A stretch of 64,000 bases of DNA from positions 8,361-72,360 of the forward strand of contig JANXPB010000147.1 of the NCBI GenBank assembly GCA_025357545.1, in the 5' to 3' direction. The notes below the pieces were generated by a model, which was not told where the DNA came from, did not search any database, and worked only from the letters and a program-made list of their open reading frames with translations. A program made the translations under genes and the position numbers. Positions 1-64,000 of this stretch are shown here, piece by piece (position 1 is the first letter of the stretch; each line of letters opens with the position of its first letter). The DNA is from Holophagaceae bacterium. Its GTDB lineage: Bacteria; Acidobacteriota; Holophagae; Holophagales; Holophagaceae.

Positions 1-2
1 AC

Positions 3-857
3 GACCCTACCCATCAGCGGGCGACCCGGGGGCTGGAACAGACCAAGGCCCTCCTGGCGGAGCAATCGCCGGAACCTGGCACCGACGCGCTATCCGAAGC
101 CCAGGAAGTCACGCCCCCCGCCTCGGTCACTGCGCCCGGGACCCCCGCCCGCAGCGGGCCCGCCATGCCCCGGTCCGTGACCGAGATGACCCGAGAGCAT
201 CCCTGGATGAAGTCTCCCGCAGTCTGGGGCGGAGTCCTGGCCGGCGTGGCCCTGCTGGCGGGCGGTGGTGTGTTTTTCCATCAGCATCAGTTGGATGCGA
301 AGCTCGCCTCGGAGCGGGCGGCCTTTTCGGCGGAGGCCCTTGCGAAAGTGTCCCGAGGCAATGAACCTCCGAACCTCGCCGAAACACCCGGCTCCATCCG
401 CTCTGAAGCAGAACAGGCCATTGGCGACGATCCGTTGCGCTCCTACCACCGGGCCAAAGAGCTCGTGCGCCTCAATCCGGGCGATGCCGCAGCAGCCCAG
501 TTGATGGACCGGGCTCGCGCCGCGCTCATGGAAGGGAGTCCCAAGCCCACCACCCTCGGGGACTACCAGAAGCATGTGCAGCAAGGGGACCTCGAATCCG
601 CCGAGCGGGACATCGACTTCCTGCTGCGGGCCGACCCCGACGACCGGGAACTGATTCAGCGAGCCTCCCGGCTCTACCTCCTGCTGGCCCAACTCCTGGC
701 TTCCAAAGAGCGCTGGGCCGAAGCCAAGGACGCGCTCCGCAAAGGCCGGGCCCTCAATCCCTCAGACCGGGCCTGGCAAGGCCGCCTCAAGCTGCTGGAC
801 AGAATTCCTGATCAGCCCAAGACCGATCGCGCTGGGTGGATAGCTTTCCTGGGATGA
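3..857 (+). CDS. Single-pass membrane protein with TPR-like helical C-terminal region (possibly 5'-partial)
   Basis: ORF track 165..857. The same frame stays open, with GC-rich third positions, back to the window edge (DPTHQRATRGLEQTKALLAEQ...). TM segment SPAVWGGVLAGVALLAGGGVFF, followed by helical repeat-like sequence (RWAEAKDALRKGRALNPSD). Confidence 0.5.
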   Translation, partial: DPTHQRATRGLEQTKALLAEQSPEPGTDALSEAQEVTPPASVTAPGTPARSGPAMPRSVTEMTREHPWMKSPAVWGGVLAGVALLAGGGVFFHQHQLDAKLASERAAFSAEALAKVSRGNEPPNLAETPGSIRSEAEQAIGDDPLRSYHRAKELVRLNPGDAAAAQLMDRARAALMEGSPKPTTLGDYQKHVQQGDLESAERDIDFLLRADPDDRELIQRASRLYLLLAQLLASKERWAEAKDALRKGRALNPSDRAWQGRLKLLDRIPDQPKTDRAGWIAFLG

Positions 858-1591
858 CGATGAGCTCCGGCCTGCCGCGCAAGACCTGCCCCAGTTGCGG
901 TCACCGACTCTCGCCTTTGGGTGTGGAATGTCCGGTGTGTGGCTTGAACCAGGGCAGTCGTCCCCTTCCGCGCCCCCTTTTGTTTCAAGCTTCGGCCTTC
1001 TCGCCGAAGGGCACGGCGGTTCCAGCCGCCGGCGCACCACCCATGCAGGGAATTATCTCCCCCGCCCTGGGACGCGTGTCCCCGGTGCCGCTGGAAGAGC
1101 CCCTGCCCTCTCCGGCGGCGCCTACCCATGCCCTTCGCCTACCCACATCAGAGACCCTGGACGGCGGCGCGGAGGTCACGGATTCCAGTTTCTGGTCCCT
1201 GGTGAAGTTGGAATTCTTGGAGGCCGGCACTTTTTTGCTGCTCAATGCCTTCCTTGCGAAGCTGGCCAGCTGGCAGGCTGGCGTGCCGATGGCCCGATGC
1301 TACGCCGAGCTTTGGCCCTATCTGCTGGGGATCCATCTCGCGCTTTCCTGGACGGTGGTATTTGTTCCCATGGTCCTCACCGGCCAATCCATCTTCATGG
1401 CTCCCATGGGCCTGGTGCTGGCCTCCGAGCAGCCCGAACGCCGGCTGGCTTTCTCGCTATTTCACCTGGCCTCGGTGCTGGTCTTTCCCCTCTCCTTCCT
1501 GTGCATGGTGCTGACGCCCAACCACCGCACCCTCGCGGAGCTGCTCACTGGACAGGAGATCTTGTTGAGGCCCGCGCCCCGGTACAACTAG
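836..1591 (+). CDS. Zinc-ribbon plus RDD-family-like membrane protein
   Basis: N-terminal CPSCGH..CPVCG zinc-ribbon, Pro-rich linker, three hydrophobic segments, and an end (NHRTLAELLTGQEIL) resembling the RDD-domain C-terminus. Overlaps the previous gene by ~20 nt. Confidence 0.5.
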   Translation: MDSFPGMTMSSGLPRKTCPSCGHRLSPLGVECPVCGLNQGSRPLPRPLLFQASAFSPKGTAVPAAGAPPMQGIISPALGRVSPVPLEEPLPSPAAPTHALRLPTSETLDGGAEVTDSSFWSLVKLEFLEAGTFLLLNAFLAKLASWQAGVPMARCYAELWPYLLGIHLALSWTVVFVPMVLTGQSIFMAPMGLVLASEQPERRLAFSLFHLASVLVFPLSFLCMVLTPNHRTLAELLTGQEILLRPAPRYN

Positions 1592-1698
1592 GTTCAAGGG
1601 CAATGCTATCGAACCGGGCGAAACGACCCTTCGCATCGGCCTACGGCCGACATAAGGGGCCGTAACGCCACCGCCAGCTTTCGCTGGCGCAACGGTCC

Positions 1699-3612
1699 CT
1701 AATCAAGCACAGGGTCCAGGTGGTAGGGGACCGAAATGACGATGACCTTGGGCTTGAGGAGCAGGGAACCTTTGATGCGCAGGGCGGTCTGGTTGTGGAG
1801 GAAGTTCTCCCACCAGTTGGAAGTGACATATTCAGGAATGATCACGGTGAGGATGTACTCGGGCTCGGCCCGGCGCATGCGATCGATCTCGTCCAGGATC
1901 GGCTCGACGATCTTCCGGTAGGGGCTGCGGATGGCCCGCAGTGGCACGCCCTCGCAGTAGTTGGGCCAGTCGGAGCGGAGCTTTTCCAAAGACTGGCTTT
2001 CGCGCCCGTGCTCATCGGGGAAATCCACCGTCACCGCTTCGATTTCTCCGTAATCCGCGATGGCGCGGGCGTAGGAAAGGGCATGTACGACCCCGTGGTG
2101 GATCCCGGAAACCAGCACCAGCACTCGGTTTTTATGCGGGTAGACGATATCGGTGCGACTGGCGGCCAGCTTGCTGCGCACCCGGATGTAGTGGCGGTGA
2201 ATGTTGAAGAACAAGAACACCAGGGAGGGCACCAGCAGCACGACCACCCAGACGCCGTGGGTGAATTTCGTGAAGATAATGATCATCATCACAGTGAAGG
2301 TAGTGATGGCGCCCAGGCCGTTGACACCCGCCTTCAGCTGCCAGTGCCGACCCTGCTCTTTCCACCAATGGAGGACCATTCCCGTCTGGCTAAGGGTGAA
2401 GCCGATGAAAACGCCCAAGGCGTAAAGGTCCAACAAGTGGCCTTCCCGCGCGTGAAAGAGGATCACCAGGGCAGCCGCCGCAACACTCAGGATGATGATG
2501 CCGTTGGAGAAGACGAGCCGGTCTCCCTGGCTGTTGAATTGGCGGGGCAGGAAGCCGTCCTTGGCATGCAGGGCGGCTAAGCGGGGGAAGTCCGCATAGG
2601 AGGTGTTGGCAGCCAGGGCCAAAATGGCCGTGGTGAAGAATTGGGTCACCAGGTAGGCCATCTTCCCCGCGCCGCCAAATCCGAAAACCTTGTGCCCCAG
2701 CATCGAGAGCAGGGTTTCTTCGGTGGTGAAGGAGTGGGAGAGGCCGAAGTGGTTCGATAGGTAGGTGATGCCCAGGAACATCGTCGCGAGCAGCGCCACC
2801 ATCCAACGCATGGTTTTGGCCGCATTGTGTGAGACCGGATCTTTGAACACTGGCACGCCGTTGGAGATCGCTTCGACTCCGGTCAAGGCGGTGCAGCCGG
2901 CCGCATAGGCCTTCGCGAACAGGACGATGGCCGCCCACTTGGTCATATCGCTGAGGTGGGGGACTTGGCGCTGCACCTGATCCAGCAGTTCCGCATCAGT
3001 GTGGGTTAGAGCCCGGTACATCCCCACCGCAAGGAGGGAGAGGATGCAGACCACGAAGCCGTAGGTGGGGATGGCGAAAATGACCCCGCTCTCCTTCACC
3101 CCGCGAAGATTCATCATGGCCACGAAGGCGATGATCAACAGCGCCAGGGCCACCCGGTGGGGATCCATCGCCGGAAAGGCCGACGTGATGGCACTCACGC
3201 CCGAGGATACGGACACCGCCACCGTCAGGATGTAGTCGATGAGGAGGGAAGCCCCGGCAGTCTGCGCGGCCACCTCGCCCAGATTGTCCTTGGCTACGAG
3301 GTAGGCCCCGCCGCCGTTGGGATAGGCATGGATGGTCTGGTTGTAGCTGACCATCAGGATCAGGAGCAACATGGTGATGCCAAGGGCGGCGGGCCAGGAC
3401 CAGCCGATGGCGCCGAGGGCCAAGGCGCCGGTCAATCCTGCGGCCGGGGCCGCCAAGGTGATGGTGTTCATGATCGATTCCGTGCCATAGGCCACGGAAG
3501 AGAGCGCATCGGAACTGAAGACAGCCAGGGCTACCGGGTTGCTGATCTTGGTGTGGTGGATCTCCTCGCTGGCCAAGCGCCGGCCCAGGAGGATGCGTCG
3601 AAAATTGAACAT
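1699..3612 (-). CDS. APC-superfamily permease with large cytoplasmic C-terminal domain
   Basis: 637 aa. N-terminus RRILLGRRLASEE...LAVFSSDALSSVAYGTE is typical of this APC permease subfamily. About 12 hydrophobic segments, then a ~200-aa soluble tail. Confidence 0.8.
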   Translation of the reverse strand: MFNFRRILLGRRLASEEIHHTKISNPVALAVFSSDALSSVAYGTESIMNTITLAAPAAGLTGALALGAIGWSWPAALGITMLLLILMVSYNQTIHAYPNGGGAYLVAKDNLGEVAAQTAGASLLIDYILTVAVSVSSGVSAITSAFPAMDPHRVALALLIIAFVAMMNLRGVKESGVIFAIPTYGFVVCILSLLAVGMYRALTHTDAELLDQVQRQVPHLSDMTKWAAIVLFAKAYAAGCTALTGVEAISNGVPVFKDPVSHNAAKTMRWMVALLATMFLGITYLSNHFGLSHSFTTEETLLSMLGHKVFGFGGAGKMAYLVTQFFTTAILALAANTSYADFPRLAALHAKDGFLPRQFNSQGDRLVFSNGIIILSVAAAALVILFHAREGHLLDLYALGVFIGFTLSQTGMVLHWWKEQGRHWQLKAGVNGLGAITTFTVMMIIIFTKFTHGVWVVVLLVPSLVFLFFNIHRHYIRVRSKLAASRTDIVYPHKNRVLVLVSGIHHGVVHALSYARAIADYGEIEAVTVDFPDEHGRESQSLEKLRSDWPNYCEGVPLRAIRSPYRKIVEPILDEIDRMRRAEPEYILTVIIPEYVTSNWWENFLHNQTALRIKGSLLLKPKVIVISVPYHLDPVLD

Positions 3613-4006
3613 ATAGAACCTGTCAGAGCGCGGGGCGAGCCCCCACGAAAACCATCAATTTGAATCGAGGGCTTTGACGATGGCGCCCGGATGTGGAGCC
3701 TGGAACCAGCCGCCCACACCACAAATGAACCGCCCCTCCTGGAAAACCCAATCCTGCCTCGTCCCCGACTTAGGGAATCCCGGATTATGAAGGCATCCTC
3801 ACCAGGAGTCACGCCCTCCCTTCAGCCCCGCAGAAGGGGATTTCACCCCAATCCGCTACTTGGCCCTTGAGTTTCTGGGTGATCTTCGTCACATTTAGGC
3901 GCGATCCAACACCCTAAGTCAGTCACCCACTCAGTTGCAGTGGCCCCCTTTCAACCTGGACCCCGCTACCGGGATGTCCCCGCGGCGTTGCCGCAAGGAG
4001 CAGAAC

Positions 4007-4378
4007 ATGAACCGAAAGCTCACCACCCTCGCCACCCTCTTCGCCGCTGGCGCCGTCGTGGCCACCTCCGCCGCGCCCCGTGCCACCGCCGCCTCCGCCA
4101 AGTCCAGCTCTGACAAGACCCTCCTGGAAGTTGGCTGTGGCGCCGACAAGAAGGATGGCAAGGATGCCAGCTGCAGCGCCGACAAGAAAAAAGACGGTAA
4201 GGATATGAAGGACCACAAGTGTGGCAAGGACATGAAGGACGGCAAGTGCGGCAAGGAGCACAAGTGCGGTAAGGATATGAAGGATGGCAAGTGCGGCAAG
4301 GACAAGAAGGGCGCCAAGGATTCCAAGGACAAGAAGGATGCTTCTTGCGGTAAGGGCTCCTGCGGTTCCAAGCACTGA
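4007..4378 (+). CDS. Secreted Cys-repeat peptide, putative RiPP precursor (MNIO substrate)
   Basis: ATG at 4007 preceded by AAGGAG (3995-4000). Sec-type signal MNRKLTTLATLFAAGAVVATSAAPRATA, then a K/D/G-rich core with 8 Cys: VGCG, ASCS, HKCGK x2, DGKCGK x2, ASCG, GSCG. Lies immediately upstream of DUF692 and DUF2063 genes. Confidence 0.75.
   Translation: MNRKLTTLATLFAAGAVVATSAAPRATAASAKSSSDKTLLEVGCGADKKDGKDASCSADKKKDGKDMKDHKCGKDMKDGKCGKEHKCGKDMKDGKCGKDKKGAKDSKDKKDASCGKGSCGSKH
4214..4300 (+). repeat. Tandem coding repeat inside the precursor (2 x 42 nt encoding HKCGKDMKDGKCGK, 3-nt spacer)
   Basis: 4214-4255 and 4259-4300 differ at 4 positions, all synonymous third-codon positions (tgt/tgc, ggc/ggt, gac/gat twice). 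Confidence 0.9.
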
Positions 4379-4398
4379 GTTCGGCAGCTTTTTAATCC

Positions 4399-4429
4399 AG
4401 AGGGGGGAGGCATCACGTCTCCCCCCTCT
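4399..4429 (+). terminator. GC-rich hairpin between precursor and MNIO genes (candidate attenuator or partial terminator)
   Basis: AGAGGGGGGAG (4399-4409), 9-nt loop, CTCCCCCCTCT (4419-4429): a perfect 11-bp stem starting 21 nt after the precursor stop. No long U-tract follows. Confidence 0.4.
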
Positions 4430-4446
4430 TCCATTCAAGGCGCCCC

Positions 4447-5346
4447 ATGACCCCCTCCGGGACCCCCTCCGGGACCCCCTTCAGCGGTGTTGGCGTCGGA
4501 CTGCGCCGCCCCCACCTGGCCCAGGTGGCGGCCCTGAAAGCGAGTCCGGTGCCCTTCTGGGAGATTGCGCCTGAGAACGTGGTGGGCCAGGGTGGCACCC
4601 GCCATCGCCAAGTCATGCAGATCCTGGAGCGGGATCCGGTCCTCACCCACGGGCTCTCCATGTCCATGGGGGGCTTCGACGCCTGGGAGCGGGACGTCCT
4701 CGACAACCTGCGCGGCTTCCTGAAGGCCACCCAGTCGCCTTGGCACTCCGAGCACCTGTGCTGGAGCAGCTTTGGCGGCGCCAACACCCATGAATTGCTG
4801 CCCATGCCCTTTACCCGGGAGGCCGTACAACACTCCATATTGCGGACCCGCCAGCTCCAGGCGGAACTGCCCGTGCCCTTCCTGTTCGAGAATGTCAGCT
4901 ACTACGCGGAGCTGGGCGCAGCAGAAATGTCCGAAAAACAGTTTCTCGCCGAGGTCCTCGAAGGCGCGGATTGCGGCTGGTTGCTGGACATCAACAACGT
5001 GTATGTGAACAGCCGCAATCACAGCTTCGATGCCAAGGAATGGCTGGAGGGGATGCCGCTCCACCGGGTGCAGCAACTTCACATCGCTGGGCATGCCTGG
5101 TTCGAGGAGGACCAGCTCGTCATCGATACCCACGGAGCCCCGGTCATCGACCCGGTCATCGAGCTGATGCAGTGGGTGTTGCCACGGATCGGCCGGGCCG
5201 TGCCGGTGCTGCTGGAAAGGGACAACGACATCCCCGCGCTGGAGGAGCTGCTGGCTGAACGTGCAGCGCTGCAAAAGGCCTATGACGTGGCCTTGGACCC
5301 ACTATCAGTATCTGGGCCGGGGTCTGGAGGCTCCTCCCGTGGTTGA
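4447..5346 (+). CDS. DUF692 / multinuclear non-heme iron oxidase (MbnB-, BufB-, HvfB-like)
   Basis: Family-typical motifs: GVGVGLRRPH, WHSEHLCW, FLFENVSYY, LLDINNVYVNS, HIAGH, LERD. Confidence 0.88.
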   Translation: MTPSGTPSGTPFSGVGVGLRRPHLAQVAALKASPVPFWEIAPENVVGQGGTRHRQVMQILERDPVLTHGLSMSMGGFDAWERDVLDNLRGFLKATQSPWHSEHLCWSSFGGANTHELLPMPFTREAVQHSILRTRQLQAELPVPFLFENVSYYAELGAAEMSEKQFLAEVLEGADCGWLLDINNVYVNSRNHSFDAKEWLEGMPLHRVQQLHIAGHAWFEEDQLVIDTHGAPVIDPVIELMQWVLPRIGRAVPVLLERDNDIPALEELLAERAALQKAYDVALDPLSVSGPGSGGSSRG

Positions 5347-6121
5347 ACCGGCTGAACGTACCTCGGCCCTGCAAGGCTGTCTGGCCGACCTTCTCCTGGA
5401 CCAGGACGGGCATTCCCTCTTTGGCGCAGATCCAGCTGCCTTTGGCGCGGCCCGGCAACTCCATATGGAGGACCAGGCGGCTCTGGCCCATTACAAATCC
5501 CGCCTCCTCACCTACCGCAGCTTGGTGCGCTCCGCCCTGGAAGACCCCCTGCCGGACTGCTTTCCCTTCACCCACGCCCTGTTGGAAAAGGCTGGGCAGT
5601 GGGCAGCTTGTGTGGATGCATTCCTGGGCAGCAGATCCATCCAGAGCAGCTATTACCGGGACGTGAACCCCGCCTTCGTAGCGTGGCTGGCTCAGAGCGG
5701 TTGGGGGCAGGACCGTTGGCCCTTTCTACTGCAGCTCGCCCACTACGAATATATTGAGGTTGAGATTCTCCGTTGGCCCGATGAGGCCCCTCAGGTGGAT
5801 CTAGGGGCGCTTCCCAAAGCGGACCTTTACGTGGTCTTCGACGGCACCGTGCGCAACCTCGCCTATGCCTATGCGGTGCAGGACGCCAGTGGCGGCAACC
5901 CGGAACCCGATGCCGGCGAGACGTACCTCCTGGCCTATCGGGATGGCGCGGGCGATTTCCAGGCCTCGACCTTGAGCCCCCATGCCTCGGCCTTCCTGGC
6001 CCGGTGCCTGGAAGGGGAAAGGGTTGGCGAAGCCGCCCGAGCCCTGGGCCTGCCCTTGGAGGATGGCTTGGAGTTGCTGTGGTCACTTCACGCGAAGGGC
6101 GCCGTCCTCGGCTTCCGATAG
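5339..6121 (+). CDS. DUF2063-type MNIO partner protein (MbnC-, BufC-, HvfC-like role)
   Basis: Frame of ORF 5261..6121. GTG at 5339 overlaps the MNIO stop (GTGGTTGA), giving ~260 aa typical of DUF2063. ATG at 5261 is an alternative start. Assignment rests on position directly after DUF692, size, and weak recall of family features. Confidence 0.6.
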   Translation: MVEPAERTSALQGCLADLLLDQDGHSLFGADPAAFGAARQLHMEDQAALAHYKSRLLTYRSLVRSALEDPLPDCFPFTHALLEKAGQWAACVDAFLGSRSIQSSYYRDVNPAFVAWLAQSGWGQDRWPFLLQLAHYEYIEVEILRWPDEAPQVDLGALPKADLYVVFDGTVRNLAYAYAVQDASGGNPEPDAGETYLLAYRDGAGDFQASTLSPHASAFLARCLEGERVGEAARALGLPLEDGLELLWSLHAKGAVLGFR

Positions 6122-6152
6122 TCCGATAGTCTGGAAGTCGGAGTGCCTGACC

Positions 6153-7079
6153 ATGCCCCGCTTCCCCAAACGCACCGGCCGCGAGGCTTTGACTGACCAT
6201 CCGCGCCTGCCGGACTGGATCACTCAAGAGCGAGTGAACCTGCGGGAGCTGCATGAAATGAAGGCCGCCCTGCGGGACAGCCACCTGCACACGGTCTGCG
6301 AAGAGGCCCGCTGCCCCAACCGCGCCCACTGCTTCAGCCACGGCACCGCCACCTTCCTGCTCATGGGCGACACCTGCACCCGGGCTTGCGGCTTTTGCGC
6401 CATCCAGAGCGGCAAGCCGAACCTGCTGGACCCGCTGGAACCCGAAGCGACCGCTTCCCAGGTGGAAGCCCTGGGCCTGCGCTACGCGGTGCTCACCAGC
6501 GTCAATCGCGATGACCTGCCCGATGGGGGCGCCGCCCATTTCGCCGCCACCATTTTAGCCATCCGTCGTCGCTGCCCCACCACCCAGGTGGAAGTCCTCA
6601 CGCCAGACTTCCTGGGAGACCTCTCGGCCGTGGCCCAGGTGGTGGCTGCGGGGCCCGCGGTCTTCAACCACAATACCGAAACTGTGCCCAGCCTCTACGC
6701 CGAGGTGCGCCCGGCTGGCCGTTTCGAACGCAGCCTTTCCGTACTCCGCGAAGCCAAAGGCCTGGGCTCAGCCCTTTTCGGCGAAGGCTTCCGCACCAAA
6801 AGCGGGCTCATGTTGGGCCTAGGGGAGACCGAAGCCGAGCTGTTGTATGTGTTCGCAGCCCTGGTGGAGGCTGGCGTGGACATCCTCACCTTGGGCCAAT
6901 ACCTGCGCCCCACCCGCTATCAGCTGCCCGTGAAGCGCTATGTCACCCCGGAGGAATTCACAAATTTTGGAGCCAAGGCCAAGGCACTCGGCTTCAAGAC
7001 CGTCTATGCGGGCCCTTTGGTGCGCAGCAGCTTCAACGCCTACGAGGTGAGCGAGATGGAAGGCATCGCCATCGCCTGA
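6153..7079 (+). CDS. lipA: Lipoyl synthase
   Basis: CEEARCPNRAHCF and radical-SAM CTRACGFCAI motifs. ATG at 6153 (MPRFPKRTG...). The ORF part upstream of 6153 overlaps the previous gene. Confidence 0.93.
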   Translation: MPRFPKRTGREALTDHPRLPDWITQERVNLRELHEMKAALRDSHLHTVCEEARCPNRAHCFSHGTATFLLMGDTCTRACGFCAIQSGKPNLLDPLEPEATASQVEALGLRYAVLTSVNRDDLPDGGAAHFAATILAIRRRCPTTQVEVLTPDFLGDLSAVAQVVAAGPAVFNHNTETVPSLYAEVRPAGRFERSLSVLREAKGLGSALFGEGFRTKSGLMLGLGETEAELLYVFAALVEAGVDILTLGQYLRPTRYQLPVKRYVTPEEFTNFGAKAKALGFKTVYAGPLVRSSFNAYEVSEMEGIAIA

Positions 7080-7087
7080 GGGCCGGC

Positions 7088-8446
7088 TCAACGCACCCAG
7101 CCACCGCCTTCCAGCACGGCAAGATTGCGCCTGGGCATTTCGTAGTCCGGTTTCAGACGGAGGGCTTCGCGATAGGACCGCATTGCCCCCTCATAGTTCC
7201 CAGCCGCGCCGTAGGCGGTGCCCAGATTGTTGAGGGCTCGGGGATTGTCGGGCTGGGCATGGAGGCTGCTCTCCCAGAGCGCGATCTCCGTGCGGTAGTC
7301 CTGGTTTCGCACCACCGTGAGCAGCCCCAGAAGCAGAATCAGGCCTCCGATGGCGGCCCGCCCGAGCCGTGAGGGCCCCATTCCAGACAACCCGATGGAG
7401 AGCACGAGGAGCGGCCCCACCGAAGCGAGGTAGAGCTGCCGCTCATTGACCAGGTCCAAACGGGGCACCACGGAATTGGTGGGAACCAGGTGCAGGAAGG
7501 CCCACAGGATCCCAAAGGCCAGCCAAGGACGGCGGCGCACGCTCCAGATCCCCAAGGCCAGAAAGCCCAGGAGCAGCGCCAGCTCCGCCGCAAGACCCCA
7601 GGTCCAACGATGAAACACGGGCAGCACTGGATCGATGTTGAGGGGGTGCGGCCAGGGCAACTTCACCAACAGCCAGGTGGCCCCATGGATCTGGCTACGC
7701 AGGTTGTCCAGCAGGCTCCGCTGCTGGAAGCCGAAACTCAGTAGGCGGCGGTAGTCCCCATGGAGGGCCAGGAGCAGCCCCACCCCCCCCAACGCTACCC
7801 AATGTACCGCGGGCCCGCGGAAGGGACGGGGCTTCGTGGCGCCCGTGAGTTCCCACAGCATCAAGGTCATCGGCAGGGTGACGGCGGTTTCCTTCGTCAG
7901 GAATGCCAGCAAAAAAAGGAGCGGGGAGACGCCCCATTGCAGCATCTTGTCTTGGGTTACCCGGCCCCGGATATAGGCCAACAAGCTGCCTAGGTAGAAG
8001 GTCGCCATGAGCGACAGCGATCGCCCCGAAATGTAGGTGACGGCTTCGGTCTGCACCGGATGAAGGGCCCAGAGCAGCGCAGCCAGGAAGGCCGCTTGAG
8101 CGTTCGGCTTGGACACCCCCTCGTTGGGTTGAGGCGCTGTCCAGCGACAGAGTACGTGGTAGAGCAATGCCGCATTGGCCGCATGCAGAACCACGTTCAG
8201 AAAATGGAAGCCGAGGGGGCCTTGATCCACAGCCCAGTTCAAGGCGTAGCTGGCCTTGAGGAGGGGCCGGATGCCTGCGGCGCCGGCCAGCCATGCGGAT
8301 CCCGAGCGGATGGCGGGGTTGTCCACGATCACTTTGAAATCATCGAACTGGAAGGCGCCTCGCAACGCATTTGCGTAGGCCAGCAGCACCGCGCAGATCA
8401 AGACACCGAGGTGCCGCGAGCGGGTGCCTTCCCCGCCGGGGGCCAT
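7088..8446 (-). CDS. Polytopic membrane protein with C-terminal TPR repeats (TMTC/PMT_2-like glycosyltransferase-type architecture)
   Basis: N-terminal FQFDDFKVIVDNP motif, ~10 hydrophobic segments, and C-terminal TPRs (ALNNLGTAYGAAGNYEGAMRSYREALRLKPDY). Confidence 0.65.
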   Translation of the reverse strand: MAPGGEGTRSRHLGVLICAVLLAYANALRGAFQFDDFKVIVDNPAIRSGSAWLAGAAGIRPLLKASYALNWAVDQGPLGFHFLNVVLHAANAALLYHVLCRWTAPQPNEGVSKPNAQAAFLAALLWALHPVQTEAVTYISGRSLSLMATFYLGSLLAYIRGRVTQDKMLQWGVSPLLFLLAFLTKETAVTLPMTLMLWELTGATKPRPFRGPAVHWVALGGVGLLLALHGDYRRLLSFGFQQRSLLDNLRSQIHGATWLLVKLPWPHPLNIDPVLPVFHRWTWGLAAELALLLGFLALGIWSVRRRPWLAFGILWAFLHLVPTNSVVPRLDLVNERQLYLASVGPLLVLSIGLSGMGPSRLGRAAIGGLILLLGLLTVVRNQDYRTEIALWESSLHAQPDNPRALNNLGTAYGAAGNYEGAMRSYREALRLKPDYEMPRRNLAVLEGGGWVR

Positions 8447-9198
8447 CAGATGGGCTTGGGTTTGGGGATCGGCGCAGGTTTGGCGATGGGTGCGGGCTTC
8501 GCCATGGGCCTCGGGCCTGCAGGAGGGGTGGCGCCATTTTCATGGTCGGAGGTAGGACCGGTCGTGTGGTAGGAAGTGCCATCCCGCTCCAGTACTGGCT
8601 TCTTCCCGCATTCTTTCAACAGCCTGGCCAGTTGCTGGTCCACGAACTGGACCTCCTGCGCATAGCCCCGAACTTCCTCCAGGATGTACTCCGCCAGCGT
8701 GGCCTTCCTCCAGGAGAACCGATCTCCCTCTGAGTCACCCCACATGTTCCCCAGGACGGTCTTCATGTCATCAAAGGCCGCCTGTTGGTGCACCAGTTCA
8801 TGCTGCCGGATGCCCTCCCGCAGGCAATCCGTCGGGGCCTTGATGTTCATGACACCCACATTGGAGGTTTCGCCAGTGGCATGGGTGGATCGGCCCCTCT
8901 GGGTCGCCAGATCGTTCAGAATTTTCTGCACTTCAGCCTTGAGGAAATTCTTGTCCCGGATTGTATAGGGTGTCCGCGCGGCCAGCTTCACCCTGGAAGC
9001 AAAGGCCTGCTGGGCCGCTAGGACTTCTTCCCGCCGGAGCTTTAGATCCTCGATGTCCTTGCAGCCGCATTGGGCCTCGGCCCGGGCCGGCGCCAGCAGG
9101 AGGAGCAGCGGCAGAGCGGAATGGAACCATCGGGCCAAGGGCATCAGAACCTCCATGAACGCGCACTTCAGAATCAACATCCAACGCCATGCACCCAT
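8446..9198 (-). CDS. Secreted hypothetical protein with HExxH motif and Pro/Lys-rich tail
   Basis: Signal-like LPLLLLLAPARAEA (true start may be the MPLARW Met near 9144). HELVH motif, 4 Cys, C-terminal KPAPIAKPAPIPKPKPI. Its stop overlaps the start of the downstream TPR membrane protein. Confidence 0.5.
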   Translation of the reverse strand: MGAWRWMLILKCAFMEVLMPLARWFHSALPLLLLLAPARAEAQCGCKDIEDLKLRREEVLAAQQAFASRVKLAARTPYTIRDKNFLKAEVQKILNDLATQRGRSTHATGETSNVGVMNIKAPTDCLREGIRQHELVHQQAAFDDMKTVLGNMWGDSEGDRFSWRKATLAEYILEEVRGYAQEVQFVDQQLARLLKECGKKPVLERDGTSYHTTGPTSDHENGATPPAGPRPMAKPAPIAKPAPIPKPKPI

Positions 9199-9210
9199 CG
9201 CCCTGGGATC

Positions 9211-9591
9211 TCAACCCTCCAAGGCCTTCCGCGCCACGTCCATCAACTGGGCCACGAAGGCTTCGCTCGGTTCCAGGAATTCCGCACCGATCATCAGATA
9301 GCCGGGCCTTGCGGACTGGCCTCGCATGGAGGAAAAAGCGATGCGCGCCCGGGTGGGTGGCGCGGGCAAACTGGGATCATCCCAGCGGAAATACTCCAAG
9401 GGGTGGCCGGGTTCGAACTGGAAATGTTGGGCGTGCCGCTCCTCCACCCACGCGCCAAAACCCCCGGCGCCGATGGTGATGATCTCCACGTTATCGATCC
9501 ACATGCCTTCGGACATGAAGCGAGCCTTGAAGGGGCTCGGCAGATTCAAACGCTCGAAACGTCTCGGGTCTTCAGTATCGGACATGGGCAA
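9211..9591 (-). CDS. PilZ-domain-like protein
   Basis: RRFER (RxxxR) near the N-terminus and a later ITIGAGGFG resembling the (D/N)xSxxG element. 126 aa. Confidence 0.4.
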   Translation of the reverse strand: MPMSDTEDPRRFERLNLPSPFKARFMSEGMWIDNVEIITIGAGGFGAWVEERHAQHFQFEPGHPLEYFRWDDPSLPAPPTRARIAFSSMRGQSARPGYLMIGAEFLEPSEAFVAQLMDVARKALEG

Positions 9592-9674
9592 CCAGGGAGT
9601 GGACCCAGCCTACTCGTCCTTCCCGGCGAGTGAAAGTCCCGACCACCCGGGCACACTAAGAGCCTGGAGTCCCC

Positions 9675-10124
9675 ATGCGCTGGTTCATTCTTCTTCCCGG
9701 AATACTGGGTGTCGCCGCCGTCGTACAGGGCGGCCTCAACCGCCAACTTTCCAATACCTGGGGCCTCAGCAGCACCGCGCTTTTCAATACTTTGATTCTG
9801 CTGGCCGCGGCCCTGTTCCTCTTCGCTTTGGCCCGGGTTCGGCCGGACCTGCTGCCGGACTTCTTCCGCATCAAGGGGAGTCTTGACGCCTTCCGCTGGT
9901 GGTACTTGATTCCCGGCCTCTGCGGGTTGGCCTTGGTAGTGGGAATTCCCTTCGCCATCCATCGCGTGGGAGCCTTCCCTGTCTTCCTGGGAATCCTCGG
10001 CGGTCAACTGGTGATGAGTCTAATCTGGGACGCGCTGGTGGAGCACCGGCCCGTCACAGCCATCCGCATGGCCGGGGCTGCGCTGGCGATTGTTTCCGCC
10101 TGGATGGTGGGTCGTCAGGGCTGA
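9675..10124 (+). CDS. DMT-superfamily membrane protein (DUF606/YdcZ-like)
   Basis: 149 aa with 5 hydrophobic segments. N-terminus GVAAVVQGGLNRQL is typical of DUF606. Confidence 0.6.
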   Translation: MRWFILLPGILGVAAVVQGGLNRQLSNTWGLSSTALFNTLILLAAALFLFALARVRPDLLPDFFRIKGSLDAFRWWYLIPGLCGLALVVGIPFAIHRVGAFPVFLGILGGQLVMSLIWDALVEHRPVTAIRMAGAALAIVSAWMVGRQG

Positions 10125-10693
10125 GCAAGGAAGGTTATCCAGGCCTCCGGGGTGTTGAGGTTCAGCACCACCTTGGGATCCACTACCGGCACCCGATGGA
10201 TTGGGACCAGTCCCAACTGATGGTCCAGCCGCGCCCCAGGGCTTGCAGGATCCACCCTCCGAAGCCTCTGGATGAGGGCCTTGGACAATAGTACTGGATG
10301 GCCTCCACGCCCTTCGAAGGTCGGGATGACCGCCTCCGCTCCCTGATTCAATACCCATTCCAGCGCCTTCAGGGCTCCAGGCACCGGCACATCGATTGGA
10401 TGGATCCAGGCGGGTCCAGCCAGGCCCTCCAGCCCGATGAGCAGCGAAGAGAAGGGGCCGCGCTCCGGCTCCTTGTTCAATCGGGTTGCGACCCACGGAA
10501 GCCCTGCCAGCACGGGGTTGTAGGCATTTGCATCGGTGCCCAGCACCAGGATGATGGTCTGGAAACCCTGGTTGCGGATCACCTCGACCTGGGCCCGGAG
10601 CCAAGGTCGACCCCGGTAGTCCAGCAGGCCTTTGGGCTGGCCCATGCGCGTGGAGGCCCCGGCCGCCAGCAGCACGAAGGCCGGGCCCTTCAA
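10115..10693 (-). CDS. mocA: Molybdenum cofactor cytidylyltransferase-like nucleotidyltransferase (MocA/MobA family)
   Basis: LLAAGASTRMGQPKGLL signature. Overlaps the XdhC stop by 4 nt and lies at the end of the molybdoenzyme operon. Confidence 0.75.
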   Translation of the reverse strand: MKGPAFVLLAAGASTRMGQPKGLLDYRGRPWLRAQVEVIRNQGFQTIILVLGTDANAYNPVLAGLPWVATRLNKEPERGPFSSLLIGLEGLAGPAWIHPIDVPVPGALKALEWVLNQGAEAVIPTFEGRGGHPVLLSKALIQRLRRVDPASPGARLDHQLGLVPIHRVPVVDPKVVLNLNTPEAWITFLAQP

Positions 10694-11490
10694 GATTGAG
10701 CCACCCGCAGCAGTTGCGCGGCGATGCTGATGGCCACTTCCTTGGGCGCCTTGCCGCGGCCCAGATCCAGGCCGATGGGACAGTGCACCCGCGCTAATTT
10801 GGATGCACTAACCCCTGCCTTCTTCAGAATGGATTGAAAACGGACCCATTTGGTCTTCGAGCCGATGAGCCCCAGAAAGGCCAAATCGCGCTCGACGAGG
10901 TCGGCGAGGATCTCCCTATCCAGCTCATGGCTGTGGGTGAGCACCGCCGCATGCACTCGACTGGACCATTCAGCCGTTTCGACGAACTCCAGCCAGGTTC
11001 CCGGATGCTTTTGGACTGAAGCTGGCAGCTCTGCATTCCCGATCCATTCCGGGCGGGAATCGACGAGGTGAACCTGAAATGCCGTGCCCTCCAGGGCTTG
11101 GCAGAGGGCCTGCCCCACATGGCCTGCGCCAAAGAGGTACAACAGCGGCCCGGCATTCAGCACCTCGATGAGCACGTCGGTGCTGCCGCCGCAGCATTGG
11201 CCGGCGCGGATGCACAGAGGGTAGTGCCGCACACAGGCCTCGCCTTTGTGCAAGGCGGCTTGGGCGTCTTCGGTGACCAGCAGTTCCAGCTTGCCGCCAC
11301 CAATGCTGCCATGGACGCGGCCCGTGGCGGTCACCAGCATCTTGGCGCCCAGGTCCCGGGGCGTGGACCCGTCCACCCGGATGACCGTCACCAGGGCCAC
11401 CGGGACCCCTTGGGCAGTCAGGTCCCGAAGGGCCTCAAGCCATCCGGTCGAAATGCTCAACCATCTCCTCCAGTAGTTGTCCCAGCACAT
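10690..11490 (-). CDS. xdhC: XdhC/CoxI-family molybdoenzyme maturation protein
   Basis: ALVTVIRVDGSTPRDLGAKMLV...GSIGGGKLE plus a Rossmann-like LFGAGHVG. Start is uncertain because it overlaps the upstream gene end. Confidence 0.85.
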   Translation of the reverse strand: MCWDNYWRRWLSISTGWLEALRDLTAQGVPVALVTVIRVDGSTPRDLGAKMLVTATGRVHGSIGGGKLELLVTEDAQAALHKGEACVRHYPLCIRAGQCCGGSTDVLIEVLNAGPLLYLFGAGHVGQALCQALEGTAFQVHLVDSRPEWIGNAELPASVQKHPGTWLEFVETAEWSSRVHAAVLTHSHELDREILADLVERDLAFLGLIGSKTKWVRFQSILKKAGVSASKLARVHCPIGLDLGRGKAPKEVAISIAAQLLRVAQS

Positions 11491-12316
11491 TGGCGGCCAC
11501 GGTGCGCCGATACTTCGCCGTGCTGCGGATGTCGTCGATGGGCCGGATGTCCTCCATCAAAGCTGTCCGCGCTGCGGCGATCAGCAGGGTGTCGACCACA
11601 CAGCCCTCTACCATCAGTTCCACGGTTCTGGCGCGCACGGGCACGGGCGCCACGCTGCCGAGCCCCAGGCGGAACTCCACCACCCGGCCTTCCTCCACCC
11701 GCGCGTAGGCCGCCACGCAGACTTTGGCGATAGCCTGGGCCTTGCGGGTACCCACCTTGCGGAAGAAGTGGAAGTTATTGCCCTTGGGACGTCGGATACG
11801 GATGCGCGTGATCAATTCCTCCGGCAGCATCACGGTCTGCTTGTAGCCCGTGTGGAAGTTCTCGTAGGGCACCCAGCGGGATCCGGCGATGGATTGGAGC
11901 TGCACCTCCGCACCATAGGTCAGCAGGCTGGGCGGCGTATCTGCGGCGGGGCTTCCATTGGCGAGATTGCCCCCCAGGGTGCCGCGGTTCTGGATGGCGA
12001 TGGCTCCGGTCACCCAGGCACTCTGCACGAGGTTAGGAAACTCCCGCTGCAAGAGGGAATGGTTGCGAATCTCCGAATAGGTGCTCAGCGCCCCCAGGGT
12101 GATGGCGTCTTCGGAGATTTCCAGACCTCGCAATTCTTCGAGGCCCCACAGGTTCAGGAAATCCATGAAGGGCAGCTTGCCAGCAGCGAAAGGAACCATT
12201 AGATCGGTGCCCCCAGCCAGGGGCCGCCAAACACCCTTCTCGGCCGCCAAGAGCTCAAGGGCCCCTGCGAGGGAGGCGGGTGTGTGGACCCGGCAACCGG
12301 GGGCCTGGCCCTTCAT
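11435..12316 (-). CDS. FAD-binding subunit of xanthine dehydrogenase-family molybdoenzyme (CoxM/XdhB-like)
   Basis: ATG at 12316 overlaps the stop of the 2Fe-2S gene. LAGGTDLMV FAD-binding motif and IQNRGTLGGNLANGSPAADT. The longer ORF to 12544 is an in-frame upstream extension. Confidence 0.88.
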   Translation of the reverse strand: MKGQAPGCRVHTPASLAGALELLAAEKGVWRPLAGGTDLMVPFAAGKLPFMDFLNLWGLEELRGLEISEDAITLGALSTYSEIRNHSLLQREFPNLVQSAWVTGAIAIQNRGTLGGNLANGSPAADTPPSLLTYGAEVQLQSIAGSRWVPYENFHTGYKQTVMLPEELITRIRIRRPKGNNFHFFRKVGTRKAQAIAKVCVAAYARVEEGRVVEFRLGLGSVAPVPVRARTVELMVEGCVVDTLLIAAARTALMEDIRPIDDIRSTAKYRRTVAANVLGQLLEEMVEHFDRMA

Positions 12317-12831
12317 GGATTGGCTCCAGCGCCTGCCTGGAGGGCCTGTTCCGCCACTGCCACCGCGCGCTTCGCAGCCGATGCAACGGAATCCACGATC
12401 TTCACATAGCCCGTGCAACGGCATAGGTTGCCCGCGAGGCCATCGCGGATCTGGGCCTCGTCGGGCTGCGGGCAGCGACGCAGCAGGTCCACGGCAGCCA
12501 TGACCATGCCCGGTGTGCAGATGCCGCACTGGGCCCCGCCGCACTCAAGGAAGGCTGCCTGCACTCCATGGAGCTGTTCGCCATCGGCCACGCCTTCGAT
12601 GGTGCGCAACTCCGCGCCCTGGGCCTGCGCCGCGGGCACCAGGCAGCTGTTCACCAGCTTGCCGTCGAGGAAGACCGAACAGGCCCCACACTCGCCTTCG
12701 CCACAGCCTTCCTTGGTCCCCGTCAAGTCAAGCTCTTCCCGGATCACATCCAGAAGGCGCGCCATGGGCCAGGCCTGAACTCTGCGAGCCACTCCATTTA
12801 CTTGTATAGATAATGTCATTTTTTCAGGCAT
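12313..12831 (-). CDS. [2Fe-2S]-binding small subunit (CoxS/XdhA-like)
   Basis: CGEGECGACSV, CGICTPG and CRCTGY cluster motifs. Confidence 0.92.
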   Translation of the reverse strand: MPEKMTLSIQVNGVARRVQAWPMARLLDVIREELDLTGTKEGCGEGECGACSVFLDGKLVNSCLVPAAQAQGAELRTIEGVADGEQLHGVQAAFLECGGAQCGICTPGMVMAAVDLLRRCPQPDEAQIRDGLAGNLCRCTGYVKIVDSVASAAKRAVAVAEQALQAGAGANP

Positions 12832-15061
12832 TGGATGGCTCCAGAATCTCCATGAGCCGCTCGGGCGTCAGGGGGATCTCCCGCGGCAACGTGGTGCCCA
12901 GGGCGTGCTGAACCGCGTTGAGCAGGGCCGGGGCGGGGCCATCCATGGGCAATTCGCCGATGCCTTTAGCGCCACCAGGGCCCAGCGCGTAGGGATTCTC
13001 TTCAAAATAGACCCGGATGCGGGGCAGGTCCGCACTGGTGGCCATGATGTAGTTGGTCATCTGTCCGTTGGCCATTCGTCCATTGTTCCAAACGACCTGC
13101 TCTGAAAGTCCATAGCCGATGCCCTGGGCCACACCGCCTTCGATCTGTCCTTCAGCCAGAACGGGGTTCAGGACCCGGCCCACTTCCTGGAGGGCGACGA
13201 AATCCTCCACTTTCACTTCGAAGGTGCGGGTATCCACAATCACCTCTGCGGCGTAGCAGGCCCAGGCAAAGGTCGTGTAGGCGTCCCCCTTGTACAACTG
13301 GTCATCCCAGACGATGTGCGGCGGAGTGCTGTATTGAGAGTAGGCCTTCAGCCGGCCGAATTTCTCGAGATAGGCCTTCACCGCTCGCGAAAACGCTTCG
13401 CCATCGTAGGGCTCTGGCAGCAGGCCGGACTGGACCAACGTCTGGCGCAGGCCCTGGGCCGCGTCCTGCACTAGTTTGCCCACCACCATGCAGGTGCGCG
13501 AAGCTACGGTGGGACCACTGTTAGGAACCACGGCGGTGTCTGGCTGGGCCACCTCCACGCACTCCATGGGCACCCTCAAGGCCTCGGCCACCACCTGGCT
13601 GAACATGGTGTTCGTGCCCTGGCCGATCTCCGTGGAGGCTGCCAGCACATATACTTTCCCATCGGAACGGCCCTCCACGCCCGCGACGGAGGCCAGATAG
13701 GTTTCCCCCGCTCCAGTGAAGCCGCAACCATGCATGAAGACCGCGAAGCCGACCCCCTTTTTAATGGGCGCCGAAGCGCGGTTGGTGATGTCGTATTGGT
13801 GCTTTTTTGATACGTAATCCAGCTTCTCCAGGGCCCGATCCAGGATGCCTGGTAGATCAAGAGTCTCTTTGATGATCTGGCCCGTGGCGGTGGTGTCGCC
13901 CATCTTTAGTAGATTGCGCTTGCGAAGCGCGATGGGGTCCATCCCCAACTGCGCTGCGGCTACGTCCATGTGCCGCTCGATGGCAAAGAGGCTCTGGGGG
14001 GCGCCGAAGCCCCGGAAGGCGCCGTGGGGTGGTGTGTTTGTGGCCACTGCCCGCGCGTGGATGCGGGTGTTCGCGCAACGGTAGGGGCCACCGGCGTGGA
14101 TGGCGCCACGGCTCAGCACCACCGGAGTCAGAGTTACGTAGGCGCCACCGTCAATGGCGAAATCCAAATCGAGGGCCAACAGGGTTCCCTCGGTGTCGAA
14201 AGCGCTGCGGATGCGGGTGCGGGAGGGGTGGCGTTTGGTAGTGGCCACCATGTCCTCTTCCCGGTCGTAGATGATCTTCACCGGGCGTCCACCGGCCTTC
14301 ATGGATAGCAGGGCGGCGTGCCCCGCGATCAGGCTGGGGTAGTCCTCCTTGCCGCCGAAGCCGCCGCCGGTCTCCATCTGGATGATGCGAACTTGATCAT
14401 CTGATAGGTTAAAGAGTGATTTAATAGCTTTGTGTACATAGTATGGGCACTGCAAGGAGCCCCATACAGTGACCCCGCCCGCGTCCGCCACAGCGATGGT
14501 GCCATTGGGTTCGATGTAGAGCTGCTCCTGGGCCCCGGTGCGGTATTCGCCCTCGACGATGTGCGCGGCGGTCTTCCATACGGAATCCACCTCGCCCTTC
14601 TCGATCAGCAGCTCCTTGAAAAGATTGTCCTGCCCCCAGACCACCTCTTTGCAGGCCAGTGAATCCTCCAGGTCCAGCAAGGGCGGAAGCGCCTCGATCT
14701 CCAAGCGCACGGCCGCGCGGGCCCGCTCGAGCAGGAACCGATCCTCGTGGGCCAGCAGCAGCACGGCTTCCTCGGCGTGGTTGATCCGGTCCGCCACCAG
14801 GAAGGGCTGGTCATGCTCGATGAGCGCCACCATGGGATCTCCCGGCACGTCCTTGGCGGTGACGATGACGAATTCATTCCAGGGAATCCCATCCCCGAAC
14901 TGGATCCCTCGGAGAATGCCTCGGGGGACCGGCGATCGGACCGTCGCACCATGCAGGAGCCCCTCCATCCGCACGTCGTCGGTGTAGTGGGCAGCGCCCG
15001 TCACTTTGGCCCTTCCCTCTTTCCGGGGTCGTGAGTGTCCGAGGTGGAGCGGCTGGGTCAT
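12824..15061 (-). CDS. Molybdopterin-binding large subunit, xanthine dehydrogenase/aldehyde oxidase family
   Basis: 745 aa. GGGFGGK motif, RAFGAPQ-like FRGFGAPQ, and an overall CoxL/XdhB-like layout. Confidence 0.92.
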   Translation of the reverse strand: MTQPLHLGHSRPRKEGRAKVTGAAHYTDDVRMEGLLHGATVRSPVPRGILRGIQFGDGIPWNEFVIVTAKDVPGDPMVALIEHDQPFLVADRINHAEEAVLLLAHEDRFLLERARAAVRLEIEALPPLLDLEDSLACKEVVWGQDNLFKELLIEKGEVDSVWKTAAHIVEGEYRTGAQEQLYIEPNGTIAVADAGGVTVWGSLQCPYYVHKAIKSLFNLSDDQVRIIQMETGGGFGGKEDYPSLIAGHAALLSMKAGGRPVKIIYDREEDMVATTKRHPSRTRIRSAFDTEGTLLALDLDFAIDGGAYVTLTPVVLSRGAIHAGGPYRCANTRIHARAVATNTPPHGAFRGFGAPQSLFAIERHMDVAAAQLGMDPIALRKRNLLKMGDTTATGQIIKETLDLPGILDRALEKLDYVSKKHQYDITNRASAPIKKGVGFAVFMHGCGFTGAGETYLASVAGVEGRSDGKVYVLAASTEIGQGTNTMFSQVVAEALRVPMECVEVAQPDTAVVPNSGPTVASRTCMVVGKLVQDAAQGLRQTLVQSGLLPEPYDGEAFSRAVKAYLEKFGRLKAYSQYSTPPHIVWDDQLYKGDAYTTFAWACYAAEVIVDTRTFEVKVEDFVALQEVGRVLNPVLAEGQIEGGVAQGIGYGLSEQVVWNNGRMANGQMTNYIMATSADLPRIRVYFEENPYALGPGGAKGIGELPMDGPAPALLNAVQHALGTTLPREIPLTPERLMEILEPSNA

Positions 15062-15113
15062 GCAGATCCTTGAGGCTTCGCAAAGCTAGCAGGGATGCGG
15101 CCCTGACGCAATT

Positions 15114-15761
15114 CTAGCGGCGCGGTATCACGGTGATCGCCGGGCTGGGTGTGGGACACCCGAACACACAGAGCCCGCAGCCGGTGCAAAATTCCTCCAT
15201 GACTTCAGGGTGGGGAATGCTGCCATCTGCGGTATCCACGACCTGGATCGCCACGCCGGGATAGGGACAGCGGTCCACACAAGTGCGGCAGGCCTGGGCC
15301 TCGTGGTCCTCCCGCTGGAAGGTCAGGCAGAGCTTCTCCAGGATGTGCGCCGTACCCATCTGCACCGCCCGGGGGCCATCCAGGGCCTCTCCGGTCTTCG
15401 TGGTGCGCGATGGCCATAGCAGCGCGCCGGCCTCCTCGGGGCAGGCTTTGATGCAGGGCAGGTCCGTGCAGAGGAAGCAGGGCATGCCGCGAGGATCGAT
15501 GTACGGGGCATTGAGCCCCAAGCCCATGGCCGGGCCGCCCTTGAGGATGGCATCCTGGGGACAGGCCGGGATGCAGTCCCCGCACCGGGTGCAGGCCGTC
15601 AGAAAGGCGAATTCATCCAGCGCCCCAGGCGGGCGCAGCGCCCGAGGGCTGGCCTTCGTGATGGCCTCTTCCACCTGTTCCGCCATGAAGCCAGCCACAA
15701 GCGTCCCCAAGGACTTGAAGAAGTCGCCGCGGCCTTGAGGTTGATCGAGTTTTTTTGCCAT
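15114..15761 (-). CDS. 4Fe-4S dicluster ferredoxin-type protein (NapG/MauM-like)
   Basis: Several CxxCxxCxxxCP-type motifs (CTRCGDCIPACP, CRTCVDRCP, CTGCGLCVFGCP). First gene of the molybdoenzyme operon. Confidence 0.8.
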   Translation of the reverse strand: MAKKLDQPQGRGDFFKSLGTLVAGFMAEQVEEAITKASPRALRPPGALDEFAFLTACTRCGDCIPACPQDAILKGGPAMGLGLNAPYIDPRGMPCFLCTDLPCIKACPEEAGALLWPSRTTKTGEALDGPRAVQMGTAHILEKLCLTFQREDHEAQACRTCVDRCPYPGVAIQVVDTADGSIPHPEVMEEFCTGCGLCVFGCPTPSPAITVIPRR

Positions 15762-15774
15762 TAGGGTTCGGGTA

Positions 15775-16599
15775 TCAAAGACCCAGTAGACGCAGGGTGG
15801 GCCTTAGCACGCCCCAGAGGATGGGATCGAAGCCGAGGATGATCGTGCCCCGGGTGTTGCCGTCTGAAAGGGTCAAATGCACCAAGGCATCGGAGTTCAC
15901 TGCCACCTCGCGGCTGGTGGGTGGGTGCGCGGCCCAGGCTACGCCAAGCGGCGGTGGGTTCTGTGCGAGAACCTGGCCAGGGGCGGCTTGCAGGTTCAGC
16001 ACCAGCAAATCCCCGTGGAAGGTCGGTGTGCGGACCTCCACTAGGCTCCCCCTGGGGACCTGCGGCACCAACTCGAAGGCGGCGCGGTAGCCCAGGTCGG
16101 TGGTGTCAGGATCCTCGCCCTTGATCACCGCGGTGGTCTGCGCCATGAGGCCATCCAGCCCCTCGTCTCCCAGGTGGGCGATGGAACGAAGGTGGGTGCC
16201 GGAAACGGCACCCAGGCCCGCCACCAAGGACGGCAGCAGGCTCAGCACCTGGTCCAGAGCGGGGCGCCCTCGGAATCGCAGGGTGCCCGCGGGCCACGCG
16301 TCGATGAGCGGCATGGGTTCACCCGAAACCGCGGGGTCTGCATCTGCGCGCAGGTCGAGGATGCGGCCGGGGAAATGATCCAGGAGGTGGGGATCCGAAG
16401 GCGTATCAGCCAGTATGATGACGTCCAGGCCTTCCAGCAGCGTGGGTTCCGGCGCGAACACGATGAGATCGCCTTCCTCGTCCTGTTTCGTCATGGGGCC
16501 CGTGGTCAGGGGCAGCACCGAGCATTCCTGGGGCTCCAGGGAGCCCACCAGTTCGCGTCCCAGGAGGGTCTGGGCACCGATCACCGCAAGCTTGAGCAT
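15775..16599 (-). CDS. Semialdehyde-dehydrogenase-like protein lacking a catalytic Cys (function unknown)
   Basis: N-terminus LAVIGAQTLLGRELV resembles the Asd/ArgC NAD-binding fold. Only 274 aa, with a single Cys at residue 26. Confidence 0.45.
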   Translation of the reverse strand: MLKLAVIGAQTLLGRELVGSLEPQECSVLPLTTGPMTKQDEEGDLIVFAPEPTLLEGLDVIILADTPSDPHLLDHFPGRILDLRADADPAVSGEPMPLIDAWPAGTLRFRGRPALDQVLSLLPSLVAGLGAVSGTHLRSIAHLGDEGLDGLMAQTTAVIKGEDPDTTDLGYRAAFELVPQVPRGSLVEVRTPTFHGDLLVLNLQAAPGQVLAQNPPPLGVAWAAHPPTSREVAVNSDALVHLTLSDGNTRGTIILGFDPILWGVLRPTLRLLGL

Positions 16600-16608
16600 G
16601 TTCTTCCT

Positions 16609-18066
16609 TTAAACGCGAATTTCGGCGGCTTCTGTCGACTCATGATTCTGTAAGGCAGCCATGACTTCCTTGTCCAGGAAGGCTCTCACCTGGTCCCTGG
16701 CCCGCCCGGTGAAGCGCTGGGGATTCAACAGGGACTCCAGCTCAGGCTCGGCCATGCCCCAGGCCGGGTCCGCCGCAAGGAGTGAGAGCAAGTCATTCCC
16801 CCTCCCCTCCTGTTTGATCCTCCGCCCTGCTTCCAGCGCCGCCACCCGGAAGCGTTCGTGCAGATCCTGGCGGTCCCCGCCGCGCTTGACGGCCTCCATG
16901 AGCAGCACTTCGGCAGCCATGAAGGGTAGTTCCTGGTTCAACCGGGCTTCGATCATCTTCGGATAGACCACCAGGCCCGAGGCCACGTTGCGGTAGAGCA
17001 CCAGGATTGCGTCCACCGCCAGAAGGCCTTGGGAGATTGTCAGGCGGCGATGGGCGCTGTCATCCAGGGTGCGCTCCATCCACTGGCTGGCGCTGGTCTG
17101 ATAGGTGGATGGCATGAGACCCAGGACGAAGCGGGCCAGGCTGTTGATGCGCTCGCTGCGCATGGGATTGCGCTTGTAGGGCATGGCGCTGGAGCCGATC
17201 TGCTGCGTCTCGAAGGGCTCTTCGACCTCTTTCAGGTGCTGGAGCAGACGCAGGTCGCAGGCGAATTTGCTGGCGGAGGCCGCTAGGCCGCAGAGCACTT
17301 GGCCGATGCGGTCTTCAAGTTTTCGCGTGGCTGTCTGGCCGCTCACAGGAATGGCCGGGAAACCGACCTTTTCGCAGAAGCTCTTCTCCAAGGCATCCAC
17401 GAGCTCCCCACGGCCGTTGAACAGCTCCAGGAAACTGGCCTGGGTGCCCGTGGTGCCCTTGACGCCCCGCACGGGCGTGGTGGCGATGAGATGGTCCAGA
17501 TCTTCCAGATCCAGCAGTAGATCCTGGATCCAGAGGGTGGCGCGCTTGCCCACGGTGGTGGGTTGGGCGGGCTGGAAGTGGGTGAAGCCCAGAGTCGCCT
17601 GGTCCTTCCAGGTGTCGGCGAAGGCCGCCAGAGCGGCAATGACCTCCAGCAAACGGCGTCGCAGCAGGGCCAGCGCTTCGTGGCCGATCAACAAATCCCC
17701 ATTGTCGGTCACAAAGCAGCTCGTCGCGCCCAGATGCAGTATGGGCCTCGCTTTGGGCGCCTGGTCTCCCCAGGCGTGGATGGCCGCCATGACATCGTGG
17801 CGCAGCGCCGCTTCATGGATGGCGATGGCCTCCAGATCCACCTGGTCGCGGGTGGCTCGCAGTTCCTCGATCTGCTCGACCGAGATCGGAAGGCCCAATT
17901 CCATTTCACTTTCCGCCAAGGCAATCCAGAGCCGCCGCCATACCCGCTGGCGGTAGAGGGGTGAAAGCAGGCGCACCATGGCCTTGCTGGCATAGCGCTG
18001 GGCCAAGGGATGCTCGAACCGCTCGAGCTCCGGGTCCTGGCTGGGGGGAAGGAAAGCTGCGTCCAT
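16609..18066 (-). CDS. purB: Adenylosuccinate lyase
   Basis: GSSAMPYKRNP signature. ATG at 18066 (MDAAFLPPSQ...). The upstream extension to 18171 overlaps the kinase gene. Confidence 0.93.
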   Translation of the reverse strand: MDAAFLPPSQDPELERFEHPLAQRYASKAMVRLLSPLYRQRVWRRLWIALAESEMELGLPISVEQIEELRATRDQVDLEAIAIHEAALRHDVMAAIHAWGDQAPKARPILHLGATSCFVTDNGDLLIGHEALALLRRRLLEVIAALAAFADTWKDQATLGFTHFQPAQPTTVGKRATLWIQDLLLDLEDLDHLIATTPVRGVKGTTGTQASFLELFNGRGELVDALEKSFCEKVGFPAIPVSGQTATRKLEDRIGQVLCGLAASASKFACDLRLLQHLKEVEEPFETQQIGSSAMPYKRNPMRSERINSLARFVLGLMPSTYQTSASQWMERTLDDSAHRRLTISQGLLAVDAILVLYRNVASGLVVYPKMIEARLNQELPFMAAEVLLMEAVKRGGDRQDLHERFRVAALEAGRRIKQEGRGNDLLSLLAADPAWGMAEPELESLLNPQRFTGRARDQVRAFLDKEVMAALQNHESTEAAEIRV

Positions 18067-18083
18067 GGCTGTAGTTTGGCAGA

Positions 18084-21000
18084 TCAGCCCGTTCCCGAGT
18101 CCGGCATGAGGCCCGTAGGGGGTGATTCCGCATGTACAGGCTGGAAACCTGAGGCAGGAATGTCCGGCCACCCTGGGGTCCGATTGGCCATCCCATCCAG
18201 GTCATCCACGAAGCCCGACACCCAAATGTCGATGTCCCAAGGCCGACCGGCCACATCCACAGAGAGGGCGGCCTCGAAGGCATGCCCCACCCGCTTTGGC
18301 AGCCCAGGCACCAGCTCCGCCAGGGGCTGGTGCTCCCCCCGGGCAATGAGTGAGAAGACGTCCCCCACCGCATGAGGGACGATGAGGCGGTGGCCCGTGA
18401 GGGCTTCGTACCCATTGGCCGCGAAAGCATAGACATCGCTTCGTGCGTCCAAGTTGTGGCCCCGCACCTGCTCTGGGGACATGTACTGGGGCGTGCCCAC
18501 CACCATGCCCGTCTGGGTGACTCCACCCTCGGCCGCTAGAGGCTTGGCGAGCCCGAAATCGAGAATCTTCACCTGAAAACCATCAATTCCCTGAATCAAG
18601 AAAATGTTCGCGGGCTTGATGTCGCGGTGGATGACCCCCGCCCGATGCGCAGCGGCCAGTCCTGCCCCGCCTTGGCGCAGCAGGCGCGCCACCTGGGCGG
18701 GGGTGCCAGCCCCATGCCGGGCGATGATTGTCCCAAGATCCACACCTTTCAGTAGCTCCATGACCATGATGGCCGAGCCATCCTCCAGCTCCCCGGAATC
18801 GAAGATCGAAATGACGCCAGGATGCTCGATGCTGGCCAGGGCCCGGGCCTCCTGGGTGAACCTGGCCCGGATCTCGGGGATGCCATAGAGCTCTGGCTTG
18901 ATGAGCTTCAGGGCCACTTCACGGTCCAGCCGCAAGTCCTTGGCCTCGAAGACCAGGCCCATGCCCCCTTCCCCCAGCAACCGGAGAAGCTGGTAGCGGT
19001 TCTCGATGAGGTAGGGCAGCACCCGGGGGGCTTCCAGGAGCGTCTGGTCCCAGGCACACTCCCGCACGGATTCGTCGTAGCAGCGCTGGCAAGTGGGGCA
19101 GATCTGGAGCAGCGCCACGCCCTTCTCCCGCAGGCTGTCACGGGTGTGGGTTTGCAGCTGGCGCGCGGCACTCAAGTTCCGCCGCGTCTTCTGCAATTCC
19201 AGGATGGCGCCAAGCTGAGCCGCAAAGACCCCCACCAATCGCCGTTCCGGTTCTCCCCAGGCAAAGGGGCCTGACAGCACCATTCCCCCCAGGATCTCGC
19301 CACTGGGGCCTTCGACCGGGATGGACAGTTCCCCCCGCCGGTCCTCAACGACTGGAACCGGATTCTTCCGGCGGTCCAGCTTGGGGTTCAGGTAGGGCTT
19401 GGCTTGCAGCTCCTGGAGTGTGGGGATGCGGGTAGCGCTTTCGCCGAGCGCCCGCAATTCCTCCCCCTGCACCGTGTAGATGCCGATGCTGGTGGCGCCG
19501 ATGGTCTGGGCCAATTCCTCGGCGATGGCCCGGGACCAGCTGATGATGTCTCTCTGAGCCAGGCTGCTGCTTTCCATGAGCCTGGCGATCTGCCGGTTCT
19601 GGGACTCGATGTGGTCTTTGGCTGCTGCGATCTCGTGGGTCCGAATCCGGATCCGGTCCTCCAACTCCTCGTTCTTGCGCTGGAGGAGCCCCAGCCGGGT
19701 CCTGACGGCTGCCCAGGCGACCCCGGCCATGGCGAGCAGATACAGTCCATAGGCCCAGACCGTGCGCCAGGGCGCGGGATGGATCTCGAAAGCCAGGTCC
19801 ACCGGCCCCGCCACCTGCCCCCGGTAGTTCCGGGCCCAGACCCGGAACACGTACCGCCCTGCACCCAGGCCGGGGAATTCCCGGTGCGCTTCTGGCGACC
19901 AGGCGGAAGGCGCTTCCTCCAATCCCAGAAGCTGGCTCTGATACCTCGTTTCGCTGGTCCTGAAGAAATTCAGCAGGGCGAACCTGAAATCCAGGCGCCG
20001 CTCCCGATGACCCAGGCGCACGCCTTGAGGAAATTCCCGGGTCTCCCCGTTCACCTGCACCTGCTCAAGCAGCAGCCGGGATACTGCTGGAGCAGGGAGT
20101 TCCTGGGCAGGATCGAAGACCGCCGCGCCACTTATGGAGCCGCCCCAAATCCGGCCGAGAGGGTCCTTCATGGAAGCCCCACCATTGAATTCATTGCTCG
20201 GCAGGCCACTGTCGGTGTTGAAGGCCTCGATATGAAGCGCGCCCAAGGTCCCAGCGACCCGGGCCACGCCCCGGTTGGTGAAGACATACAGCCGCTCCCG
20301 CCCATCCACCTGCACCTGGTAGACCGTATTATTGGGCAGCGGTGGGTCGGTGGTCTCCGACAGTACGTGCCACACCGGTTCCTCCAAGTCTGGATCGCAC
20401 CAGGCCAACCCTCCGCCTTCGGTGCCCGCCCAGAGCTGGTGCCCTCCACCCCAGTGGGTTTCCGCCAAACTCATGACCGTGTTGTTCGGCAGGCCTTCCT
20501 GGGTGGTGAAGATTTTCAATTTTCCCGCTCTACGGCGGGCCAGGCCCGCGCTCTCGGTGCCGATCCAGAGCGTACGGCCACCCAGGCTGTCCAAGGTTTC
20601 CAGGGCCGAGTGAATGTTGTTCGTGGGCAGGCCATCGGCCATGGTCACGCTCTCCCAGGTTTCCCCAGTCCGGCGCCACAATCCCGCCCCGCCACTCATG
20701 AGCCAGAGCACCCGCCGGCCTTCTGTATCCTGGGTCTCCCGCAACTGCCGGATGTTGGCATGCCGGAGGGTGACCGGCGTGGAAGCCGGCCTCCATCGCC
20801 CCCCCGCGAATTGCGCGAGGCCCTGGGCCTGGGTACCGGCGTAGAGGACCGCAGCTCCTCCCTCAAGCGGCCATTCCAGTAAGCTGAATACCGTCACGTC
20901 AGGTAACCCATCTTTGGGGGTATAGAAGCGCACTCGGCTCGGCTCGATCCGGGCCACCCCGCTGCTGCGGGTCCCCAGCCAAAGGGAACCTTCCATTCCT

Positions 21001-22085
21001 TTCCCTTTGGTCCAGGCCAGCGCGTACACGCTGGGATCCGCGAGACCCTGGTCCCGGCCCAGGCTCTGCCACTGGCCAAATTGCAGATGCACCAAGCCCG
21101 CATCCGTGCCGATCCAAAGGGCTTCGGTGCCTGCCTTGGCTTCAACAGGCAGCAGGCTCCAAATGGCTCCGCTGGGAAGCCCGTTCCGAGCCGTGAAGAT
21201 CCTCCAGCCCGCCGAGTCGCGAGAGGCCAGCCCCTCGCCACCGGTTCCTACCCAAAGAACGTCGGAACCATCCATGGCCCGGGTCTGGGCCAAGGCATGG
21301 ATTGATCGTCCTTGTATCTCCATGGGCAGCGGAAGCGGCTTCCAGGCCCCTTGGGATTGCTGGAAAAGCCCACGGGCGGTTCCTGCCAATAGCCCACCAT
21401 CCTTGAGTCTCAAGAGGGATTCCACACTGACGCCAGGTAACTCTGTCCGCGCCACCCGGTTGTTTTCCAACAGGACGAGGCCTTGCCCGGTGCCCACCCA
21501 TAGACCCGCACCCTCCGCAGAGGCCAGGCATTGCATTGGCGCGGCGGGCAATCCCTCGTTGGCACCCAGCATCGTCCAGTGCTGGCCATCAAAGCGGCCC
21601 AACCCCTGCCGTGTCGTCGCCGCCCAGACCGCTCCTTGGCAGGCCAGCAGGGCATTGACCCGGGTGCCGGCCGCCCCCATGAGGCCCTCAGGGCGATCCC
21701 ACCGCCCAGACTTCAGATGGGCAACCCCCCCATCCTGCCGCCCGAACCAGAGCCCGCCATCAACATCTAAAACCATACAACGAAGGAAGTTGGAAAATTT
21801 TCGTTCAGGCATCGCCTCTGCCCGCCAAGCCTGCCCGTCAAAGGTGGCCACGCCATCCTGGGTAGCCACCCAGAGGCGGCCCGAGGAGTCGTACAGCAGG
21901 TCCATGGCCGAGTTCTGGGGCAGACCTTCCCGACTGGTGATGACCTGGAAGGCGGGAGTGGTAACCCGCATGGGGTCCACGGCGGCCGGGGCGGACATCA
22001 GCGCCACCCAAGCCCACAGCAGAGCTCGGCCGGGAATCCCCAGGGATCTGGAGGGACGGCTCAGGGTGGGGGAATTGTTCCACAT
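18084..22085 (-). CDS. Beta-propeller/Y_Y_Y sensor - TM - GAF - Ser/Thr protein kinase fusion
   Basis: 1333 aa. N-terminal signal, then many two-component-regulator-propeller-like repeats (GLPxN..., LWVGT/LWIGT). Y_Y_Y-like segment ([10 protein letters not shown]), TM ([19 protein letters not shown]), coiled coil, GAF-like region and a CPTCQRC mini zinc-ribbon. Hanks kinase motifs: [35 protein letters not shown]. Confidence 0.88.
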
Positions 22086-22212
22086 GGAACAGGGCTCTCA
22101 GGGGGGATCGATGCTTGAGGCGGGTTCAGCTTCGAGTAGACCCCAGCAGGACCATTCTAAGAAGCGCAAAAACCTGGTCCCCGTGGCAGAATTTTTCCTT
22201 TGGGGGGACTCC

Positions 22213-23451
22213 ATGTATGAAGTGCTGCGACAGGCGGATCCGGCTGTGTTTTCAGCGCTCGAGCAGGAGATCGGGCGCCAGCGTCATCATCTGGAGCTCA
22301 TCGCCTCCGAGAACTACGCCTCTGTGGCCGTGATGCAGGCCATGGGCAGCCACTTCACCAACAAGTATGCGGAAGGCTACCCGGGGCGACGCTACTACGG
22401 CGGTTGTGTCAACGTCGACGTCGTGGAGAACCTGGCCCGGGACCGCGCCAAACAACTTTTCGGTGCCGAGCATGCCAACGTGCAGCCCCACAGTGGTGCC
22501 CAGGCCAATATGGCCGTCTACTTCGCCATGCTGAAGCCCGGCGACACTGTGCTGGGCCTGGATTTGGCCCACGGCGGCCACTTGACCCACGGGCACCCCC
22601 TCAACAGCAGCGGCGTGCTCTACAAATTTGTGGGCTACCACGTGCGCAGGGACAATGAGCGCGTGGATATGGACGAGGTGCGCAGCCTCGCACTCGAACA
22701 CCGTCCAAAGATGATCGTGGTGGGCGCTTCGGCCTACCCGCGGACTTTCGATTTCCCCGCCTTCCGGGCCATCGCGGATGAGGTCGGCGCCCTCATCCTG
22801 GTGGACATGGCCCACATCGCGGGCTTGGTGGCCACCGGCCACCACCCCAGCCCGGTGCCCTACGCTGATTTCGTCACCACCACCACCCACAAGACCCTTC
22901 GCGGACCCCGCGGCGGCATGATTCTCTGCAGAGAAGCCTACGCCAAGGACCTGGACCGCGCCGTCTTCCCGGGCATCCAAGGGGGCCCGCTGATGCACGT
23001 CATCGCCGCCAAGGCGGTGGCCTTCGCCGAGGCGCTAGAGCCCTCCTTCAAGGTCTACAGCGGCCAGGTGGTCGCCAACGCCCAGGCCCTGGCCAAAGGC
23101 CTCCAGAAAAAGGGCTGGCGCCTTATCAGTGGGGGCACGGACAACCATTTGCTGCTGGTGGATGTCTTTGCCCAGGGGATCCTGGGCAACGAAGCGGAAA
23201 AGGTGCTGGACCGCGCGGGGCTGACGGCCAATAAGAATGGGATTCCCTTCGATCCCAATCCGCCCCTCAAGCCCTCGGGTATCCGCCTGGGCAGCCCCGC
23301 CCTTACCAGCCGGGGCATGAAGGAGGGCGAGATGGCCCTGGTTGCCGATTGGATCGACCGCGCCCTGCACTTTAGGGCCGATGAGGCTGCGATCTCTGGT
23401 ATCCAGGCGGAGGTTTTTGCCCTCGGGGAGCGATTCCCAATCCCGGAGTAA
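22213..23451 (+). CDS. glyA: Serine hydroxymethyltransferase
   Basis: [13 protein letters not shown]...LELIASENY and [13 protein letters not shown] (PLP Lys). The 814-aa ORF from 21007 is an artefactual upstream extension antisense to the kinase. Confidence 0.95.
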
Positions 23452-23491
23452 GCGAGGACTCAACTGCAGGTCCCGAAACCCTCACATCGAC

Positions 23492-23827
23492 TCATTCCTC
23501 GAGGGCCTTGACCGCGGCGAATAGCCCCTGCACTACCTGGGCCATGGGGGTGTAATCAAGGCGTTCCGGAGTGCCGCGATCGGTGTGATACCCCCGATTC
23601 CGGTAGAAGGCTGAATCCGTAACCATGACCGCCGGGATTCCTTTTCCCCAATAGCTTAAGTGATCGGAAAAATCGATGCCAGTCAGGTTCGCTGGCACAT
23701 TCATGGACCAGATGGGTAGGGGTGAGGCTGATTGCATGGCCGCCTTTACTGCGGAAGTGGGACGCCTGACACTGAAGCCGTCGCCCAACCCAGGTGCAGT
23801 AAACTGATCCTCATGCGATCCACACAC
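23492..23827 (-). pseudogene. C-terminal remnant of an M28-family peptidase
   Basis: FSDHLSYWGKGIPAVMVTDSAFYRNRGYHTDRGTPERLDY matches the conserved C-terminal third of M28 aminopeptidases. No N-terminal catalytic part exists upstream on the - strand, where a + strand lipoprotein gene now sits. Confidence 0.6.
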
Positions 23828-25006
23828 CTTGCTGCCATTTTGACCTTTCTCGTTCTCGGCTGTGGAGGCGGTTCGGGAAATGGATCCGACCCGGGCCCGA
23901 GTGGTCCGTTGGGTGCCACCACCGGCAATTTCGGCGCCAGCCTGGCCTCAAGTGTGGCTCGGAACGGCGTAGCTGGCTGTTGGGGCTACGTCGCCCCCGA
24001 CGGGGGCCGCTATGGCCTGATGGGCACCGCCAAAGGTGTGCTTGTGGTGGACTTGAGGAATCCAGACCAGCCACGGATTGTTGATGAGGTAGACGGCCCC
24101 ACCAATACCACCCTGCCGGGGATCTACTGGCGGGAGATGCGGGTCTATGGCCACTACGCCTACATTTGCAGCGAACACACCAACGTGCGGGGCGGCGTGA
24201 TGGTGCTGGACCTGGCGGGCTTGCCGGACCACGTGAACTACGTGCGCAGCATCGTCCCCCACGATGGCCGTTTGAACGCCCATACCGTGGACATCGACCC
24301 TGGCACCGGCCTGCTCTACCTTCAGCGCTACACCCAACTGGACCCGCCAGGGTCGCAAGAGGGTCCATACCTGTCCCATCATGACGAGGAATTCGGCACC
24401 TCGGGCCAAGGGTCCGTAGAGCTCTGGGACCTCAAGACCGACCCCGAGCAGCCAGCTTACGTGACCACCTTCAACCAGGGCCATTTCGTTCATGACATGA
24501 CCGCCCGCAATGGCCGCTGTTATGTGGCAGAAGGCTCCGACAGCACCTACTCCATCTGGAACATCAGCAATCCCCGTCATCCGGCGTTAATGGTCCGCTG
24601 GAATGTGGCACCGGGACATTTTGCCCACAATATCTGGCCCGCTGAGGATGGCAGCTATGTCGCCACCACCGAGGAGGTCCCACGAGGGCTCCCCATGCGC
24701 CTCTGGTCCTTGGATGGCAGCCACCCCCCCACCTCTCGGGGCAGCTTTAAATACGAGGACGCCACTCCCCACAATGTTCAGATTGAGGGCCACCGCGCCT
24801 ACCTGAGCCACTACAGCCAGGGGCTGGTGGTGGTGGACCTCAGCAACCTGGACCAACCCACGGCGCTCGCCCATTGGGACACGAGCCCCTTCTCTGGCAG
24901 CGACTATGAAGGGTGTTGGGGGGTCTTCAAGTTCCCTGGACAACCCTTACTACTGGGCAGTGACATCGACCAGGGCCTCCAAGTGGTCCACATCACGGTG
25001 CCCTAG
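23813..25006 (+). CDS. Lipoprotein, LVIVD-repeat / choice-of-anchor-B-like beta-propeller
   Basis: Lipobox LVLGC after MRSTHLAAILTF (ATG 23813). Repeated motifs: GVLVVDLRNPDQP, VMVLDLAGLPD, VELWDLKTDPEQP, YSIWNISNPRHP, LVVVDLSNLDQP. Confidence 0.7.
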   Translation: MRSTHLAAILTFLVLGCGGGSGNGSDPGPSGPLGATTGNFGASLASSVARNGVAGCWGYVAPDGGRYGLMGTAKGVLVVDLRNPDQPRIVDEVDGPTNTTLPGIYWREMRVYGHYAYICSEHTNVRGGVMVLDLAGLPDHVNYVRSIVPHDGRLNAHTVDIDPGTGLLYLQRYTQLDPPGSQEGPYLSHHDEEFGTSGQGSVELWDLKTDPEQPAYVTTFNQGHFVHDMTARNGRCYVAEGSDSTYSIWNISNPRHPALMVRWNVAPGHFAHNIWPAEDGSYVATTEEVPRGLPMRLWSLDGSHPPTSRGSFKYEDATPHNVQIEGHRAYLSHYSQGLVVVDLSNLDQPTALAHWDTSPFSGSDYEGCWGVFKFPGQPLLLGSDIDQGLQVVHITVP

Positions 25007-25010
25007 ACCC

Positions 25011-25442
25011 ATGGAAGCCGACGGCCTCTTCGTGTACGGTCCGCTGCGCGAAGGTGGGGGGAACCACGCCTGGTTGAAGCGGACGAATCCTATCGGCCAC
25101 AGCCTGGCCTATGCTCCGGGACGCTTGTTCCATTTGCCCGAGGCGGGTTGCCCGGCCATGACGCCGGGGCCCATCCCGAGTGAGCTGCCGCCGGGGGCCG
25201 GTTGGGTGGTGGGTGAGTTCAGCGGATATGAAGATGACCGAGATCTCGAGAGCGCCCTGGACGACCTGGACCAGCTTCAAGGATTGGAAGAAGGTCGTTT
25301 CGAGCGACGGGTGATCCCTATCCTGTTGTTTGGCGGACAAAGCTACGCGGCCTGGGCTTATGTGTTCCCGGTGGACTGGCTGCCGCGGCTGGAGTGCGAG
25401 GGTGTCGAACTAATGGGCGGCGACTGGGAGGCGTATTTATAA
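25011..25442 (+). CDS. Gamma-glutamylcyclotransferase (AIG2/GGCT-like) family protein
   Basis: LFVYGPLREGGGNH (YGxL-type start) and VVGEF. ATG at 25011, 4 nt after the lipoprotein stop. Confidence 0.65.
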   Translation: MEADGLFVYGPLREGGGNHAWLKRTNPIGHSLAYAPGRLFHLPEAGCPAMTPGPIPSELPPGAGWVVGEFSGYEDDRDLESALDDLDQLQGLEEGRFERRVIPILLFGGQSYAAWAYVFPVDWLPRLECEGVELMGGDWEAYL

Positions 25443-25611
25443 GCCACGAGGCTGCAGTTGCAACCCCTTGCTTCTAAGTTGTTGCGAAAAAATAACTTGA
25501 ACATTGAGCTGGTGGACCGGAACTCATACCCCTTAACGAATCGCCTGCGCTTTTGTGACGGTTCGGTTAGGGATCTTTATATCCTTGAGATTGATAGGGC
25601 TGTAACCAACC

Positions 25612-25637
25612 AACCAGGACTGCCCTGGTTATTTTGT
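25612..25637 (+). terminator. Rho-independent-type terminator hairpin (possibly bidirectional, at the gyrA 3' end)
   Basis: AACCAGG-ACTGC-CCTGGTT followed by ATTTTGT. Located 9 nt beyond the gyrA stop on the opposite strand. Confidence 0.5.
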
Positions 25638-25645
25638 AACGAAGT

Positions 25646-28249
25646 CTAAAGTCCGAGCTTGGCCTGTTCCCCGCTTTCGTCGGGGCCCGGCGTGGCCAGT
25701 TCCGCGTCGGTGACCAGGTCCTCTTCTTCGTCGAAGGCCATGGCGCTGCCATCGATCTTGGCGATGCCAACCACCTTGTCCTGGTCTGAGCCCAAGTTAA
25801 GAAGTTTCACACCTTGCGCGGCCCGGCCCGTCTTGCGGACCTCGTCGATGAGAAACTTGATGACCATGCCTTCCTGGCTGATGAGCAGGCAACCCTCGCC
25901 TGGCTTCACGAGCTTGAAACCCACCACCGGCCCATTGCGGACGCCAGCGCGAATGTTGATCACGCCCGTGCCGCCCCGGCCCTGCAGGCGGTAGTCCTGC
26001 AGCAGGCTGCGCTTACCATAGCCCTTCTCGGTGACGGTCAGCAGCATGCCGTGGTCAGCGGTGGATTCGTCCGCCTGCACGCCTTCGGGCAAGTCAGGGA
26101 GAGCGTCGGCCACCTCCATATCCACGATGCGGTCCCCGGAACCCAGACGCATGCCCCGCACGCCGGTGGCCACGCGCCCCACGGCACGGATGTCCTCTTC
26201 GCCAAAGCGGATGGCCTTGCCCTGGGCCGTGGCCAGCAGAATCTGCTGGGCGCCATTGGAGCGGCGCACGGCCACCAGGCTATTCCCATCGTCAATATTG
26301 AGGGCGATGAGGCCATTGGAGCGTATATTCCCGTAAAGACTGATAGAAGTACGTTTGACTGTGCCATCGCTGGTGGCGAAGACCAGGAATTCGCCTTCGG
26401 GGAATTCCCGGATCGCCATAAGGGTGACCACGTTTTCGCCATCTTTCAGGCTGATGAGGTTCTTGATGTGCTTGCCGCGGGTATTGGCGGCGGCCTCGGG
26501 CAGGTCGTAGACCTTGAGGGCGTAGACGTACCCACGGTCCGTGAAGGCCATGAGCGTGTCGTGGGCCTTGGTCATGAAAAGCTGCTCGACGAAATCTTCG
26601 TCCTTGGTCTTCATGCCCAGCTTGCCCTTTCCGCCGCGCTTCTGCTTGCGATAGGACTGCAGGTCCGTTCGCTTGATGTAGCCGGTCTTGGACATGGTGA
26701 CGACCATCGGATCATCCGGCACCACGTCTTCCATCCGAATGCTGCCGGAGTAGCCCACGATCTCCGTACGGCGGTCCTCACCGAATTGCTCCACGATCGC
26801 GTTGAGTTCTTCCCGGATGACGCCCAGGAGCAGAGCTTCGTCCGCCAAGATGGACTTGAGATGGGCGATGGTCTTTTCCAGCTCGGCCAACTCGTCGAGA
26901 ATCTTCTGGTGCTCAAGGCCCGTGAGGCGCTGCAGACGCATATCCAGAATGGCTTGAGCCTGGATGGCGCTGAGTTTGAGGGCAGGGTTTTTCTTGAGTT
27001 CCACCGCCGAAGCGAAGCGTCCCTCCATGAGACCTTGCTTGGCTTCATCAGGGGTCTTGGCGGCCCGGATGAGCTTGATGACGGCATCCAGGTGGTCCAG
27101 GGCGATCTTGAGCCCCAGCAACACATGATGGCGCTCCTCGGCCTTCTTGAGCTGGAACATGGTGCGGCGGGTGACCACCTCACGCCGGAAGCCCAGGAAT
27201 TCCTGGAGCATCTCCTTGAGAGTGCAGACCCTTGGCTGCCCGTTGACGATGGCCAACATGGTGATTGGGAAAGAGTTTTGCAGTTGAGTCTGCTGATAAA
27301 GCTGGTTCAACACGATGTCGGAGGGCTCGTTCTTCTTGAGCTCCACCACCAGCCGGATGCCCTCCCGGTCGCTTTCATCCCGAAGGTCGCTGATGCCATC
27401 AATTTTCTTGTCCCGCACCAATTCCGCGATCTTTTCGGTCAGGGTGGCCTTGTTCACCTGGTAGGGCAGTTCAGTGAAAACCAACTGCTCCCGGTCGCCG
27501 GCCCGTTTTATCTGCTCTACATGGCCCTTGGCGCGCACCACGCAGCGGCCGCGTCCGGTACGGTAGGCGTCCACCACGCCCTCGGTGCCCAACATGAGAC
27601 CACCCCCCGGGAAATCGGGACCCTGGATGTGGGTCATCAGGCGATCCATCCCGGCGGACGGATCATCGATCAGCACCATCAGCGCCGCGCAGCACTCGCG
27701 CAGATTATGGGGCGGAATGGAGGTGGCCATCCCCACGGCGATGCCCTGGGAGCCATTGACCAGTAGGTTCGGAAAGCGGGTCGGAAGGACCAAGGGTTCC
27801 ACCTCGGAACCGTCGTAGTTGGGTCCGAAATCCACCGTGTCCTGGTCGATGTCGTCCATCATGGCGCTGCCAGTGCGGCTCAGGCGGGCCTCGGTGTACC
27901 GCATGGCCGCCGGGCTATCGCCATCGATGGAGCCAAAGTTGCCCTGGCCATCCACTAGAGGATGGCGGAGGGAGAAGGGCTGGGCCATGCGCACCAAGGT
28001 GTCATAGGCCGGCACATCGCCGTGGGGGTGGTACTTACCGATGACGTCCCCCACGGTGCGGGCGGATTTGCGGTAGGCCCGGTTCCACTCGTTGTTGGAC
28101 GCCTTCATGGCGTAGAGCACACGCCGGTGGACCGGCTTGAGGCCGTCCCGCACGTCTGGCAGGGCTCGTCCCACGATCACGCTCATGGCGTAGTCGAGGT
28201 AGGACCTCCGCATTTCCTTTTCGATTTCAATGGGTTCGATTCGGGTCAT
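25646..28249 (-). CDS. gyrA: DNA gyrase subunit A
   Basis: [26 protein letters not shown], and C-terminal beta-pinwheel repeats. Confidence 0.97.
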
Positions 28250-28260
28250 GAGCTACTCGT

Positions 28261-28274
28261 GTTCTACGTGGAAC
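28261..28274. promoter_or_regulatory. Palindrome GTTCTACGTGGAAC upstream of gyrA (candidate operator)
   Basis: Lies 12-25 nt upstream of the gyrA start codon. A near-identical copy is at 45004-45017. Confidence 0.3.
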
Positions 28275-28302
28275 AAAAAGGAAGGATGCCAAGCTACAAG
28301 AA

Positions 28303-30864
<2,562 letters not shown>

Positions 30865-30908
30865 TCACTTTGCTAGGCGGACGAAAAACAAGGGCCCTGG
30901 GATACCAC

Positions 30909-32042
30909 TCAAACGGCGGCGGGGCTCGCAAAACGGACGGGCATGAGGATGTAGCGGAAGCTCAAGTCTTCCAGGCTGGGGCTCATAAAGATGCCCTGGC
31001 CGACTTCATCCTTGAACTGATAGACGACTTCCTCCCCTGGCAGTCGGTCCAGTAGTTCGGTCAGGTAGTCGATATTGAAGGCGAGCTCGAAAGGGGCTTC
31101 CTCACCAGAGAAGGAGAGCGTGCCCTGGTTGAGCCCTTCGTCGGGATGCTGGAAGAGCACCTTAAGGTTCGGAAATTCAAAAAAGAGCCGGACATTCTTG
31201 TTGTAGTCGTCTTTTTTGAGGCCCGCGATGCGCAGGGTGCGCAGAAAGTCTTCGCGGTCCAGGATCACCCGCTTGGGGAGCTCCGCCGGCAGCACTTTTT
31301 CATAGGCGGGGTAATTCCCGGTCACCAGGCGCGAGGACATCTTGAGCCCTGGCTGCTCCATGAATAGGCTCGTGCTGTCCCACTGCAGCGTGATTTCCCC
31401 CTCTTGGGAAGGGAAGGAGTGCAGGAGGTCAAGTGCGCGCTTGGGAACGATCAGCCGGACATCCTCTGCCAATCCAGTGGGCTGCTGCAGTTCGGCGACC
31501 GCCAGCCGGAAACCATCGGTGGACACCACCCGGACGGAAGTCTTGGTCAAGTGGAGCAGCACCGCCGAAAGGGTCGGTTTGGTGGCGTCGCGGCTCACTG
31601 CCAACGAGCCTAGTTGCACTGCCTGTTTCAGGAGTGAGATGGGAAGCTTCAGGCTAGGCAACGAGGCCTGCGGGGCGGGCAGCTCCGGAAACCCTTCGCC
31701 CGGCTGGAGGTTGTGTTCTGAGTTGTAGCCCTTGGTCCTTAGCCAAAGCCGGTTCGAGTTGTCCGGCCACTCCAGGGTAAGGACGCCCTCCGGGTAAGCC
31801 TTCACCGTCTCAATGAATTTCTTTCCTGGAATGGCGACGGTTCTCTCTCCGGCGCCCTCCACGGGAAGGGTCGCATCGAAAGCCAGCTCCATGTCGGTGG
31901 CTCGAAGCGTCAGCTCACCGTGCTGCAAGTGCATCAACACGTGCTGGAGGATGGGCAAAGTCACTCGCCGGTCCAGCGCATGTTTCAAGATCCCAAGTGT
32001 GCGGTCGAGGCGATCCTTGGAGACCTGGATTTGAATACTCAT
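30909..32042 (-). CDS. dnaN: DNA polymerase III beta sliding clamp
   Basis: 377 aa, positioned between dnaA and gyrB, with clamp-like three-domain length and a C-terminal ILMPVR motif. Confidence 0.92.
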   Translation of the reverse strand: MSIQIQVSKDRLDRTLGILKHALDRRVTLPILQHVLMHLQHGELTLRATDMELAFDATLPVEGAGERTVAIPGKKFIETVKAYPEGVLTLEWPDNSNRLWLRTKGYNSEHNLQPGEGFPELPAPQASLPSLKLPISLLKQAVQLGSLAVSRDATKPTLSAVLLHLTKTSVRVVSTDGFRLAVAELQQPTGLAEDVRLIVPKRALDLLHSFPSQEGEITLQWDSTSLFMEQPGLKMSSRLVTGNYPAYEKVLPAELPKRVILDREDFLRTLRIAGLKKDDYNKNVRLFFEFPNLKVLFQHPDEGLNQGTLSFSGEEAPFELAFNIDYLTELLDRLPGEEVVYQFKDEVGQGIFMSPSLEDLSFRYILMPVRFASPAAV

Positions 32043-32272
32043 GGTTCACCCAAGATAGATGGTGATGAGGGAGAGGCAATTCGGAGGATACGACCGGCAA
32101 AGCCTTAGTCTACCTGGAAAACGAGCTGCGCGGAGGGTGTGGACCGGCCGTGGGAACGGGCTCTCGGAACGATCCAAAAGGTTAAGGCGAGTTCCGGTTC
32201 GAGGCCACTGCACCGAGAGTGAAGCGAATCGCTGAGAGCCTCGGTGGAGAACAGGGTTATACCCGCATGTTT

Positions 32273-33655
32273 TCAATGAATGCTATTCAGCAGAGCGTGC
32301 ACAGTCTTGTGGAAATCGGGGTCCCGATTCATGCGTTGGTTCACGGAATCGATGGCGTTCATCACGGTGCTGTGATGCATGTTATTGAACGTCCTCCCGA
32401 TGTCGGCGAAGGAAGCTGCCGTGAGCTCCCGGGCCAAGTACATGGCCACTTGGCGTGGGACAAGAACATTCTGCTGGCGAGATTTCTTTTTCATCAGATC
32501 CGTGAAGGACAGGTTGAAGGTTTCAGCAGTCATCCGGTACACCCGCTCCAGCGGAATCGCGGCACTGGCTTCCTGCCCGCTCTGGCCCTGAAACGCGCTC
32601 ATGGCCACCTCCAAACTGGGAGGGACCTTCAGAAAATCGCTCTGGAACATGACGCGGTTCAATAACCCCTCGAGATCGCGGACGCTCCCCTTGGCTTTAT
32701 GGCCAATGAAAGCCAACACATCCTCGGGAACCGGCGGGAAATCTTTGAAAAAATCCTCTTCCAGCTTCTTTTTCAGGATGGCAATGCGGGTCTCGAAATC
32801 CGGCGGCTGGATATCGGCTGTGAGGCCCCATTTGCACCGGGTTATCAGGCGCTCATGCAATCCTTCGAGCTTCTGGGGCGCATTGTCCGATGTGATGACT
32901 ATCTGTTTTCCGTGCTGGAGCAGGTATTCCAGAATGTAGAAGACCTCTTCCTGGGTCCGCTCCATGCTGCGGAGGGTCTGTACATCATCCAACAGCAATA
33001 CGTCGTTCTGCTGGTACTTCCGCCTAAGTGGCTCAGTATTCCGGTTTTTAATGGCTGAGGTCACTTCATGGAAAAAGACATCGACCTTCAGGTAGGCGAT
33101 GGCGAGGTGCGGGTGCCGGGCCTTCAAGGCTTGGCCGATGCCGATCATGAGGTGGGTCTTCCCGAGGCCTGCCCCGCCGTATATGAACAGCGGGTTCATA
33201 TTGAACGAGGCGTTGGATTTGCCATGGTTGTCCACCACTGCCTTAGCCGCCGAAAACGCCAACTGGTTGCCCGGACCCACTACGAAGCGGTCGAGTGTGT
33301 AGCGGTGGAACAGGGGCGGGAACGGTGACGGGGTTTCGAGGACCGCATGTTCTCCTGAGGGCGCTGCTGCGGGAGAATGGCTGGGCGGGGTCTTCTTGGG
33401 CGTCCCTGCCACACTGAAGATGAGTTTCAAGTGGGAGAGTCCAGCCTGGCCCAGGGCGTCATGGAATTCCTCGGCCAACTGCTGCTCGATCCAGATGCGG
33501 TTCGATGGGTTCGGCACCTGGATGGATAGAATGTTCCCTTCCAGGCGCTGGGGCACGCAGGGTTCGATCCACTCGTGGAAACTGGCCGGGGAGAGCCGTT
33601 CCCGCAATCCGACGCACAGCGCCTCCCATTGGGATTCGTGCAGCTTTGACTCCAT
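32273..33655 (-). CDS. dnaA: Chromosomal replication initiator protein DnaA
   Basis: Walker A GGAGLGKTHL, LLLDDVQ, SVRDLEG, and C-terminal DNA-binding TFADIGRTFNNMHHSTVMNA. ATG at 33655 gives 460 aa; the ORF extension to 34093 is rejected. Confidence 0.95.
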   Translation of the reverse strand: MESKLHESQWEALCVGLRERLSPASFHEWIEPCVPQRLEGNILSIQVPNPSNRIWIEQQLAEEFHDALGQAGLSHLKLIFSVAGTPKKTPPSHSPAAAPSGEHAVLETPSPFPPLFHRYTLDRFVVGPGNQLAFSAAKAVVDNHGKSNASFNMNPLFIYGGAGLGKTHLMIGIGQALKARHPHLAIAYLKVDVFFHEVTSAIKNRNTEPLRRKYQQNDVLLLDDVQTLRSMERTQEEVFYILEYLLQHGKQIVITSDNAPQKLEGLHERLITRCKWGLTADIQPPDFETRIAILKKKLEEDFFKDFPPVPEDVLAFIGHKAKGSVRDLEGLLNRVMFQSDFLKVPPSLEVAMSAFQGQSGQEASAAIPLERVYRMTAETFNLSFTDLMKKKSRQQNVLVPRQVAMYLARELTAASFADIGRTFNNMHHSTVMNAIDSVNQRMNRDPDFHKTVHALLNSIH

Positions 33656-33886
33656 GGGGACCACCGGTGATGAATGCGCACCCAATCCAGCATGAGCAGC
33701 AGAGACGGCTGCAAGGGTCTGAGGGATGTATGCGCGGGATGGACACTCTAGCACTGCCACCCAACCTGGAATACCCCTCAGAAGGGGAAGGATTGGCAAG
33801 AATCCCCCTTGAGGAAATAGGCGATCTCCCATAGACTCGAAGGTTCGCCTGCGCCCTTGAGTTGGGCCGAGGCCACGAGGTGGACC

Positions 33887-34021
33887 ATGAAACGCACATT
33901 CCAGCCGAACAATCGACGCCGCGCCAAGACCCATGGCTTTTTGTCCCGCATGAAAACAAAGAACGGACGCATGGTGCTGAAGCGCCGCCGCGCCAAGGGC
34001 CGCCACGTCCTCGCTCTTTAA
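33887..34021 (+). CDS. rpmH: 50S ribosomal protein L34
   Basis: Hand translation gives [44 protein letters not shown]. Too short for the ORF track. Confidence 0.95.
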
Positions 34022-34048
34022 TTCCGCCATGCCCGCCATGCAGGTGGC

Positions 34049-34438
34049 ATGCGAGTAGCTGGGTGTTTTCGTATCGTCCGCCACTCGGACCATGCGCTGC
34101 CGGCTCCGTCTGCACCGAGGGCCCTATTCGGGCCCTCACCCTTGGATGTGAGGGCTTGGCGTATTCCTCTCTCGGCTCCCGCGATTCCAGCACTCCTCGT
34201 CCATGCCCCCAGGCGATCAGGCAGCGCGGTGGAGCGGAACCGCTTCAAACGGCGCACCCGGATGGCCCTTTTGTGCATCCTGAAGGACACACCCTCACTG
34301 GATCTCGGTTCTACGGTCCTCTGGATCCGCCCTTCCAAAGGTTCACCACTGGGCTGCAGGCTGGGTTACGACGCCATCGAAGGCCAGCTCAGGCTGGCCC
34401 TTTCACGTTTTGGGATGGGCCCGCATGAAAAACCGTAA
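34049..34438 (+). CDS. rnpA: Ribonuclease P protein component
   Basis: GSAVERNRFKRRTR motif, and position directly after rpmH. Confidence 0.88.
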   Translation: MRVAGCFRIVRHSDHALPAPSAPRALFGPSPLDVRAWRIPLSAPAIPALLVHAPRRSGSAVERNRFKRRTRMALLCILKDTPSLDLGSTVLWIRPSKGSPLGCRLGYDAIEGQLRLALSRFGMGPHEKP

Positions 34439-36008
34439 CCTTGTTTTATTTGTGGTCCTCAGCATGGCGCTGCTGCTGGGATACAGCTATGCCATAGGCA
34501 AGCTCTATCCCCCGAAATCCGGCGGGGTTGCCACCCAACCCCCGGGCATTGGCGCTGCGACTCCCGCCCCGACCCCCAACAATTCAGATCCACGGCCCGC
34601 GTCCACTGCTCCTGTGGCGCTCTCCACCCCCATGGCTTCCACCACCCATTCCGTGGATGCAGACGAGCTGCACCTCACCTGGCGGGTCGAAGACGGAGCC
34701 TTGATCCAAGCCCGGTGGTCGGACGGGACGAAATTCTTCAACGAGGCTGAAAAGAACGATCGGGGCGAGGAGATCTCCAAAGCCTTTCCCGGTATTGGCG
34801 GGGTGCTGAACACCCGGTTCAATCTCGTCACGGAAGAAAAAACACCGACGGGCCTCAAGATCCACTTCCAAAACGCCGAAGGCGACCATCTGGTATACGT
34901 GATTCCCCAAAAGGGCCACACCCTCGAGGTGAGCTGGTCCACCCACCGGGGCACCCATCTGGACCTGATCCACCGACCGAGCGACGAGAAGGAGGCCCAA
35001 TCCCTGGGCCGAGTCTTCACACTCAACGACAAGACGATCAACGCTGTGGCCTGGACCAGTGTGTTGAAGGACCCCTTTTTCAGCTTCCTGGGCTTCAAGC
35101 GCAAGGAAATGCCCCCCGCAGCCAGTCTTCTGGGGATGGATGCTGGTCTGGAAAAGGGCGTGACCGCCCAACGCACCCACTATTTCGCGGCCCTTTGGGA
35201 CGTGAGCCCGCGCATCACTGAACGGGACGAGCGGGGCTACCACCTAGCCCCTGATGCGAATGGAAATCTCACTACGCGGCTCTACCTTGGCCCCAAGGAA
35301 ACCGGCCAACTGGCTGCCTTTGGCGAGCCCTTCACCAACGTGGTGGATTTCGGGTTTTTCGGGGCTGTCGCCAAGTTGCTGTTCCTGGTGCTCCATTGGA
35401 TCCACCGGTTCATCCCGAACTGGGGCTGGTCCATCATCTTGTTCACCCTCCTGCTTCGCGGCATTCTCTGGCCCCTGAACACCAAGACCACCGTAAACAT
35501 GCTGCGCATGAAGGACTTCGAGCCTCACCAGAAGGCTCTGCAGGCCCGTTACGACAAGTTCGGCGGCGACATGACCAAGAAGGCCGAGATGCAGAAAGAG
35601 CTCATGGCGCTCTACAAGAAGAACAACCACAACCCCATGGGGGGTTGCCTGCCCATGCTGTTGCAGATGCCAGTGTTTTTCTCGCTCTGGTCCATGCTCT
35701 ACGCAGTCTATGAGTTGCGGCACGCCCCCTGGATGGGCTGGATTCAAGATCTTTCCGCCAAGGATCCTTACTATGTGCTGCCGGTGCTACTGGGCGCCTC
35801 CATGCTGGCCCAACAGGCGGTGACACCCGCCGTGGGTGATCCAGCCCAGCGCAAAATGATGCTCTTTTTGATGCCGGCGATGATGACCTTCTTCTTCGCC
35901 CAGACGCCGTCGGGTTTGTGCTTGTACTACTTTGTGTTCAATCTCGTCGGCTTGGCCCAGACTTGGTGGATCAAGCGCAATTACATACCCCAGGAAATCA
36001 CCGCCTAG
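34425..36008 (+). CDS. yidC: Membrane protein insertase YidC
   Basis: MKNRNLVLFVVLSMALLLGY N-terminal anchor, large periplasmic domain, and conserved C-terminal core (NWGWSIILFTLLLRGILWPL, GGCLPMLLQMPVFF). A TTG at 34410 is an alternative start. Confidence 0.93.
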   Translation: MKNRNLVLFVVLSMALLLGYSYAIGKLYPPKSGGVATQPPGIGAATPAPTPNNSDPRPASTAPVALSTPMASTTHSVDADELHLTWRVEDGALIQARWSDGTKFFNEAEKNDRGEEISKAFPGIGGVLNTRFNLVTEEKTPTGLKIHFQNAEGDHLVYVIPQKGHTLEVSWSTHRGTHLDLIHRPSDEKEAQSLGRVFTLNDKTINAVAWTSVLKDPFFSFLGFKRKEMPPAASLLGMDAGLEKGVTAQRTHYFAALWDVSPRITERDERGYHLAPDANGNLTTRLYLGPKETGQLAAFGEPFTNVVDFGFFGAVAKLLFLVLHWIHRFIPNWGWSIILFTLLLRGILWPLNTKTTVNMLRMKDFEPHQKALQARYDKFGGDMTKKAEMQKELMALYKKNNHNPMGGCLPMLLQMPVFFSLWSMLYAVYELRHAPWMGWIQDLSAKDPYYVLPVLLGASMLAQQAVTPAVGDPAQRKMMLFLMPAMMTFFFAQTPSGLCLYYFVFNLVGLAQTWWIKRNYIPQEITA

Positions 36009-36016
36009 GAGGCCTC

Positions 36017-36484
36017 ATGCGCAAATTAGCTCTCGCGCTCGAGACGGTCCCCACTCAGGTCACCCGCTGGCTGGGCCTATTGGGGCTCACGGTGGACGCG
36101 GCTTTCGAGCCATCTGGAGACGAAGCCCTGTTCCCAAACCGGGTGCTAGTTAAAGGCGAAGATGCTGCTTGGTTGGCGGCCAACAAGGGTGCCGCCGTGG
36201 ATGCCCTGCAATTCCTGCTCCACGAGGCCCAAGGCGAACGCGAGGACTCCCGGCTCGCCTACCTGGATCCACAGGGCACAAGGCTATTCCGGTTGAAGGA
36301 GCTGAAGGCCATGGCCGCCTTCGCGGCCGAAAAAGCCAAAGAGCTAGGCAGCTTCAACCTGTCAGGGCTCACGCCCCGTGAGCGCCGGTGGGTCCACTTG
36401 ACTATCTCCAAGGAGCCGGGCCTCGGCACCGAGAGCGAAGGCATCGGCCATATCAAGACCCTGAAAGTCTTCCGCAGCGCCTGA
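36017..36484 (+). CDS. jag: Jag-family RNA-binding protein (KH/R3H)
   Basis: AGGAGG RBS before the ATG at 36017. C-terminal R3H-like ERRWVHLTIS. Conserved yidC-jag-mnmE order. Confidence 0.8.
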   Translation: MRKLALALETVPTQVTRWLGLLGLTVDAAFEPSGDEALFPNRVLVKGEDAAWLAANKGAAVDALQFLLHEAQGEREDSRLAYLDPQGTRLFRLKELKAMAAFAAEKAKELGSFNLSGLTPRERRWVHLTISKEPGLGTESEGIGHIKTLKVFRSA

Positions 36485-37782
36485 TGTCTGAACCCATCTG
36501 CGCCCCGGCCACCGCTCTTTTCCCCAGTGCTGTGGCGGTGGTGAGGGTCTCGGGAACAGGCTTGGCGAAGCTGCTGGGCCCCTTGGTCACCCTGCCGGCG
36601 GCCGGGACCGCCGTACTCCGTCATCTGGTCTGGGAGGGGCATCGAGAGCAGGCTCTTGTACTCTTTTTTTCAGCGCCCCGCAGCTACACCGGCGAGGATG
36701 TGGTTGAATTCCAGCTTCATGGAAACCCACTGCTGGTGCGATGCTTCCTGGACCATCTGGGAAGCCTTGGGATCCGTCTGGCCCAGCCTGGTGAATTCAC
36801 CCGCCGGGCACTCTTGAATGGAAAACAGAGCTTGCTGGAATCCGAGGCTTTGCGGGATCTCATCGACGCCACCACCGATCAGCAAATCCGCCAGGCCCAG
36901 GCGCGCCAGGGTGCACTTCCTCTGTGGATCGTCGAGACCAAGGCGCGACTCGTCCCTTGGATCGCCCGGGCGGAAGCGGCCGTCGACTATGGCGAGGAGG
37001 AGGGCATCAGCTTTGACATCGCTTATTTAAGTAAAGAAATTATTTATCTTAACAAATTGTTCCATGTGGAACAGCGTAGGGCACAGTCCGCACGGTGGCT
37101 GAGGACGGGTATCCAGGTCGCCCTGGTGGGTCGGCCCAATGCCGGGAAGAGCACTCTGTTCAATGCCCTGGCCGGTTCGGATCGGGCCATCGTCACTGAG
37201 GTACCTGGCACCACCCGGGATGTGCTGGAGGTCCGTACTGAGTGGGCCGGATTGCCGCTGACCCTCTTCGATACCGCAGGTCTAAGGGACACGGTCGATC
37301 CCGTGGAACGCTTGGGTGTGGAGCGTGTCCGCGACGTTTTGGAACAGACGGACTTGATTCTTCACCTGGTTCCAGCGGAGGATGCGGGGCCCGAGACCAC
37401 AATCCTAGAACTGTTGACGCCCTTCCAGGAAAAGGTGCTGGAGGTGCGCACCATGAGCGATCTGGCTCCCGTAATTGGGCTTGGAGTCAGTGCCCAAACC
37501 GGGGATCTGGGTCATTTGGAACAGGCGCTCAGATCCAGATTCCTCGGAGAATTCAGTCCCGACGCCTGCCTTGGCGCCATGGCAACAGCGCGCCAACTGG
37601 AGCTATTGGACGAACTGGGACGGCAGGCGAGGCTCCTCGAAGGGTTGCAGCCGGGAGGTCCCCCGGAATTAGCCGCTTCGGTCCTCCAAGGCATGTGGGG
37701 ACTATTGGCTGCGTTGACCGGCGAGGACCGCGCCGAATCCACTTTGGACGAAGTTTTTAGCGGATTTTGCCTAGGGAAGTGA
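36484..37782 (+). CDS. mnmE: tRNA modification GTPase MnmE
   Basis: TGATG overlap with jag. GRPNAGKSTLFNAL G1 motif, DTAGLR, and C-terminal FCLGK. Confidence 0.93.
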   Translation: MSEPICAPATALFPSAVAVVRVSGTGLAKLLGPLVTLPAAGTAVLRHLVWEGHREQALVLFFSAPRSYTGEDVVEFQLHGNPLLVRCFLDHLGSLGIRLAQPGEFTRRALLNGKQSLLESEALRDLIDATTDQQIRQAQARQGALPLWIVETKARLVPWIARAEAAVDYGEEEGISFDIAYLSKEIIYLNKLFHVEQRRAQSARWLRTGIQVALVGRPNAGKSTLFNALAGSDRAIVTEVPGTTRDVLEVRTEWAGLPLTLFDTAGLRDTVDPVERLGVERVRDVLEQTDLILHLVPAEDAGPETTILELLTPFQEKVLEVRTMSDLAPVIGLGVSAQTGDLGHLEQALRSRFLGEFSPDACLGAMATARQLELLDELGRQARLLEGLQPGGPPELAASVLQGMWGLLAALTGEDRAESTLDEVFSGFCLGK

Positions 37783-37830
37783 ATTCCCTTCCGCTCAGAG
37801 GCCATAATCTCAATCAAGCGGGAGCTTTAC

Positions 37831-39297
37831 ATGAAGCCTGGTTTCGAAGCGGTCATTGGGTTGGAAATCCATGTCCAACTGCTTACCCGCTCCAAAATGT
37901 TCTGTGGCTGCCGGAACGAATATGGCGCAGCGCCGAATTCCCATACCTGTCCAGTCTGCCTTGGCTTGCCCGGCGCCCTGCCCGTGCTCAACGATCAAGC
38001 GGTGCGCATGGCGATTGCGCTTGGCCTGGCCATCGAAGCCACTATCCAGCCGGTCTCAACCTTCTACCGGAAACAATATTTCTACCCGGACCTCCCCAAG
38101 GGATATCAGATCACCCAGGGCCCTGTGGCAGCGGTGGAGGGTGGGTATCTGGACCTCTCGGGTGATCCGGCGGCACGGGGCCTGGTCGGCCCGGTGCGCA
38201 TCGGCATCGAGCGGGCCCACCTGGAAGAAGATGCCGGCAAGAGCAATCATGAATTCTCGAAGGGGGCCAGTGGTGTGGACCTGAATCGGGCCGGGGTGCC
38301 GCTATTGGAAATCGTCGGGGCCCCGGACCTGAGATCGCCCCAGGAGGCCTACGACTATCTCCGGGCCATGCACCAACTGGTCACGTTCTTGGGCATCTGC
38401 GACGGCAATATGGAAGAGGGTTCCTTTCGCTGCGACGCCAACGTGAGCGTGCGGCGAGCCGGTGATACAGCCCTGGGGACCCGGGTGGAGGTCAAGAACC
38501 TGAACTCCTTCCGCCATGTCAAATTGGCTATCGAGCATGAAATCAGCCGCCACATCGCGCTGCTTGAAGGAGGCGAGACCTTCCTCCAGGAAACCCGTGG
38601 GTGGGATGCGGACAAAGCTGAGACGAAACCCATGCGCTCCAAGGAGGCGGCGATGGATTACCGCCTTTTTCCTGAACCAGACCTTCCTGCCTTGACCATC
38701 ACCCAGGAAGAAATTGCCAAGACCCGGACCTCCCTTCCGGAACTGCCGGAGGCCCGAAGGGTTCGTTTTATGGCCGAGTTTGGTGTCACTGAATATGAAG
38801 CAGGCATGCTCCTGCAAAGTCACGGGTTTGCCGACTTCTTTGAAGCAGTGGCCAAGGCCGTTGGGGATGCCTGGGGCGGCAAGCAGGCTGCCAACTGGAT
38901 GCTGGGGGAAGTGAGCCGGGTCCTCAATGATCGGCGGCTGGGCTTGGATGCGCTGGGCTTGAATGCCAAGCATCTGGCGGATCTCATCGGTTTGGTGGAA
39001 GCCCGGGTCATCAACCTGAATACCGCCAAGGACACGGTCTTTCCAGCCCTGCTCAGGCGCGAGGGCGATCCAAAACAAATCGTCGAAAGGCAGGGGTTGG
39101 CGCAGATCTCGGACCGGGGGGCAATCGCGACCCTGGTCCAGGGCGTGTTTGAGGCCCATCCTGAACAACTGGCCCGCCTTAAGGCCGGGGATGTCAAACT
39201 GAGAGGGTTTTTCGTGGGCCAAGTGATGAAGGCGGGCTCAGGAAAGGCCAATCCCCAACTCGTGAACGAAATCCTGGAGGCCGCCCTTGCCGAATGA
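37831..39297 (+). CDS. gatB: Asp/Glu-tRNA amidotransferase subunit B
   Basis: FEAVIGLEIHVQL, CPVCLGLPGALPVLN, NLNSFRHV, and a C-terminal YqeY-like tail. Confidence 0.95.
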   Translation: MKPGFEAVIGLEIHVQLLTRSKMFCGCRNEYGAAPNSHTCPVCLGLPGALPVLNDQAVRMAIALGLAIEATIQPVSTFYRKQYFYPDLPKGYQITQGPVAAVEGGYLDLSGDPAARGLVGPVRIGIERAHLEEDAGKSNHEFSKGASGVDLNRAGVPLLEIVGAPDLRSPQEAYDYLRAMHQLVTFLGICDGNMEEGSFRCDANVSVRRAGDTALGTRVEVKNLNSFRHVKLAIEHEISRHIALLEGGETFLQETRGWDADKAETKPMRSKEAAMDYRLFPEPDLPALTITQEEIAKTRTSLPELPEARRVRFMAEFGVTEYEAGMLLQSHGFADFFEAVAKAVGDAWGGKQAANWMLGEVSRVLNDRRLGLDALGLNAKHLADLIGLVEARVINLNTAKDTVFPALLRREGDPKQIVERQGLAQISDRGAIATLVQGVFEAHPEQLARLKAGDVKLRGFFVGQVMKAGSGKANPQLVNEILEAALAE

Positions 39298-39607
39298 TCC
39301 CGAACTCCCCGAACCAGAATCCCAAGGCTCGGCCGAATCGGCACCAGAAGAAGGAGTGGAAGGCAACCTGGAGGTGCACCCCAAAGATAGTTTCCATCGG
39401 ATCATCTTTGGCCAGGTGGAAGAACCACTCTTCCCGGCCCCGCACCCTCCCGTGGAAACCCCGGAAGATGAACTCACCCGCGCGGCCATGAGTGACCCTG
39501 CGGCCCACACCCTGCATGTCCGGGAGACGCCGCCCACCTTCTGGCGCTTCTTGGTCTTGACCGCGGTGGTGGTGGTGGCCCTGGGCATCGTGTTCTGGAA
39601 GCGTTGA
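39287..39607 (+). CDS. Hypothetical acidic protein with C-terminal TM anchor
   Basis: TTG start overlapping the gatB end. C-terminal FWRFLVLTAVVVVALGIVFW. No recognisable family. Confidence 0.4.
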   Translation: MPNDPELPEPESQGSAESAPEEGVEGNLEVHPKDSFHRIIFGQVEEPLFPAPHPPVETPEDELTRAAMSDPAAHTLHVRETPPTFWRFLVLTAVVVVALGIVFWKR

Positions 39608-39650
39608 CCCCAGTCAAGTGGTTTATGCTGGATGGTCGAGGCCCGCGACC

Positions 39651-40844
39651 ATGTCCAAGCCCACTTGGGGACCCACCACCACCGCCATTCACGCCGGCAA
39701 GCACCACAACCCGACCCGCGCGGTGACCACGCCCATCTTCCAGACCTCGGTCTTCGAACTTCAGGAGAATGCCGAAGGCGCAGAATTCTCCGCTGCCATC
39801 GAGCCGCCGAATTTCTACACCCGCTGGGGCAACCCCAATTTCAGCGAGGTAGAGGCGGTCATTGCCACCCTGGAAGGCACCGAGAGGGCCCTGGTCACCA
39901 GTTCAGGTATGAGCGCCTTCACCACCCTGATGGAGGCCTTCCTTAAGGATGGCGACCACGTCCTGGCCCCAGCCGCCATCTATCTGGGCACTGAACAATT
40001 ATTGAAGCGGTGGGAGGAGCGGCGCGGCCTCAAAGTGACCTGGATCCAGAACACCCTCGATCTCACTGAGTGGGAAGCGGGGTTGCGCCCAGAAACAGCC
40101 CTACTCTGGATAGAAACCCCGTCCAATCCGACCCTGGCGATCACGGACCTGGTGGCCCTTGCTGAATTGGGTCAGAAGCACGGCATTCGCACCTTGGCGG
40201 ACAATACCTTCGCTAGCCCGATCCATACCCGCCCCTGCACCCTAGGCATTGATTTAAGTGTAAGTAGTGCAACTAAATATCTTGGTGGTCATTCAGATCT
40301 CACCGCCGGGGTGATCGCCGGGAGGGACGCCGACATTGTGACTTGCTGGCAGGTGGCGAAGCTCCAGGGGCCCACGCTCGATCCCATGGCCGCCTGGCTA
40401 CTGCACCGGGGCCTCAAGACCCTGGCGCTGCGCATGCGGCGGGCCTCGGACAACGCCCAGAGCCTGGCGCAATGGCTGCTCTGGCAAAATGCCGTCGGCC
40501 GGGTGGATTATCCGGGCCTTCCAACCCATCCTGGGTTCGACGTGGCCCGGCAGCAGATGACTGATGGTTTCGGCGCGATGTTGAGTTTTGAGTTGAGAGG
40601 AGGCCTGGACGCAGGAAAAAGGTTTTGTGAATCCTTGGAAATCATCACCCGTGGCGTGTCCCTAGGGGGCGTGGAGAGCCTCATCCAGCACCCCGCCTCC
40701 ATGAGCCACTTGCGCACCGCACCCGAAGTTAAGACTCGCTTGGGCATCTCCGACGGCCTGCTGAGGTTTTCAGTGGGCATCGAGGACCAGCCCGACTTGC
40801 TCGCGGACCTGGAGCGGGGCTTCCAGGCCACTGGACTGGCCTGA
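39651..40844 (+). CDS. Cys/Met-metabolism PLP-dependent enzyme (transsulfuration family: CGS/CBL/MGL/sulfhydrylase)
   Basis: TTAIHAG, PIFQTSVF, LVTSSGMSA, DNTFASP, and SATKYLGGHSD (PLP Lys). ATG at 39651. Confidence 0.9.
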   Translation: MSKPTWGPTTTAIHAGKHHNPTRAVTTPIFQTSVFELQENAEGAEFSAAIEPPNFYTRWGNPNFSEVEAVIATLEGTERALVTSSGMSAFTTLMEAFLKDGDHVLAPAAIYLGTEQLLKRWEERRGLKVTWIQNTLDLTEWEAGLRPETALLWIETPSNPTLAITDLVALAELGQKHGIRTLADNTFASPIHTRPCTLGIDLSVSSATKYLGGHSDLTAGVIAGRDADIVTCWQVAKLQGPTLDPMAAWLLHRGLKTLALRMRRASDNAQSLAQWLLWQNAVGRVDYPGLPTHPGFDVARQQMTDGFGAMLSFELRGGLDAGKRFCESLEIITRGVSLGGVESLIQHPASMSHLRTAPEVKTRLGISDGLLRFSVGIEDQPDLLADLERGFQATGLA

Positions 40845-41044
40845 TGCGTCTGGTCATCAATGGTGAGGAAAAGCTTGCCCCAGCGCTTTCCACCGTGGCG
40901 GAACTGGCGGTCTGGCTGAATCTTCCTGCCTTCGGCACCGCCGTGGAACTGAATGGCGAGGTCATCCGCCGCAGCGCCCATCCAGACACAGCCCTGAAGG
41001 AAGGCGATCGCTTGGAAGTGGCAAGGTTGGTGGGGGGGGGCTGA
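40844..41044 (+). CDS. thiS: ThiS/MoaD-family sulfur carrier protein
   Basis: 66 aa ending ...VARLVGGG (C-terminal GG). INGE...ELNGEVI pattern. The start overlaps the PLP enzyme stop (TGATG). Confidence 0.8.
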   Translation: MRLVINGEEKLAPALSTVAELAVWLNLPAFGTAVELNGEVIRRSAHPDTALKEGDRLEVARLVGGG

Positions 41045-41053
41045 TCCCCCACC
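41029..41053. terminator. Hairpin between convergent thiS and lipoprotein genes
   Basis: GGTGGGGG - 9-nt loop - CCCCCACC, spanning the thiS stop. No U-tract. Confidence 0.3.
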
Positions 41054-41057
41054 CGGC

Positions 41058-42734
41058 TTAGTTCACCGAAAGGGTGTAGTTACGACTGCCCACGATAGGG
41101 ACTTGGGTCCGGAGGGCGTGCACCCGTACCCGCACTCGAGCCACATAGGCCCCGGGCGCCAAGTTGGCCAGGGTGACGGTCTGGGTGCTGCCCTCGGTGA
41201 AGCTGCCGGAGTAGTAGCCGCCGGGCCCCAGTACTTCGATCCACATGCCGGTACCGCCATTGAAGGTGATGATGCGGCTACCGGTGGCGGCCTGGGTGAA
41301 GCGATAAGCGCGGGACTGGTCGGGTTCGAAGAAAAACTCCGCGGAGGGATCGGTGGACTCACGGAAGATCAAAGCTCCAGCTCCCGGGAAGTAGCCCCAC
41401 AGTTTGGTGCCCGCGAAATAGGCGGGAGTGGGTTCCGGGATATTTTCCTGCGCCAGTTGGGCCAGCGTGGAAGTCCATGCATTGGAACTTACGCGGCTCT
41501 TCACGCCCAGCAGGTAGCTGGGGTAGCACCCCAGGGTGCCAAAGGTGTATTCACCCGAGCCATCCGTCAATGCGGTATTGGAACGGGCCGCCTGCCAGAG
41601 GGTCGTCAGCGAGGGCGTATCCCCAGCCAAGGAATTCTTCCAAATGCCCCAAAGGGAGGTAGCGATGGAACCCCGGGTGAATTCAGATCGGTTGGCGTTC
41701 GTAATCTGGCTATGGAGGCTGAGGTCGAAGCTTTCCACTTGAAAGCCGCCGACGTCGTTCACATAGCTGTCCAGCAGCAGTGGAGTGTTTCGCAAGGCCC
41801 CGGCCAAGAAGTCACAGTAGCCACCCACGAAAGCGGCGGTGCTCTCGCTCGGCCGGTAGCGACTCACATAGACGTTGTCGTTGTCGCGGCGGAGTAGGGA
41901 CAGGGCGCTGGAGCCATCCCCTTTGAAGCTGTAGTCCGCGAACAGAAGGTGGGCGCTGTTCTCCTGGATCACACCATCATCCCATTCGTCGGTTTCGGTG
42001 TTGGCCCCGCCATTCTGAAGGCCGTTGAAACTCTGCGCGAACACCGCGCGGCCGTTGCTGATGACGACCTGGTTGCTGCCATTCTTCAACACCGACGGAT
42101 AGGTGCGCAGTTGGTGGACAGGATTGGAGTTGGTGGACCAGTAGGCGAAGAGGCTGGGCAGGCGAAGGGCCGGCTCCAGCCCCTTGAGCGCTAGGCCCTG
42201 GGACAGCATCTGGTCGTTGATGTTGAAGGCGCCCGCGATGCGGCTGGCGGCAGTGGCCGTCACAGTGAGTGTCCCGCCGGTGTTGGCGGTGATGTTGCTG
42301 CTGGCCACCGCCCACTCGTCGTTAAGGGTGAAGGCCGTCGTGGTATCATAGGGCTGGTTCAACACCCCGCCCCGCATGAAGTAATCATTGGTGGCGGTGC
42401 CCCCGGTGACTTCGTATTCCGCAAAGATCCGGGCGTAGAGCTGGGTGTTGGCCGCCACGTCCACAGCGGCGCTGCCGTCGCTGCCCAGGTAGCCCGAGGC
42501 GATGAGGGCGTCGCCGTTGGTCTGACGAACCTCGACATAGGAATGGCGGATGGGCTGGACCGTAGTGACGCCGAATCCCGATGGACTAAGGGTCCGCTTC
42601 TCAAATTGCCCCTGGACGGTCACTCGGACCGTCCCGCCACCCGAGCCGCCATCTGGGCCCACAGCGCTGGTGCAGCCCACCAGCAGGGCCAGGGGGAGGG
42701 CAAAGAGCCAAGTACGCCAATTCAATAGGCTCAT
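41058..42734 (-). CDS. Hypothetical lipoprotein (large secreted beta-rich protein)
   Basis: Lipobox LLVGC after MSLLNWRTWLFALPLA. 558 aa rich in T/S/G/N. The C-terminal ~90 aa resemble a pre-peptidase C-terminal-type beta-sandwich (weak). Confidence 0.55.
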   Translation of the reverse strand: MSLLNWRTWLFALPLALLVGCTSAVGPDGGSGGGTVRVTVQGQFEKRTLSPSGFGVTTVQPIRHSYVEVRQTNGDALIASGYLGSDGSAAVDVAANTQLYARIFAEYEVTGGTATNDYFMRGGVLNQPYDTTTAFTLNDEWAVASSNITANTGGTLTVTATAASRIAGAFNINDQMLSQGLALKGLEPALRLPSLFAYWSTNSNPVHQLRTYPSVLKNGSNQVVISNGRAVFAQSFNGLQNGGANTETDEWDDGVIQENSAHLLFADYSFKGDGSSALSLLRRDNDNVYVSRYRPSESTAAFVGGYCDFLAGALRNTPLLLDSYVNDVGGFQVESFDLSLHSQITNANRSEFTRGSIATSLWGIWKNSLAGDTPSLTTLWQAARSNTALTDGSGEYTFGTLGCYPSYLLGVKSRVSSNAWTSTLAQLAQENIPEPTPAYFAGTKLWGYFPGAGALIFRESTDPSAEFFFEPDQSRAYRFTQAATGSRIITFNGGTGMWIEVLGPGGYYSGSFTEGSTQTVTLANLAPGAYVARVRVRVHALRTQVPIVGSRNYTLSVN

Positions 42735-42777
42735 AGGGGACCTCTGGCTTGAGAAGGAAAGAAGCGGGTGAAAAAGA

Positions 42778-43989
42778 TCAGTGCGTCGAGAGTTGGGATT
42801 GGTTCAAAGGCCGTGCCAAGGAGTCGGGGATGAAGATGTCCCAGGTTCCAAAGTGGTCTCCTGCTGCCCATGGGGAGTGGGCCAAAAGATCCCAAGTATC
42901 TATTAATCTAACATTAAAAGGTGGTCCGCCAGCGGGGTAGGTGGATCGAAAAAGATGGACTTCATCCACCAACCCGGCCCGGAGCAAGGCTTCCGCGAGG
43001 ATGGCACCACCCTCCGCCAGCACCCGGGCGACCCCCTTGGAGGACAACTCATGCAACAAGTGTCGCAAACTGCATCCGTTCCCGAGGACAGAGGGCGGCA
43101 CCTGGAGATCCTCGACTCCCCGAAGGCGAGGGGCCTCACACGCAAGGACCCTGAGGGCGGGTTGACCCGGCACTGGACACCAGACGCGCCGATCGGCACC
43201 TAGGCTGCCCCGGCTGTCCAACACCACGCGGTAGAAGCGCCGGTGGGCGGGGGTAGGCTGGGGCCACCGGTCGGTCAGCAGCGGGTCGTCCTGGGCCACG
43301 GTGCCCCGTCCTACCAGAATGGCGTCCGACGCCCTCCGCAGGGCGTGGGCCAGGGATTGGATAGGTTGGGGCGTGACTTGGGTGGTCTCGTCTAGGGGTC
43401 CCAGGGCGCCATCCGAACCGATGGAGAGTTTCAGGGAGACCCAAGGCAAACCAGTGCAGATGAGTTTGAAGAAGGGGGCATGGATCCGACTGCAAGGGGA
43501 GTGCAGAACGCCTTCCAGCACCTCGATTCCGGCAGCCCTTAGGATGGCCACGCCGCCCCCGTCGACCCGGGGGTTGGGGTCCCGGACACCGATCACCACC
43601 CGGGCGATTCCGGCTTGGATCAACGCATCCGTGCATGGAGGAGTGCGCCCGTGGTGACAGCAGGGCTCCAGGGTCACGTAGGCAGTGGCTCCGCGCACAT
43701 CCCATTCCTCGGCTTCCATGAGCGCCACGATCTCGCCATGGGGGTCCCCGGCCCGGGTATGTGCGCCCCGGCCCAGAATCTCCCCCTCGCGCACCAGTAG
43801 GCAGCCCACCGGGGGGTTGGGGCTGGACAAGCCAACACCCTTTTGGGCCTCCCGCAGGGCCAGAGCCATGAAGTGCTCATCGCCACCTAGGTTGCCCGGG
43901 TCCGGAAAGGGGCCTCGGCAGGCCAGGTCCCAGGCCAGGGCCGGGGTCAACTCAGACACAGAGCAATCCGTCCACGAAGGCTTCTGCAT
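42778..43989 (-). CDS. ribD: Bifunctional riboflavin biosynthesis deaminase/reductase RibD
   Basis: HGEIVAL and TLEPCCHHGRTPPC deaminase motifs, plus a C-terminal reductase domain. The start is uncertain because the ORF start overlaps the ftsY 3' end. Confidence 0.9.
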   Translation of the reverse strand: MQKPSWTDCSVSELTPALAWDLACRGPFPDPGNLGGDEHFMALALREAQKGVGLSSPNPPVGCLLVREGEILGRGAHTRAGDPHGEIVALMEAEEWDVRGATAYVTLEPCCHHGRTPPCTDALIQAGIARVVIGVRDPNPRVDGGGVAILRAAGIEVLEGVLHSPCSRIHAPFFKLICTGLPWVSLKLSIGSDGALGPLDETTQVTPQPIQSLAHALRRASDAILVGRGTVAQDDPLLTDRWPQPTPAHRRFYRVVLDSRGSLGADRRVWCPVPGQPALRVLACEAPRLRGVEDLQVPPSVLGNGCSLRHLLHELSSKGVARVLAEGGAILAEALLRAGLVDEVHLFRSTYPAGGPPFNVRLIDTWDLLAHSPWAAGDHFGTWDIFIPDSLARPLNQSQLSTH

Positions 43990-44863
43990 CGAAAGGGATC
44001 AGATCGTCGAGACCCTCACCCACACCCACAAAGGCAATGGGCAATTTCAGGCGCTCCAGGATGGGCACCACTACACCGCCCTTGGCGCTGCCATCCAGCT
44101 TGGTAAGCACCAGGTCGGTCACTGCGGCGGCCTGCTTGAAGGCCTCGGCCTGCTGGAGCCCATTCTGGCCAGTGGTGGCGTCGAGCACCAGCAGCACACG
44201 GTGAGGGGCGTCGGGGAGCACTTTTTGGAGGCTACGGTGAATCTTATCCAATTCCTTCATAAGATGCTCCTTGGTATGGAGCCGCCCCGCCGTGTCGATC
44301 AGCACCCAAGGCGTGCCCTTGGCTTTGGCGCTGGTGGCGCCGTCAAAAGCGATGGCCGCTGGATCACCGCCCATCTGGTTGCGAATCACTGGCACCCCGG
44401 CCCGCTGTCCCCAGAGCTCCAGCTGGTCGATGGCTGCCGCGCGAAAGGTATCGCCTGCGACCACCAGGACATCCTCGCCCCGGGCTTTGAGATGTGCCGC
44501 GAGCTTGCCCAGGGTCGTGGTCTTGCCCACACCGTTCACGCCCACCAGCAGGACCACCTGGGTGGTGGGGGCCAGGAAGGGCCGCCCGGGTTGAGTGCGG
44601 ATGATCTTGAGCAGCTCATCCTTGAGCAGGGCCTTGGGGTCGATCTCGCCGCTGCGCTTCAGCTCGAAGCGCAAACGCTCCATGAGCCGTCCTACCGCAT
44701 GGACGCCCAGGTCGGCCTGAAGGAGGAGATCCTCTATTTCCAGCAGCTGATCTTCATCAAGCTTCCGCAGGCCCAACAGATGGCCCAGGGGCCGCAACAC
44801 CACTTCCTGGGTGCGCTGAAGCCCCAGTCGGAACTTGTCCATCAAGTCACTGAAAAGAGCCAC
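43952..44863 (-). CDS. ftsY: Signal recognition particle receptor FtsY (short form)
   Basis: GVNGVGKTTTLGKLA, DTFRAAA, DTAGRLH, TKLDGSAKGG. Confidence 0.95.
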   Translation of the reverse strand: MALFSDLMDKFRLGLQRTQEVVLRPLGHLLGLRKLDEDQLLEIEDLLLQADLGVHAVGRLMERLRFELKRSGEIDPKALLKDELLKIIRTQPGRPFLAPTTQVVLLVGVNGVGKTTTLGKLAAHLKARGEDVLVVAGDTFRAAAIDQLELWGQRAGVPVIRNQMGGDPAAIAFDGATSAKAKGTPWVLIDTAGRLHTKEHLMKELDKIHRSLQKVLPDAPHRVLLVLDATTGQNGLQQAEAFKQAAAVTDLVLTKLDGSAKGGVVVPILERLKLPIAFVGVGEGLDDLIPFDAEAFVDGLLCV

Positions 44864-44890
44864 GAGAACCTCGGAACCCTTCAGTATAGC

Positions 44891-44945
44891 TTAGGGACCG
44901 TAACGAATAACCGGTGCTCTTCCGGTTATTCGTTACGGTCCCTAA
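44891..44945. repeat. Perfect 24-bp-stem inverted repeat (7-nt loop)
   Basis: TTAGGGACCGTAACGAATAACCGG - TGCTCTT - CCGGTTATTCGTTACGGTCCCTAA. Intergenic, between the ftsY start and the upstream TPR gene stop. Confidence 0.9.
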
Positions 44946-45003
44946 TGCCGGACGAAGTCCGGCGCGATGGGTGGTGCTCCGAGGAAGATCGAAGGAGCTG
45001 TTC

Positions 45004-45017
45004 GTTCCACGTGGAAC
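45004..45017. promoter_or_regulatory. Perfect palindrome GTTCCACGTGGAAC (candidate operator)
   Basis: Intergenic, 5 nt from the TPR gene stop and ~140 nt upstream of ftsY. A 13/14 match is at 28261-28274. Confidence 0.3.
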
Positions 45018-45021
45018 ATGC

Positions 45022-45876
45022 CTATTTGGACTTAGCCCCGCGGCGCTCAGCCTTCAGGTAACGCTCGGCTTGGCGCAGGTTTTCCTGTAGTTCCGGGTTG
45101 CCCGGATTGGCGACGAGTGCCCCACGGAAGTCCTCCGCGCTGGCCTGGTAGTGGTGCAGTTCAAAATTGGTTCGGCCCCGGTTGTAGTGAGCCTCGGGAA
45201 GAACGGGATCCAGTGCCAGAGCCTGGTCCAGGGCTTCCAGGGCCTCGGCCCAGGCCTTCCGCTCATTGAGACAGCGGCCCAGATCCGACCAGGCATGGGG
45301 TTGTTTGGGGTCGCCCTTGATGGATTCGAGAAGCTGGGGCTCCGCCTCACTGAACCGGGTTTGCCGGGCCAGGGCCTCGCCCTTCCAGGCCAAAGCCTCG
45401 GGATCTCCAACCTTCATCGCCAATAAAGCTTCTGCGGAGGCCTGCAGGACGGGCCAGTCGGGGATCAACCGCGCCTCGGAACAGGCGGATCGATAGCCAG
45501 TCAGGGACCCCAACCGACCGTTCTCCTGATGGGCAGCCCAAGCTTCCTGGTGCCGGCCCAAATGGCTGAGGGCGCTGGCGCGAAGCAGCCGCTCAAGGCC
45601 TGCCCTTGGGCCCGTCTTGGCTTCGAGTTGAGGAATGGCGGTGTCACAGACCTCCAGCAATCGTTCCCATCGTTGGGCCTTTTGCAACGATTTGAGCCAG
45701 AAGGTCAAGAACAGTCCCCGGTCCCTGGGGCTCAGGGCTTCGAAGAAATCGGCGAGCTCATCCCATTTCTGGGCCTTTTCGAGCGCTTTTCCTCGGGCCT
45801 GGATGGCTTGGGGCGAAAGGTTCTGTGCCGTGGCAGAAGGGAACTGGTAAAAAAAATAAACCTTTGACCCAGTCAT
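45022..45876 (-). CDS. TPR-repeat protein
   Basis: Repeated TPR consensus (AWSDLGRCLNERKAWAEALEALDQALALDP, AHYNRGRTNFELHHYQASAEDFRGALVANP). Confidence 0.7.
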   Translation of the reverse strand: MTGSKVYFFYQFPSATAQNLSPQAIQARGKALEKAQKWDELADFFEALSPRDRGLFLTFWLKSLQKAQRWERLLEVCDTAIPQLEAKTGPRAGLERLLRASALSHLGRHQEAWAAHQENGRLGSLTGYRSACSEARLIPDWPVLQASAEALLAMKVGDPEALAWKGEALARQTRFSEAEPQLLESIKGDPKQPHAWSDLGRCLNERKAWAEALEALDQALALDPVLPEAHYNRGRTNFELHHYQASAEDFRGALVANPGNPELQENLRQAERYLKAERRGAKSK

Positions 45877-45896
45877 ACTGAATATTATTAATGATA

Positions 45897-48314
45897 TTAA
45901 CGTTTAGATTTTGTTTTCTTCCGCTTCTCGGGTTGGATCCAGCCCTTCAACGCCAACTCGAAGACTTCTTCCACGTGGCTGACGGGATGGAAACGGAGCT
46001 TCTTGCGGACCACCGGCTCGATGTCCTCCAGGTCCTTCAGGTTCGGTTTGGGGATGATGATGTCGTGGATGCCCAGGCGCAGAGCGGCCAGGCTCTTTTC
46101 CTTGAGCCCCCCGATGGCCAGGGCCTCGCCCCGGAGGTCGATTTCCCCAGTCATGGCCAAAGTGTTCTGGACTGGAACTCCCTTCAGAACCGAGAGCAAA
46201 GCAGTGGCCATGGCGAGTCCGGCGGAAGGGCCGTCCTTGGGGATGGCCCCCTCGGGGAAGTGGATGTGCAGGTCCCGTTTCTGGAAGGCCTCGGGGTCGA
46301 TCTCGAAGGCTTCACTGCGGGACCGGATATAGCTGAGTGCTGCCTGGGCGCTCTCTTTCATGACGTCGCCCAGTTGGCCGGTCAGGATCAGGCCACCTTT
46401 CCCTGGCATGGACAAGGCTTCCACAAACAGCACTTCCCCACCGGTGGAGGTCCATGCCAAACCGGTCACCACGCCGATCTTGGGGGTCTTGAGGCGTTCG
46501 TCCGGAAGGATTTTGATGGGCCCCAGGATTTCGTGGATGTTCTTCTCGGTGAGCGTCACCTTCGTTTTGAAGCTCTCATCAGCCACCCGGCGCGCGATCT
46601 TCCGGCATACGGCGCCGATTTCACGCTCCAGCTGCCGCAGCCCCGCTTCCCGCGTGTAGCCCCGGATCAGGGAACTGAGTCCGCTCTTGGTGAACACCAG
46701 CTGTTTGGCGGTGATGCCATGCTTTTCCAGCTGCTTGGGGATCAGGTGCCGCTCGGCGATGCCGAGCTTTTCCTCCAGGGTGTAGCTGGACAGGCTGATG
46801 ATCTCCATGCGGTCGCGGAAGGCGGGGTGGATGGGATCCAGCTCGTTAGCATTGGCCAGGAAGAGCACCTGGGATAGGTCCAGGGGCACGTTCAGGTAGT
46901 GGTCGCGGAATGTATGGTTCTGCTCGGGGTCCAGCACTTCCAGCAGGGCCGCGGAGGGGTCCCCACGCATGTCGCGGCCGATCTTGTCCACCTCGTCCAG
47001 CATGATGACGGGGTTCATGGTCTTCACCTGATGGAGGGCCTGGACGAGGCGGCCCGGCATGGCGCCCACGTAGGTGCGGCGATGGCCGCGGATCTCGCTT
47101 TCGTCATGCACGCCGCCCAGGGAGATGCGGGCGTACTTTCTTCCCAGAGCCTTGGCGATGCTGCGGCCCAGGCTCGTCTTCCCCACGCCCGGCGGGCTCA
47201 CCAGGCAGAGGATCGTGCCCTTCAGCCCCGGGTTCAATTTGCGCACCGCCAGGAATTCCAGGAGCCGGTCCTTGATCTTCTGCAGCCCGAAGTGGTCTTC
47301 GTCGAGGACCTCCGCGGCCTTTTTGAGATCGAGACTCTCCTCGTCCATTACCCCCCAGGGCAGCTCGGTCATCCACTCCAGGTAGGTGCGCGTCACCGCG
47401 GTTTCACTGCTGTCCGGGTGCATGCGCTCGAGCTTCTTGAGCTGCCGCTCGATCTCGGTCATCACCTCTTCGGGGACCTTGAGCTTGGCCAGCTTGTCGC
47501 GGAAGGCCTGGATTTCTTCAGCCAGCTCGGAACCCTCGCCCAACTCCTGCTGGATGGCCTTCAGTTGTTGGCGGAGGTAGTATTCGCGCTGGCCTTTGTC
47601 GATTTCGCCCTTGGCTTCCAGCGTGATCTTCTGCTGCACCTCCAGCAGCTCGATCTCGCGCATCAGCAGTTCATTCACGCGCTTCAGGCGGGGCAGCGGA
47701 TCCGTGATTTCCAGGACCTCCTGAAGCTGGGAAGGCTTCAATTCCAGATTGGAAGCCACCAGGTCAGACAGGCGCCCTGGATTCTCCAGGTTGGAGGCGA
47801 TGACCAGTACTTCCTGGGGCATGGACTTGCCCAATGTCACAGCCTTGTCGAGGGTCTGCTTCACCGACCGCATGAGGGCATCGGATTCCACGGTGGGCAG
47901 GATGCCTTCGGGCTCCGTCACGGGCTCCACGCGGGCCTTGAGCAGTTCTTCGGTCTCGGTGAAATATTCCACGCGGACCCGCTGGAGGCCCTGCACCAGG
48001 GCCCGGATGCGGCCGTCGGGAAGCTTCAGCACGCGCATGATGAGGGCTGCGGTGCCGATGCGGTACAGGTCGTCGGGCCCCGGGTTGTCCATCTCCACCT
48101 GCTTCTGGGAAAGCAGCAGCACCATGCGGTTCTCCACCAGCGCCGTGTCCACGGCCCGCAGGGATTTCTCCCGGCTCACACTGAGAGGTTGGATGACGTA
48201 GGGATAGACCACCACATCCCTTAGGGGCAGCACGGGCAAAACCTCGGGGATGCGGGGGGTGTCTTCGATCTGCAGAAGCTGGGAAGTGGTTTCCTCGGCC
48301 ATGGCGTACCTCAA
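45897..48314 (-). CDS. lon: ATP-dependent Lon protease
   Basis: LPVLPLRDVVVYP LON N-domain, SPPGVGKTSLGRSIA Walker A, and PKDGPSAG catalytic Ser. Confidence 0.97.
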   Translation of the reverse strand: MRYAMAEETTSQLLQIEDTPRIPEVLPVLPLRDVVVYPYVIQPLSVSREKSLRAVDTALVENRMVLLLSQKQVEMDNPGPDDLYRIGTAALIMRVLKLPDGRIRALVQGLQRVRVEYFTETEELLKARVEPVTEPEGILPTVESDALMRSVKQTLDKAVTLGKSMPQEVLVIASNLENPGRLSDLVASNLELKPSQLQEVLEITDPLPRLKRVNELLMREIELLEVQQKITLEAKGEIDKGQREYYLRQQLKAIQQELGEGSELAEEIQAFRDKLAKLKVPEEVMTEIERQLKKLERMHPDSSETAVTRTYLEWMTELPWGVMDEESLDLKKAAEVLDEDHFGLQKIKDRLLEFLAVRKLNPGLKGTILCLVSPPGVGKTSLGRSIAKALGRKYARISLGGVHDESEIRGHRRTYVGAMPGRLVQALHQVKTMNPVIMLDEVDKIGRDMRGDPSAALLEVLDPEQNHTFRDHYLNVPLDLSQVLFLANANELDPIHPAFRDRMEIISLSSYTLEEKLGIAERHLIPKQLEKHGITAKQLVFTKSGLSSLIRGYTREAGLRQLEREIGAVCRKIARRVADESFKTKVTLTEKNIHEILGPIKILPDERLKTPKIGVVTGLAWTSTGGEVLFVEALSMPGKGGLILTGQLGDVMKESAQAALSYIRSRSEAFEIDPEAFQKRDLHIHFPEGAIPKDGPSAGLAMATALLSVLKGVPVQNTLAMTGEIDLRGEALAIGGLKEKSLAALRLGIHDIIIPKPNLKDLEDIEPVVRKKLRFHPVSHVEEVFELALKGWIQPEKRKKTKSKR

Positions 48315-48337
48315 GCCTTCAGTCTAGCGGCCCCTCG

Positions 48338-48910
48338 TCACTTGGACTTGCTCCGCCTCGGCGGCGGATCTTCAGTGGGGAAAAGCGGCAATTCCCGGCC
48401 CTCGGGCAGCGCGGTGGATTTCGTCCTGGGCAGCGGGGAATCCACCGGTTTGGCTTCGCGGTGCATCAAGGCCTCTTCCAGGGCGCGGACGAAATCCGGA
48501 AGGTCCTTGAAGTCCCGGTAGACACTTGCAAAGCGCACATAGGCCACCGAATCCAGATGCTTGAGTGAGTCCATCACCAATTCGCCCAATTCCCGGCTGG
48601 GGATTTCGCGTTCGGGCCGTTCGAGCAGCCGGGCCTGGATGTCGCTGGCGGCCTCTTCCAGCTTGTCCAAGGACACGGGGCGCTTCTGGCAGGCGATGCT
48701 GAGCCCGCGGAGGAGCTTGGACCGGTCGAAGGATTCGCGCCGGCCATCCTTCTTAACCACCAGCAGCGGCGATTCCTCCACACGTTCGTAGCTCGTGAAG
48801 CGCCGGCCACAGGCCAGGCACTCGCGCCGCCGCCGGATGGCGTCGCCTTCCCGGGATTCACGGGAATCCACGACCTTGTCTTCGGGGTGGGTACAGAAGG
48901 GACAGCGCAC
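48338..48910 (-). CDS. nrdR: Transcriptional repressor NrdR (with ~35-aa C-terminal extension)
   Basis: GTG start at 48910 gives (M)RCPFCTHPEDKVVDSR...CLACGRRFTSYE zinc ribbon plus an ATP-cone. Confidence 0.88.
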   Translation of the reverse strand: MRCPFCTHPEDKVVDSRESREGDAIRRRRECLACGRRFTSYERVEESPLLVVKKDGRRESFDRSKLLRGLSIACQKRPVSLDKLEEAASDIQARLLERPEREIPSRELGELVMDSLKHLDSVAYVRFASVYRDFKDLPDFVRALEEALMHREAKPVDSPLPRTKSTALPEGRELPLFPTEDPPPRRSKSK

Positions 48911-48917
48911 CGCGCGC

Positions 48918-49301
48918 TCAGACCGACGCCCAGATGCGCCGCAGCGAATCGGGGAGTCCCATGGGGTCGAAAGGCTTCGCCAGCACATGGAGGGCGCCGC
49001 AGGCCCTGAGCTGGGCCACCTCCTGGGGCTGCACCTTGGCCGTCATGAAGACCACGGGGGTTTCGGCCAGGGTTGGGATCTCGCGCAGGCGCTTGAGGGT
49101 CGTGGGGCCGTCCATGCCGGGCATCATCACATCCATGAGGATCAGGTCCGGGGCGAAAGCCTGGGCCTTCCCAATGGCTTCAGGGCCTGATCCACAGATC
49201 TCCACCGTGAACCCGCCCACCGCCGTCAGGCTCAGCTGGGCCACCGTCCGGATGTCCAAATCGTCATCCACCATGAGGATCCGCTGCAACCCGCCCATCA
49301 A
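48918..49301 (-). CDS. Single-domain response regulator (CheY-like receiver)
   Basis: ILMVDDD, LILMDVMMPGMDG, VVFMTAK. Confidence 0.9.
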   Translation of the reverse strand: MMGGLQRILMVDDDLDIRTVAQLSLTAVGGFTVEICGSGPEAIGKAQAFAPDLILMDVMMPGMDGPTTLKRLREIPTLAETPVVFMTAKVQPQEVAQLRACGALHVLAKPFDPMGLPDSLRRIWASV

Positions 49302-49307
49302 CCCCCT

Positions 49308-51695
49308 TCACCGTTCGCGGAGCAGAGACTGGACCACCCGCTGGATATCGAGGTTACTCGCACTGGACTTGAGCAGCGTGCGGGAGACCTCGGCGGCCAG
49401 AGCGGATTCGCCCTCCTCTCCCGAGAAGAAGAGGATGGGCAGCGTGGGTCCGCCCGCGGCGTGCACGTCGGGGATAAGGTCGGCACCCCGGCCATCCGGC
49501 AGGTGGCTGTCAAGGATCACCAAGTCCACCGGGGTGGACAGCAGAATCTTGCGGGCGGCGTGGAGCGTGGGGGCGTGGAGGAGGGTCGTGCCATCTTCCA
49601 ACACCGCCTGGAGCACCCGATGCACGTCGATGTCGTCCTCGACGTGCAGCACTGTGGGCCGCGGATGGCTGCTCTCAAGGGAAGCCAGGGCCTGGGCCAC
49701 CCGGAAGGGGTCCAGGGGTTTCTGCATCCACTCGAGAACGTGGAGGGCGGGAACGCCCGGGCTCTCCTTGCCCGCCTCGGCGGCGGACGATGCCACCAGC
49801 ACCGGCAGATTCTGGGTGTCCGGGCGCTGACGCAGCTCTTCCAGCAGTTTCAGGCCATGCTGGTCCGGCAGCAGCAGGTCCAGGGTCATGGCGTGATAGG
49901 TGTTCTGGTCCAGGCGGGCTTTCGCCTCGGCGGCCGAGGCCGCGCGATGCACTTCGAATCCTTCTTTCATCAAGGCGGCTTCCAGCAGCCTCGCGGTGAG
50001 GGGGTCGTCCTCCACCACCAGGACCAGGGGCTTCACTGGCGGGACGAGGTCGGACTCGGGCTGGGCTTCCGGGAAGTCCAGCTGGAACACAGTCGACCCG
50101 GGCACCGACGTGAAGGCGATGTGGCCGCCCATGCCCTGCATCAGCGCCTGGGAGATGCTGAGGCCCAGGCCGGTGCCTCCTTTTTGCCGTGTATCCAGGG
50201 GTTCGGCCTGGGCGAATTTTTGAAAGACGGTGCCTTGGAAGGCCTCGGGGATGCCAGGGCCCTTGTCTTCCACCTCAATGCGCCAGGAGTGGCCGTTGGG
50301 CTCGACCCGCAGTTGCACCGGGGTGCCTTTGGGGGAGAACTTGACGGCGTTGGCTAGCAGATTCACCAATACCTGCACGATGCGGTCAGGATCCCCCTGG
50401 ACCCAGGCTTCCGGCGGCAGAGACGCAACCATGACGCCGGTGCCCATAGATTGCGCGTAGCCATGCACGGAATCCACGGCTTGTAATACCGAGATGCCCA
50501 GCTCGCAGGGCTGGAGATTGAAGCTCAGCTTGCCGCTCTCGACCTTGTCCAGGTCCAGGATGTCATTGACCAAGCGCACCAGCCGCTCGGTGTTGCTCTG
50601 GGCGATGGCCACCAACTCCGCAGCCCGGGGCGGGAGTTCCCCGAGGGCCTTGCCGTCCAGCAGTCCCAAGGATCCCCGGATGGAGGTCAGAGGGGTCCGC
50701 AGCTCGTGGCTAACCATGGAGACGAATTCCTGCTTCATGCGCTCAGCGGTCTTACGCTCGCTGATGTTGCGGGTGTTGATGACGGTGTCCACCAGCCCGC
50801 CCGCTGCGTCCTTGAGGGCGATGCCGTGGCTTTCCATCCAGATTTCGTGGCCGTCCCGATGCAGCGCCCGGTAGGAGAACAGTCCGGACCCCTCGCCCGC
50901 GACCAGGGATTTGAAGAAGCGTGCGAGGCCCTCCCTGTCCTTAGGATGCACGAAGTCCGTGCCGTAGTGGCCCAGGGCGGCCTCCAACTCGTAACCGAGC
51001 TCCCGCTGGAAGGCTGGAGTGAGGAAACGGAACCGGCCCTTTTCATCGCAACAGGCAATGAAATCGGTGCTGGCATTGGTGACTAGGCGGTAGCGCGCTT
51101 CGCTGTGCTGGAGGGCCTCCAGGGCCAGGGAGAGGGGAACCTGATTCAGCTCCCGCTCGGCCCAAGCGGCCAGATCCCGCAGCTGCTGTTGGTCGCCTTC
51201 GCCGAACTCCCGGGGCTCCGGGGACAAGAGGCAGAGGGTCCCCAGGTTCCGGTCCCCGGGCCCCCTCAGGGGGAAACCCGCGTAGAAACGGACGTGTGGG
51301 GCCCCCGTGACCAGCGGGTTATCGGCGAAGCGGGGGTCATTCCAAGTGTCCGGTACCACCAACGGTTCGGTTCCAAGGATGGCGTGGCCGCAAAAGGAGA
51401 TGTCCCGGCTGGTTTCGGCGACGTCCAGCCCCTGCTTCGATTTGAACCACTGTCGGCATTCGTCCACCAGGGACACCAGGGCGATGGGTACCTTGAACAG
51501 GCGGACCGCCGTCCGGGTGATGCGGTCGAAGCGCTCCTCGGCGCCGGTGTCGAGCAGGGCGAGGCTCCGCAGGGCCTGCAAGCGGCGGACCTCGTCAGGA
51601 GGTTGGACGGGAATGAGCATGGGACCCTTGGAGCATTCCCACTCTAGCTGCGCGGCCCGGAAAAACGCCAGAAAAGGAGGCGCTGGTGCTGCCAT
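49308..51695 (-). CDS. Hybrid sensor histidine kinase (GAF-PAS-HisKA-HATPase-REC-REC)
   Basis: GAF-like N-terminus, H-box SHELRTPLTSI, N/G boxes (NLLANAVKF, GTGLGLSIS), and two receiver domains (VLVVEDD; VLHVEDD). Confidence 0.9.
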   Translation of the reverse strand: MAAPAPPFLAFFRAAQLEWECSKGPMLIPVQPPDEVRRLQALRSLALLDTGAEERFDRITRTAVRLFKVPIALVSLVDECRQWFKSKQGLDVAETSRDISFCGHAILGTEPLVVPDTWNDPRFADNPLVTGAPHVRFYAGFPLRGPGDRNLGTLCLLSPEPREFGEGDQQQLRDLAAWAERELNQVPLSLALEALQHSEARYRLVTNASTDFIACCDEKGRFRFLTPAFQRELGYELEAALGHYGTDFVHPKDREGLARFFKSLVAGEGSGLFSYRALHRDGHEIWMESHGIALKDAAGGLVDTVINTRNISERKTAERMKQEFVSMVSHELRTPLTSIRGSLGLLDGKALGELPPRAAELVAIAQSNTERLVRLVNDILDLDKVESGKLSFNLQPCELGISVLQAVDSVHGYAQSMGTGVMVASLPPEAWVQGDPDRIVQVLVNLLANAVKFSPKGTPVQLRVEPNGHSWRIEVEDKGPGIPEAFQGTVFQKFAQAEPLDTRQKGGTGLGLSISQALMQGMGGHIAFTSVPGSTVFQLDFPEAQPESDLVPPVKPLVLVVEDDPLTARLLEAALMKEGFEVHRAASAAEAKARLDQNTYHAMTLDLLLPDQHGLKLLEELRQRPDTQNLPVLVASSAAEAGKESPGVPALHVLEWMQKPLDPFRVAQALASLESSHPRPTVLHVEDDIDVHRVLQAVLEDGTTLLHAPTLHAARKILLSTPVDLVILDSHLPDGRGADLIPDVHAAGGPTLPILFFSGEEGESALAAEVSRTLLKSSASNLDIQRVVQSLLRER

Positions 51696-51725
51696 TCACC
51701 CCTTGAGTTTGAGGTTGGCCCCCGT

Positions 51726-52196
51726 TCAGCCTTCAACGACCTTGGGCGCCATGAGGACTTTTGACTTGATGCTGTTGGCCACGAAGCAGTACTTGTGGGC
51801 CTTCTCAAAAAGTTCGACCACTTTATCAACGCTGGTGCCCGGCGCCACGCGGATGGTGGGGTTTAGGTGGATCTCGGTGACGCTGGTGATCTTTTCGATG
51901 GTGTCCAATACAGAGACAGCCTGGTCGTCATAGGCCAGGACTTCGATCTTCGTCTTAGCGGCCAGCGCCAAAAAGGTCAGCATATGGCAGGTCGCCAGGG
52001 CGGTGCCCAGCAGGTCTTCCGGGTTCCACAGCTGCACGCTCCCGGCGTACTCCGCCGCGCTGCTCACTGGAATGGCGAGCTTGCCGTCGGCGGTGGCGAC
52101 TGCGTCCCGGGAATAGGGATCTGCCAAGGTGTTGCCGGTCCAGGAAAGCGACAATGGGTACTGGTGGGCCATTTCGAAAGCTCCGTAAAGAGCCAT
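51726..52196 (-). CDS. OsmC/Ohr-family peroxiredoxin-like protein
   Basis: ~150 aa with YPLSLSWTGN and ALATCHMLTF (conserved Cys). The start is either 52196 or the MAHQY Met at 52172. Confidence 0.75.
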   Translation of the reverse strand: MALYGAFEMAHQYPLSLSWTGNTLADPYSRDAVATADGKLAIPVSSAAEYAGSVQLWNPEDLLGTALATCHMLTFLALAAKTKIEVLAYDDQAVSVLDTIEKITSVTEIHLNPTIRVAPGTSVDKVVELFEKAHKYCFVANSIKSKVLMAPKVVEG

Positions 52197-52215
52197 TGTC
52201 GCAGATGATGAGGGA

Positions 52216-53406
52216 GTGAGCCGCCCGCCCCTTACTGAACCCTTGATGCAGCTGCGGAGGCGGCTGTTGATGCGCTCATCGCATCGCCAGGGCCTGCCTC
52301 TTCGGGAAGGCAATGCCGTCAGCCTGCTCAACAGCGGGAGCGCGATCCTGGCCGCCACCCGGACCCTCATCCGTGGGGCCCAGCGCTCTATTTATTTCGA
52401 GATCTACATCTGGGCGGACGACGCCGTGGGCCGCGAGATCGCTGCCCTGCTCCTGGAAGCCCAGCAGCGGGGCGTAGAAGTCCGGGGGGTTGTGGACGAT
52501 CTGGGCACCTGGAGCAGCGCCGCCCTGCTCCACACCCTCGACCAGGCGGGCATCCCCCTGCTGCGCTTCCATCCCGTGGCGCCCTGGCGCCGCTTCCAGA
52601 TCATGAACCGCCGAAACCATCGCAAGCTGCTCATCTGCGATAGCCGCGAGGCCATCGTGGGCAGCGCCAACTGGGGCCTGGACTACGACGAAAGGACCAA
52701 TCCCAAGGCCTTCCTCGATGAAGGCGCGGTGTTGCGCGGCCCCAGCGTGCAGGATCTCGGCGAAGATTTCGACAAGGTGTGGCGGCGCGCGGGTGGCAGG
52801 CCCTTCCCACGGGCGGCCGAGGGCTCCGGGGGCCTTTGGCAGGGCCCCTGGATCGAGCCCATCGCCATCCAGCTGGTGACCAGCGCGGGCCGCCGGGGCA
52901 CCCGGGCCATCCGCCAGCACTTGTGGCTCCTGATCACGCTGGTCCAGAAAGAACTGCTCATCGCCAACGCGTACTTCGTCCCTGGGGTCCGCCTGACCCG
53001 GTTGCTGTGTCGCGCAGCTAACCGGGGCGTGGCGATCCGCATCCTGGTGCCCGGCCACAGCGACAGTGGTTTCGTGCAGGCTGCGGGCCGCGCTTCCTAC
53101 GGGAAACTGCTGGATGCGGGTGTGCGCATTTTCGAGCGCCGAGGCCGCATGCTCCATTCGAAAGCCGCGGTCTTTGACGAGGGCCTGGCCCTCGTCGGCA
53201 GCGGCAATTTGGACCCCCGCAGCTTCCGCTTGAACCTGGAATTGAACCTGGCCATGCATAATCGGGCGGTGGCGGGCGAATTGCGGCGGATCTTCGAAGG
53301 CTACCAGGCCGAAAGCGTGGAGATCGAGACCCAGACATGGGCGCGGCGCCCTTGGTGGCGCCGCGCCTACGAGCAATTCGCCTACCAATTCCGTTGGTTG
53401 CTGTAG
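52216..53406 (+). CDS. Phospholipase D-family protein (ClsB-like cardiolipin synthase)
   Basis: Two HKD motifs (NHRKLLICD..GSANW and LHSKAAVFD..GSGNL). GTG start with a GAGGGAG RBS. Confidence 0.85.
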   Translation: MSRPPLTEPLMQLRRRLLMRSSHRQGLPLREGNAVSLLNSGSAILAATRTLIRGAQRSIYFEIYIWADDAVGREIAALLLEAQQRGVEVRGVVDDLGTWSSAALLHTLDQAGIPLLRFHPVAPWRRFQIMNRRNHRKLLICDSREAIVGSANWGLDYDERTNPKAFLDEGAVLRGPSVQDLGEDFDKVWRRAGGRPFPRAAEGSGGLWQGPWIEPIAIQLVTSAGRRGTRAIRQHLWLLITLVQKELLIANAYFVPGVRLTRLLCRAANRGVAIRILVPGHSDSGFVQAAGRASYGKLLDAGVRIFERRGRMLHSKAAVFDEGLALVGSGNLDPRSFRLNLELNLAMHNRAVAGELRRIFEGYQAESVEIETQTWARRPWWRRAYEQFAYQFRWLL

Positions 53407-53432
53407 GCACTTCCGGTGGCTGTTACAGGCCT

Positions 53433-55262
53433 TCAGTTCCAGCCCACCTGGCGGCCCTTGTTCTGCTCTTCCAGCCATAGTTGAAGCGGCTTGAAGTACT
53501 CCACCATGGCGCGGGTGCTGAGGTCCTCGCCGGTGGCACCCTTCAGCACCTTCCGCCAATCCTCGGTAGCGCCTTTTTCGAGCACGCCCTTGAGGAAGGC
53601 GCCCACTTCCTTGTTCCCGGCGTAATTGCAGTTGCGGGGGTCCTGATGGAGGATCTGCTTGGCGATGTGGTCGTGCATCTGGAACTTGAAGACCGTCGCC
53701 AGACCGTAGCTGTAGTAGTAGGCGGGATTGTCGTTGATGTGGGTCTTGGTGGCGGCGTCGCACCACTCCTCGCCGCGGGTGGAGGGCGGCTTCACGCCCT
53801 GGAGCTGGCTGACGAGGCGCCACCATTCGCTGTTCATCTTGTCCTCGGGCATGCCCTTGGCGTAGAACTCCGCCTCCCATTCAGGCATGGTGCCGCAGGC
53901 CCAGAACATGAAAGGGATGGCCACTTCCAACGCGTCGTTGAGCAGCACCTTCATCTCGTCGGACTTGTAGTCCTTGGGCAGCACGCCAGAGGCCTTCATG
54001 TAGGGCACCTGCCGGGTGGCGAAGGCGATGAGCTCGCCGATGCCTTCATGGAAGAAGGGGGCCGCGCCATCCCGGAGCAAGGGCGGGACCTTGGGATTCG
54101 TGTAGCTCATGAAGTAGTACCCATGGCCCAGTTCATGGTGGGTGGTCTGGAACCACTCGAAATTGGGCTCGATGCTCTGCAGACTGCGGATATCGTTTTC
54201 CAGGTCCAGGTGCCAGCAGCTGGCGTGCTGGTTCTTCTTGCGAGGGTCGCCGGCCTTCACGGGATAGAGGTCGGACTTTTCCCAGAAGGTAGCGGGCAGA
54301 TGGGGGAACCCGAGCCCCACGTAGAAGTCCTCGGCGGTATGGGTGATCCACTCGGGCTTGCGATTGGCGAAGTAGGGGTCGAAGTCCGCGGCATCCACGA
54401 AGCCCGTCCAGTTCTGGCTCCAGCGGTTGTTGATCCAGTGGGCGGGGATCTCCTTGGGCACCGGCTGGCCGTACTTTTTCGCCAGCTCGTACTTCACCCA
54501 GGTGTGGAGCTGCAGGTAGAGGGGCATCAGATCCTTGCGGCTGTGGCGACAGAGTTTCAACATCTCGTCGGTCGTCATGCCGTATTTGGCTACCTGGAGA
54601 CTGAAGTAGTCGTGGTAGCCCAGCTCCTTGGCCACGCCGTTCCGCAGACCCCGCAGATTCACGAGCCCTGGCTTGAGCTGCACGCCGATCTCCTTGCTGG
54701 CCTCCCAGGCCTGGCGCCTGGCTTCCAGATCCTTGCTCTTGGATAGCACATCGTCGAGGGCGTTGGCGGTGACGGGCTTGCCCCCCAACTTGAACTGAAA
54801 GCCGTTCATGGTGCTGGCCTGCGTGGTTTCCGCCGCGATGCGCTGCTCCACAAGCTCGGGTTTGGTCATGGGGCCTTCGGCGGCGTTCAGCAGCACCCGG
54901 TCCAGTTCCCGCACGGTGAGCGGGTCCAGCTCCTTCTTGTGGGCGAGGAGGTCCTTGGCCTCAAGGATCACGGCAGGATTGCCCGTGAAAGCGGCGAAGG
55001 CCTTGCCGGAGGTTTCGGCGCTGGCATCGTGGGCCGGGGACACATCCGTGCTGGCGGCCCACTGGGCCTCGCTGTTCACCTTGTAAAGGGCCTTGTAGCC
55101 CTCGTTCACCAGGCTTAGAAAGCGGTCGGCGCGCTGCTGGATCAGCGATCTGATAGGACTCTCTACCGGAAGCACGACTTTCACCTTCTTCGCAGGGGTC
55201 TCCTGGGCGGCCATGGGCAGGACCAGAGGCAGGCCGAGGATGAGGGCGGGAAGCAGGCGCAT
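53433..55262 (-). CDS. Secreted M2-family (angiotensin-converting-enzyme-like) zinc peptidase
   Basis: AAGGAG RBS before the Met at 55262. Signal MRLLPALILGLPLVLPMAAQ. HHELGH zinc motif with downstream HEGIGE, and a size near 610 aa. Confidence 0.75.
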   Translation of the reverse strand: MRLLPALILGLPLVLPMAAQETPAKKVKVVLPVESPIRSLIQQRADRFLSLVNEGYKALYKVNSEAQWAASTDVSPAHDASAETSGKAFAAFTGNPAVILEAKDLLAHKKELDPLTVRELDRVLLNAAEGPMTKPELVEQRIAAETTQASTMNGFQFKLGGKPVTANALDDVLSKSKDLEARRQAWEASKEIGVQLKPGLVNLRGLRNGVAKELGYHDYFSLQVAKYGMTTDEMLKLCRHSRKDLMPLYLQLHTWVKYELAKKYGQPVPKEIPAHWINNRWSQNWTGFVDAADFDPYFANRKPEWITHTAEDFYVGLGFPHLPATFWEKSDLYPVKAGDPRKKNQHASCWHLDLENDIRSLQSIEPNFEWFQTTHHELGHGYYFMSYTNPKVPPLLRDGAAPFFHEGIGELIAFATRQVPYMKASGVLPKDYKSDEMKVLLNDALEVAIPFMFWACGTMPEWEAEFYAKGMPEDKMNSEWWRLVSQLQGVKPPSTRGEEWCDAATKTHINDNPAYYYSYGLATVFKFQMHDHIAKQILHQDPRNCNYAGNKEVGAFLKGVLEKGATEDWRKVLKGATGEDLSTRAMVEYFKPLQLWLEEQNKGRQVGWN

Positions 55263-55306
55263 GGGCACTCCTTGGGAGACCTCCATTGTGCCTGAACGGG
55301 TAGGCC

Positions 55307-56440
55307 CTAACAGGGCAACTGGAGGGAGAAGGTGGTGCCGAAGCCCACCTGGCTGTTGACGTTGATGCGGCCCTTGTGGCCCGCAACGATGCGCTGGACG
55401 ATGGCCAGACCCAAGCCCACGCCCCGGGTGGAATCCAGCGCGCGGGTCTGCCGGAAGGGATCGAAGATGAAGGGCAGCTCTTCAGCGGGGATGCCACGGC
55501 CCGTATCGGTGATGGTGATGCGGAGCCAGCGCAAACCGGATTCCACGCCGGCCCCGTGGTCCACGGAGGCCTCCAGCCGGACCGCCCCCCCCCGGGGTGT
55601 GAACTTGATGGCATTGGCGAGCAGGTTGGTGACCACACGCTCCAGCTTGGCGGCGTCGCCATGGATCTCTGGCAGGTCCGGTGCAACTTCGAATTGGAAT
55701 TCCTGGTCCGCCGCGGCGGCCTGCAGGCGGTGGCTGGCGACGGTCCGCTCGAGCCAGGGCCCAGGCGCGAAAGTTGCGAATTCGAAGGGCATCTGCCCGC
55801 TCTCGCTGCGGTAGACCTCCAGCATCTCCTCCAGCAGGGCCTGGATCTTCACATAGGAACCTTGAGCCTGGGGCTGGATGACGGCGAACAGGGCGGGATC
55901 ATCCAGGGCGGCGCCCAGGGCGATGCCGACCACAGTCATGGGCGAACGGATGTCGTGCACGAGCATGGCGGTAAAATTGGATTTAAGGGTGTTGATCTCC
56001 CGCAGCTTCAGGTTCGCGTCCAGCAGGTTCTCGTTCTGGGTCTTCAACTCCTTTTCGAGGCGCAGCATCCGCACCTGGTGTTCCACGCGGGCGATGACCT
56101 CCTCCGCATGGAAGGGCTTGGACACGTAGTCCCGACCACCCACCTGGAAGGCCCTCACCTTGTCCAGGGGATCATCCAGGGCGCTGATGAAAATCACCGG
56201 GATGTCCGCAAGCGCCGGGTCCTTCCCCAATGCCTCGCACGCCTCATAGCCATTCATTCCAGGCATGGAGATATCCATCATCACCAGCTCGGGCGGATTC
56301 CGACGAGCCGCGTCCAGGGCCATGCGGCCCGAAGGGACGGCCCGCACCTTGAACCCGTGCTCCCGCAGCAGGGCCGCCAAGAGATCCAGGTTCGCCGGAT
56401 TGTCATCAACGAGCAGCACATCGCTGGGGGGCACGAGCAT
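55307..56440 (-). CDS. Receiver-histidine kinase fusion (REC-HisKA-HATPase)
   Basis: VLLVDDNPANLDLL...MDISMPGMNG receiver, H-box LVHDIRSPMT, GVGLGLAIV G-box. ATG at 56440 just after the upstream kinase stop. Confidence 0.88.
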   Translation of the reverse strand: MLVPPSDVLLVDDNPANLDLLAALLREHGFKVRAVPSGRMALDAARRNPPELVMMDISMPGMNGYEACEALGKDPALADIPVIFISALDDPLDKVRAFQVGGRDYVSKPFHAEEVIARVEHQVRMLRLEKELKTQNENLLDANLKLREINTLKSNFTAMLVHDIRSPMTVVGIALGAALDDPALFAVIQPQAQGSYVKIQALLEEMLEVYRSESGQMPFEFATFAPGPWLERTVASHRLQAAAADQEFQFEVAPDLPEIHGDAAKLERVVTNLLANAIKFTPRGGAVRLEASVDHGAGVESGLRWLRITITDTGRGIPAEELPFIFDPFRQTRALDSTRGVGLGLAIVQRIVAGHKGRINVNSQVGFGTTFSLQLPC

Positions 56441-56448
56441 GGGAGCTC

Positions 56449-58650
56449 CTAGGGGAGGGCGGCGAGCAGTTCTTCCAATCGATAGGCCCTGAGCAACTGG
56501 CGGAGATGCTGGGCCAGGGGAAGGTCCTGAAGTTGATCTGCCAAGTCCAGGGCGGCGGGCGTGTCTCCGGAAGCCACGGCTTCCTTGAACAGGGCACACC
56601 AGCCCGGATCCAGCGCGCGCAGCCCATCCAGGGAGGGCGACCCGCTCTCCAGCGGCTCCTGGGCGAGGGTCCGGCGCAGAAAGCGCAGGCCAAGGTGGGT
56701 GGAGATCAGATCGAACAGCGCGGCCTCCTTGAAGGGCTTGCCCAGGAAATCATCGAAGCCATGCTGCCTCACTTCGGCGCGGTCCAGGTCGATCACCGAG
56801 GCGGAGATGGCGATGACCGGCGTGGGGCGCGAGCCCTCGGCCCTTTCAATCTGGCGGAGCTGGGCGATGGCCTCGAAGCCATCCATCCGGGGCATCCGCA
56901 GGTCCATCCAGACCAGCTCCGGCCGCTGCTGCGCCCACACTTCCAGGGCCTCGAGACCGTCCTGGGCGGTGTGGACCGCGAAGCCTACGGATTGGAACAA
57001 CTGGGTAAGCAGATCCCGGTTCTCCTCGCGGTCGTCCACCACCAGGAAGGAACAGGGCCGCTGCCCGGGTTCCAGACCCAGCACCTCGCCCCGGCCCTCA
57101 AGCTCCAGGGCGCTCTCGGCCTCCAGCAGCGTCACCTGGAAAGAGAACGTGCTGCCCACCCCCAGGCGGCTCACGGTGGTGATATCGCCCCCCATGAGCC
57201 GCACCAGGGCCCGGGAGATGTGCAAGCCCAGGCCCGTGCCTTCGGCCGCGCGTTGATTGGTGTCGGCCTGGAAGAACTGCTCGAACAGGCGGCCGAGGTC
57301 CACCGCGGAAATGCCGGGCCCCGTGTCCTGCACCTCGAAGCCGGCCAGGCTTCCGTGGTACCTGGCCCGCAGGGTGACGGAGCCCTCTTCCGTGAATTTG
57401 ATGGCATTGCCCAACAGATTCACGAGGACCTGCCGCAGCTTGCCTTCGTCCCCTTCCAAGAACAGCGGGAAGCCTGGCTGGATCTGCATCTCGAAGGCGA
57501 TGCCCTTGGTGGCGGCCCGCAATTCAAACAGGGCCCGAAGGGACTGGAAGAAGGGTCCGGATCCGAAGGGGGCGGTCCTCAGCGCGAGGCCCCCCGACTC
57601 GATCTTGGACAGGGAGAGCACGTCGTTGATGAGGCTCAACAGATGCTCGCCTGCATGGAGGATATGGCGCAGTTGGTCCTGGTCCTTGGTGGTGCGGTCG
57701 GGATTGCGGTGCATAAGCTGCGCGTAGCCGATGATGGCGTTCAGTGGGGTGCGCAGTTCGTGGCTCATGTTCGACAGGAAGGCGCTTTTCGCCCGATTGG
57801 CAGCCTGGGCCTTGGCCTCGGATACCCGCATGAGTTGGGCATCCTGCTCCAGGGCCAGCATGGACTGACGCAGCCGGTCGACCATGCGGTTGAGCTCCCG
57901 GCCCATGAGCGCCAATTCATCGGTGCCTTCCACCATGACGATGTGGTTCAGGTCCCCGTCGGCGGCGGCGCGCATGCCCTCCACCATGCGGACCACTTTG
58001 TGGCCCAGATCCCGGGCGATGAGGGAGCCCAGCACCAGGGCCAGGCCAGAGCCCCCCAGGATCATCAGGATGGCCAGGGTCTCCGAGCGCGCCACGCGGC
58101 GCGCGGAGGCCTGGACCTGCTCCCGGCCAGCGAGTTCCTGCTGAGCCGAAAGCTGGTTCAGGCGGCTCACGATCGAGTTCACGATGGGCACCAGGTTTTC
58201 ATCGAGAAACTGCCCGAGGCGCGCCAGGTCCGCCGAGTAAAACAGTACTTCGAGGTAGTCCATGCGGGTGCTGGCCTCGACCATGAGTTTCTCGGTTTCC
58301 GTCACCGCTTCGCGCTGGGCGGCATCCTGGTAGGAGGACCGGAACAACTCCCAGTCCAAGCGCAGGTTCAAGCGGGCCTGGTGGACCCTGCCCAGGCCGA
58401 GCTTAGGGTCGAGGGCACCGCTGCGCACCTGGCGCGCGGTGCCTACGATGTCCAGTACGTAGGCATCGGACACCGCCTTGAGTTGCCGGATGGGGATCAT
58501 GCGGTTCTCGAAGAGGCTGATGACCTCTTCCCCATCCTGCCGCAGGGATTTCACCTGCCAGAGGCTCACGCAGGCCAAGAGGGCTGCCAGCAGGCCGAAG
58601 GCCAGCGAAAGTTTGGTGGAGATGCGCAGACGGCTTAGGAGGGAGCCCAT
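56449..58650 (-). CDS. Hybrid sensor histidine kinase (periplasmic 4-helix sensor-HAMP-HisKA-HATPase-REC-HPt-like)
   Basis: Two TM segments flanking the sensor, HAMP, H-box SHELRTPLNAI, GTGLGLHIS, receiver (FLVVDD...WMDLRMPRMDG), and a C-terminal helical HPt-like tail. Confidence 0.9.
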   Translation of the reverse strand: MGSLLSRLRISTKLSLAFGLLAALLACVSLWQVKSLRQDGEEVISLFENRMIPIRQLKAVSDAYVLDIVGTARQVRSGALDPKLGLGRVHQARLNLRLDWELFRSSYQDAAQREAVTETEKLMVEASTRMDYLEVLFYSADLARLGQFLDENLVPIVNSIVSRLNQLSAQQELAGREQVQASARRVARSETLAILMILGGSGLALVLGSLIARDLGHKVVRMVEGMRAAADGDLNHIVMVEGTDELALMGRELNRMVDRLRQSMLALEQDAQLMRVSEAKAQAANRAKSAFLSNMSHELRTPLNAIIGYAQLMHRNPDRTTKDQDQLRHILHAGEHLLSLINDVLSLSKIESGGLALRTAPFGSGPFFQSLRALFELRAATKGIAFEMQIQPGFPLFLEGDEGKLRQVLVNLLGNAIKFTEEGSVTLRARYHGSLAGFEVQDTGPGISAVDLGRLFEQFFQADTNQRAAEGTGLGLHISRALVRLMGGDITTVSRLGVGSTFSFQVTLLEAESALELEGRGEVLGLEPGQRPCSFLVVDDREENRDLLTQLFQSVGFAVHTAQDGLEALEVWAQQRPELVWMDLRMPRMDGFEAIAQLRQIERAEGSRPTPVIAISASVIDLDRAEVRQHGFDDFLGKPFKEAALFDLISTHLGLRFLRRTLAQEPLESGSPSLDGLRALDPGWCALFKEAVASGDTPAALDLADQLQDLPLAQHLRQLLRAYRLEELLAALP

Positions 58651-58881
58651 GGTGGCCGGGGGAAAGGGTATCTCTTTCTAGGCGGGCGCGTGGAGGATGG
58701 CAAGGAGAATCGGGGATAGAAGGAATTCCCGGGATCAGGGAATGCAGCGTGAGATGCCAACCGACAGCCAAATTTGCTCAAAGCCCTGCCGCGCCAGGGG
58801 TGAGCGCCGGAGTGAAAAATGGGCGTCGGCTCCGTCGCGGACCTCGCCAAGGGGGAGAAGTTCCCGCAGAATCCATGGGTG

Positions 58882-59661
58882 ATGCGTTCCCTGCTCCGCG
58901 ACTTTCTGCTTCTGGCCTGCCTGGTGCTCGGTCCACCCACCCAGGTGCAGGCCCAAGGCGTGCGCATCGCCGCCGCTTCGGACCTGAGATGGGCCCTGGA
59001 GGAGCTCAAGGCCGGGTTCCTGAAGGAACACTCTGGAATGCCCGTGGCGATCACCTACGGTTCGTCTGGGAATTTCCATACCCAGCTCACCCAGAAGGCC
59101 CCCTTCGACCTTTTTCTGTCCGCAGACGTGGCCTACCCGCGGGAGCTCGCGGCGCAGGGATTTGGCGTGAAGAAATCCCTCTTCGTGTATGGCACTGGCC
59201 GGATCGTGCTCTGGGTGCCCCGGGCCTCGCCCATTGCCGTGGAAGCGCTCGGGTATGGCGCCCTGCTGGCCCCGGCGGTGAAGAAAATCGCCCTCGCCAA
59301 TCCCCGGCATGCGCCCTATGGCCGCGCTGCGGAAGCGGCCCTGCGGAAGGCGGGCCTCCTGGACCGCGTGCAGGCGCGGCTGGTGCTCGGCGAGAACATC
59401 TCCCAGGCCGCGCAGTTCGTGGAATCCGGCGCGGCGGACATCGGCTTCATCGCCCAATCCCTGGTGGTGGCAGGTCCGCTCAAGGACAAGGGCCGCTGGT
59501 GGCTGGTGCCCGAGCGGGACCATCCTGCCATCGAACAAGGGGGCGTAATCCTGTCCTGGGCCCAGGATCCGGTCGCCGCGGCGGCGTTCCGGGACTACCT
59601 GCTGGGGGGCAAGGGCACCGCCATCCTGAAAACGTATGGCTTCATCCGGCGAGAACCCTGA
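58882..59661 (+). CDS. modA: Molybdate ABC transporter substrate-binding protein
   Basis: Signal MRSLLRDFLLLACLVLG. AAASDLRWAL...ITYGSSGNFHTQL...DLFLSAD is ModA-typical. Alternative start at 58819. Confidence 0.88.
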   Translation: MRSLLRDFLLLACLVLGPPTQVQAQGVRIAAASDLRWALEELKAGFLKEHSGMPVAITYGSSGNFHTQLTQKAPFDLFLSADVAYPRELAAQGFGVKKSLFVYGTGRIVLWVPRASPIAVEALGYGALLAPAVKKIALANPRHAPYGRAAEAALRKAGLLDRVQARLVLGENISQAAQFVESGAADIGFIAQSLVVAGPLKDKGRWWLVPERDHPAIEQGGVILSWAQDPVAAAAFRDYLLGGKGTAILKTYGFIRREP

Positions 59662-59677
59662 TGGCTAAACTGCAGCC

Positions 59678-60343
59678 GTGATGGATTGGACCGCGCTGGC
59701 CCTGAGCCTGAAGCTCGCCTTCTGCACCACCTTGGTGCTGGTGCTGGTAGGCATGCCGCTGGCGGCGTGGCTGGCCTTTTCCCGCCGTCGCTGGAAGCCC
59801 CTGGTGGAAGCTCTGGTGGCGCTGCCCATCGTGCTGCCGCCCACCGTGCTTGGCTTCTACGTGCTCATGGCCCTGGGCCCCGCCAGCCCACTTGGCGCGC
59901 TGTGCGAGCGGTTCTTTGGCCACCGCCTGCCCTTCACCTTCCTGGGGCTGCTCATCGCCTCGGTGCTCTACAGCCTGCCCTTCGCAGTGCAGCCTTTCAG
60001 CGCGGCCTTCGCCTCCGTGGACCCACGCCTGCTGGAGGCCTCCGCCTGTTCCGGGGCCGGGCCGCTGAAGGCCTTCTTCCGGCTCATCCTGCCCCTCTCC
60101 TGGGCGGGGGTGCTCACGGGCTTAGTGCTGAGCTTCGCCCATACGCTGGGGGAATTCGGCGTGGTGCTGATGGTGGGCGGCAATGTCCCCGGCGCCACCC
60201 GCACGGCCTCCATCGCCATCTACGACCAGGTGCAGTCCCTCGACTACGCCGCCGCCGGACGCACCTCCGCTCTGCTGGTGGGCGTCTCCTTCGCCGCGTT
60301 GGTGCTGACCTACAGCCTGCGCAAAGTCAGGCTCTTTCCATGA
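59678..60343 (+). CDS. modB: Molybdate ABC transporter permease
   Basis: 221 aa with 5 TM segments. EAA-like loop and LGEFGVVLMVGGNVPG, typical of ModB. Confidence 0.9.
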   Translation: MMDWTALALSLKLAFCTTLVLVLVGMPLAAWLAFSRRRWKPLVEALVALPIVLPPTVLGFYVLMALGPASPLGALCERFFGHRLPFTFLGLLIASVLYSLPFAVQPFSAAFASVDPRLLEASACSGAGPLKAFFRLILPLSWAGVLTGLVLSFAHTLGEFGVVLMVGGNVPGATRTASIAIYDQVQSLDYAAAGRTSALLVGVSFAALVLTYSLRKVRLFP

Positions 60344-61434
60344 GCCGCGGCATGCAGTGCGATTTTGTGCGACGCTTCGCCGAGGGACCCTCCATCCGCG
60401 CGGCCTTCAGCTTGCCCACCGAGGCCGCCAGCGTCACGGTGCTGTTCGGGCCGTCGGGCTCCGGCAAGACCACGGTGCTGCGCTGCCTCGCGGGGCTCGA
60501 CCGGCCCGACCAGGGCTTTCTCCGCATGGAGGGCGAAGTCTGGTGTGATGCGGCTTCCGAGCTCCACCTGCCACCCCAGAAGCGGTCGCTGGGCTTCGTC
60601 TTCCAGGATGGCGCCCTGTTCCCCCACCTCAGCGCCGCGGGCAACCTGGCCTATCCCTTGACGGGGCTGCCGCAGGCCGAGCGCCACCGCCTCGTGCAGG
60701 CCATGGTGGAGCTCTTGGGCCTCGGCGGCCTGGAGCGCCGCCGCCCCGGCGAACTTTCCGGCGGCCAGCAGCAGCGGGTGGCCCTGGGCCGCGCGCTCAT
60801 CCGGCGGCCTCGGCTGGTGCTCATGGACGAGCCCCTCACAGCGCTGGACCGCCCCGCGCGGGAGGCCCTGCGGAACGACCTCAGTCGCGTATTCCGGGAG
60901 CTGGCCATCCCGGTGCTGTTGGTGACCCATGACCGGGACGAAGCCCTCCAGTTGGGGGACCGGATGCTCATGATGCAGGATGGCGAGATCCAGCAGGACG
61001 GCCCGCCCGCCGAAGTCTTCACCCGGCCGCGGACGCCCGCGCTTGCTGAGGCCCTGGGCATCGGCACCGTGGTGAAGGCCCGGGTGCTGGGCAGCGAGGG
61101 CGGCCTTGTGCGGCTATTGGCAGGCACGGCGGAGCTGCTCGCCCCTCACGAAGGCCCCCTCGGGGAATGGGTCCACGCCTGCATCCGCGGCGAGGGCGTC
61201 GCCGTGGAGCGGGAGCTTGATGCCCACGCCGACGCCTCCCCCCGCAACCGCCTGCGCGCGACCATCACCGGGCTGGAGCCCAAGGGCCCACTGGTGCGCC
61301 TGCACCTGGACTGCGGCTTCCCTCTGGAGGCCCTCGTCACCACCTGGGCCTGCGAGGATCTCGCCCTGAAAGCAGGCGATACCGTCCTCGCCATGATCAA
61401 GGCCACGGCGATCCATCTCATTCCGGTGATGTAG
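60340..61434 (+). CDS. modC: Molybdate ABC transporter ATP-binding protein with C-terminal TOBE/Mop domain
   Basis: ATGA overlap with modB. GPSGSGKTT, LSGGQQQRVALGRAL, LMDEP, and a C-terminal TOBE-like tail. The 582-aa ORF from 59686 is an upstream extension in the same reading frame, running through modB in a different frame from modB. Confidence 0.92.
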   Translation: MSRGMQCDFVRRFAEGPSIRAAFSLPTEAASVTVLFGPSGSGKTTVLRCLAGLDRPDQGFLRMEGEVWCDAASELHLPPQKRSLGFVFQDGALFPHLSAAGNLAYPLTGLPQAERHRLVQAMVELLGLGGLERRRPGELSGGQQQRVALGRALIRRPRLVLMDEPLTALDRPAREALRNDLSRVFRELAIPVLLVTHDRDEALQLGDRMLMMQDGEIQQDGPPAEVFTRPRTPALAEALGIGTVVKARVLGSEGGLVRLLAGTAELLAPHEGPLGEWVHACIRGEGVAVERELDAHADASPRNRLRATITGLEPKGPLVRLHLDCGFPLEALVTTWACEDLALKAGDTVLAMIKATAIHLIPVM

Positions 61435-61536
61435 GTCGATGTTCAGAGGCCGAGCTCAACATTCTTCGTTAGGTGGGCGGCCTACGGCGGATCATGTCCA
61501 GCAGCCCACAGGCAGCCACACGGCACCTTCGATTTC

Positions 61537-62700
61537 ATGAGCATGGAAAACGATCCGATGCAGATCACACCCTTCACCATCCATGTTCCCGATGAAGTGT
61601 TATCCGACCTCAGGACGCGCATCCAGAACACGCGCTGGCCTGATCCGGCGCCCGGCACTGCGTGGGCGCAGGGGACCGATCTCGTGTACCTGAAGCGCTT
61701 GTTTGGCTACTGGGCCGTTGAATTTGATTGGCGGGTGCAGGAGCGCCGGCTCAACACGTTCAAGCACTTTCGCGCTGAGCTGGGCGGAATCCACATTCAT
61801 TTCGTCCACGAACGAGCTCGGGAGGGAAATGGCATTCCTCTGATCCTGACCCATGGTTGGCCCAGCTCCTTTCTCGAACTCCTGCCGCTGGTGCCCCTCC
61901 TGACCAACCCGAAAGCCCACGGTATCGACGGACCGGCCTTCGACCTCGTCATTCCATCCCTGCCGGGGTATGGCTTTTCGGAACGACCGGCCGAGGCAAC
62001 CTACCGCACCGTCGCCCGGCTGTGGCATGAGCTCATGCGCGGACTCGGCTATGAGCGCTATGGAGCTGGCGGCGGCGATTTCGGCGCGGGTGTCGCCACC
62101 TACATGGCCCTTGAGAACCCGGCGCCCATGATCGGCATCCATCTGACGACGATGGAACTCTGGCCGCCAACGGGTGAAGGGACGCGGCCGTTGACCGAGG
62201 TCGAAAGCAAGTATGTCGCCCAGGTGCGTCAATGGGATGAGGTGGAGCGGGGCTATTCCGCGATCCAGTCGACGAGGCCCCAAACACTCGGCTATGCGCT
62301 GAACGATTCGCCCGCCGGGCTCGCGGCTTGGATTCTTGAAAAGTGGCGCGCGTGGAGCGACTCCGGCGGCGATCTCGAAGCGCACTTTTCGGAGGAGTTT
62401 CTCCTGACGCTGCTCACGCTCTACTGGGCCACGGAGACCATCACCCCTTCGATGCGCGATTATTTCGACAACCGGTGGCATGGGGCGGACCTTCCACCCG
62501 GCGTCCGCGTGCAGGCGCCCGCGGGATTTGCGAACTTCGACCACAACTTTGTGTCGGAAGGCAGCCCGCCGAAGGAATGGGCGGAGCGGCTGTACGACAT
62601 TCGCCGGTGGACCTCAATGCCGACCGGCGGGCACTTTGGCGCCGCAGAGGAGCCAGAGCGCCTCGCGCGCGACATCGCAGCCTTCTTCGCGGAGATTTGA
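61537..62700 (+). CDS. Epoxide hydrolase (alpha/beta hydrolase with EHN N-terminal domain)
   Basis: PFTIHVPDEVLSDLRTRIQNTRWPD, LILTHGWPSSF (HGWP oxyanion motif), GGDFGA nucleophile elbow, and C-terminal GGHFGA. Confidence 0.88.
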   Translation: MSMENDPMQITPFTIHVPDEVLSDLRTRIQNTRWPDPAPGTAWAQGTDLVYLKRLFGYWAVEFDWRVQERRLNTFKHFRAELGGIHIHFVHERAREGNGIPLILTHGWPSSFLELLPLVPLLTNPKAHGIDGPAFDLVIPSLPGYGFSERPAEATYRTVARLWHELMRGLGYERYGAGGGDFGAGVATYMALENPAPMIGIHLTTMELWPPTGEGTRPLTEVESKYVAQVRQWDEVERGYSAIQSTRPQTLGYALNDSPAGLAAWILEKWRAWSDSGGDLEAHFSEEFLLTLLTLYWATETITPSMRDYFDNRWHGADLPPGVRVQAPAGFANFDHNFVSEGSPPKEWAERLYDIRRWTSMPTGGHFGAAEEPERLARDIAAFFAEI

Positions 62701-62715
62701 TTTCGCGCAGACAAA

Positions 62716-62827
62716 CTCTGGAAGCCCTCGCCACCATCCGGGCCCGCCAAGATCTGGCACTGAAAGAAGGCGAGCCGTTCTCGCATTGGTCGAGGCCAGG
62801 GCGATTCACCTCATTCTGGTGCTGTAG
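62716..62827 (+). pseudogene. Frameshifted remnant of a modC-like 3' end (TOBE domain tail)
   Basis: Manual alignment to 61324-61434: 89 of 111 columns identical (~80%), one 1-nt deletion, shared stop position. Translation LEALATIRARQDLALKEGE / VLALVEARAIHLILVL versus modC LEALVTTWACEDLALKAGDTVLAMIKATAIHLIPVM. Confidence 0.8.
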
Positions 62828-62883
62828 GCAAGCTCTCCGCAACTAGGGTCATAATCCGGAGCTAGCTCTCATCGTGAGGCCCC

Positions 62884-63927
62884 ATGTCGTTCGCAATTCC
62901 AAATTTCACAAAGAACAGTATTAATCGTGCCGGCAAAGTTTTAATTGATCCACACGCGTTGCCAGCGGCCCGGGCAGAGGCTTTAGCTGTGATCACTCAT
63001 TGGCGTTCTTGCCACGCCTACCCCGTGAACACATTCCAAGCAACTTTGCGAGGCCGGGTAAAAAAGATTTGCGATACTGCGCTGGTTGCACAGCGCCTAA
63101 AGCGAATCCCATCCATGGAGAAAAAGCTCCAAATTAATCACGGGATGCAGCTTGTTCGGATGCAGGATATTGGTGGTTTGAGAGCCGTCGTGGATTCAGT
63201 CTCTCAAGTACGCAAACTTCAGGCCATGTACACTGATGGATCGCTCACCCATGAATTAATTGACACCGATGACTATATCGAAATACCGAAAGGTTCTGGC
63301 TACAGAAGCCTGCACCTGATCTATAAATACAAGAATCCGATCGAGTCGCCATATGACGGTCTTCACCTCGAACTTCAGATTAGAACGCGGCTTCAACATG
63401 CGTGGGCTACTGCCGTAGAAATCATTGGGACCTTTTTAAACCAAGCCCTGAAGTCCAGTGAGGGAGCAACAGAATGGCTCTATTACTTCAAGGTGGTCAG
63501 TGCTGCCTTCGCCTTGGTAGAGAAAACCACCACATCGAAGGAATTCACCGATTGGACACCAGCCCGAATAGCACAGACATGCATTGGGCTCGAGAAGGAT
63601 CTTGATGTTCGACGCAAACTCCAGGCATTTGCAGTTACTGCAAATGCCATCACCTCAAGCAAAGTTGCCGGAAGTTATCATTTGATTGTGCTGAACCCCG
63701 TCGCTCGAACGGTTTCCGTCCAATCCTATGGCAAACGGAGATTGGTAGAGGCCAACGAAGCCTATGCAAAAGCTGAACTATCAGCTTCAACTATTGGTGA
63801 GGACATTCAGACCGTTTTAGTGGCAACAGATACGGTGGAGTCGCTCCGAAGGGCATACCCTAACTATTTCTTGGACACGAGGCAGTTCATTGCTGCCCTC
63901 AACAGAATTCAAAAATTGGCTGAATGA
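62884..63927 (+). CDS. RelA/SpoT-synthetase-domain protein with C-terminal extension (toxSAS / CapRel-like candidate)
   Basis: Synthetase motifs RLKRIPSMEKK, DIGGLRAVV, GYRSLHLIY, ELQIRTRLQHAWA. No hydrolase domain. ~130-aa C-terminal region with YPNY (63856-63867). G+C is visibly lower than the flanks (hand counts of 42% and 55% on two lines). Confidence 0.85.
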   Translation: MSFAIPNFTKNSINRAGKVLIDPHALPAARAEALAVITHWRSCHAYPVNTFQATLRGRVKKICDTALVAQRLKRIPSMEKKLQINHGMQLVRMQDIGGLRAVVDSVSQVRKLQAMYTDGSLTHELIDTDDYIEIPKGSGYRSLHLIYKYKNPIESPYDGLHLELQIRTRLQHAWATAVEIIGTFLNQALKSSEGATEWLYYFKVVSAAFALVEKTTTSKEFTDWTPARIAQTCIGLEKDLDVRRKLQAFAVTANAITSSKVAGSYHLIVLNPVARTVSVQSYGKRRLVEANEAYAKAELSASTIGEDIQTVLVATDTVESLRRAYPNYFLDTRQFIAALNRIQKLAE

Positions 63928-64000
63928 AGAATATGGCCTCATCTCCTTCAGACCCAACAATTCGTTTAACCAAAAGGTGGCGTTAGGTTGTCGTCTACTT

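Follow-up and report, generated by a model that had tools for sequence, protein, structure and literature searches.

What product does a Holophagaceae bacterium make when it encodes a small Cys-rich secreted peptide directly upstream of a DUF692 enzyme, and does this peptide represent a precursor class of its own? The question arises from a preliminary description of one locus (4007-6121) in a 64,000-nucleotide stretch of DNA, hereafter the window (features lie on the + strand unless stated otherwise). We find that the locus is a real three-gene cluster, composed of genes for a secreted Cys-rich peptide, a multinuclear iron oxidase (MNIO) and a partner protein. By analogy with characterised systems, the iron enzyme most likely converts the peptide into a copper-binding molecule. 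The cluster represents a branch, found in Acidobacteria and so far unstudied, of a peptide class described in 2024-2026, and not a novel type of system. Our computations show what the genes encode, where they fall among known clades, that the locus is conserved and its motifs retained, and which fold the partner model has.

The precursor peptide

The precursor gene (4007..4378; ATG at 4007, TGA at 4376-4378) encodes 123 amino acids and is preceded, 6 nt before its ATG, by the ribosome-binding site AAGGAG (3995..4000), read from the sequence; GCAAGGAGC is kept in close relatives, as seen in the upstream alignment. Its N-terminus consists of MNRK, a 19-residue hydrophobic stretch and then A-T-A|A at residues 26-29, and appears by inspection to be a Sec/SPase I signal peptide spanning residues 1-28 (4007-4090). 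The 95-residue mature peptide contains 28 K, 16 D and 14 G, for a net charge of +10. Eight Cys residues are found at positions 44, 56, 72, 81, 87, 96, 114 and 119, and each precedes Gly or Ser (seven are Cys-Gly, while C56 is Cys-Ser). These features agree with the preliminary description, which had reported a 123-aa ORF with a strong ribosome-binding site, a Sec-type signal peptide and a K/D/G-dominated core with seven of eight Cys followed by Gly.

The core carries a 15-residue tandem repeat, HKCGKDMKDGKCGK[E/D], present twice (4214..4303; residues 70-84 and 85-99), the two units being identical at 40 of 45 nucleotide positions. Cys spacings within the repeat are 9 and 6, and the repeat region includes four [D/E][G/H]KCG motifs. 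Repeat number differs among relatives, whose total Cys content ranges from 4 to 12, and many members of the clade exhibit SCS or SCG where KCG is expected. The most conserved element of the core is the C-terminal DASCGKGSCGSK.

Approximately 65 homologues of the precursor were detected, all of them in Holophagaceae or Acidobacteria MAGs and none of them named. The exact sequence had no match in the protein collection searched, but a 123-aa gene is also called at the equivalent position in another assembly (L087). Comparison with the closest loci yields a sense-frame dN/dS of 0.06-0.12, and the sense frame is thus under strong purifying selection; a 171-aa antisense ORF over the gene was dismissed as a consequence of how rich the sense strand is in AAG and GAC. 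The precursor belongs to no Pfam or NCBIfam family: no Pfam match was obtained at E<=0.01, including to DUF2282, and the matches to SclB collagen-like and L23 models (Pfam, and NCBIfam at E up to 10) were spurious, low-complexity hits. AF2 predicts a disordered chain (pLDDT 46.7), which offers no fold to compare with the beta-helix described in EGKCG proteins of intermediate size.

The enzyme and its partner

The second gene (4447..5346) encodes a 299-aa DUF692 protein (Pfam PF05114, E=3.7e-90), predicted from its sequence to be a Cys-modifying multinuclear iron oxidase. All metal-ligand motifs (HGLS, HSEH, FEN, DINN, HIAGH, DTHG and ERD) are present in an alignment with FonB-type enzymes. Among NCBIfam models, scores are highest for HvfB (NF003818; 273.8 bits) and BufB (NF050167; 271.3 bits), both under the equivalog cut-offs (360 and 310, respectively), followed by ApyH (92), ChrH (49) and MbnB (TIGR04159; 34 bits for a cut-off of 325). 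Sequence identity is 42% with FonB and 36.5% with HvfB, and the best PDB match of the enzyme is 3BWW.

Arg15, Arg16 and Phe250 (FonB numbering) are conserved in Lys-Cys MNIOs (PMC13097082). The two arginines are retained here as R20 and R21, as is the catalytic Asp249 (D259), whereas the selectivity residue Phe250 is replaced by Asn260. The replacement is characteristic of the whole clade, as the equivalent position is occupied by N, H or T in 35 of 35 Holophagaceae MNIOs and by Phe in 43 of 46 outside relatives. Because of this change, the substrate rules established for FonB may not apply here.

The third gene (5339..6121, start GTG at 5339) encodes a 260-aa PME1-type partner, with a DUF2063 N-domain and an RRE-like C-domain. 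It overlaps the MNIO stop by 8 nt (GTGGTTGA), an arrangement also found in relatives, and is translationally coupled to the MNIO gene through this overlap. Gene calls in public assemblies yield exactly this 260-aa protein. The partner scores 33.8 bits against Pfam DUF2063/HvfC_N (gathering score 27.2), 25.1 bits against NGO1945_C (slightly under the cut-off of 27) and 97.9 bits against NCBIfam HvfC (NF050145; below the cut-off of 142). A PDB sequence search with the partner returned no match, but its AF2 model (pLDDT 96.4) has 3DEE/NGO1945 as best structural match in Foldseek (TM 0.76 on target), with TglI next; identity to FonC is 31%. The assignments proposed initially, namely a DUF692 protein with the full motif set at 4447 and a DUF2063-like ORF at 5339 overlapping its stop, are upheld, and so is the overall proposal of an MNIO-DUF2063 RiPP cluster with a Cys-rich, signal-peptide-bearing precursor.

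The precursor-MNIO-partner order is kept in about 30 Holophagaceae loci, and the small ORF co-occurs with the MNIO in Holophagaceae loci wherever the upstream region is present. Neither a second precursor or MNIO copy nor a further Cys-rich signal-peptide ORF was found in the 64-kb window.

Upstream and intergenic elements

A palindrome, GTGATCTTCGTCACA (GTGA-N6-TCACA; 3879..3893), is invariant in an alignment of eight upstream regions that are otherwise 56% identical. Of 30 loci, 16 carry an exact GTGA-N6-TCAC between -97 and -131, five more carry it with one mismatch, and six further loci retain the right half, GTCACATT; the pattern occurs only 43 times across the 955 kb of all loci. We consider it a candidate site for a CRP/FNR-family regulator. 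A candidate -10 hexamer, TAAGTC (3915..3920), lies exactly 21 nt after the palindrome, and the spacing between the palindrome and the TAnnnn/GCACCC-TA block, read from the sequences, is fixed among loci. This geometry would fit a class II activator-dependent promoter, with a transcription start predicted near 3927. The fixed 21-nt spacing does not fit an ECF-sigma or a plain sigma-70 reading of the conserved block, and a sigma-70 consensus scan found no + strand promoter.

The 68-nt region that separates the precursor and MNIO genes contains a 13-bp G+C-rich hairpin (4399..4429); the full region has an MFE of -36.5 kcal/mol (z=-6.1 relative to shuffles). Of 30 Holophagaceae loci, about 26 have a hairpin of 9-19 bp at this position; the stem sequences differ, and some of the hairpins end in U-rich tails. 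In a terminator consensus scan, the hairpin at 4399..4429 failed the U-tract rule. It is likely to act as an attenuator or mRNA-stabilising element that favours expression of the precursor over that of the enzyme. An Rfam scan of 3500-6300 for riboswitches or leader RNAs gave no match at E<=1.

Neighbouring genes

Upstream of the cluster, a divergent 637-aa APC-family permease (1699..3612, - strand; Pfam AA_permease_2, E=2.9e-29) is found in most Holophagaceae loci (61-86% identity); it is a conserved neighbour, which does not imply membership of the system. Downstream, lipA (lipoyl synthase; 6153..7079; Pfam Radical_SAM and LIAS_N) starts after a gap of 31 nt and may be co-transcribed with the cluster. 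It directly follows the partner gene in most close loci and is separated from it by insertions elsewhere; it, too, is a conserved neighbour and not a known component. A check of the partner-lipA interval of Geothrix-type loci for a DoxX-like gene revealed a 319-aa minus-strand ORF, replaced in some loci by TonB-receptor-like ORFs. As anticipated in the preliminary description, no DoxX, transporter or regulator gene was found among the neighbouring ORFs tested, and Pfam models detected no DoxX, copper-resistance, metal-sensing regulator or Crp/Fnr-family gene among 30 ORFs of the window.

Placement among Lys-Cys captophorins

The Lys-Cys group of captophorins was defined in PMC13097082 (Buf_EGKCG/oxazolin in PMC12452194). 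It comprises oxazolin (HvfABC, Haemophilus influenzae), fontiphorin (FonABC) and gonophorin (NgoABC) (PMC11252979, PMC13097082). HvfA has EGKCG repeats and a signal peptide and binds copper (PMC11252979), just as the preliminary description had stated. Captophorins are recognised by conversion of Cys into 5-thiooxazole (-4 Da, ~305 nm) and by copper binding of the product (PMC13097082). The present locus has their genetic features, namely an MNIO with intact metal-binding residues and, adjacent to it, the 260-aa PME1 and a Cys-rich signal-peptide precursor.

Outside the clade, the nearest MNIO relatives (41-47% identity) mostly lie beside EGKCG/oxazolin-type precursors, which were detected in 35 of the 46 loci of the closest outside MNIOs. 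When the Holophagaceae precursor profile is compared with an EGKCG profile picked independently, the two match in the Cys core only (hhalign 97.7%, E 1.4e-12), a match that may be inflated by common K/D/E/G/C composition. The Holophagaceae profile also recruits EGKCG-type proteins at E 1e-9 to 1e-3. Over 48 aa, the precursor shares 50% identity with the C-terminus of HvfA, a peptide in which C38 and C43 form a disulfide. Exact EGKCG is absent from the precursor, the four [D/E][G/H]KCG motifs being present instead (SCS or SCG in many clade relatives); DGKCG repeats are a listed natural variant that FonBC fully processes, and FonB prefers a small residue after Cys (PMC13097082). On the other hand, the segment NPF..L..GYMQLA, which follows the signal peptide and is invariant in the EGKCG precursor profile, is absent from the Holophagaceae profile (an unpublished observation of this analysis, made on 24 EGKCG precursors).

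Because of the EGKCG-adjacent MNIO relatives and the 97.7% profile match, the locus is best classified, by sequence, as a lineage-specific branch of Lys-Cys captophorins rather than as a separate precursor class. The term 'uncharacterised' used initially for this class therefore holds for the Holophagaceae branch only, and not for the class as a whole, given the 35 of 46 EGKCG-linked loci, the profile match, the C-x4-C ends and the published descriptions (PMC13097082, PMC12452194). Three Holophagales MNIO-PME1 clusters are listed in PMC13097082, and hundreds of unnamed signal-peptide/Cys ORFs adjoin such MNIOs (PMC12452194); the searched part of the supplements of the latter yielded no Holophagaceae entries.

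Proposed mechanism

In every MNIO-PME1 system characterised so far, the group installed is a 5-thiooxazole and the product binds copper (PMC13097082, PMC11626156, PMC11252979). From these relatives we infer the chemistry, the order of modification and export, and copper binding. The 123-aa precursor would be produced in excess over the enzymes, helped by the hairpin downstream of its stop codon. In the cytoplasm, the PME1 partner would bind it, probably through the unusually conserved h-region of the signal peptide and/or the D-x-x-L-x-E-x-GCG segment, here DKTLLEVGCG, and hand it to the MNIO. Using its multi-iron site and O2, the latter would convert Cys in [K/S/G]-C-[G/S] contexts into 5-thiooxazoles, at up to eight sites and with a loss of 4 Da per Cys. 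The modified peptide would then leave via Sec, with signal peptide cleavage after A28, and the disordered Lys/Asp-rich product could bind periplasmic Cu(I), at most about four ions per peptide, via paired thiooxazole sulfurs, thereby buffering copper stress. We assign a probability of about 0.7 to this reading of the locus as a captophorin-type (bufferin/oxazolin-like) RiPP operon, mechanism included. By homology, the exported metallophore suggested at the outset is the best reading of the product.

MNIOs require O2, and many described Holophagaceae are anaerobes, which counts against a captophorin reading. So do the three missed equivalog cut-offs (HvfB, BufB and HvfC), the lack of a curated model matching the precursor, Asn in place of Phe250, the missing NPF..GYMQLA segment, and the absence of DoxX, copper-resistance and metal-sensing regulator genes among the window ORFs tested.

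Alternative readings

It is conceivable, if rather unlikely, that enzymes and substrate are as proposed but that the product serves a role other than copper buffering, be it binding of another thiophilic or redox metal, oxidant quenching, or action as a polycationic envelope-associated peptide. Several observations are consistent with such a role: copper genes, DoxX and metal sensors are absent beside the locus, the conserved upstream site looks more like the target of a CRP/FNR-family regulator than like the operator of a metal sensor, the mature peptide has a net charge of +10, and, according to both PMC12452194 and PMC13097082, it is still open which metals these peptides bind and what they do physiologically. 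However, every characterised MNIO-PME1 product binds copper, and charge alone is not distinctive because copper-binding EGKCG peptides are likewise Lys/Glu-rich.

We also weighed whether these precursors form a separate class whose Lys-Cys-Gly motifs arose by convergence and which possibly undergoes a different modification, such as oxazolone/thioamide formation. Such an origin would account for the lack of a curated HMM match, a leader region dissimilar to that of EGKCG precursors, a 15-aa repeat with Cys spacings of 9 and 6 instead of C-x4-C pairs, Asn at the Phe250 position, and SCS or SCG in place of KCG in many clade members. It is nevertheless improbable: Holophagaceae MNIOs are sister to EGKCG-linked MNIOs, the precursor cores align (hhalign 97.7%) and end alike in C-G-x-G-x-C-G-S-K, intermediate sequences were found (for example P0204, P0209 and P0215), and the oxazolone/thioamide assignment of oxazolin has since been revised to 5-thiooxazole.

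More speculatively, the Holophagaceae branch might be a functionally shifted captophorin system, in which recognition has moved to the unusually conserved signal-peptide h-region (ATLFAAG), the Phe-to-Asn/His change admits K, S or G before Cys, and a redox or O2 sensor of the CRP/FNR family, acting through a class II site, drives expression in place of a copper sensor. We would not expect this to be the case. If it were, mostly anaerobic bacteria would respond to oxygen exposure by making a metal or thiol buffer that depends on O2, and this buffer might shield Fe-S enzymes, for example the LipA encoded directly downstream.

Finally, the strong hairpin between precursor and enzyme genes (with a U-tract in some relatives) and the absence of the exact precursor from the protein collection searched could mean that the small ORF is not a substrate or is not expressed, the hairpin being a full terminator and the MNIO pair acting on a product encoded elsewhere, but this is hardly credible given the purifying selection on the sense frame, the co-occurrence of ORF and MNIO, the gene call in L087 and the absence of any other Cys-rich signal-peptide ORF from the window.

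Implications

Under the captophorin reading, these copper-binding thiooxazole peptides, so far studied almost exclusively in Pseudomonadota, would extend to a conserved chromosomal locus of Holophagaceae (Geothrix, Holophaga, Mesoterricola). Geothrix rubra Red803, a cultivable relative, carries this locus. In Holophagaceae, Asn, His or Thr at the position of FonB Phe250 goes together with Cys in K/S/G-Cys-G/S contexts, and the loci thus offer naturally occurring pairs of substrate and enzyme on which the published model of substrate selectivity can be tested. The locus opens no new class of chemistry and answers no long-standing question.

Comparison with known systems

Methanobactin (MbnA/MbnB/MbnC) is related through the MNIO superfamily and through the oxidative conversion of Cys into a copper-binding heterocycle. 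In contrast with the present locus, its partner is MbnC and not a DUF2063-type PME1, its precursor has a leader instead of a Sec signal peptide, its product carries oxazolone/thioamide groups and functions in copper acquisition, and the MbnB model scores the MNIO described here far below its cut-off (34 against 325 bits).

Bufferins (BufABC(D); Buf1, DUF2282; Buf2, Buf_6/12Cys, Cys-Lys group; PMC11626156) likewise pair an MNIO with PME1 and have a precursor exported by Sec. The BufB model scores the present MNIO as highly (271 bits) as the HvfB model does, and a copper chelator that carries 5-thiooxazoles and acts in the periplasm would be expected as product. However, the precursor described here has no DUF2282 domain (unlike Buf1), its motifs are Lys-Cys-Gly and not Cys-Lys (unlike Buf2), it is predicted by AF2 to be disordered rather than folded, and DoxX and sigma/anti-sigma genes are absent.

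The Lys-Cys captophorins share the gene order precursor-MNIO-PME1, the Sec signal peptide, a disordered Lys/acidic/Gly-rich core with repeated x-G/H-K-C-G, and MNIO Arg15/Arg16 and catalytic Asp (42% identity to FonB). The partner model has the fold of gonophorin NgoC (3DEE), and several EGKCG loci also have a hairpin after the precursor gene. Differences concern the motifs (DGKCG, DHKCG and EHKCG plus GCG, SCS and SCG, but no exact EGKCG), repeat length (15 residues instead of 17), the missing NPF..GYMQLA segment, Asn in place of FonB Phe250 (N/H/T across the clade), the lack of a DoxX gene, scores below both the HvfB and HvfC equivalog cut-offs, and taxonomic range: the present branch occurs only in Holophagaceae, the known family mostly in Pseudomonadota. 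Both share the core end C-G-x-G-x-C-G-S-K, with KCGEGKCGSK in HvfA/FonA and SCGKGSCGSK here exhibiting identical C-x4-C spacing.

A conserved gene trio in Holophagaceae

The precursor gene runs on the plus strand from an ATG at 4007 to a TGA at 4376-4378 and encodes 123 aa, with an AAGGAG motif located 6 nt upstream of the start codon. By inspection, its N-terminus (MNRK followed by 19 hydrophobic residues and A-T-A|A) appears to be a Sec/SPase I signal peptide, with a putative cleavage site after A28 and no lipobox Cys. The mature precursor has 95 residues, including 28 Lys, 16 Asp, 14 Gly and 8 Cys (net charge +10), and the residue after Cys is Gly in seven cases and Ser in the other (C56). 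A tandem repeat, HKCGKDMKDGKCGK[E/D], is identical at 40 of 45 nt; its unit is 15 residues long, and its Cys lie at spacings of 9 and 6. In the AlphaFold2 prediction the precursor is disordered rather than a beta-helix, and no curated model matches it. The preliminary description had announced three ORFs at this locus, the first with a ribosome-binding site, a signal peptide and 8 Cys (7 of them Cys-Gly), and all of this, coordinates included, was recovered.

The precursor has 65 homologues, none of them named; their sources are without exception Holophagaceae or Acidobacteria metagenome-assembled genomes (MAGs). Comparison with the closest loci gives a synonymous divergence of 0.7-1.2 and a dN/dS of 0.06-0.12; this small ORF is a real gene, as had been assumed. 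Its exact sequence is absent from the protein collection, and a 123-aa gene is called at that position in assembly L087 (L-numbers denote homologous MNIO loci in other genomes). A search of 1.84 billion representative proteins with the family profile gave 110 clusters at E<=1e-3, of which 22 passed E<=1e-10; the precursor family is therefore small. On the minus strand, a 171-aa ORF (3923-4438) with a high GC3 of 0.79 spans the precursor gene completely, so that gene finders could call it by mistake. We rejected it as a by-product of the AAG/GAC-rich sense strand, dN/dS marking the plus frame as coding.

In Holophagaceae precursors, the best conserved N-terminal element is the signal-peptide h-region ATLFAAG (M1, F12 and A14 being invariant), and Cys is preceded by K, S or G (R in Holophaga) and followed by G or S. 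The most divergent clade members, two Holophaga sp. loci (L037 and L040) and a Mesoterricola locus (L034), have precursors with Arg instead of Lys, in RCGRRCSTQPRCGRRC... and HRCGGGHRCGG repeats, and even these retain the ATLFAAG-type signal peptide.

The MNIO gene (4447-5346, plus strand) matches Pfam PF05114 (DUF692) at E=3.7e-90, as proposed. The partner gene (5339-6121, plus strand, 260 aa) starts with a GTG and overlaps the MNIO stop by 8 nt, an overlap also present in homologous loci, and an identical product exists in public gene calls. The suggested DUF2063 assignment is borne out at 33.8 bits versus a cut-off of 27.2, the NGO1945 C-domain reaching 25.1 versus 27. A PDB sequence search with the partner gave no match. 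Its AlphaFold2 model (45 homologues, pLDDT 96.4) has as best structural matches NGO1945/3DEE (the reference PME1; TM 0.76 on target) and then TglI, making the partner a PME1-type DUF2063+RRE protein.

Genomic neighbourhood and putative regulation

Scanning one genome per species, we detected MNIO relatives at 58-84% identity only in Holophagaceae (MAGs, Geothrix rubra, Mesoterricola, Holophaga); beyond this family, identity falls to 41-47% (Nitrosomonas, various Gammaproteobacteria). The Holophagaceae order is permease (minus strand), precursor, MNIO, partner and lipA, with insertions before lipA in some loci. The lipA gene noted previously starts at 6153 (6153-7079, plus strand), 31 nt after the partner gene; this gap is 12 nt in L001 and 120 nt in L004, and lipA is similarly adjacent in L007-L014 and L038. 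It may be co-transcribed with the RiPP genes, and one may speculate that LipA is a copper-sensitive Fe-S enzyme protected by the peptide product. No functional link between lipA and the trio is known. In one Holophagaceae sub-branch (L026 and L027, 7580-12448), the partner gene and lipA are separated by a 319-aa ORF on the minus strand and a pair of ~645-aa ORFs that look like TonB-dependent receptors, a possible hint that a metal-peptide complex is taken up. The window ORFs tested included neither a DoxX nor a metal-related gene, and layouts without DoxX belong to published variation (PMC12452194).

The 68-nt spacer from precursor stop to MNIO start (MFE -36.5 kcal/mol, z=-6.1) contains a G+C-rich hairpin of 13 bp (4399-4429). 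About 26 of 30 Holophagaceae loci have a hairpin of 9-19 bp in this position, with stems unrelated in sequence and in some cases U-rich tails; several loci with EGKCG precursors have one as well. By analogy with other RiPP operons, the hairpin probably sets a high precursor-to-enzyme ratio, through partial termination or transcript stabilisation. Upstream of the precursor gene, the palindrome GTGATCTTCGTCACA (3879-3893) does not vary among sequences that have otherwise diverged. Of 30 loci, 16 have an exact GTGA-N6-TCAC between -97 and -131, five more have it with one mismatch and six more retain the right half; Holophaga and Mesoterricola lack the site. Exactly 21 nt after GTGATCTTCGTCACA stands TAAGTC (3915-3920); class II CRP/FNR-dependent promoters have this geometry, which makes the pair a candidate for such a promoter. 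No Crp/Fnr-family protein turned up in a Pfam search of 30 window ORFs.

The window (62.7% G+C) probably includes the chromosomal origin region (30909-39297), at a distance of about 28 kb from the RiPP genes, with dnaN (30909-32042) and dnaA (32273-34093) on the minus strand and yidC (34410-36008), mnmE (36388-37782) and gatB (37831-39297) on the plus strand. A molybdoenzyme cluster of the xanthine-dehydrogenase/CO-dehydrogenase family (10115-15761, minus strand) encodes a MobA-like NTP transferase, XdhC, a CoxM-like FAD subunit, a 745-aa molybdopterin subunit and a 4Fe-4S dicluster protein; it is close to the RiPP locus in L001 too, and not in L004. Conserved-looking ORFs of 100-560 aa at 836-1591, 8446-9198, 9211-9591, 15775-17956, 22252-23463 and 41058-45061 matched no Pfam family at E<=1e-3 or 1e-4; the one at 8446-9198 (250 aa) has a C-terminal Pro/Ala/Lys-rich repeat (PAPIAKPAPIPKPKPI).

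Relation to Lys-Cys captophorins

Published precursor groups comprise Buf1, Buf2, Buf_EGKCG/oxazolin, CxxxxC and adjamnio groups, and hundreds of unnamed signal-peptide ORFs with 1-18 Cys adjoin MNIOs of the same large cluster (PMC12452194); bufferins are described in PMC11626156. HvfBC modifies six Cys in the AEGKCGEGKCG repeats of the signal-peptide-bearing HvfA, by -4 Da each, and modified HvfA binds about one Cu(I) per pair of modified residues (PMC11252979). Oxazolin has been revised to 5-thiooxazoles, which were also shown for fontiphorin (FonABC) and gonophorin (NgoABC), and three Holophagales MNIO-PME1 clusters were already counted in a supplementary taxonomy table (PMC13097082).

Of the 46 loci outside Holophagaceae, 35 were found to have an EGKCG/oxazolin-type precursor upstream of the MNIO, which combines a signal peptide with an NPF..L..GYMQLA segment and EGKCGEGKCG repeats. 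A wider search of the remaining 11 in six frames revealed EGKCG precursors in two more (L079 and L086) and AGKCG-type repeats in L074 and L076. This makes the Holophagaceae MNIOs a sister group of the Lys-Cys enzymes, and NCBIfam scores agree with this placement (HvfB 273.8 bits, BufB 271.3, ApyH 92, ChrH 49, MbnB 34); this locus reaches no curated equivalog cut-off. Compared with sequences from the PMC13097082 supplement, the window MNIO shares 42% identity with FonB and 36.5% with HvfB, and the partner 31% with FonC. In two Nitrosomonas loci (L046 and L047, ~4552-5541), a 329-aa multicopper oxidase- or cupredoxin-like ORF lies just upstream of the EGKCG precursor, which fits a copper role for the sister group.

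The precursors point in the same direction. Aligning the Holophagaceae precursors with EGKCG precursors chosen only by MNIO similarity, hhalign gave a probability of 97.7% (E 1.4e-12) limited to the Cys-rich core, a score that common composition could inflate, as it could other precursor similarities; enzyme phylogeny agrees. Over 48 residues, the C-terminal half of the window precursor shares 50% identity with HvfA, and intermediate precursors exist: P0204 mixes KDASCGADKKKDGKCG with EGKCG, P0209 has DGKCG repeats and P0215 has GCGADKKDDKDASCGADKK. The preliminary reading of an MNIO/DUF2063 RiPP cluster with a signal-peptide-bearing, Cys-rich precursor thus stands, whereas its separate class most likely gives way to the Lys-Cys captophorins, given the enzyme placement and the hhalign result.

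FonBC processes DGKCG repeats fully, but not Cys followed by a charged residue, and Arg15, Arg16, Asp249 and Phe250 of FonB are substrate-contact or catalytic residues (PMC13097082). The Phe250 position is Asn260 in the window MNIO; it is N, H or T in 35/35 Holophagaceae enzymes and Phe in 43 of 46 outside relatives. Two proteobacterial MNIOs (L074 and L076) also have Asn there, so the switch is not unique to Holophagaceae; they have lost the second Arg and adjoin AGKCG/HGKCG-repeat precursors, not EGKCG, a pairing that fits the published enzyme-substrate contact model.

By analogy, we infer 5-thiooxazole chemistry and Cu as the metal for the Holophagaceae product. In the scenario with the best support, the precursor would be bound after translation by the PME1 partner, and the MNIO with O2 would convert Cys in small-residue contexts to 5-thiooxazoles; the peptide would then be exported by Sec, with cleavage of the signal peptide, and would bind Cu(I) in the periplasm, up to about four Cu per eight sites.

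Gene families, clade placement and residue conservation are established for the locus, which is most likely a Lys-Cys captophorin member and would not surprise a specialist. Its main value is as a natural test case for the substrate-selectivity model and as an entry to captophorin peptides in Acidobacteria. Its differences are at the sub-family level and concern the leader, the repeat geometry and a single selectivity residue. DASCGKGSCGSK, the best conserved element of the core, takes the C-G-x-G-x-C-G-S-K form common to the HvfA and FonA C-termini. NPF..GYMQLA is invariant in the 24 aligned EGKCG precursors, whereas Holophagaceae precursors lack it. The Holophagaceae MNIOs differ from FonB at Phe250 but share both Arg and the catalytic Asp with it.

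Follow-up and report, generated by a model that had tools for sequence, protein, structure and literature searches.

CapRel^SJ46, found in Salmonella phage SJ46 and in E. coli prophages (PDB codes 7ZTB and 9ERV), is a fused toxSAS toxin-antitoxin that acts as a tRNA pyrophosphokinase. Its residues R79 and R116 coordinate ATP, the Y155A substitution abolishes defense, and substitutions at the interface and YXXY positions, R116 included, result in constitutive toxicity (PMC9712102). Among toxSAS proteins, neutralization at the donor site by a YXXY-bearing pseudo-zinc-finger domain (pZFD) goes with tRNA-pyrophosphorylating enzymes, and in the (pp)pApp-producing enzymes Tis1-like domains obstruct the acceptor site instead (PMC11782079). 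The known triggers of CapRel proteins are the capsid protein Gp57 (PMC9712102), Gp54^Bas11 and Gp0.4-FtsZ (PMC13423816), and the example of CapRel^Ebc indicates that divergence of the sensor in fused CapRels changes the trigger (PMC9712102).

The gene at positions 62884–63927 of the 64-kb stretch of DNA analyzed here (the window) very probably encodes another protein of this kind, namely a fused CapRel-subfamily toxSAS that would serve as a stand-alone, single-polypeptide toxin-antitoxin in phage defense; this assignment draws on sequence comparison, a structure model and analogy with characterized systems. The ORF list and translation show an intact open reading frame of 347 residues on the forward strand, with an ATG start and a TGA stop at 63925–63927. 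A Shine-Dalgarno-like GAGG (62876–62879, forward strand), read in the sequence, lies 4 nt 5' of the ATG, and the longest ORF listed on the opposite strand of the 62884–63927 stretch spans no more than 59 residues. An independent Logan contig (L001, 1,314 bp) is 100% identical to window positions 62634–63947 and crosses the junction between high-GC and low-GC DNA, so neither the gene nor the junction is an artifact of one assembler.

The translation contains all of the catalytic motifs of the (p)ppGpp-synthetase fold, namely R71-x-K73-xxx-S77-xxx-K81, D95-IGGLR100, G139-YRSLH144 and E163-LQIRT168..Q171..W174-A175. Residues R71, K73, K81, D95, R100, Y140, H144, E163, Q165 and R167 occupy invariant columns in an alignment of 79 family members; S77 is kept in 78% of that alignment and is invariant in a 29-sequence alignment (A1). 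RelA_SpoT (PF04607; residues 70–176, E 2e-16) is the sole Pfam match at E ≤ 1, with HD, TGS and ACT domains all absent from the Pfam search of the protein, and the domains of long RSH proteins are excluded since 347 residues are too few to hold them. The original prediction, made from the DNA letters and their translations, had described just such an ORF with the complete motif set and no HD hydrolase, TGS or ACT domain, and these points were borne out. It had also described a C-terminal extension of ~130 residues ending in the YPNY-containing segment; the segment (A324-Y-P-N-Y328-F-L-D331) is indeed present, but it is followed by 16 further residues that form the terminal helix, and the extension measures ~150 residues.

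The predicted domain layout was examined with an AF2 model (overall pLDDT 77, pTM 0.75), in which the C-terminal domain has a moderate pLDDT of 57–88. All segments are encoded on the forward strand. The N-terminal helical extension (residues 1–62, positions 62884–63069; modeled helices 10–21, 27–43 and 45–62) carries an invariant block, WR[AS]CHAYPxNTFQATLR (columns W40–R56), and aligns to residues 15–70 of CapRel^SJ46. The toxSYNTH core, a RelA/SpoT nucleotidyl/pyrophosphotransferase domain (residues 63–190, positions 63070–63453), is delineated by PF04607 and by residue identity to CapRel^SJ46; by homology, it would contribute R71 and R100 to coordination of the ATP adenine and Y140 to the G-loop, in addition to D95, E163, Q165 and R167. 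A helical anchor, or linker, between the toxin and the sensor (residues 191–258, positions 63454–63657; modeled helices 196–212, 226–239 and 242–256) corresponds to helices alpha7–alpha9 of CapRel^SJ46 (PMC9712102).

The next segment is the putative pZFD (residues 259–316, positions 63658–63831), the likely phage-trigger sensor and cis-antitoxin. It contains no cysteines and is modeled, with moderate confidence, in a beta-beta-alpha-beta arrangement (strands 265–271 and 276–282, helix 287–304, strand 309–314), so that the C-terminal domain, as modeled, has the published pseudo-ZFD topology. The switch segment with the YXXY neutralization motif (residues 317–332, positions 63832–63879) is marked by identity to CapRel^SJ46 and by low entropy and dN. 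Its Y325-P-N-Y328 is encoded by nucleotides 63856–63867, with V311, L312, A314 and A324 as scaffold residues, and in the AF2 model the YPNY forms a short helix (326–329) flanked by a helix on either side, an arrangement also described for the closed state of CapRel. A C-terminal helix (residues 333–347, positions 63880–63924; modeled as 333–346), the second anchor in CapRel^SJ46 terms, completes the protein.

Family placement was based on the ranking of scores against all solved RSH structures. The CapRel^SJ46 entries 7ZTB and 9ERV are the only full-length matches among the solved structures. With a single-sequence phmmer search, 7ZTB was matched with an E of 5.6e-38 and 134 bits over residues 8–341, compared to 37 bits for RelQ, which was matched in the core only. 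With a family profile, 7ZTB/9ERV scored E 2.1e-58 and 201 bits over residues 7–341, whereas the next best match, RelQ, reached 62 bits and RelP no more than that, again in the core only. The Foldseek comparison points in the same direction (E 3.5e-21, TM 0.69/0.70 over ~353 columns with CapRel^SJ46), with a TMq of at most 0.43 for every SAS or long RSH among the matches listed; despite the TM of 0.69, the global rmsd between the AF2 model and the open crystal form of CapRel^SJ46 is 9–10 Å. At each of the ten functionally probed positions of CapRel^SJ46, the query has the same residue: A77 (A69 in the query), R79 (R71), R116 (R100), Y155 (Y140), V338 (V311), L339 (L312), A341 (A314), A351 (A324), Y352 (Y325) and Y355 (Y328).

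In addition, the query matches the PADLOC model PDC-S33 (profile PDLC04999) with an E of 3.9e-116 and 386 bits, aligning residues 1–343 to profile positions 1–342 of 349, and CapRel^SJ46 itself also matches this model end to end (E 1.4e-85, 286 bits). A literature search found no paper on PDC-S33. The gene is thus best described as a complete fused CapRel-family toxSAS, with the predicted toxin and cis-antitoxin/sensor in one polypeptide, on the combined evidence of the ORF list, PADLOC, 7ZTB and Foldseek. The reading of the gene as a fused, CapRel-like toxin-antitoxin, first proposed in the original prediction, is supported by the full-length matches to 7ZTB/9ERV, the ten identical residues, the modeled pseudo-ZFD topology and the shared PDC-S33 match. 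The sequence- and structure-level tests that were run all support the fused CapRel toxSAS family, and none a housekeeping SAS.

The distribution of conservation along the protein was analyzed with the 79 homologues. The switch segment has the lowest entropy (0.93) and the lowest dN (0.017–0.033) of the protein and, together with the toxSYNTH core (entropy 1.23), ranks as best conserved. Variability across the family peaks at residues 216–240 (entropy 2.38) within the anchor; the C-terminal helix is also variable (entropy 2.06) and has the highest dN (0.32–0.45), and the dN of the pZFD is 2–3 times that of the catalytic core. This pattern, in which the core and switch are most strongly kept and the pZFD and anchors most variable (2–10 times higher dN), matches that of CapRel. 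The hexapeptide AYPNYF is present in 70 of the 79 relatives. The second tyrosine of the YXXY motif is replaced by phenylalanine or leucine in 9 of the 79, and among the 29 A1 sequences 5 have phenylalanine in place of the first; the family thus does not strictly need the motif. Comparison with relatives gave a pN of 0.12–0.18 against a saturated pS of 0.79–0.89, which indicates strong purifying selection; because synonymous sites are saturated, selection was read only qualitatively and through the regional ranking of dN. The toxSYNTH part shares a basic character with its CapRel^SJ46 counterpart (pI 9.6, net charge +8), and the C-terminal 152 residues have a pI of 9.0 and a net charge of +3.

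The gene differs sharply in composition from its surroundings. Its G+C content is 0.483, compared to 0.63 for window positions 1–62800, and its GC3 is 0.499, compared to 0.89 for the neighboring modC. In 300-nt windows, the G+C content falls from 0.61–0.66 before ~62800 to 0.46–0.53 after it. The low-GC gene starts directly after a degenerate, frameshifted copy of the 3' end of a modC-like gene (62716–62827, forward strand), which corresponds to the end of the TOBE domain and includes the TAG stop. In a pairwise DNA alignment against positions 61290–61440, ~62716–62827 is ~79% identical (column identity) to the last ~110 nt of the modC-like gene (61320–61434), with one 1-bp deletion and the same stop codon. 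This remnant delimits the low-GC insertion on its upstream side. The gene has been horizontally acquired and inserted beside a mod (molybdate-type ABC transporter)/epoxide-hydrolase locus, in a chromosome of high GC that is probably acidobacterial. A promoter/terminator scan of 62500–64000, itself uninformative, returned no sigma-70-like promoter; it did return one weak terminator-like hairpin, on the minus strand inside the modC remnant. No tRNA genes are present anywhere in the 64-kb window, and hence no tRNA-linked integration site is visible. Several expectations raised earlier agree with this picture: the sharp drop in G+C near ~62850 is seen in the 300-nt windows, the suspected upstream recombination scar is real and consists of the modC-like copy, the ORF list and alignment place only this remnant, and no antitoxin ORF, upstream of the gene, and the sequence downstream of it within the window amounts to 73 nt.

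The family is large and widely dispersed. At E ≤ 1e-30 it comprises 1,327 clusters at 50% identity, and an alignment-based scan of genome contigs placed relatives in 520 species genomes from many phyla, including candidate-phyla-radiation bacteria and one archaeal MAG. Relatives also occur on 107 plasmids and on 102 IMG/VR contigs, as well as in phage SJ46 itself. The G+C content of the gene is below that of its flanks in 67 of 68 related loci, and relatives adjoin integrase/transposase genes or HNH and serine-recombinase genes. The distribution is thus mobile and defense-like. Across 83 related loci, there is no conserved neighboring ORF of at least 70 residues within 5 kb (the commonest neighbor cluster is found in 7 of the 83) and no conserved ORF of 30–160 residues within 500 bp, and the DNA homology to relatives ends at the ORF boundaries. 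The organization is therefore that of a single, monocistronic gene across the relatives, the view downstream of the query itself extending over its 73 nt. The earlier concern that the window edge might have severed a partner gene is unlikely to hold, since no neighbor, large or small, is conserved across these loci. The idea of a partner, antitoxin or NAP gene conserved alongside this one was weighed and rejected, as the 83 loci contain none and the C-terminal region is non-acidic.

By analogy with CapRel^SJ46, the pZFD would fold back onto the N-terminal toxSYNTH domain in the uninfected cell, and the Y325-P-N-Y328 switch would slot between R71 and R100, thereby blocking the ATP (pyrophosphate-donor) site. 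Once a phage infects, one of its proteins, or a complex of phage and host proteins, would bind to the pZFD/anchor surface and prevent recoil, and the open enzyme would then move pyrophosphate from ATP onto the 3' CCA ends of tRNAs. The modified tRNAs would stop translation and abort the infection. We infer each of these properties, namely the autoinhibition, enzymatic activity, tRNA substrate, toxicity, trigger and abortive-infection phenotype, from characterized relatives. Pyrophosphorylation of tRNA 3' ends in particular is suggested by the published coupling between pZFD/YXXY modules and tRNA targeting (PMC11782079) and by the basic toxSYNTH domain. Since identity to CapRel^SJ46 is 35% overall and ~20% in the sensor, the substrate is an extrapolation and the putative trigger is not predictable.

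The environmental clade of the query is 58–85% identical across Acidobacteriota, Burkholderiales and other lineages, and ~20% identical to CapRel^SJ46 in the sensor; no test of any member of this clade (58–85% identity to the query) has been reported. Its sensor is comparatively well kept across hosts with unrelated phages, which raises the idea that it might recognize a different, more universal class of trigger. It is unlikely, on present evidence, that this is so, that the enzyme might use a different acceptor substrate, or that the DUF7226- and DUF2188-extended relatives might add a regulatory layer. One example of a more universal trigger would be a host factor that is conserved and that infection disturbs, in the manner of CapRel^Ebc-FtsZ.

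Three other explanations of the gene were weighed. The RelA/SpoT core alone could suggest a housekeeping SAS of the RelQ, RelP or RelV type, making (p)ppGpp for stress signaling and carrying an unrelated C-terminal extension: the core matches RelQ/RelP structures with an E of ~1e-8 by single sequence and 1e-13 to 1e-16 with the profile, and the best NCBIfam match is the YjbM (RelQ) model. This match, however, to the equivalog NF053588, reaches 52.7 bits against a curated whole-protein cut-off of 320 bits and covers residues 66–177 only. RelQ and RelP likewise cover only residues ~66–178, whereas CapRel^SJ46 is matched over its whole length and at three times the bit score, and the C-terminal extension shows homology to the antitoxin/sensor of CapRel, with the YXXY motif kept. 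The score ranking already points to a place outside the RelP/Q/V clades. The patchy spread of the family across phyla, its occurrence on plasmids and viral contigs, and the G+C content below that of the host in 67 of 68 loci complete the case; with the bit scores and the C-terminal homology, this mobile, low-GC distribution does not fit a core housekeeping gene, and that explanation is extremely improbable. A nucleotide-targeting toxSAS, producing (pp)pApp like FaRel/Tas1 or pppGpp like the GRel Pag1B of PANGU, and dependent on a separate partner just past the window edge, is very unlikely as well. Only 73 nt of downstream sequence lie within the window, toxSASs with C-terminal domains activated in trans are known (bioRxiv 10.64898/2026.04.06.716658), and one relative (contig L164) has an HU-type gene (PF00216) ~4 kb away. 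Against such partner dependence, the 83 loci show no conserved neighbor (commonest 7/83) and no conserved small adjacent ORF, and where Pag1B has an acidic DMK domain that mimics DNA, the query's C-terminal region has no acidic character (pI 9.0, net +3). Moreover, the query bears the pZFD/YXXY donor-site neutralization module that is coupled in the literature to tRNA-targeting toxSASs (PMC11782079), and in searches with the family profile CapRel is the top match while the Tas1 and FaRel2 structures are undetected by sequence at E ≤ 10.

The remaining explanation accepts the CapRel-family assignment and concerns the role of the gene: it could be mainly a selfish addiction or stabilization module of a mobile element, or unexpressed cargo, rather than active against phages in this host. 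Its foreign composition, its position at the edge of an insertion, the recombinases and transposases beside its relatives, and the failure to find a promoter-like site in 62500–64000 would all be compatible with such a role. The ORF is nevertheless intact, with every catalytic and regulatory residue kept and strong purifying selection in the family, and each of the three fused CapRels examined to date protects against phages (PMC9712102). In addition, classical post-segregational killing needs differential stability of two products, which a fused, cis-acting toxin-antitoxin presumably cannot provide. This role is therefore distinctly unlikely, and a phage-defense function of the fused CapRel is preferred.

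The protein adds one more ordinary member to a large family that is already catalogued; it introduces no new mechanism and settles no open question. Its importance is modest, in that a probable acidobacterial example is added to the fused CapRel defense family, which is documented here as a mobile module of one gene, very widely spread and of consistently low GC. The PADLOC candidate PDC-S33, which has no name of its own, is effectively a model of the CapRel family. For annotation, the label of fused toxSAS/CapRel defense protein is preferable to 'GTP pyrophosphokinase'.

Compared to the known systems, the query shares the synthetase fold and catalytic motifs with RelQ and RelP (SAS1/SAS2), whose similarity is limited to the ~110-residue core and leaves the N-terminal helices and the pZFD/YXXY region unmatched. 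PANGU type I Pag1B (a GRel toxSAS) likewise acts against phages and joins an N-terminal toxSYNTH to a C-terminal domain with a regulatory role; its system, however, is bicistronic, with the NAP sensor Pag1A, an acidic activator-binding DMK domain and pppGpp as the product, whereas the query has no conserved partner or NAP gene in 83 loci, a non-acidic pZFD with YXXY, and CapRel-type homology. The bicistronic, tRNA-targeting FaRel2/ATfaRel2, PhRel/ATphRel and unfused CapRel are expected to have the same toxSYNTH chemistry and the same YXXY-pZFD neutralization of the donor site (PMC11782079). Their antitoxins are separate proteins that act in trans (circularly permuted in ATfaRel2), in contrast to the domain fused in cis in the query, and FaRel2 is not detectable by sequence from the query's family profile. 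CapRel^Ebc from Enterobacter chengduensis, as described, is likewise a fused CapRel, in which the same toxin is combined with a C-terminal sensor that varies (PMC9712102); it senses the T7 Gp0.4-FtsZ complex (PMC13423816).

The closest comparison is with CapRel^SJ46, from which the query differs in sequence (35% identity overall, ~20% in the pZFD) and in length (347 versus 373 residues). The pZFD of the query is shorter by a few residues, and several gaps interrupt its alignment; the capsid-contact residue L307 of CapRel^SJ46 falls in a gap, and its L280 corresponds to V261. The genomic settings are also distinct, the query residing in a low-GC chromosomal insertion in a probable acidobacterium and CapRel^SJ46 in a prophage of Enterobacteria. 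The two proteins nevertheless share a common architecture of N-terminal helices, toxSYNTH, helical anchors, pseudo-ZFD, YXXY switch and C-terminal helix, and are alike in the ten probed residues, the PDC-S33 match, the single-gene organization, the basic catalytic domain and the sensor as the most variable region.

The CapRel-like gene is, as originally described, a 347-residue ORF at 62884..63927 (plus strand of the window). It has an ATG start and a TGA stop, and the opposite strand of this stretch contains no competing ORF of more than 59 residues. All four predicted synthetase motifs are readable in the translation (R71xK73xxxS77xxxK81, D95IGGLR100, G139YRSLH144 and E163LQIRT168..Q171..W174A). 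Residues R71, K73, K81, D95, R100, Y140, H144, E163, Q165 and R167 show no variation among homologues, and S77 is kept in 78% of a 79-sequence set. RelA_SpoT is the only Pfam match (residues 70–176, E 2e-16); HD, TGS and ACT domains, which had been thought to be absent, were indeed not found by Pfam. The predicted YPNY tail is present (A324-YPNY-FLD331), but it does not form the end of the protein, as 16 more residues follow FLD331.

A sequence search of all PDB entries returned full-length matches only to CapRelSJ46, a characterised fused toxSAS toxin-antitoxin of Salmonella phage SJ46 (PDB codes 7ZTB and 9ERV, E 5.6e-38, residues 8–341 aligned on 15–368); 9ERV contains the same protein as 7ZTB, in complex with Gp54 of phage Bas11 (PMC11578894). 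A tblastn search of phage genomes also retrieves the SJ46 gene itself. The two proteins share 35% sequence identity over 324 aligned residues, with 39% in the synthetase core (toxSYNTH), 47% in the switch (residues 317–332) and C-terminal helix, and only ~20% in the pseudo-zinc-finger domain (pZFD, residues 259–316), which contains no cysteines in our protein. By pairwise alignment, ten of ten functionally probed positions of CapRelSJ46 (published numbering) are identical. These are the ATP-site and catalytic residues R79, R116 and Y155 (R71, R100 and Y140 here), the autoinhibition interface residues A77, V338, L339, A341 and A351 (A69, V311, L312, A314 and A324), to which R116 also belongs, and the YXXY tyrosines Y352 and Y355 (Y325 and Y328). 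The sole PADLOC match is the candidate single-gene defence system PDC-S33, end to end (E 3.9e-116), and CapRelSJ46 is also matched by PDC-S33 alone, over its full length (E 1.4e-85). Since both proteins match only this model, PDC-S33 is in practice PADLOC's fused CapRel family model. The full-length homology, the ten probed residues and the shared PADLOC model support the proposed fused CapRel-like toxSAS defence module. The protein thus adds a new member to a known defence family, the fused CapRel toxSAS, which PADLOC already lists as PDC-S33.

The alternative that the original prediction singled out, a housekeeping small alarmone synthetase of the RelQ, RelP or RelV type, is excluded for practical purposes. 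RelQ and RelP do come next in the PDB sequence search (E ~1e-8), with matches limited to the catalytic core. A profile built from 29 family members ranks CapRel first among solved RSH structures and far above the others (201 bits, versus 62 for RelQ, 54 for RelP and at most 31 for long RSH proteins); FaRel2 and Tas1 gave no match to this profile in the PDB at E ≤10. The score against the NCBIfam RelQ equivalog, 52.7 bits, is far below the cut-off of 320.

An AlphaFold2 model computed from the family alignment (pLDDT 77, pTM 0.75) predicts the synthetase fold followed by helices 196–256, strands 265–271 and 276–282, helix 287–304 and strand 309–314. The C-terminal part consists of short helices 318–324 and 326–329, the latter over the PNY of the motif, and a terminal helix 333–346. 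This predicted topology is that published for CapRelSJ46, in which the anchors lead into a sheet of three strands, the second and third separated by a helix, and then into the C-terminal extension (PMC9712102). A Foldseek search of the PDB places 7ZTB and 9ERV on top (E 3.5e-21, TM 0.69–0.70, ~353 aligned columns); the other matches listed cover the core only, with TMq of at most 0.43.

Conservation within the family is uneven. Entropy is lowest in the strand-3/switch segment (0.93) and the catalytic core (1.23), and highest in the linker 216–240 (2.38), the terminal helix (2.06) and the pZFD (1.9–2.0). Comparison with the two closest relatives gave a pN of 0.12–0.18 beside a saturated pS of 0.79–0.89, which indicates strong purifying selection, with dN values of 0.32–0.45 in the terminal helix, 0.22–0.33 in the pZFD, 0.11–0.18 in toxSYNTH and 0.02–0.03 in the switch. 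This resembles the pattern reported for CapRel, in which a variable sensor lies beside a frozen switch and catalytic core (PMC9712102). The second YXXY tyrosine is changed in nine of 79 relatives (AYPNFF in seven, AYPNLF in two), all of which have I for T at position 332 (FLDI), and phenylalanine replaces the first tyrosine (AFPNYF) in 5 of the 29 sequences of a second, smaller alignment. These variants may represent sub-clades with an altered switch.

The functional unit is a single gene. No relative has nucleotide homology to the window beyond the ends of the ORF. Across 83 loci there is no conserved neighbouring ORF, the commonest cluster occurring in seven with variable position and strand, and no conserved ORF of 30–160 residues lies within 500 bp of the gene. 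A 20-codon ORF (MKNMASSPSDPTIRLTKRWR, 63924–63986, plus strand), whose ATG overlaps the CapRel stop codon (ATGA), is probably fortuitous; it is below the detection size of the conservation check, which covered small ORFs of at least 30 residues. The closest relative with flanks (L164–L168, 81% identity) is flanked by an HNH endonuclease upstream and a serine recombinase downstream, with RNase_T and Sel1-repeat protein genes also on the former side and DUF6891 on the latter. The closest named relative, from Geothrix sp. 21YS21S-2 (77% identity), is surrounded by a tyrosine integrase, IS91/Y2-transposase fragments, a TnpB fragment and hypothetical genes. Both neighbourhoods are mobile-element settings, and at the DNA level the window has none of these neighbours in common with them. 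A toxSAS that makes nucleotides and depends on a partner, such as PANGU Pag1B (a GRel enzyme with a NAP partner), is unlikely, given the lack of a conserved neighbour at the 83 loci, the non-acidic C-terminal domain and the CapRel-type homology. In this host, the gene might be carried as silent or selfish cargo; the intact ORF and the purifying selection favour function.

The proposed drop in G+C was recovered, from 0.61–0.66 to 0.46–0.53 at about 62800–62850. The gene has a GC of 0.483 and a GC3 of 0.499, compared to a GC of 0.63 for the rest of the window and a GC3 of 0.89 for the adjacent modC. The suspected recombination scar, at ~62716–62827, repeats the final ~110 nt of the modC-like gene (61320–61434) at 79% identity; this remnant of the TOBE-domain end has the same TAG stop and a 1-bp deletion that breaks the frame. 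Low-GC DNA starts directly behind it, and its other end is beyond the window. An independently assembled Logan contig is 100% identical over window 62634–63947, including the compositional junction, so the junction cannot be put down to one assembler. Upstream, the gene content is that of an ordinary high-GC chromosome: a hybrid histidine kinase (56449–58650, minus strand), a ModA-type binding protein, permease and ABC ATPase with a TOBE domain (58819–61434), and an epoxide hydrolase (61537–62700) whose closest named relatives are Acidobacteriota (Geothrix, Thermoanaerobaculia and Vicinamibacterales). Together with the Geothrix origin of the closest named CapRel-like relative, this makes an acidobacterial host probable. 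The epoxide hydrolase gene is flanked by the modC end on one side and the remnant on the other, and this bracket with the low-GC start points to an earlier rearrangement of the site, or to the replacement of a second mod operon there. The whole window contains no tRNA genes.

Run exhaustively against 1.84 billion representatives, phmmer identified 1,327 clusters at 50% identity (E ≤1e-30), nearly all of 340–375 residues and aligned end to end. Relatives occur in 520 GTDB species representatives (Pseudomonadota, Planctomycetota, Cyanobacteria, Verrucomicrobiota, Acidobacteriota, Bacteroidota, Nitrospirota, candidate-phyla-radiation lineages and one Methanosarcinales MAG), on 107 plasmids and on 102 IMG/VR viral contigs. 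Full-length relatives of 44–48% identity are found in bins deposited as a Methanosarcinales archaeon (L054) and as the candidate-phyla-radiation groups Magasanikbacteria (L053) and Saccharimonadia (L063 and L074). Among 68 loci with sufficiently long flanks, 67 have a gene GC below that of the flanks (mean difference −11.8 points; gene GC 0.30–0.60 in hosts of 0.42–0.73 across L002–L082), which gives the family the look of recent acquisition, or of compositional constraint, almost everywhere it occurs. Four relatives extend the complete module, AYPNYFLD included, by a further C-terminal domain that the window gene does not have: DUF7226 (PF23871) in P0249 (519 residues), P0253 (525 residues, with an additional weak wHTH-like match) and P0273 (532 residues), just under the Pfam cut-off in the first two, and DUF2188 (PF09954) in P0242 (438 residues). 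They may represent a variant architecture to which a domain for regulation or sensing has been added. The gene is of value for its correct annotation and for what the family shows as a whole (breadth, consistently low GC, mobility as a single gene and occasional extra C-terminal domains), rather than for a new mechanism.

By homology with CapRelSJ46, the pZFD would fold back onto toxSYNTH, such that Y325-P-N-Y328 would block the adenine site between R71 and R100. The helical motif in the model and a global rmsd of 9–10 Å to the open CapRel crystal form, despite a TM of 0.69, are compatible with a predicted closed state, without proving closure. A phage protein bound to the pZFD/anchor surface would keep the protein open. 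Known CapRels sense three unrelated ligands, the capsid protein Gp57 (PMC9712102), Gp54Bas11 (PMC11578894) and a Gp0.4-FtsZ complex (PMC13423816), and with a sensor only ~20% identical to that of CapRelSJ46 the trigger cannot be predicted. The open enzyme would then move pyrophosphate from ATP onto tRNA 3' ends, stopping translation and aborting the infection. In a survey of these enzymes, the toxSAS whose donor site is neutralised by a pZFD with a YXXY motif target tRNA, whereas in (pp)pApp-producing toxSAS a Tis1-like domain blocks the acceptor site (PMC11782079). This coupling and the basic catalytic half, as in CapRelSJ46, indirectly support tRNA as the putative substrate.
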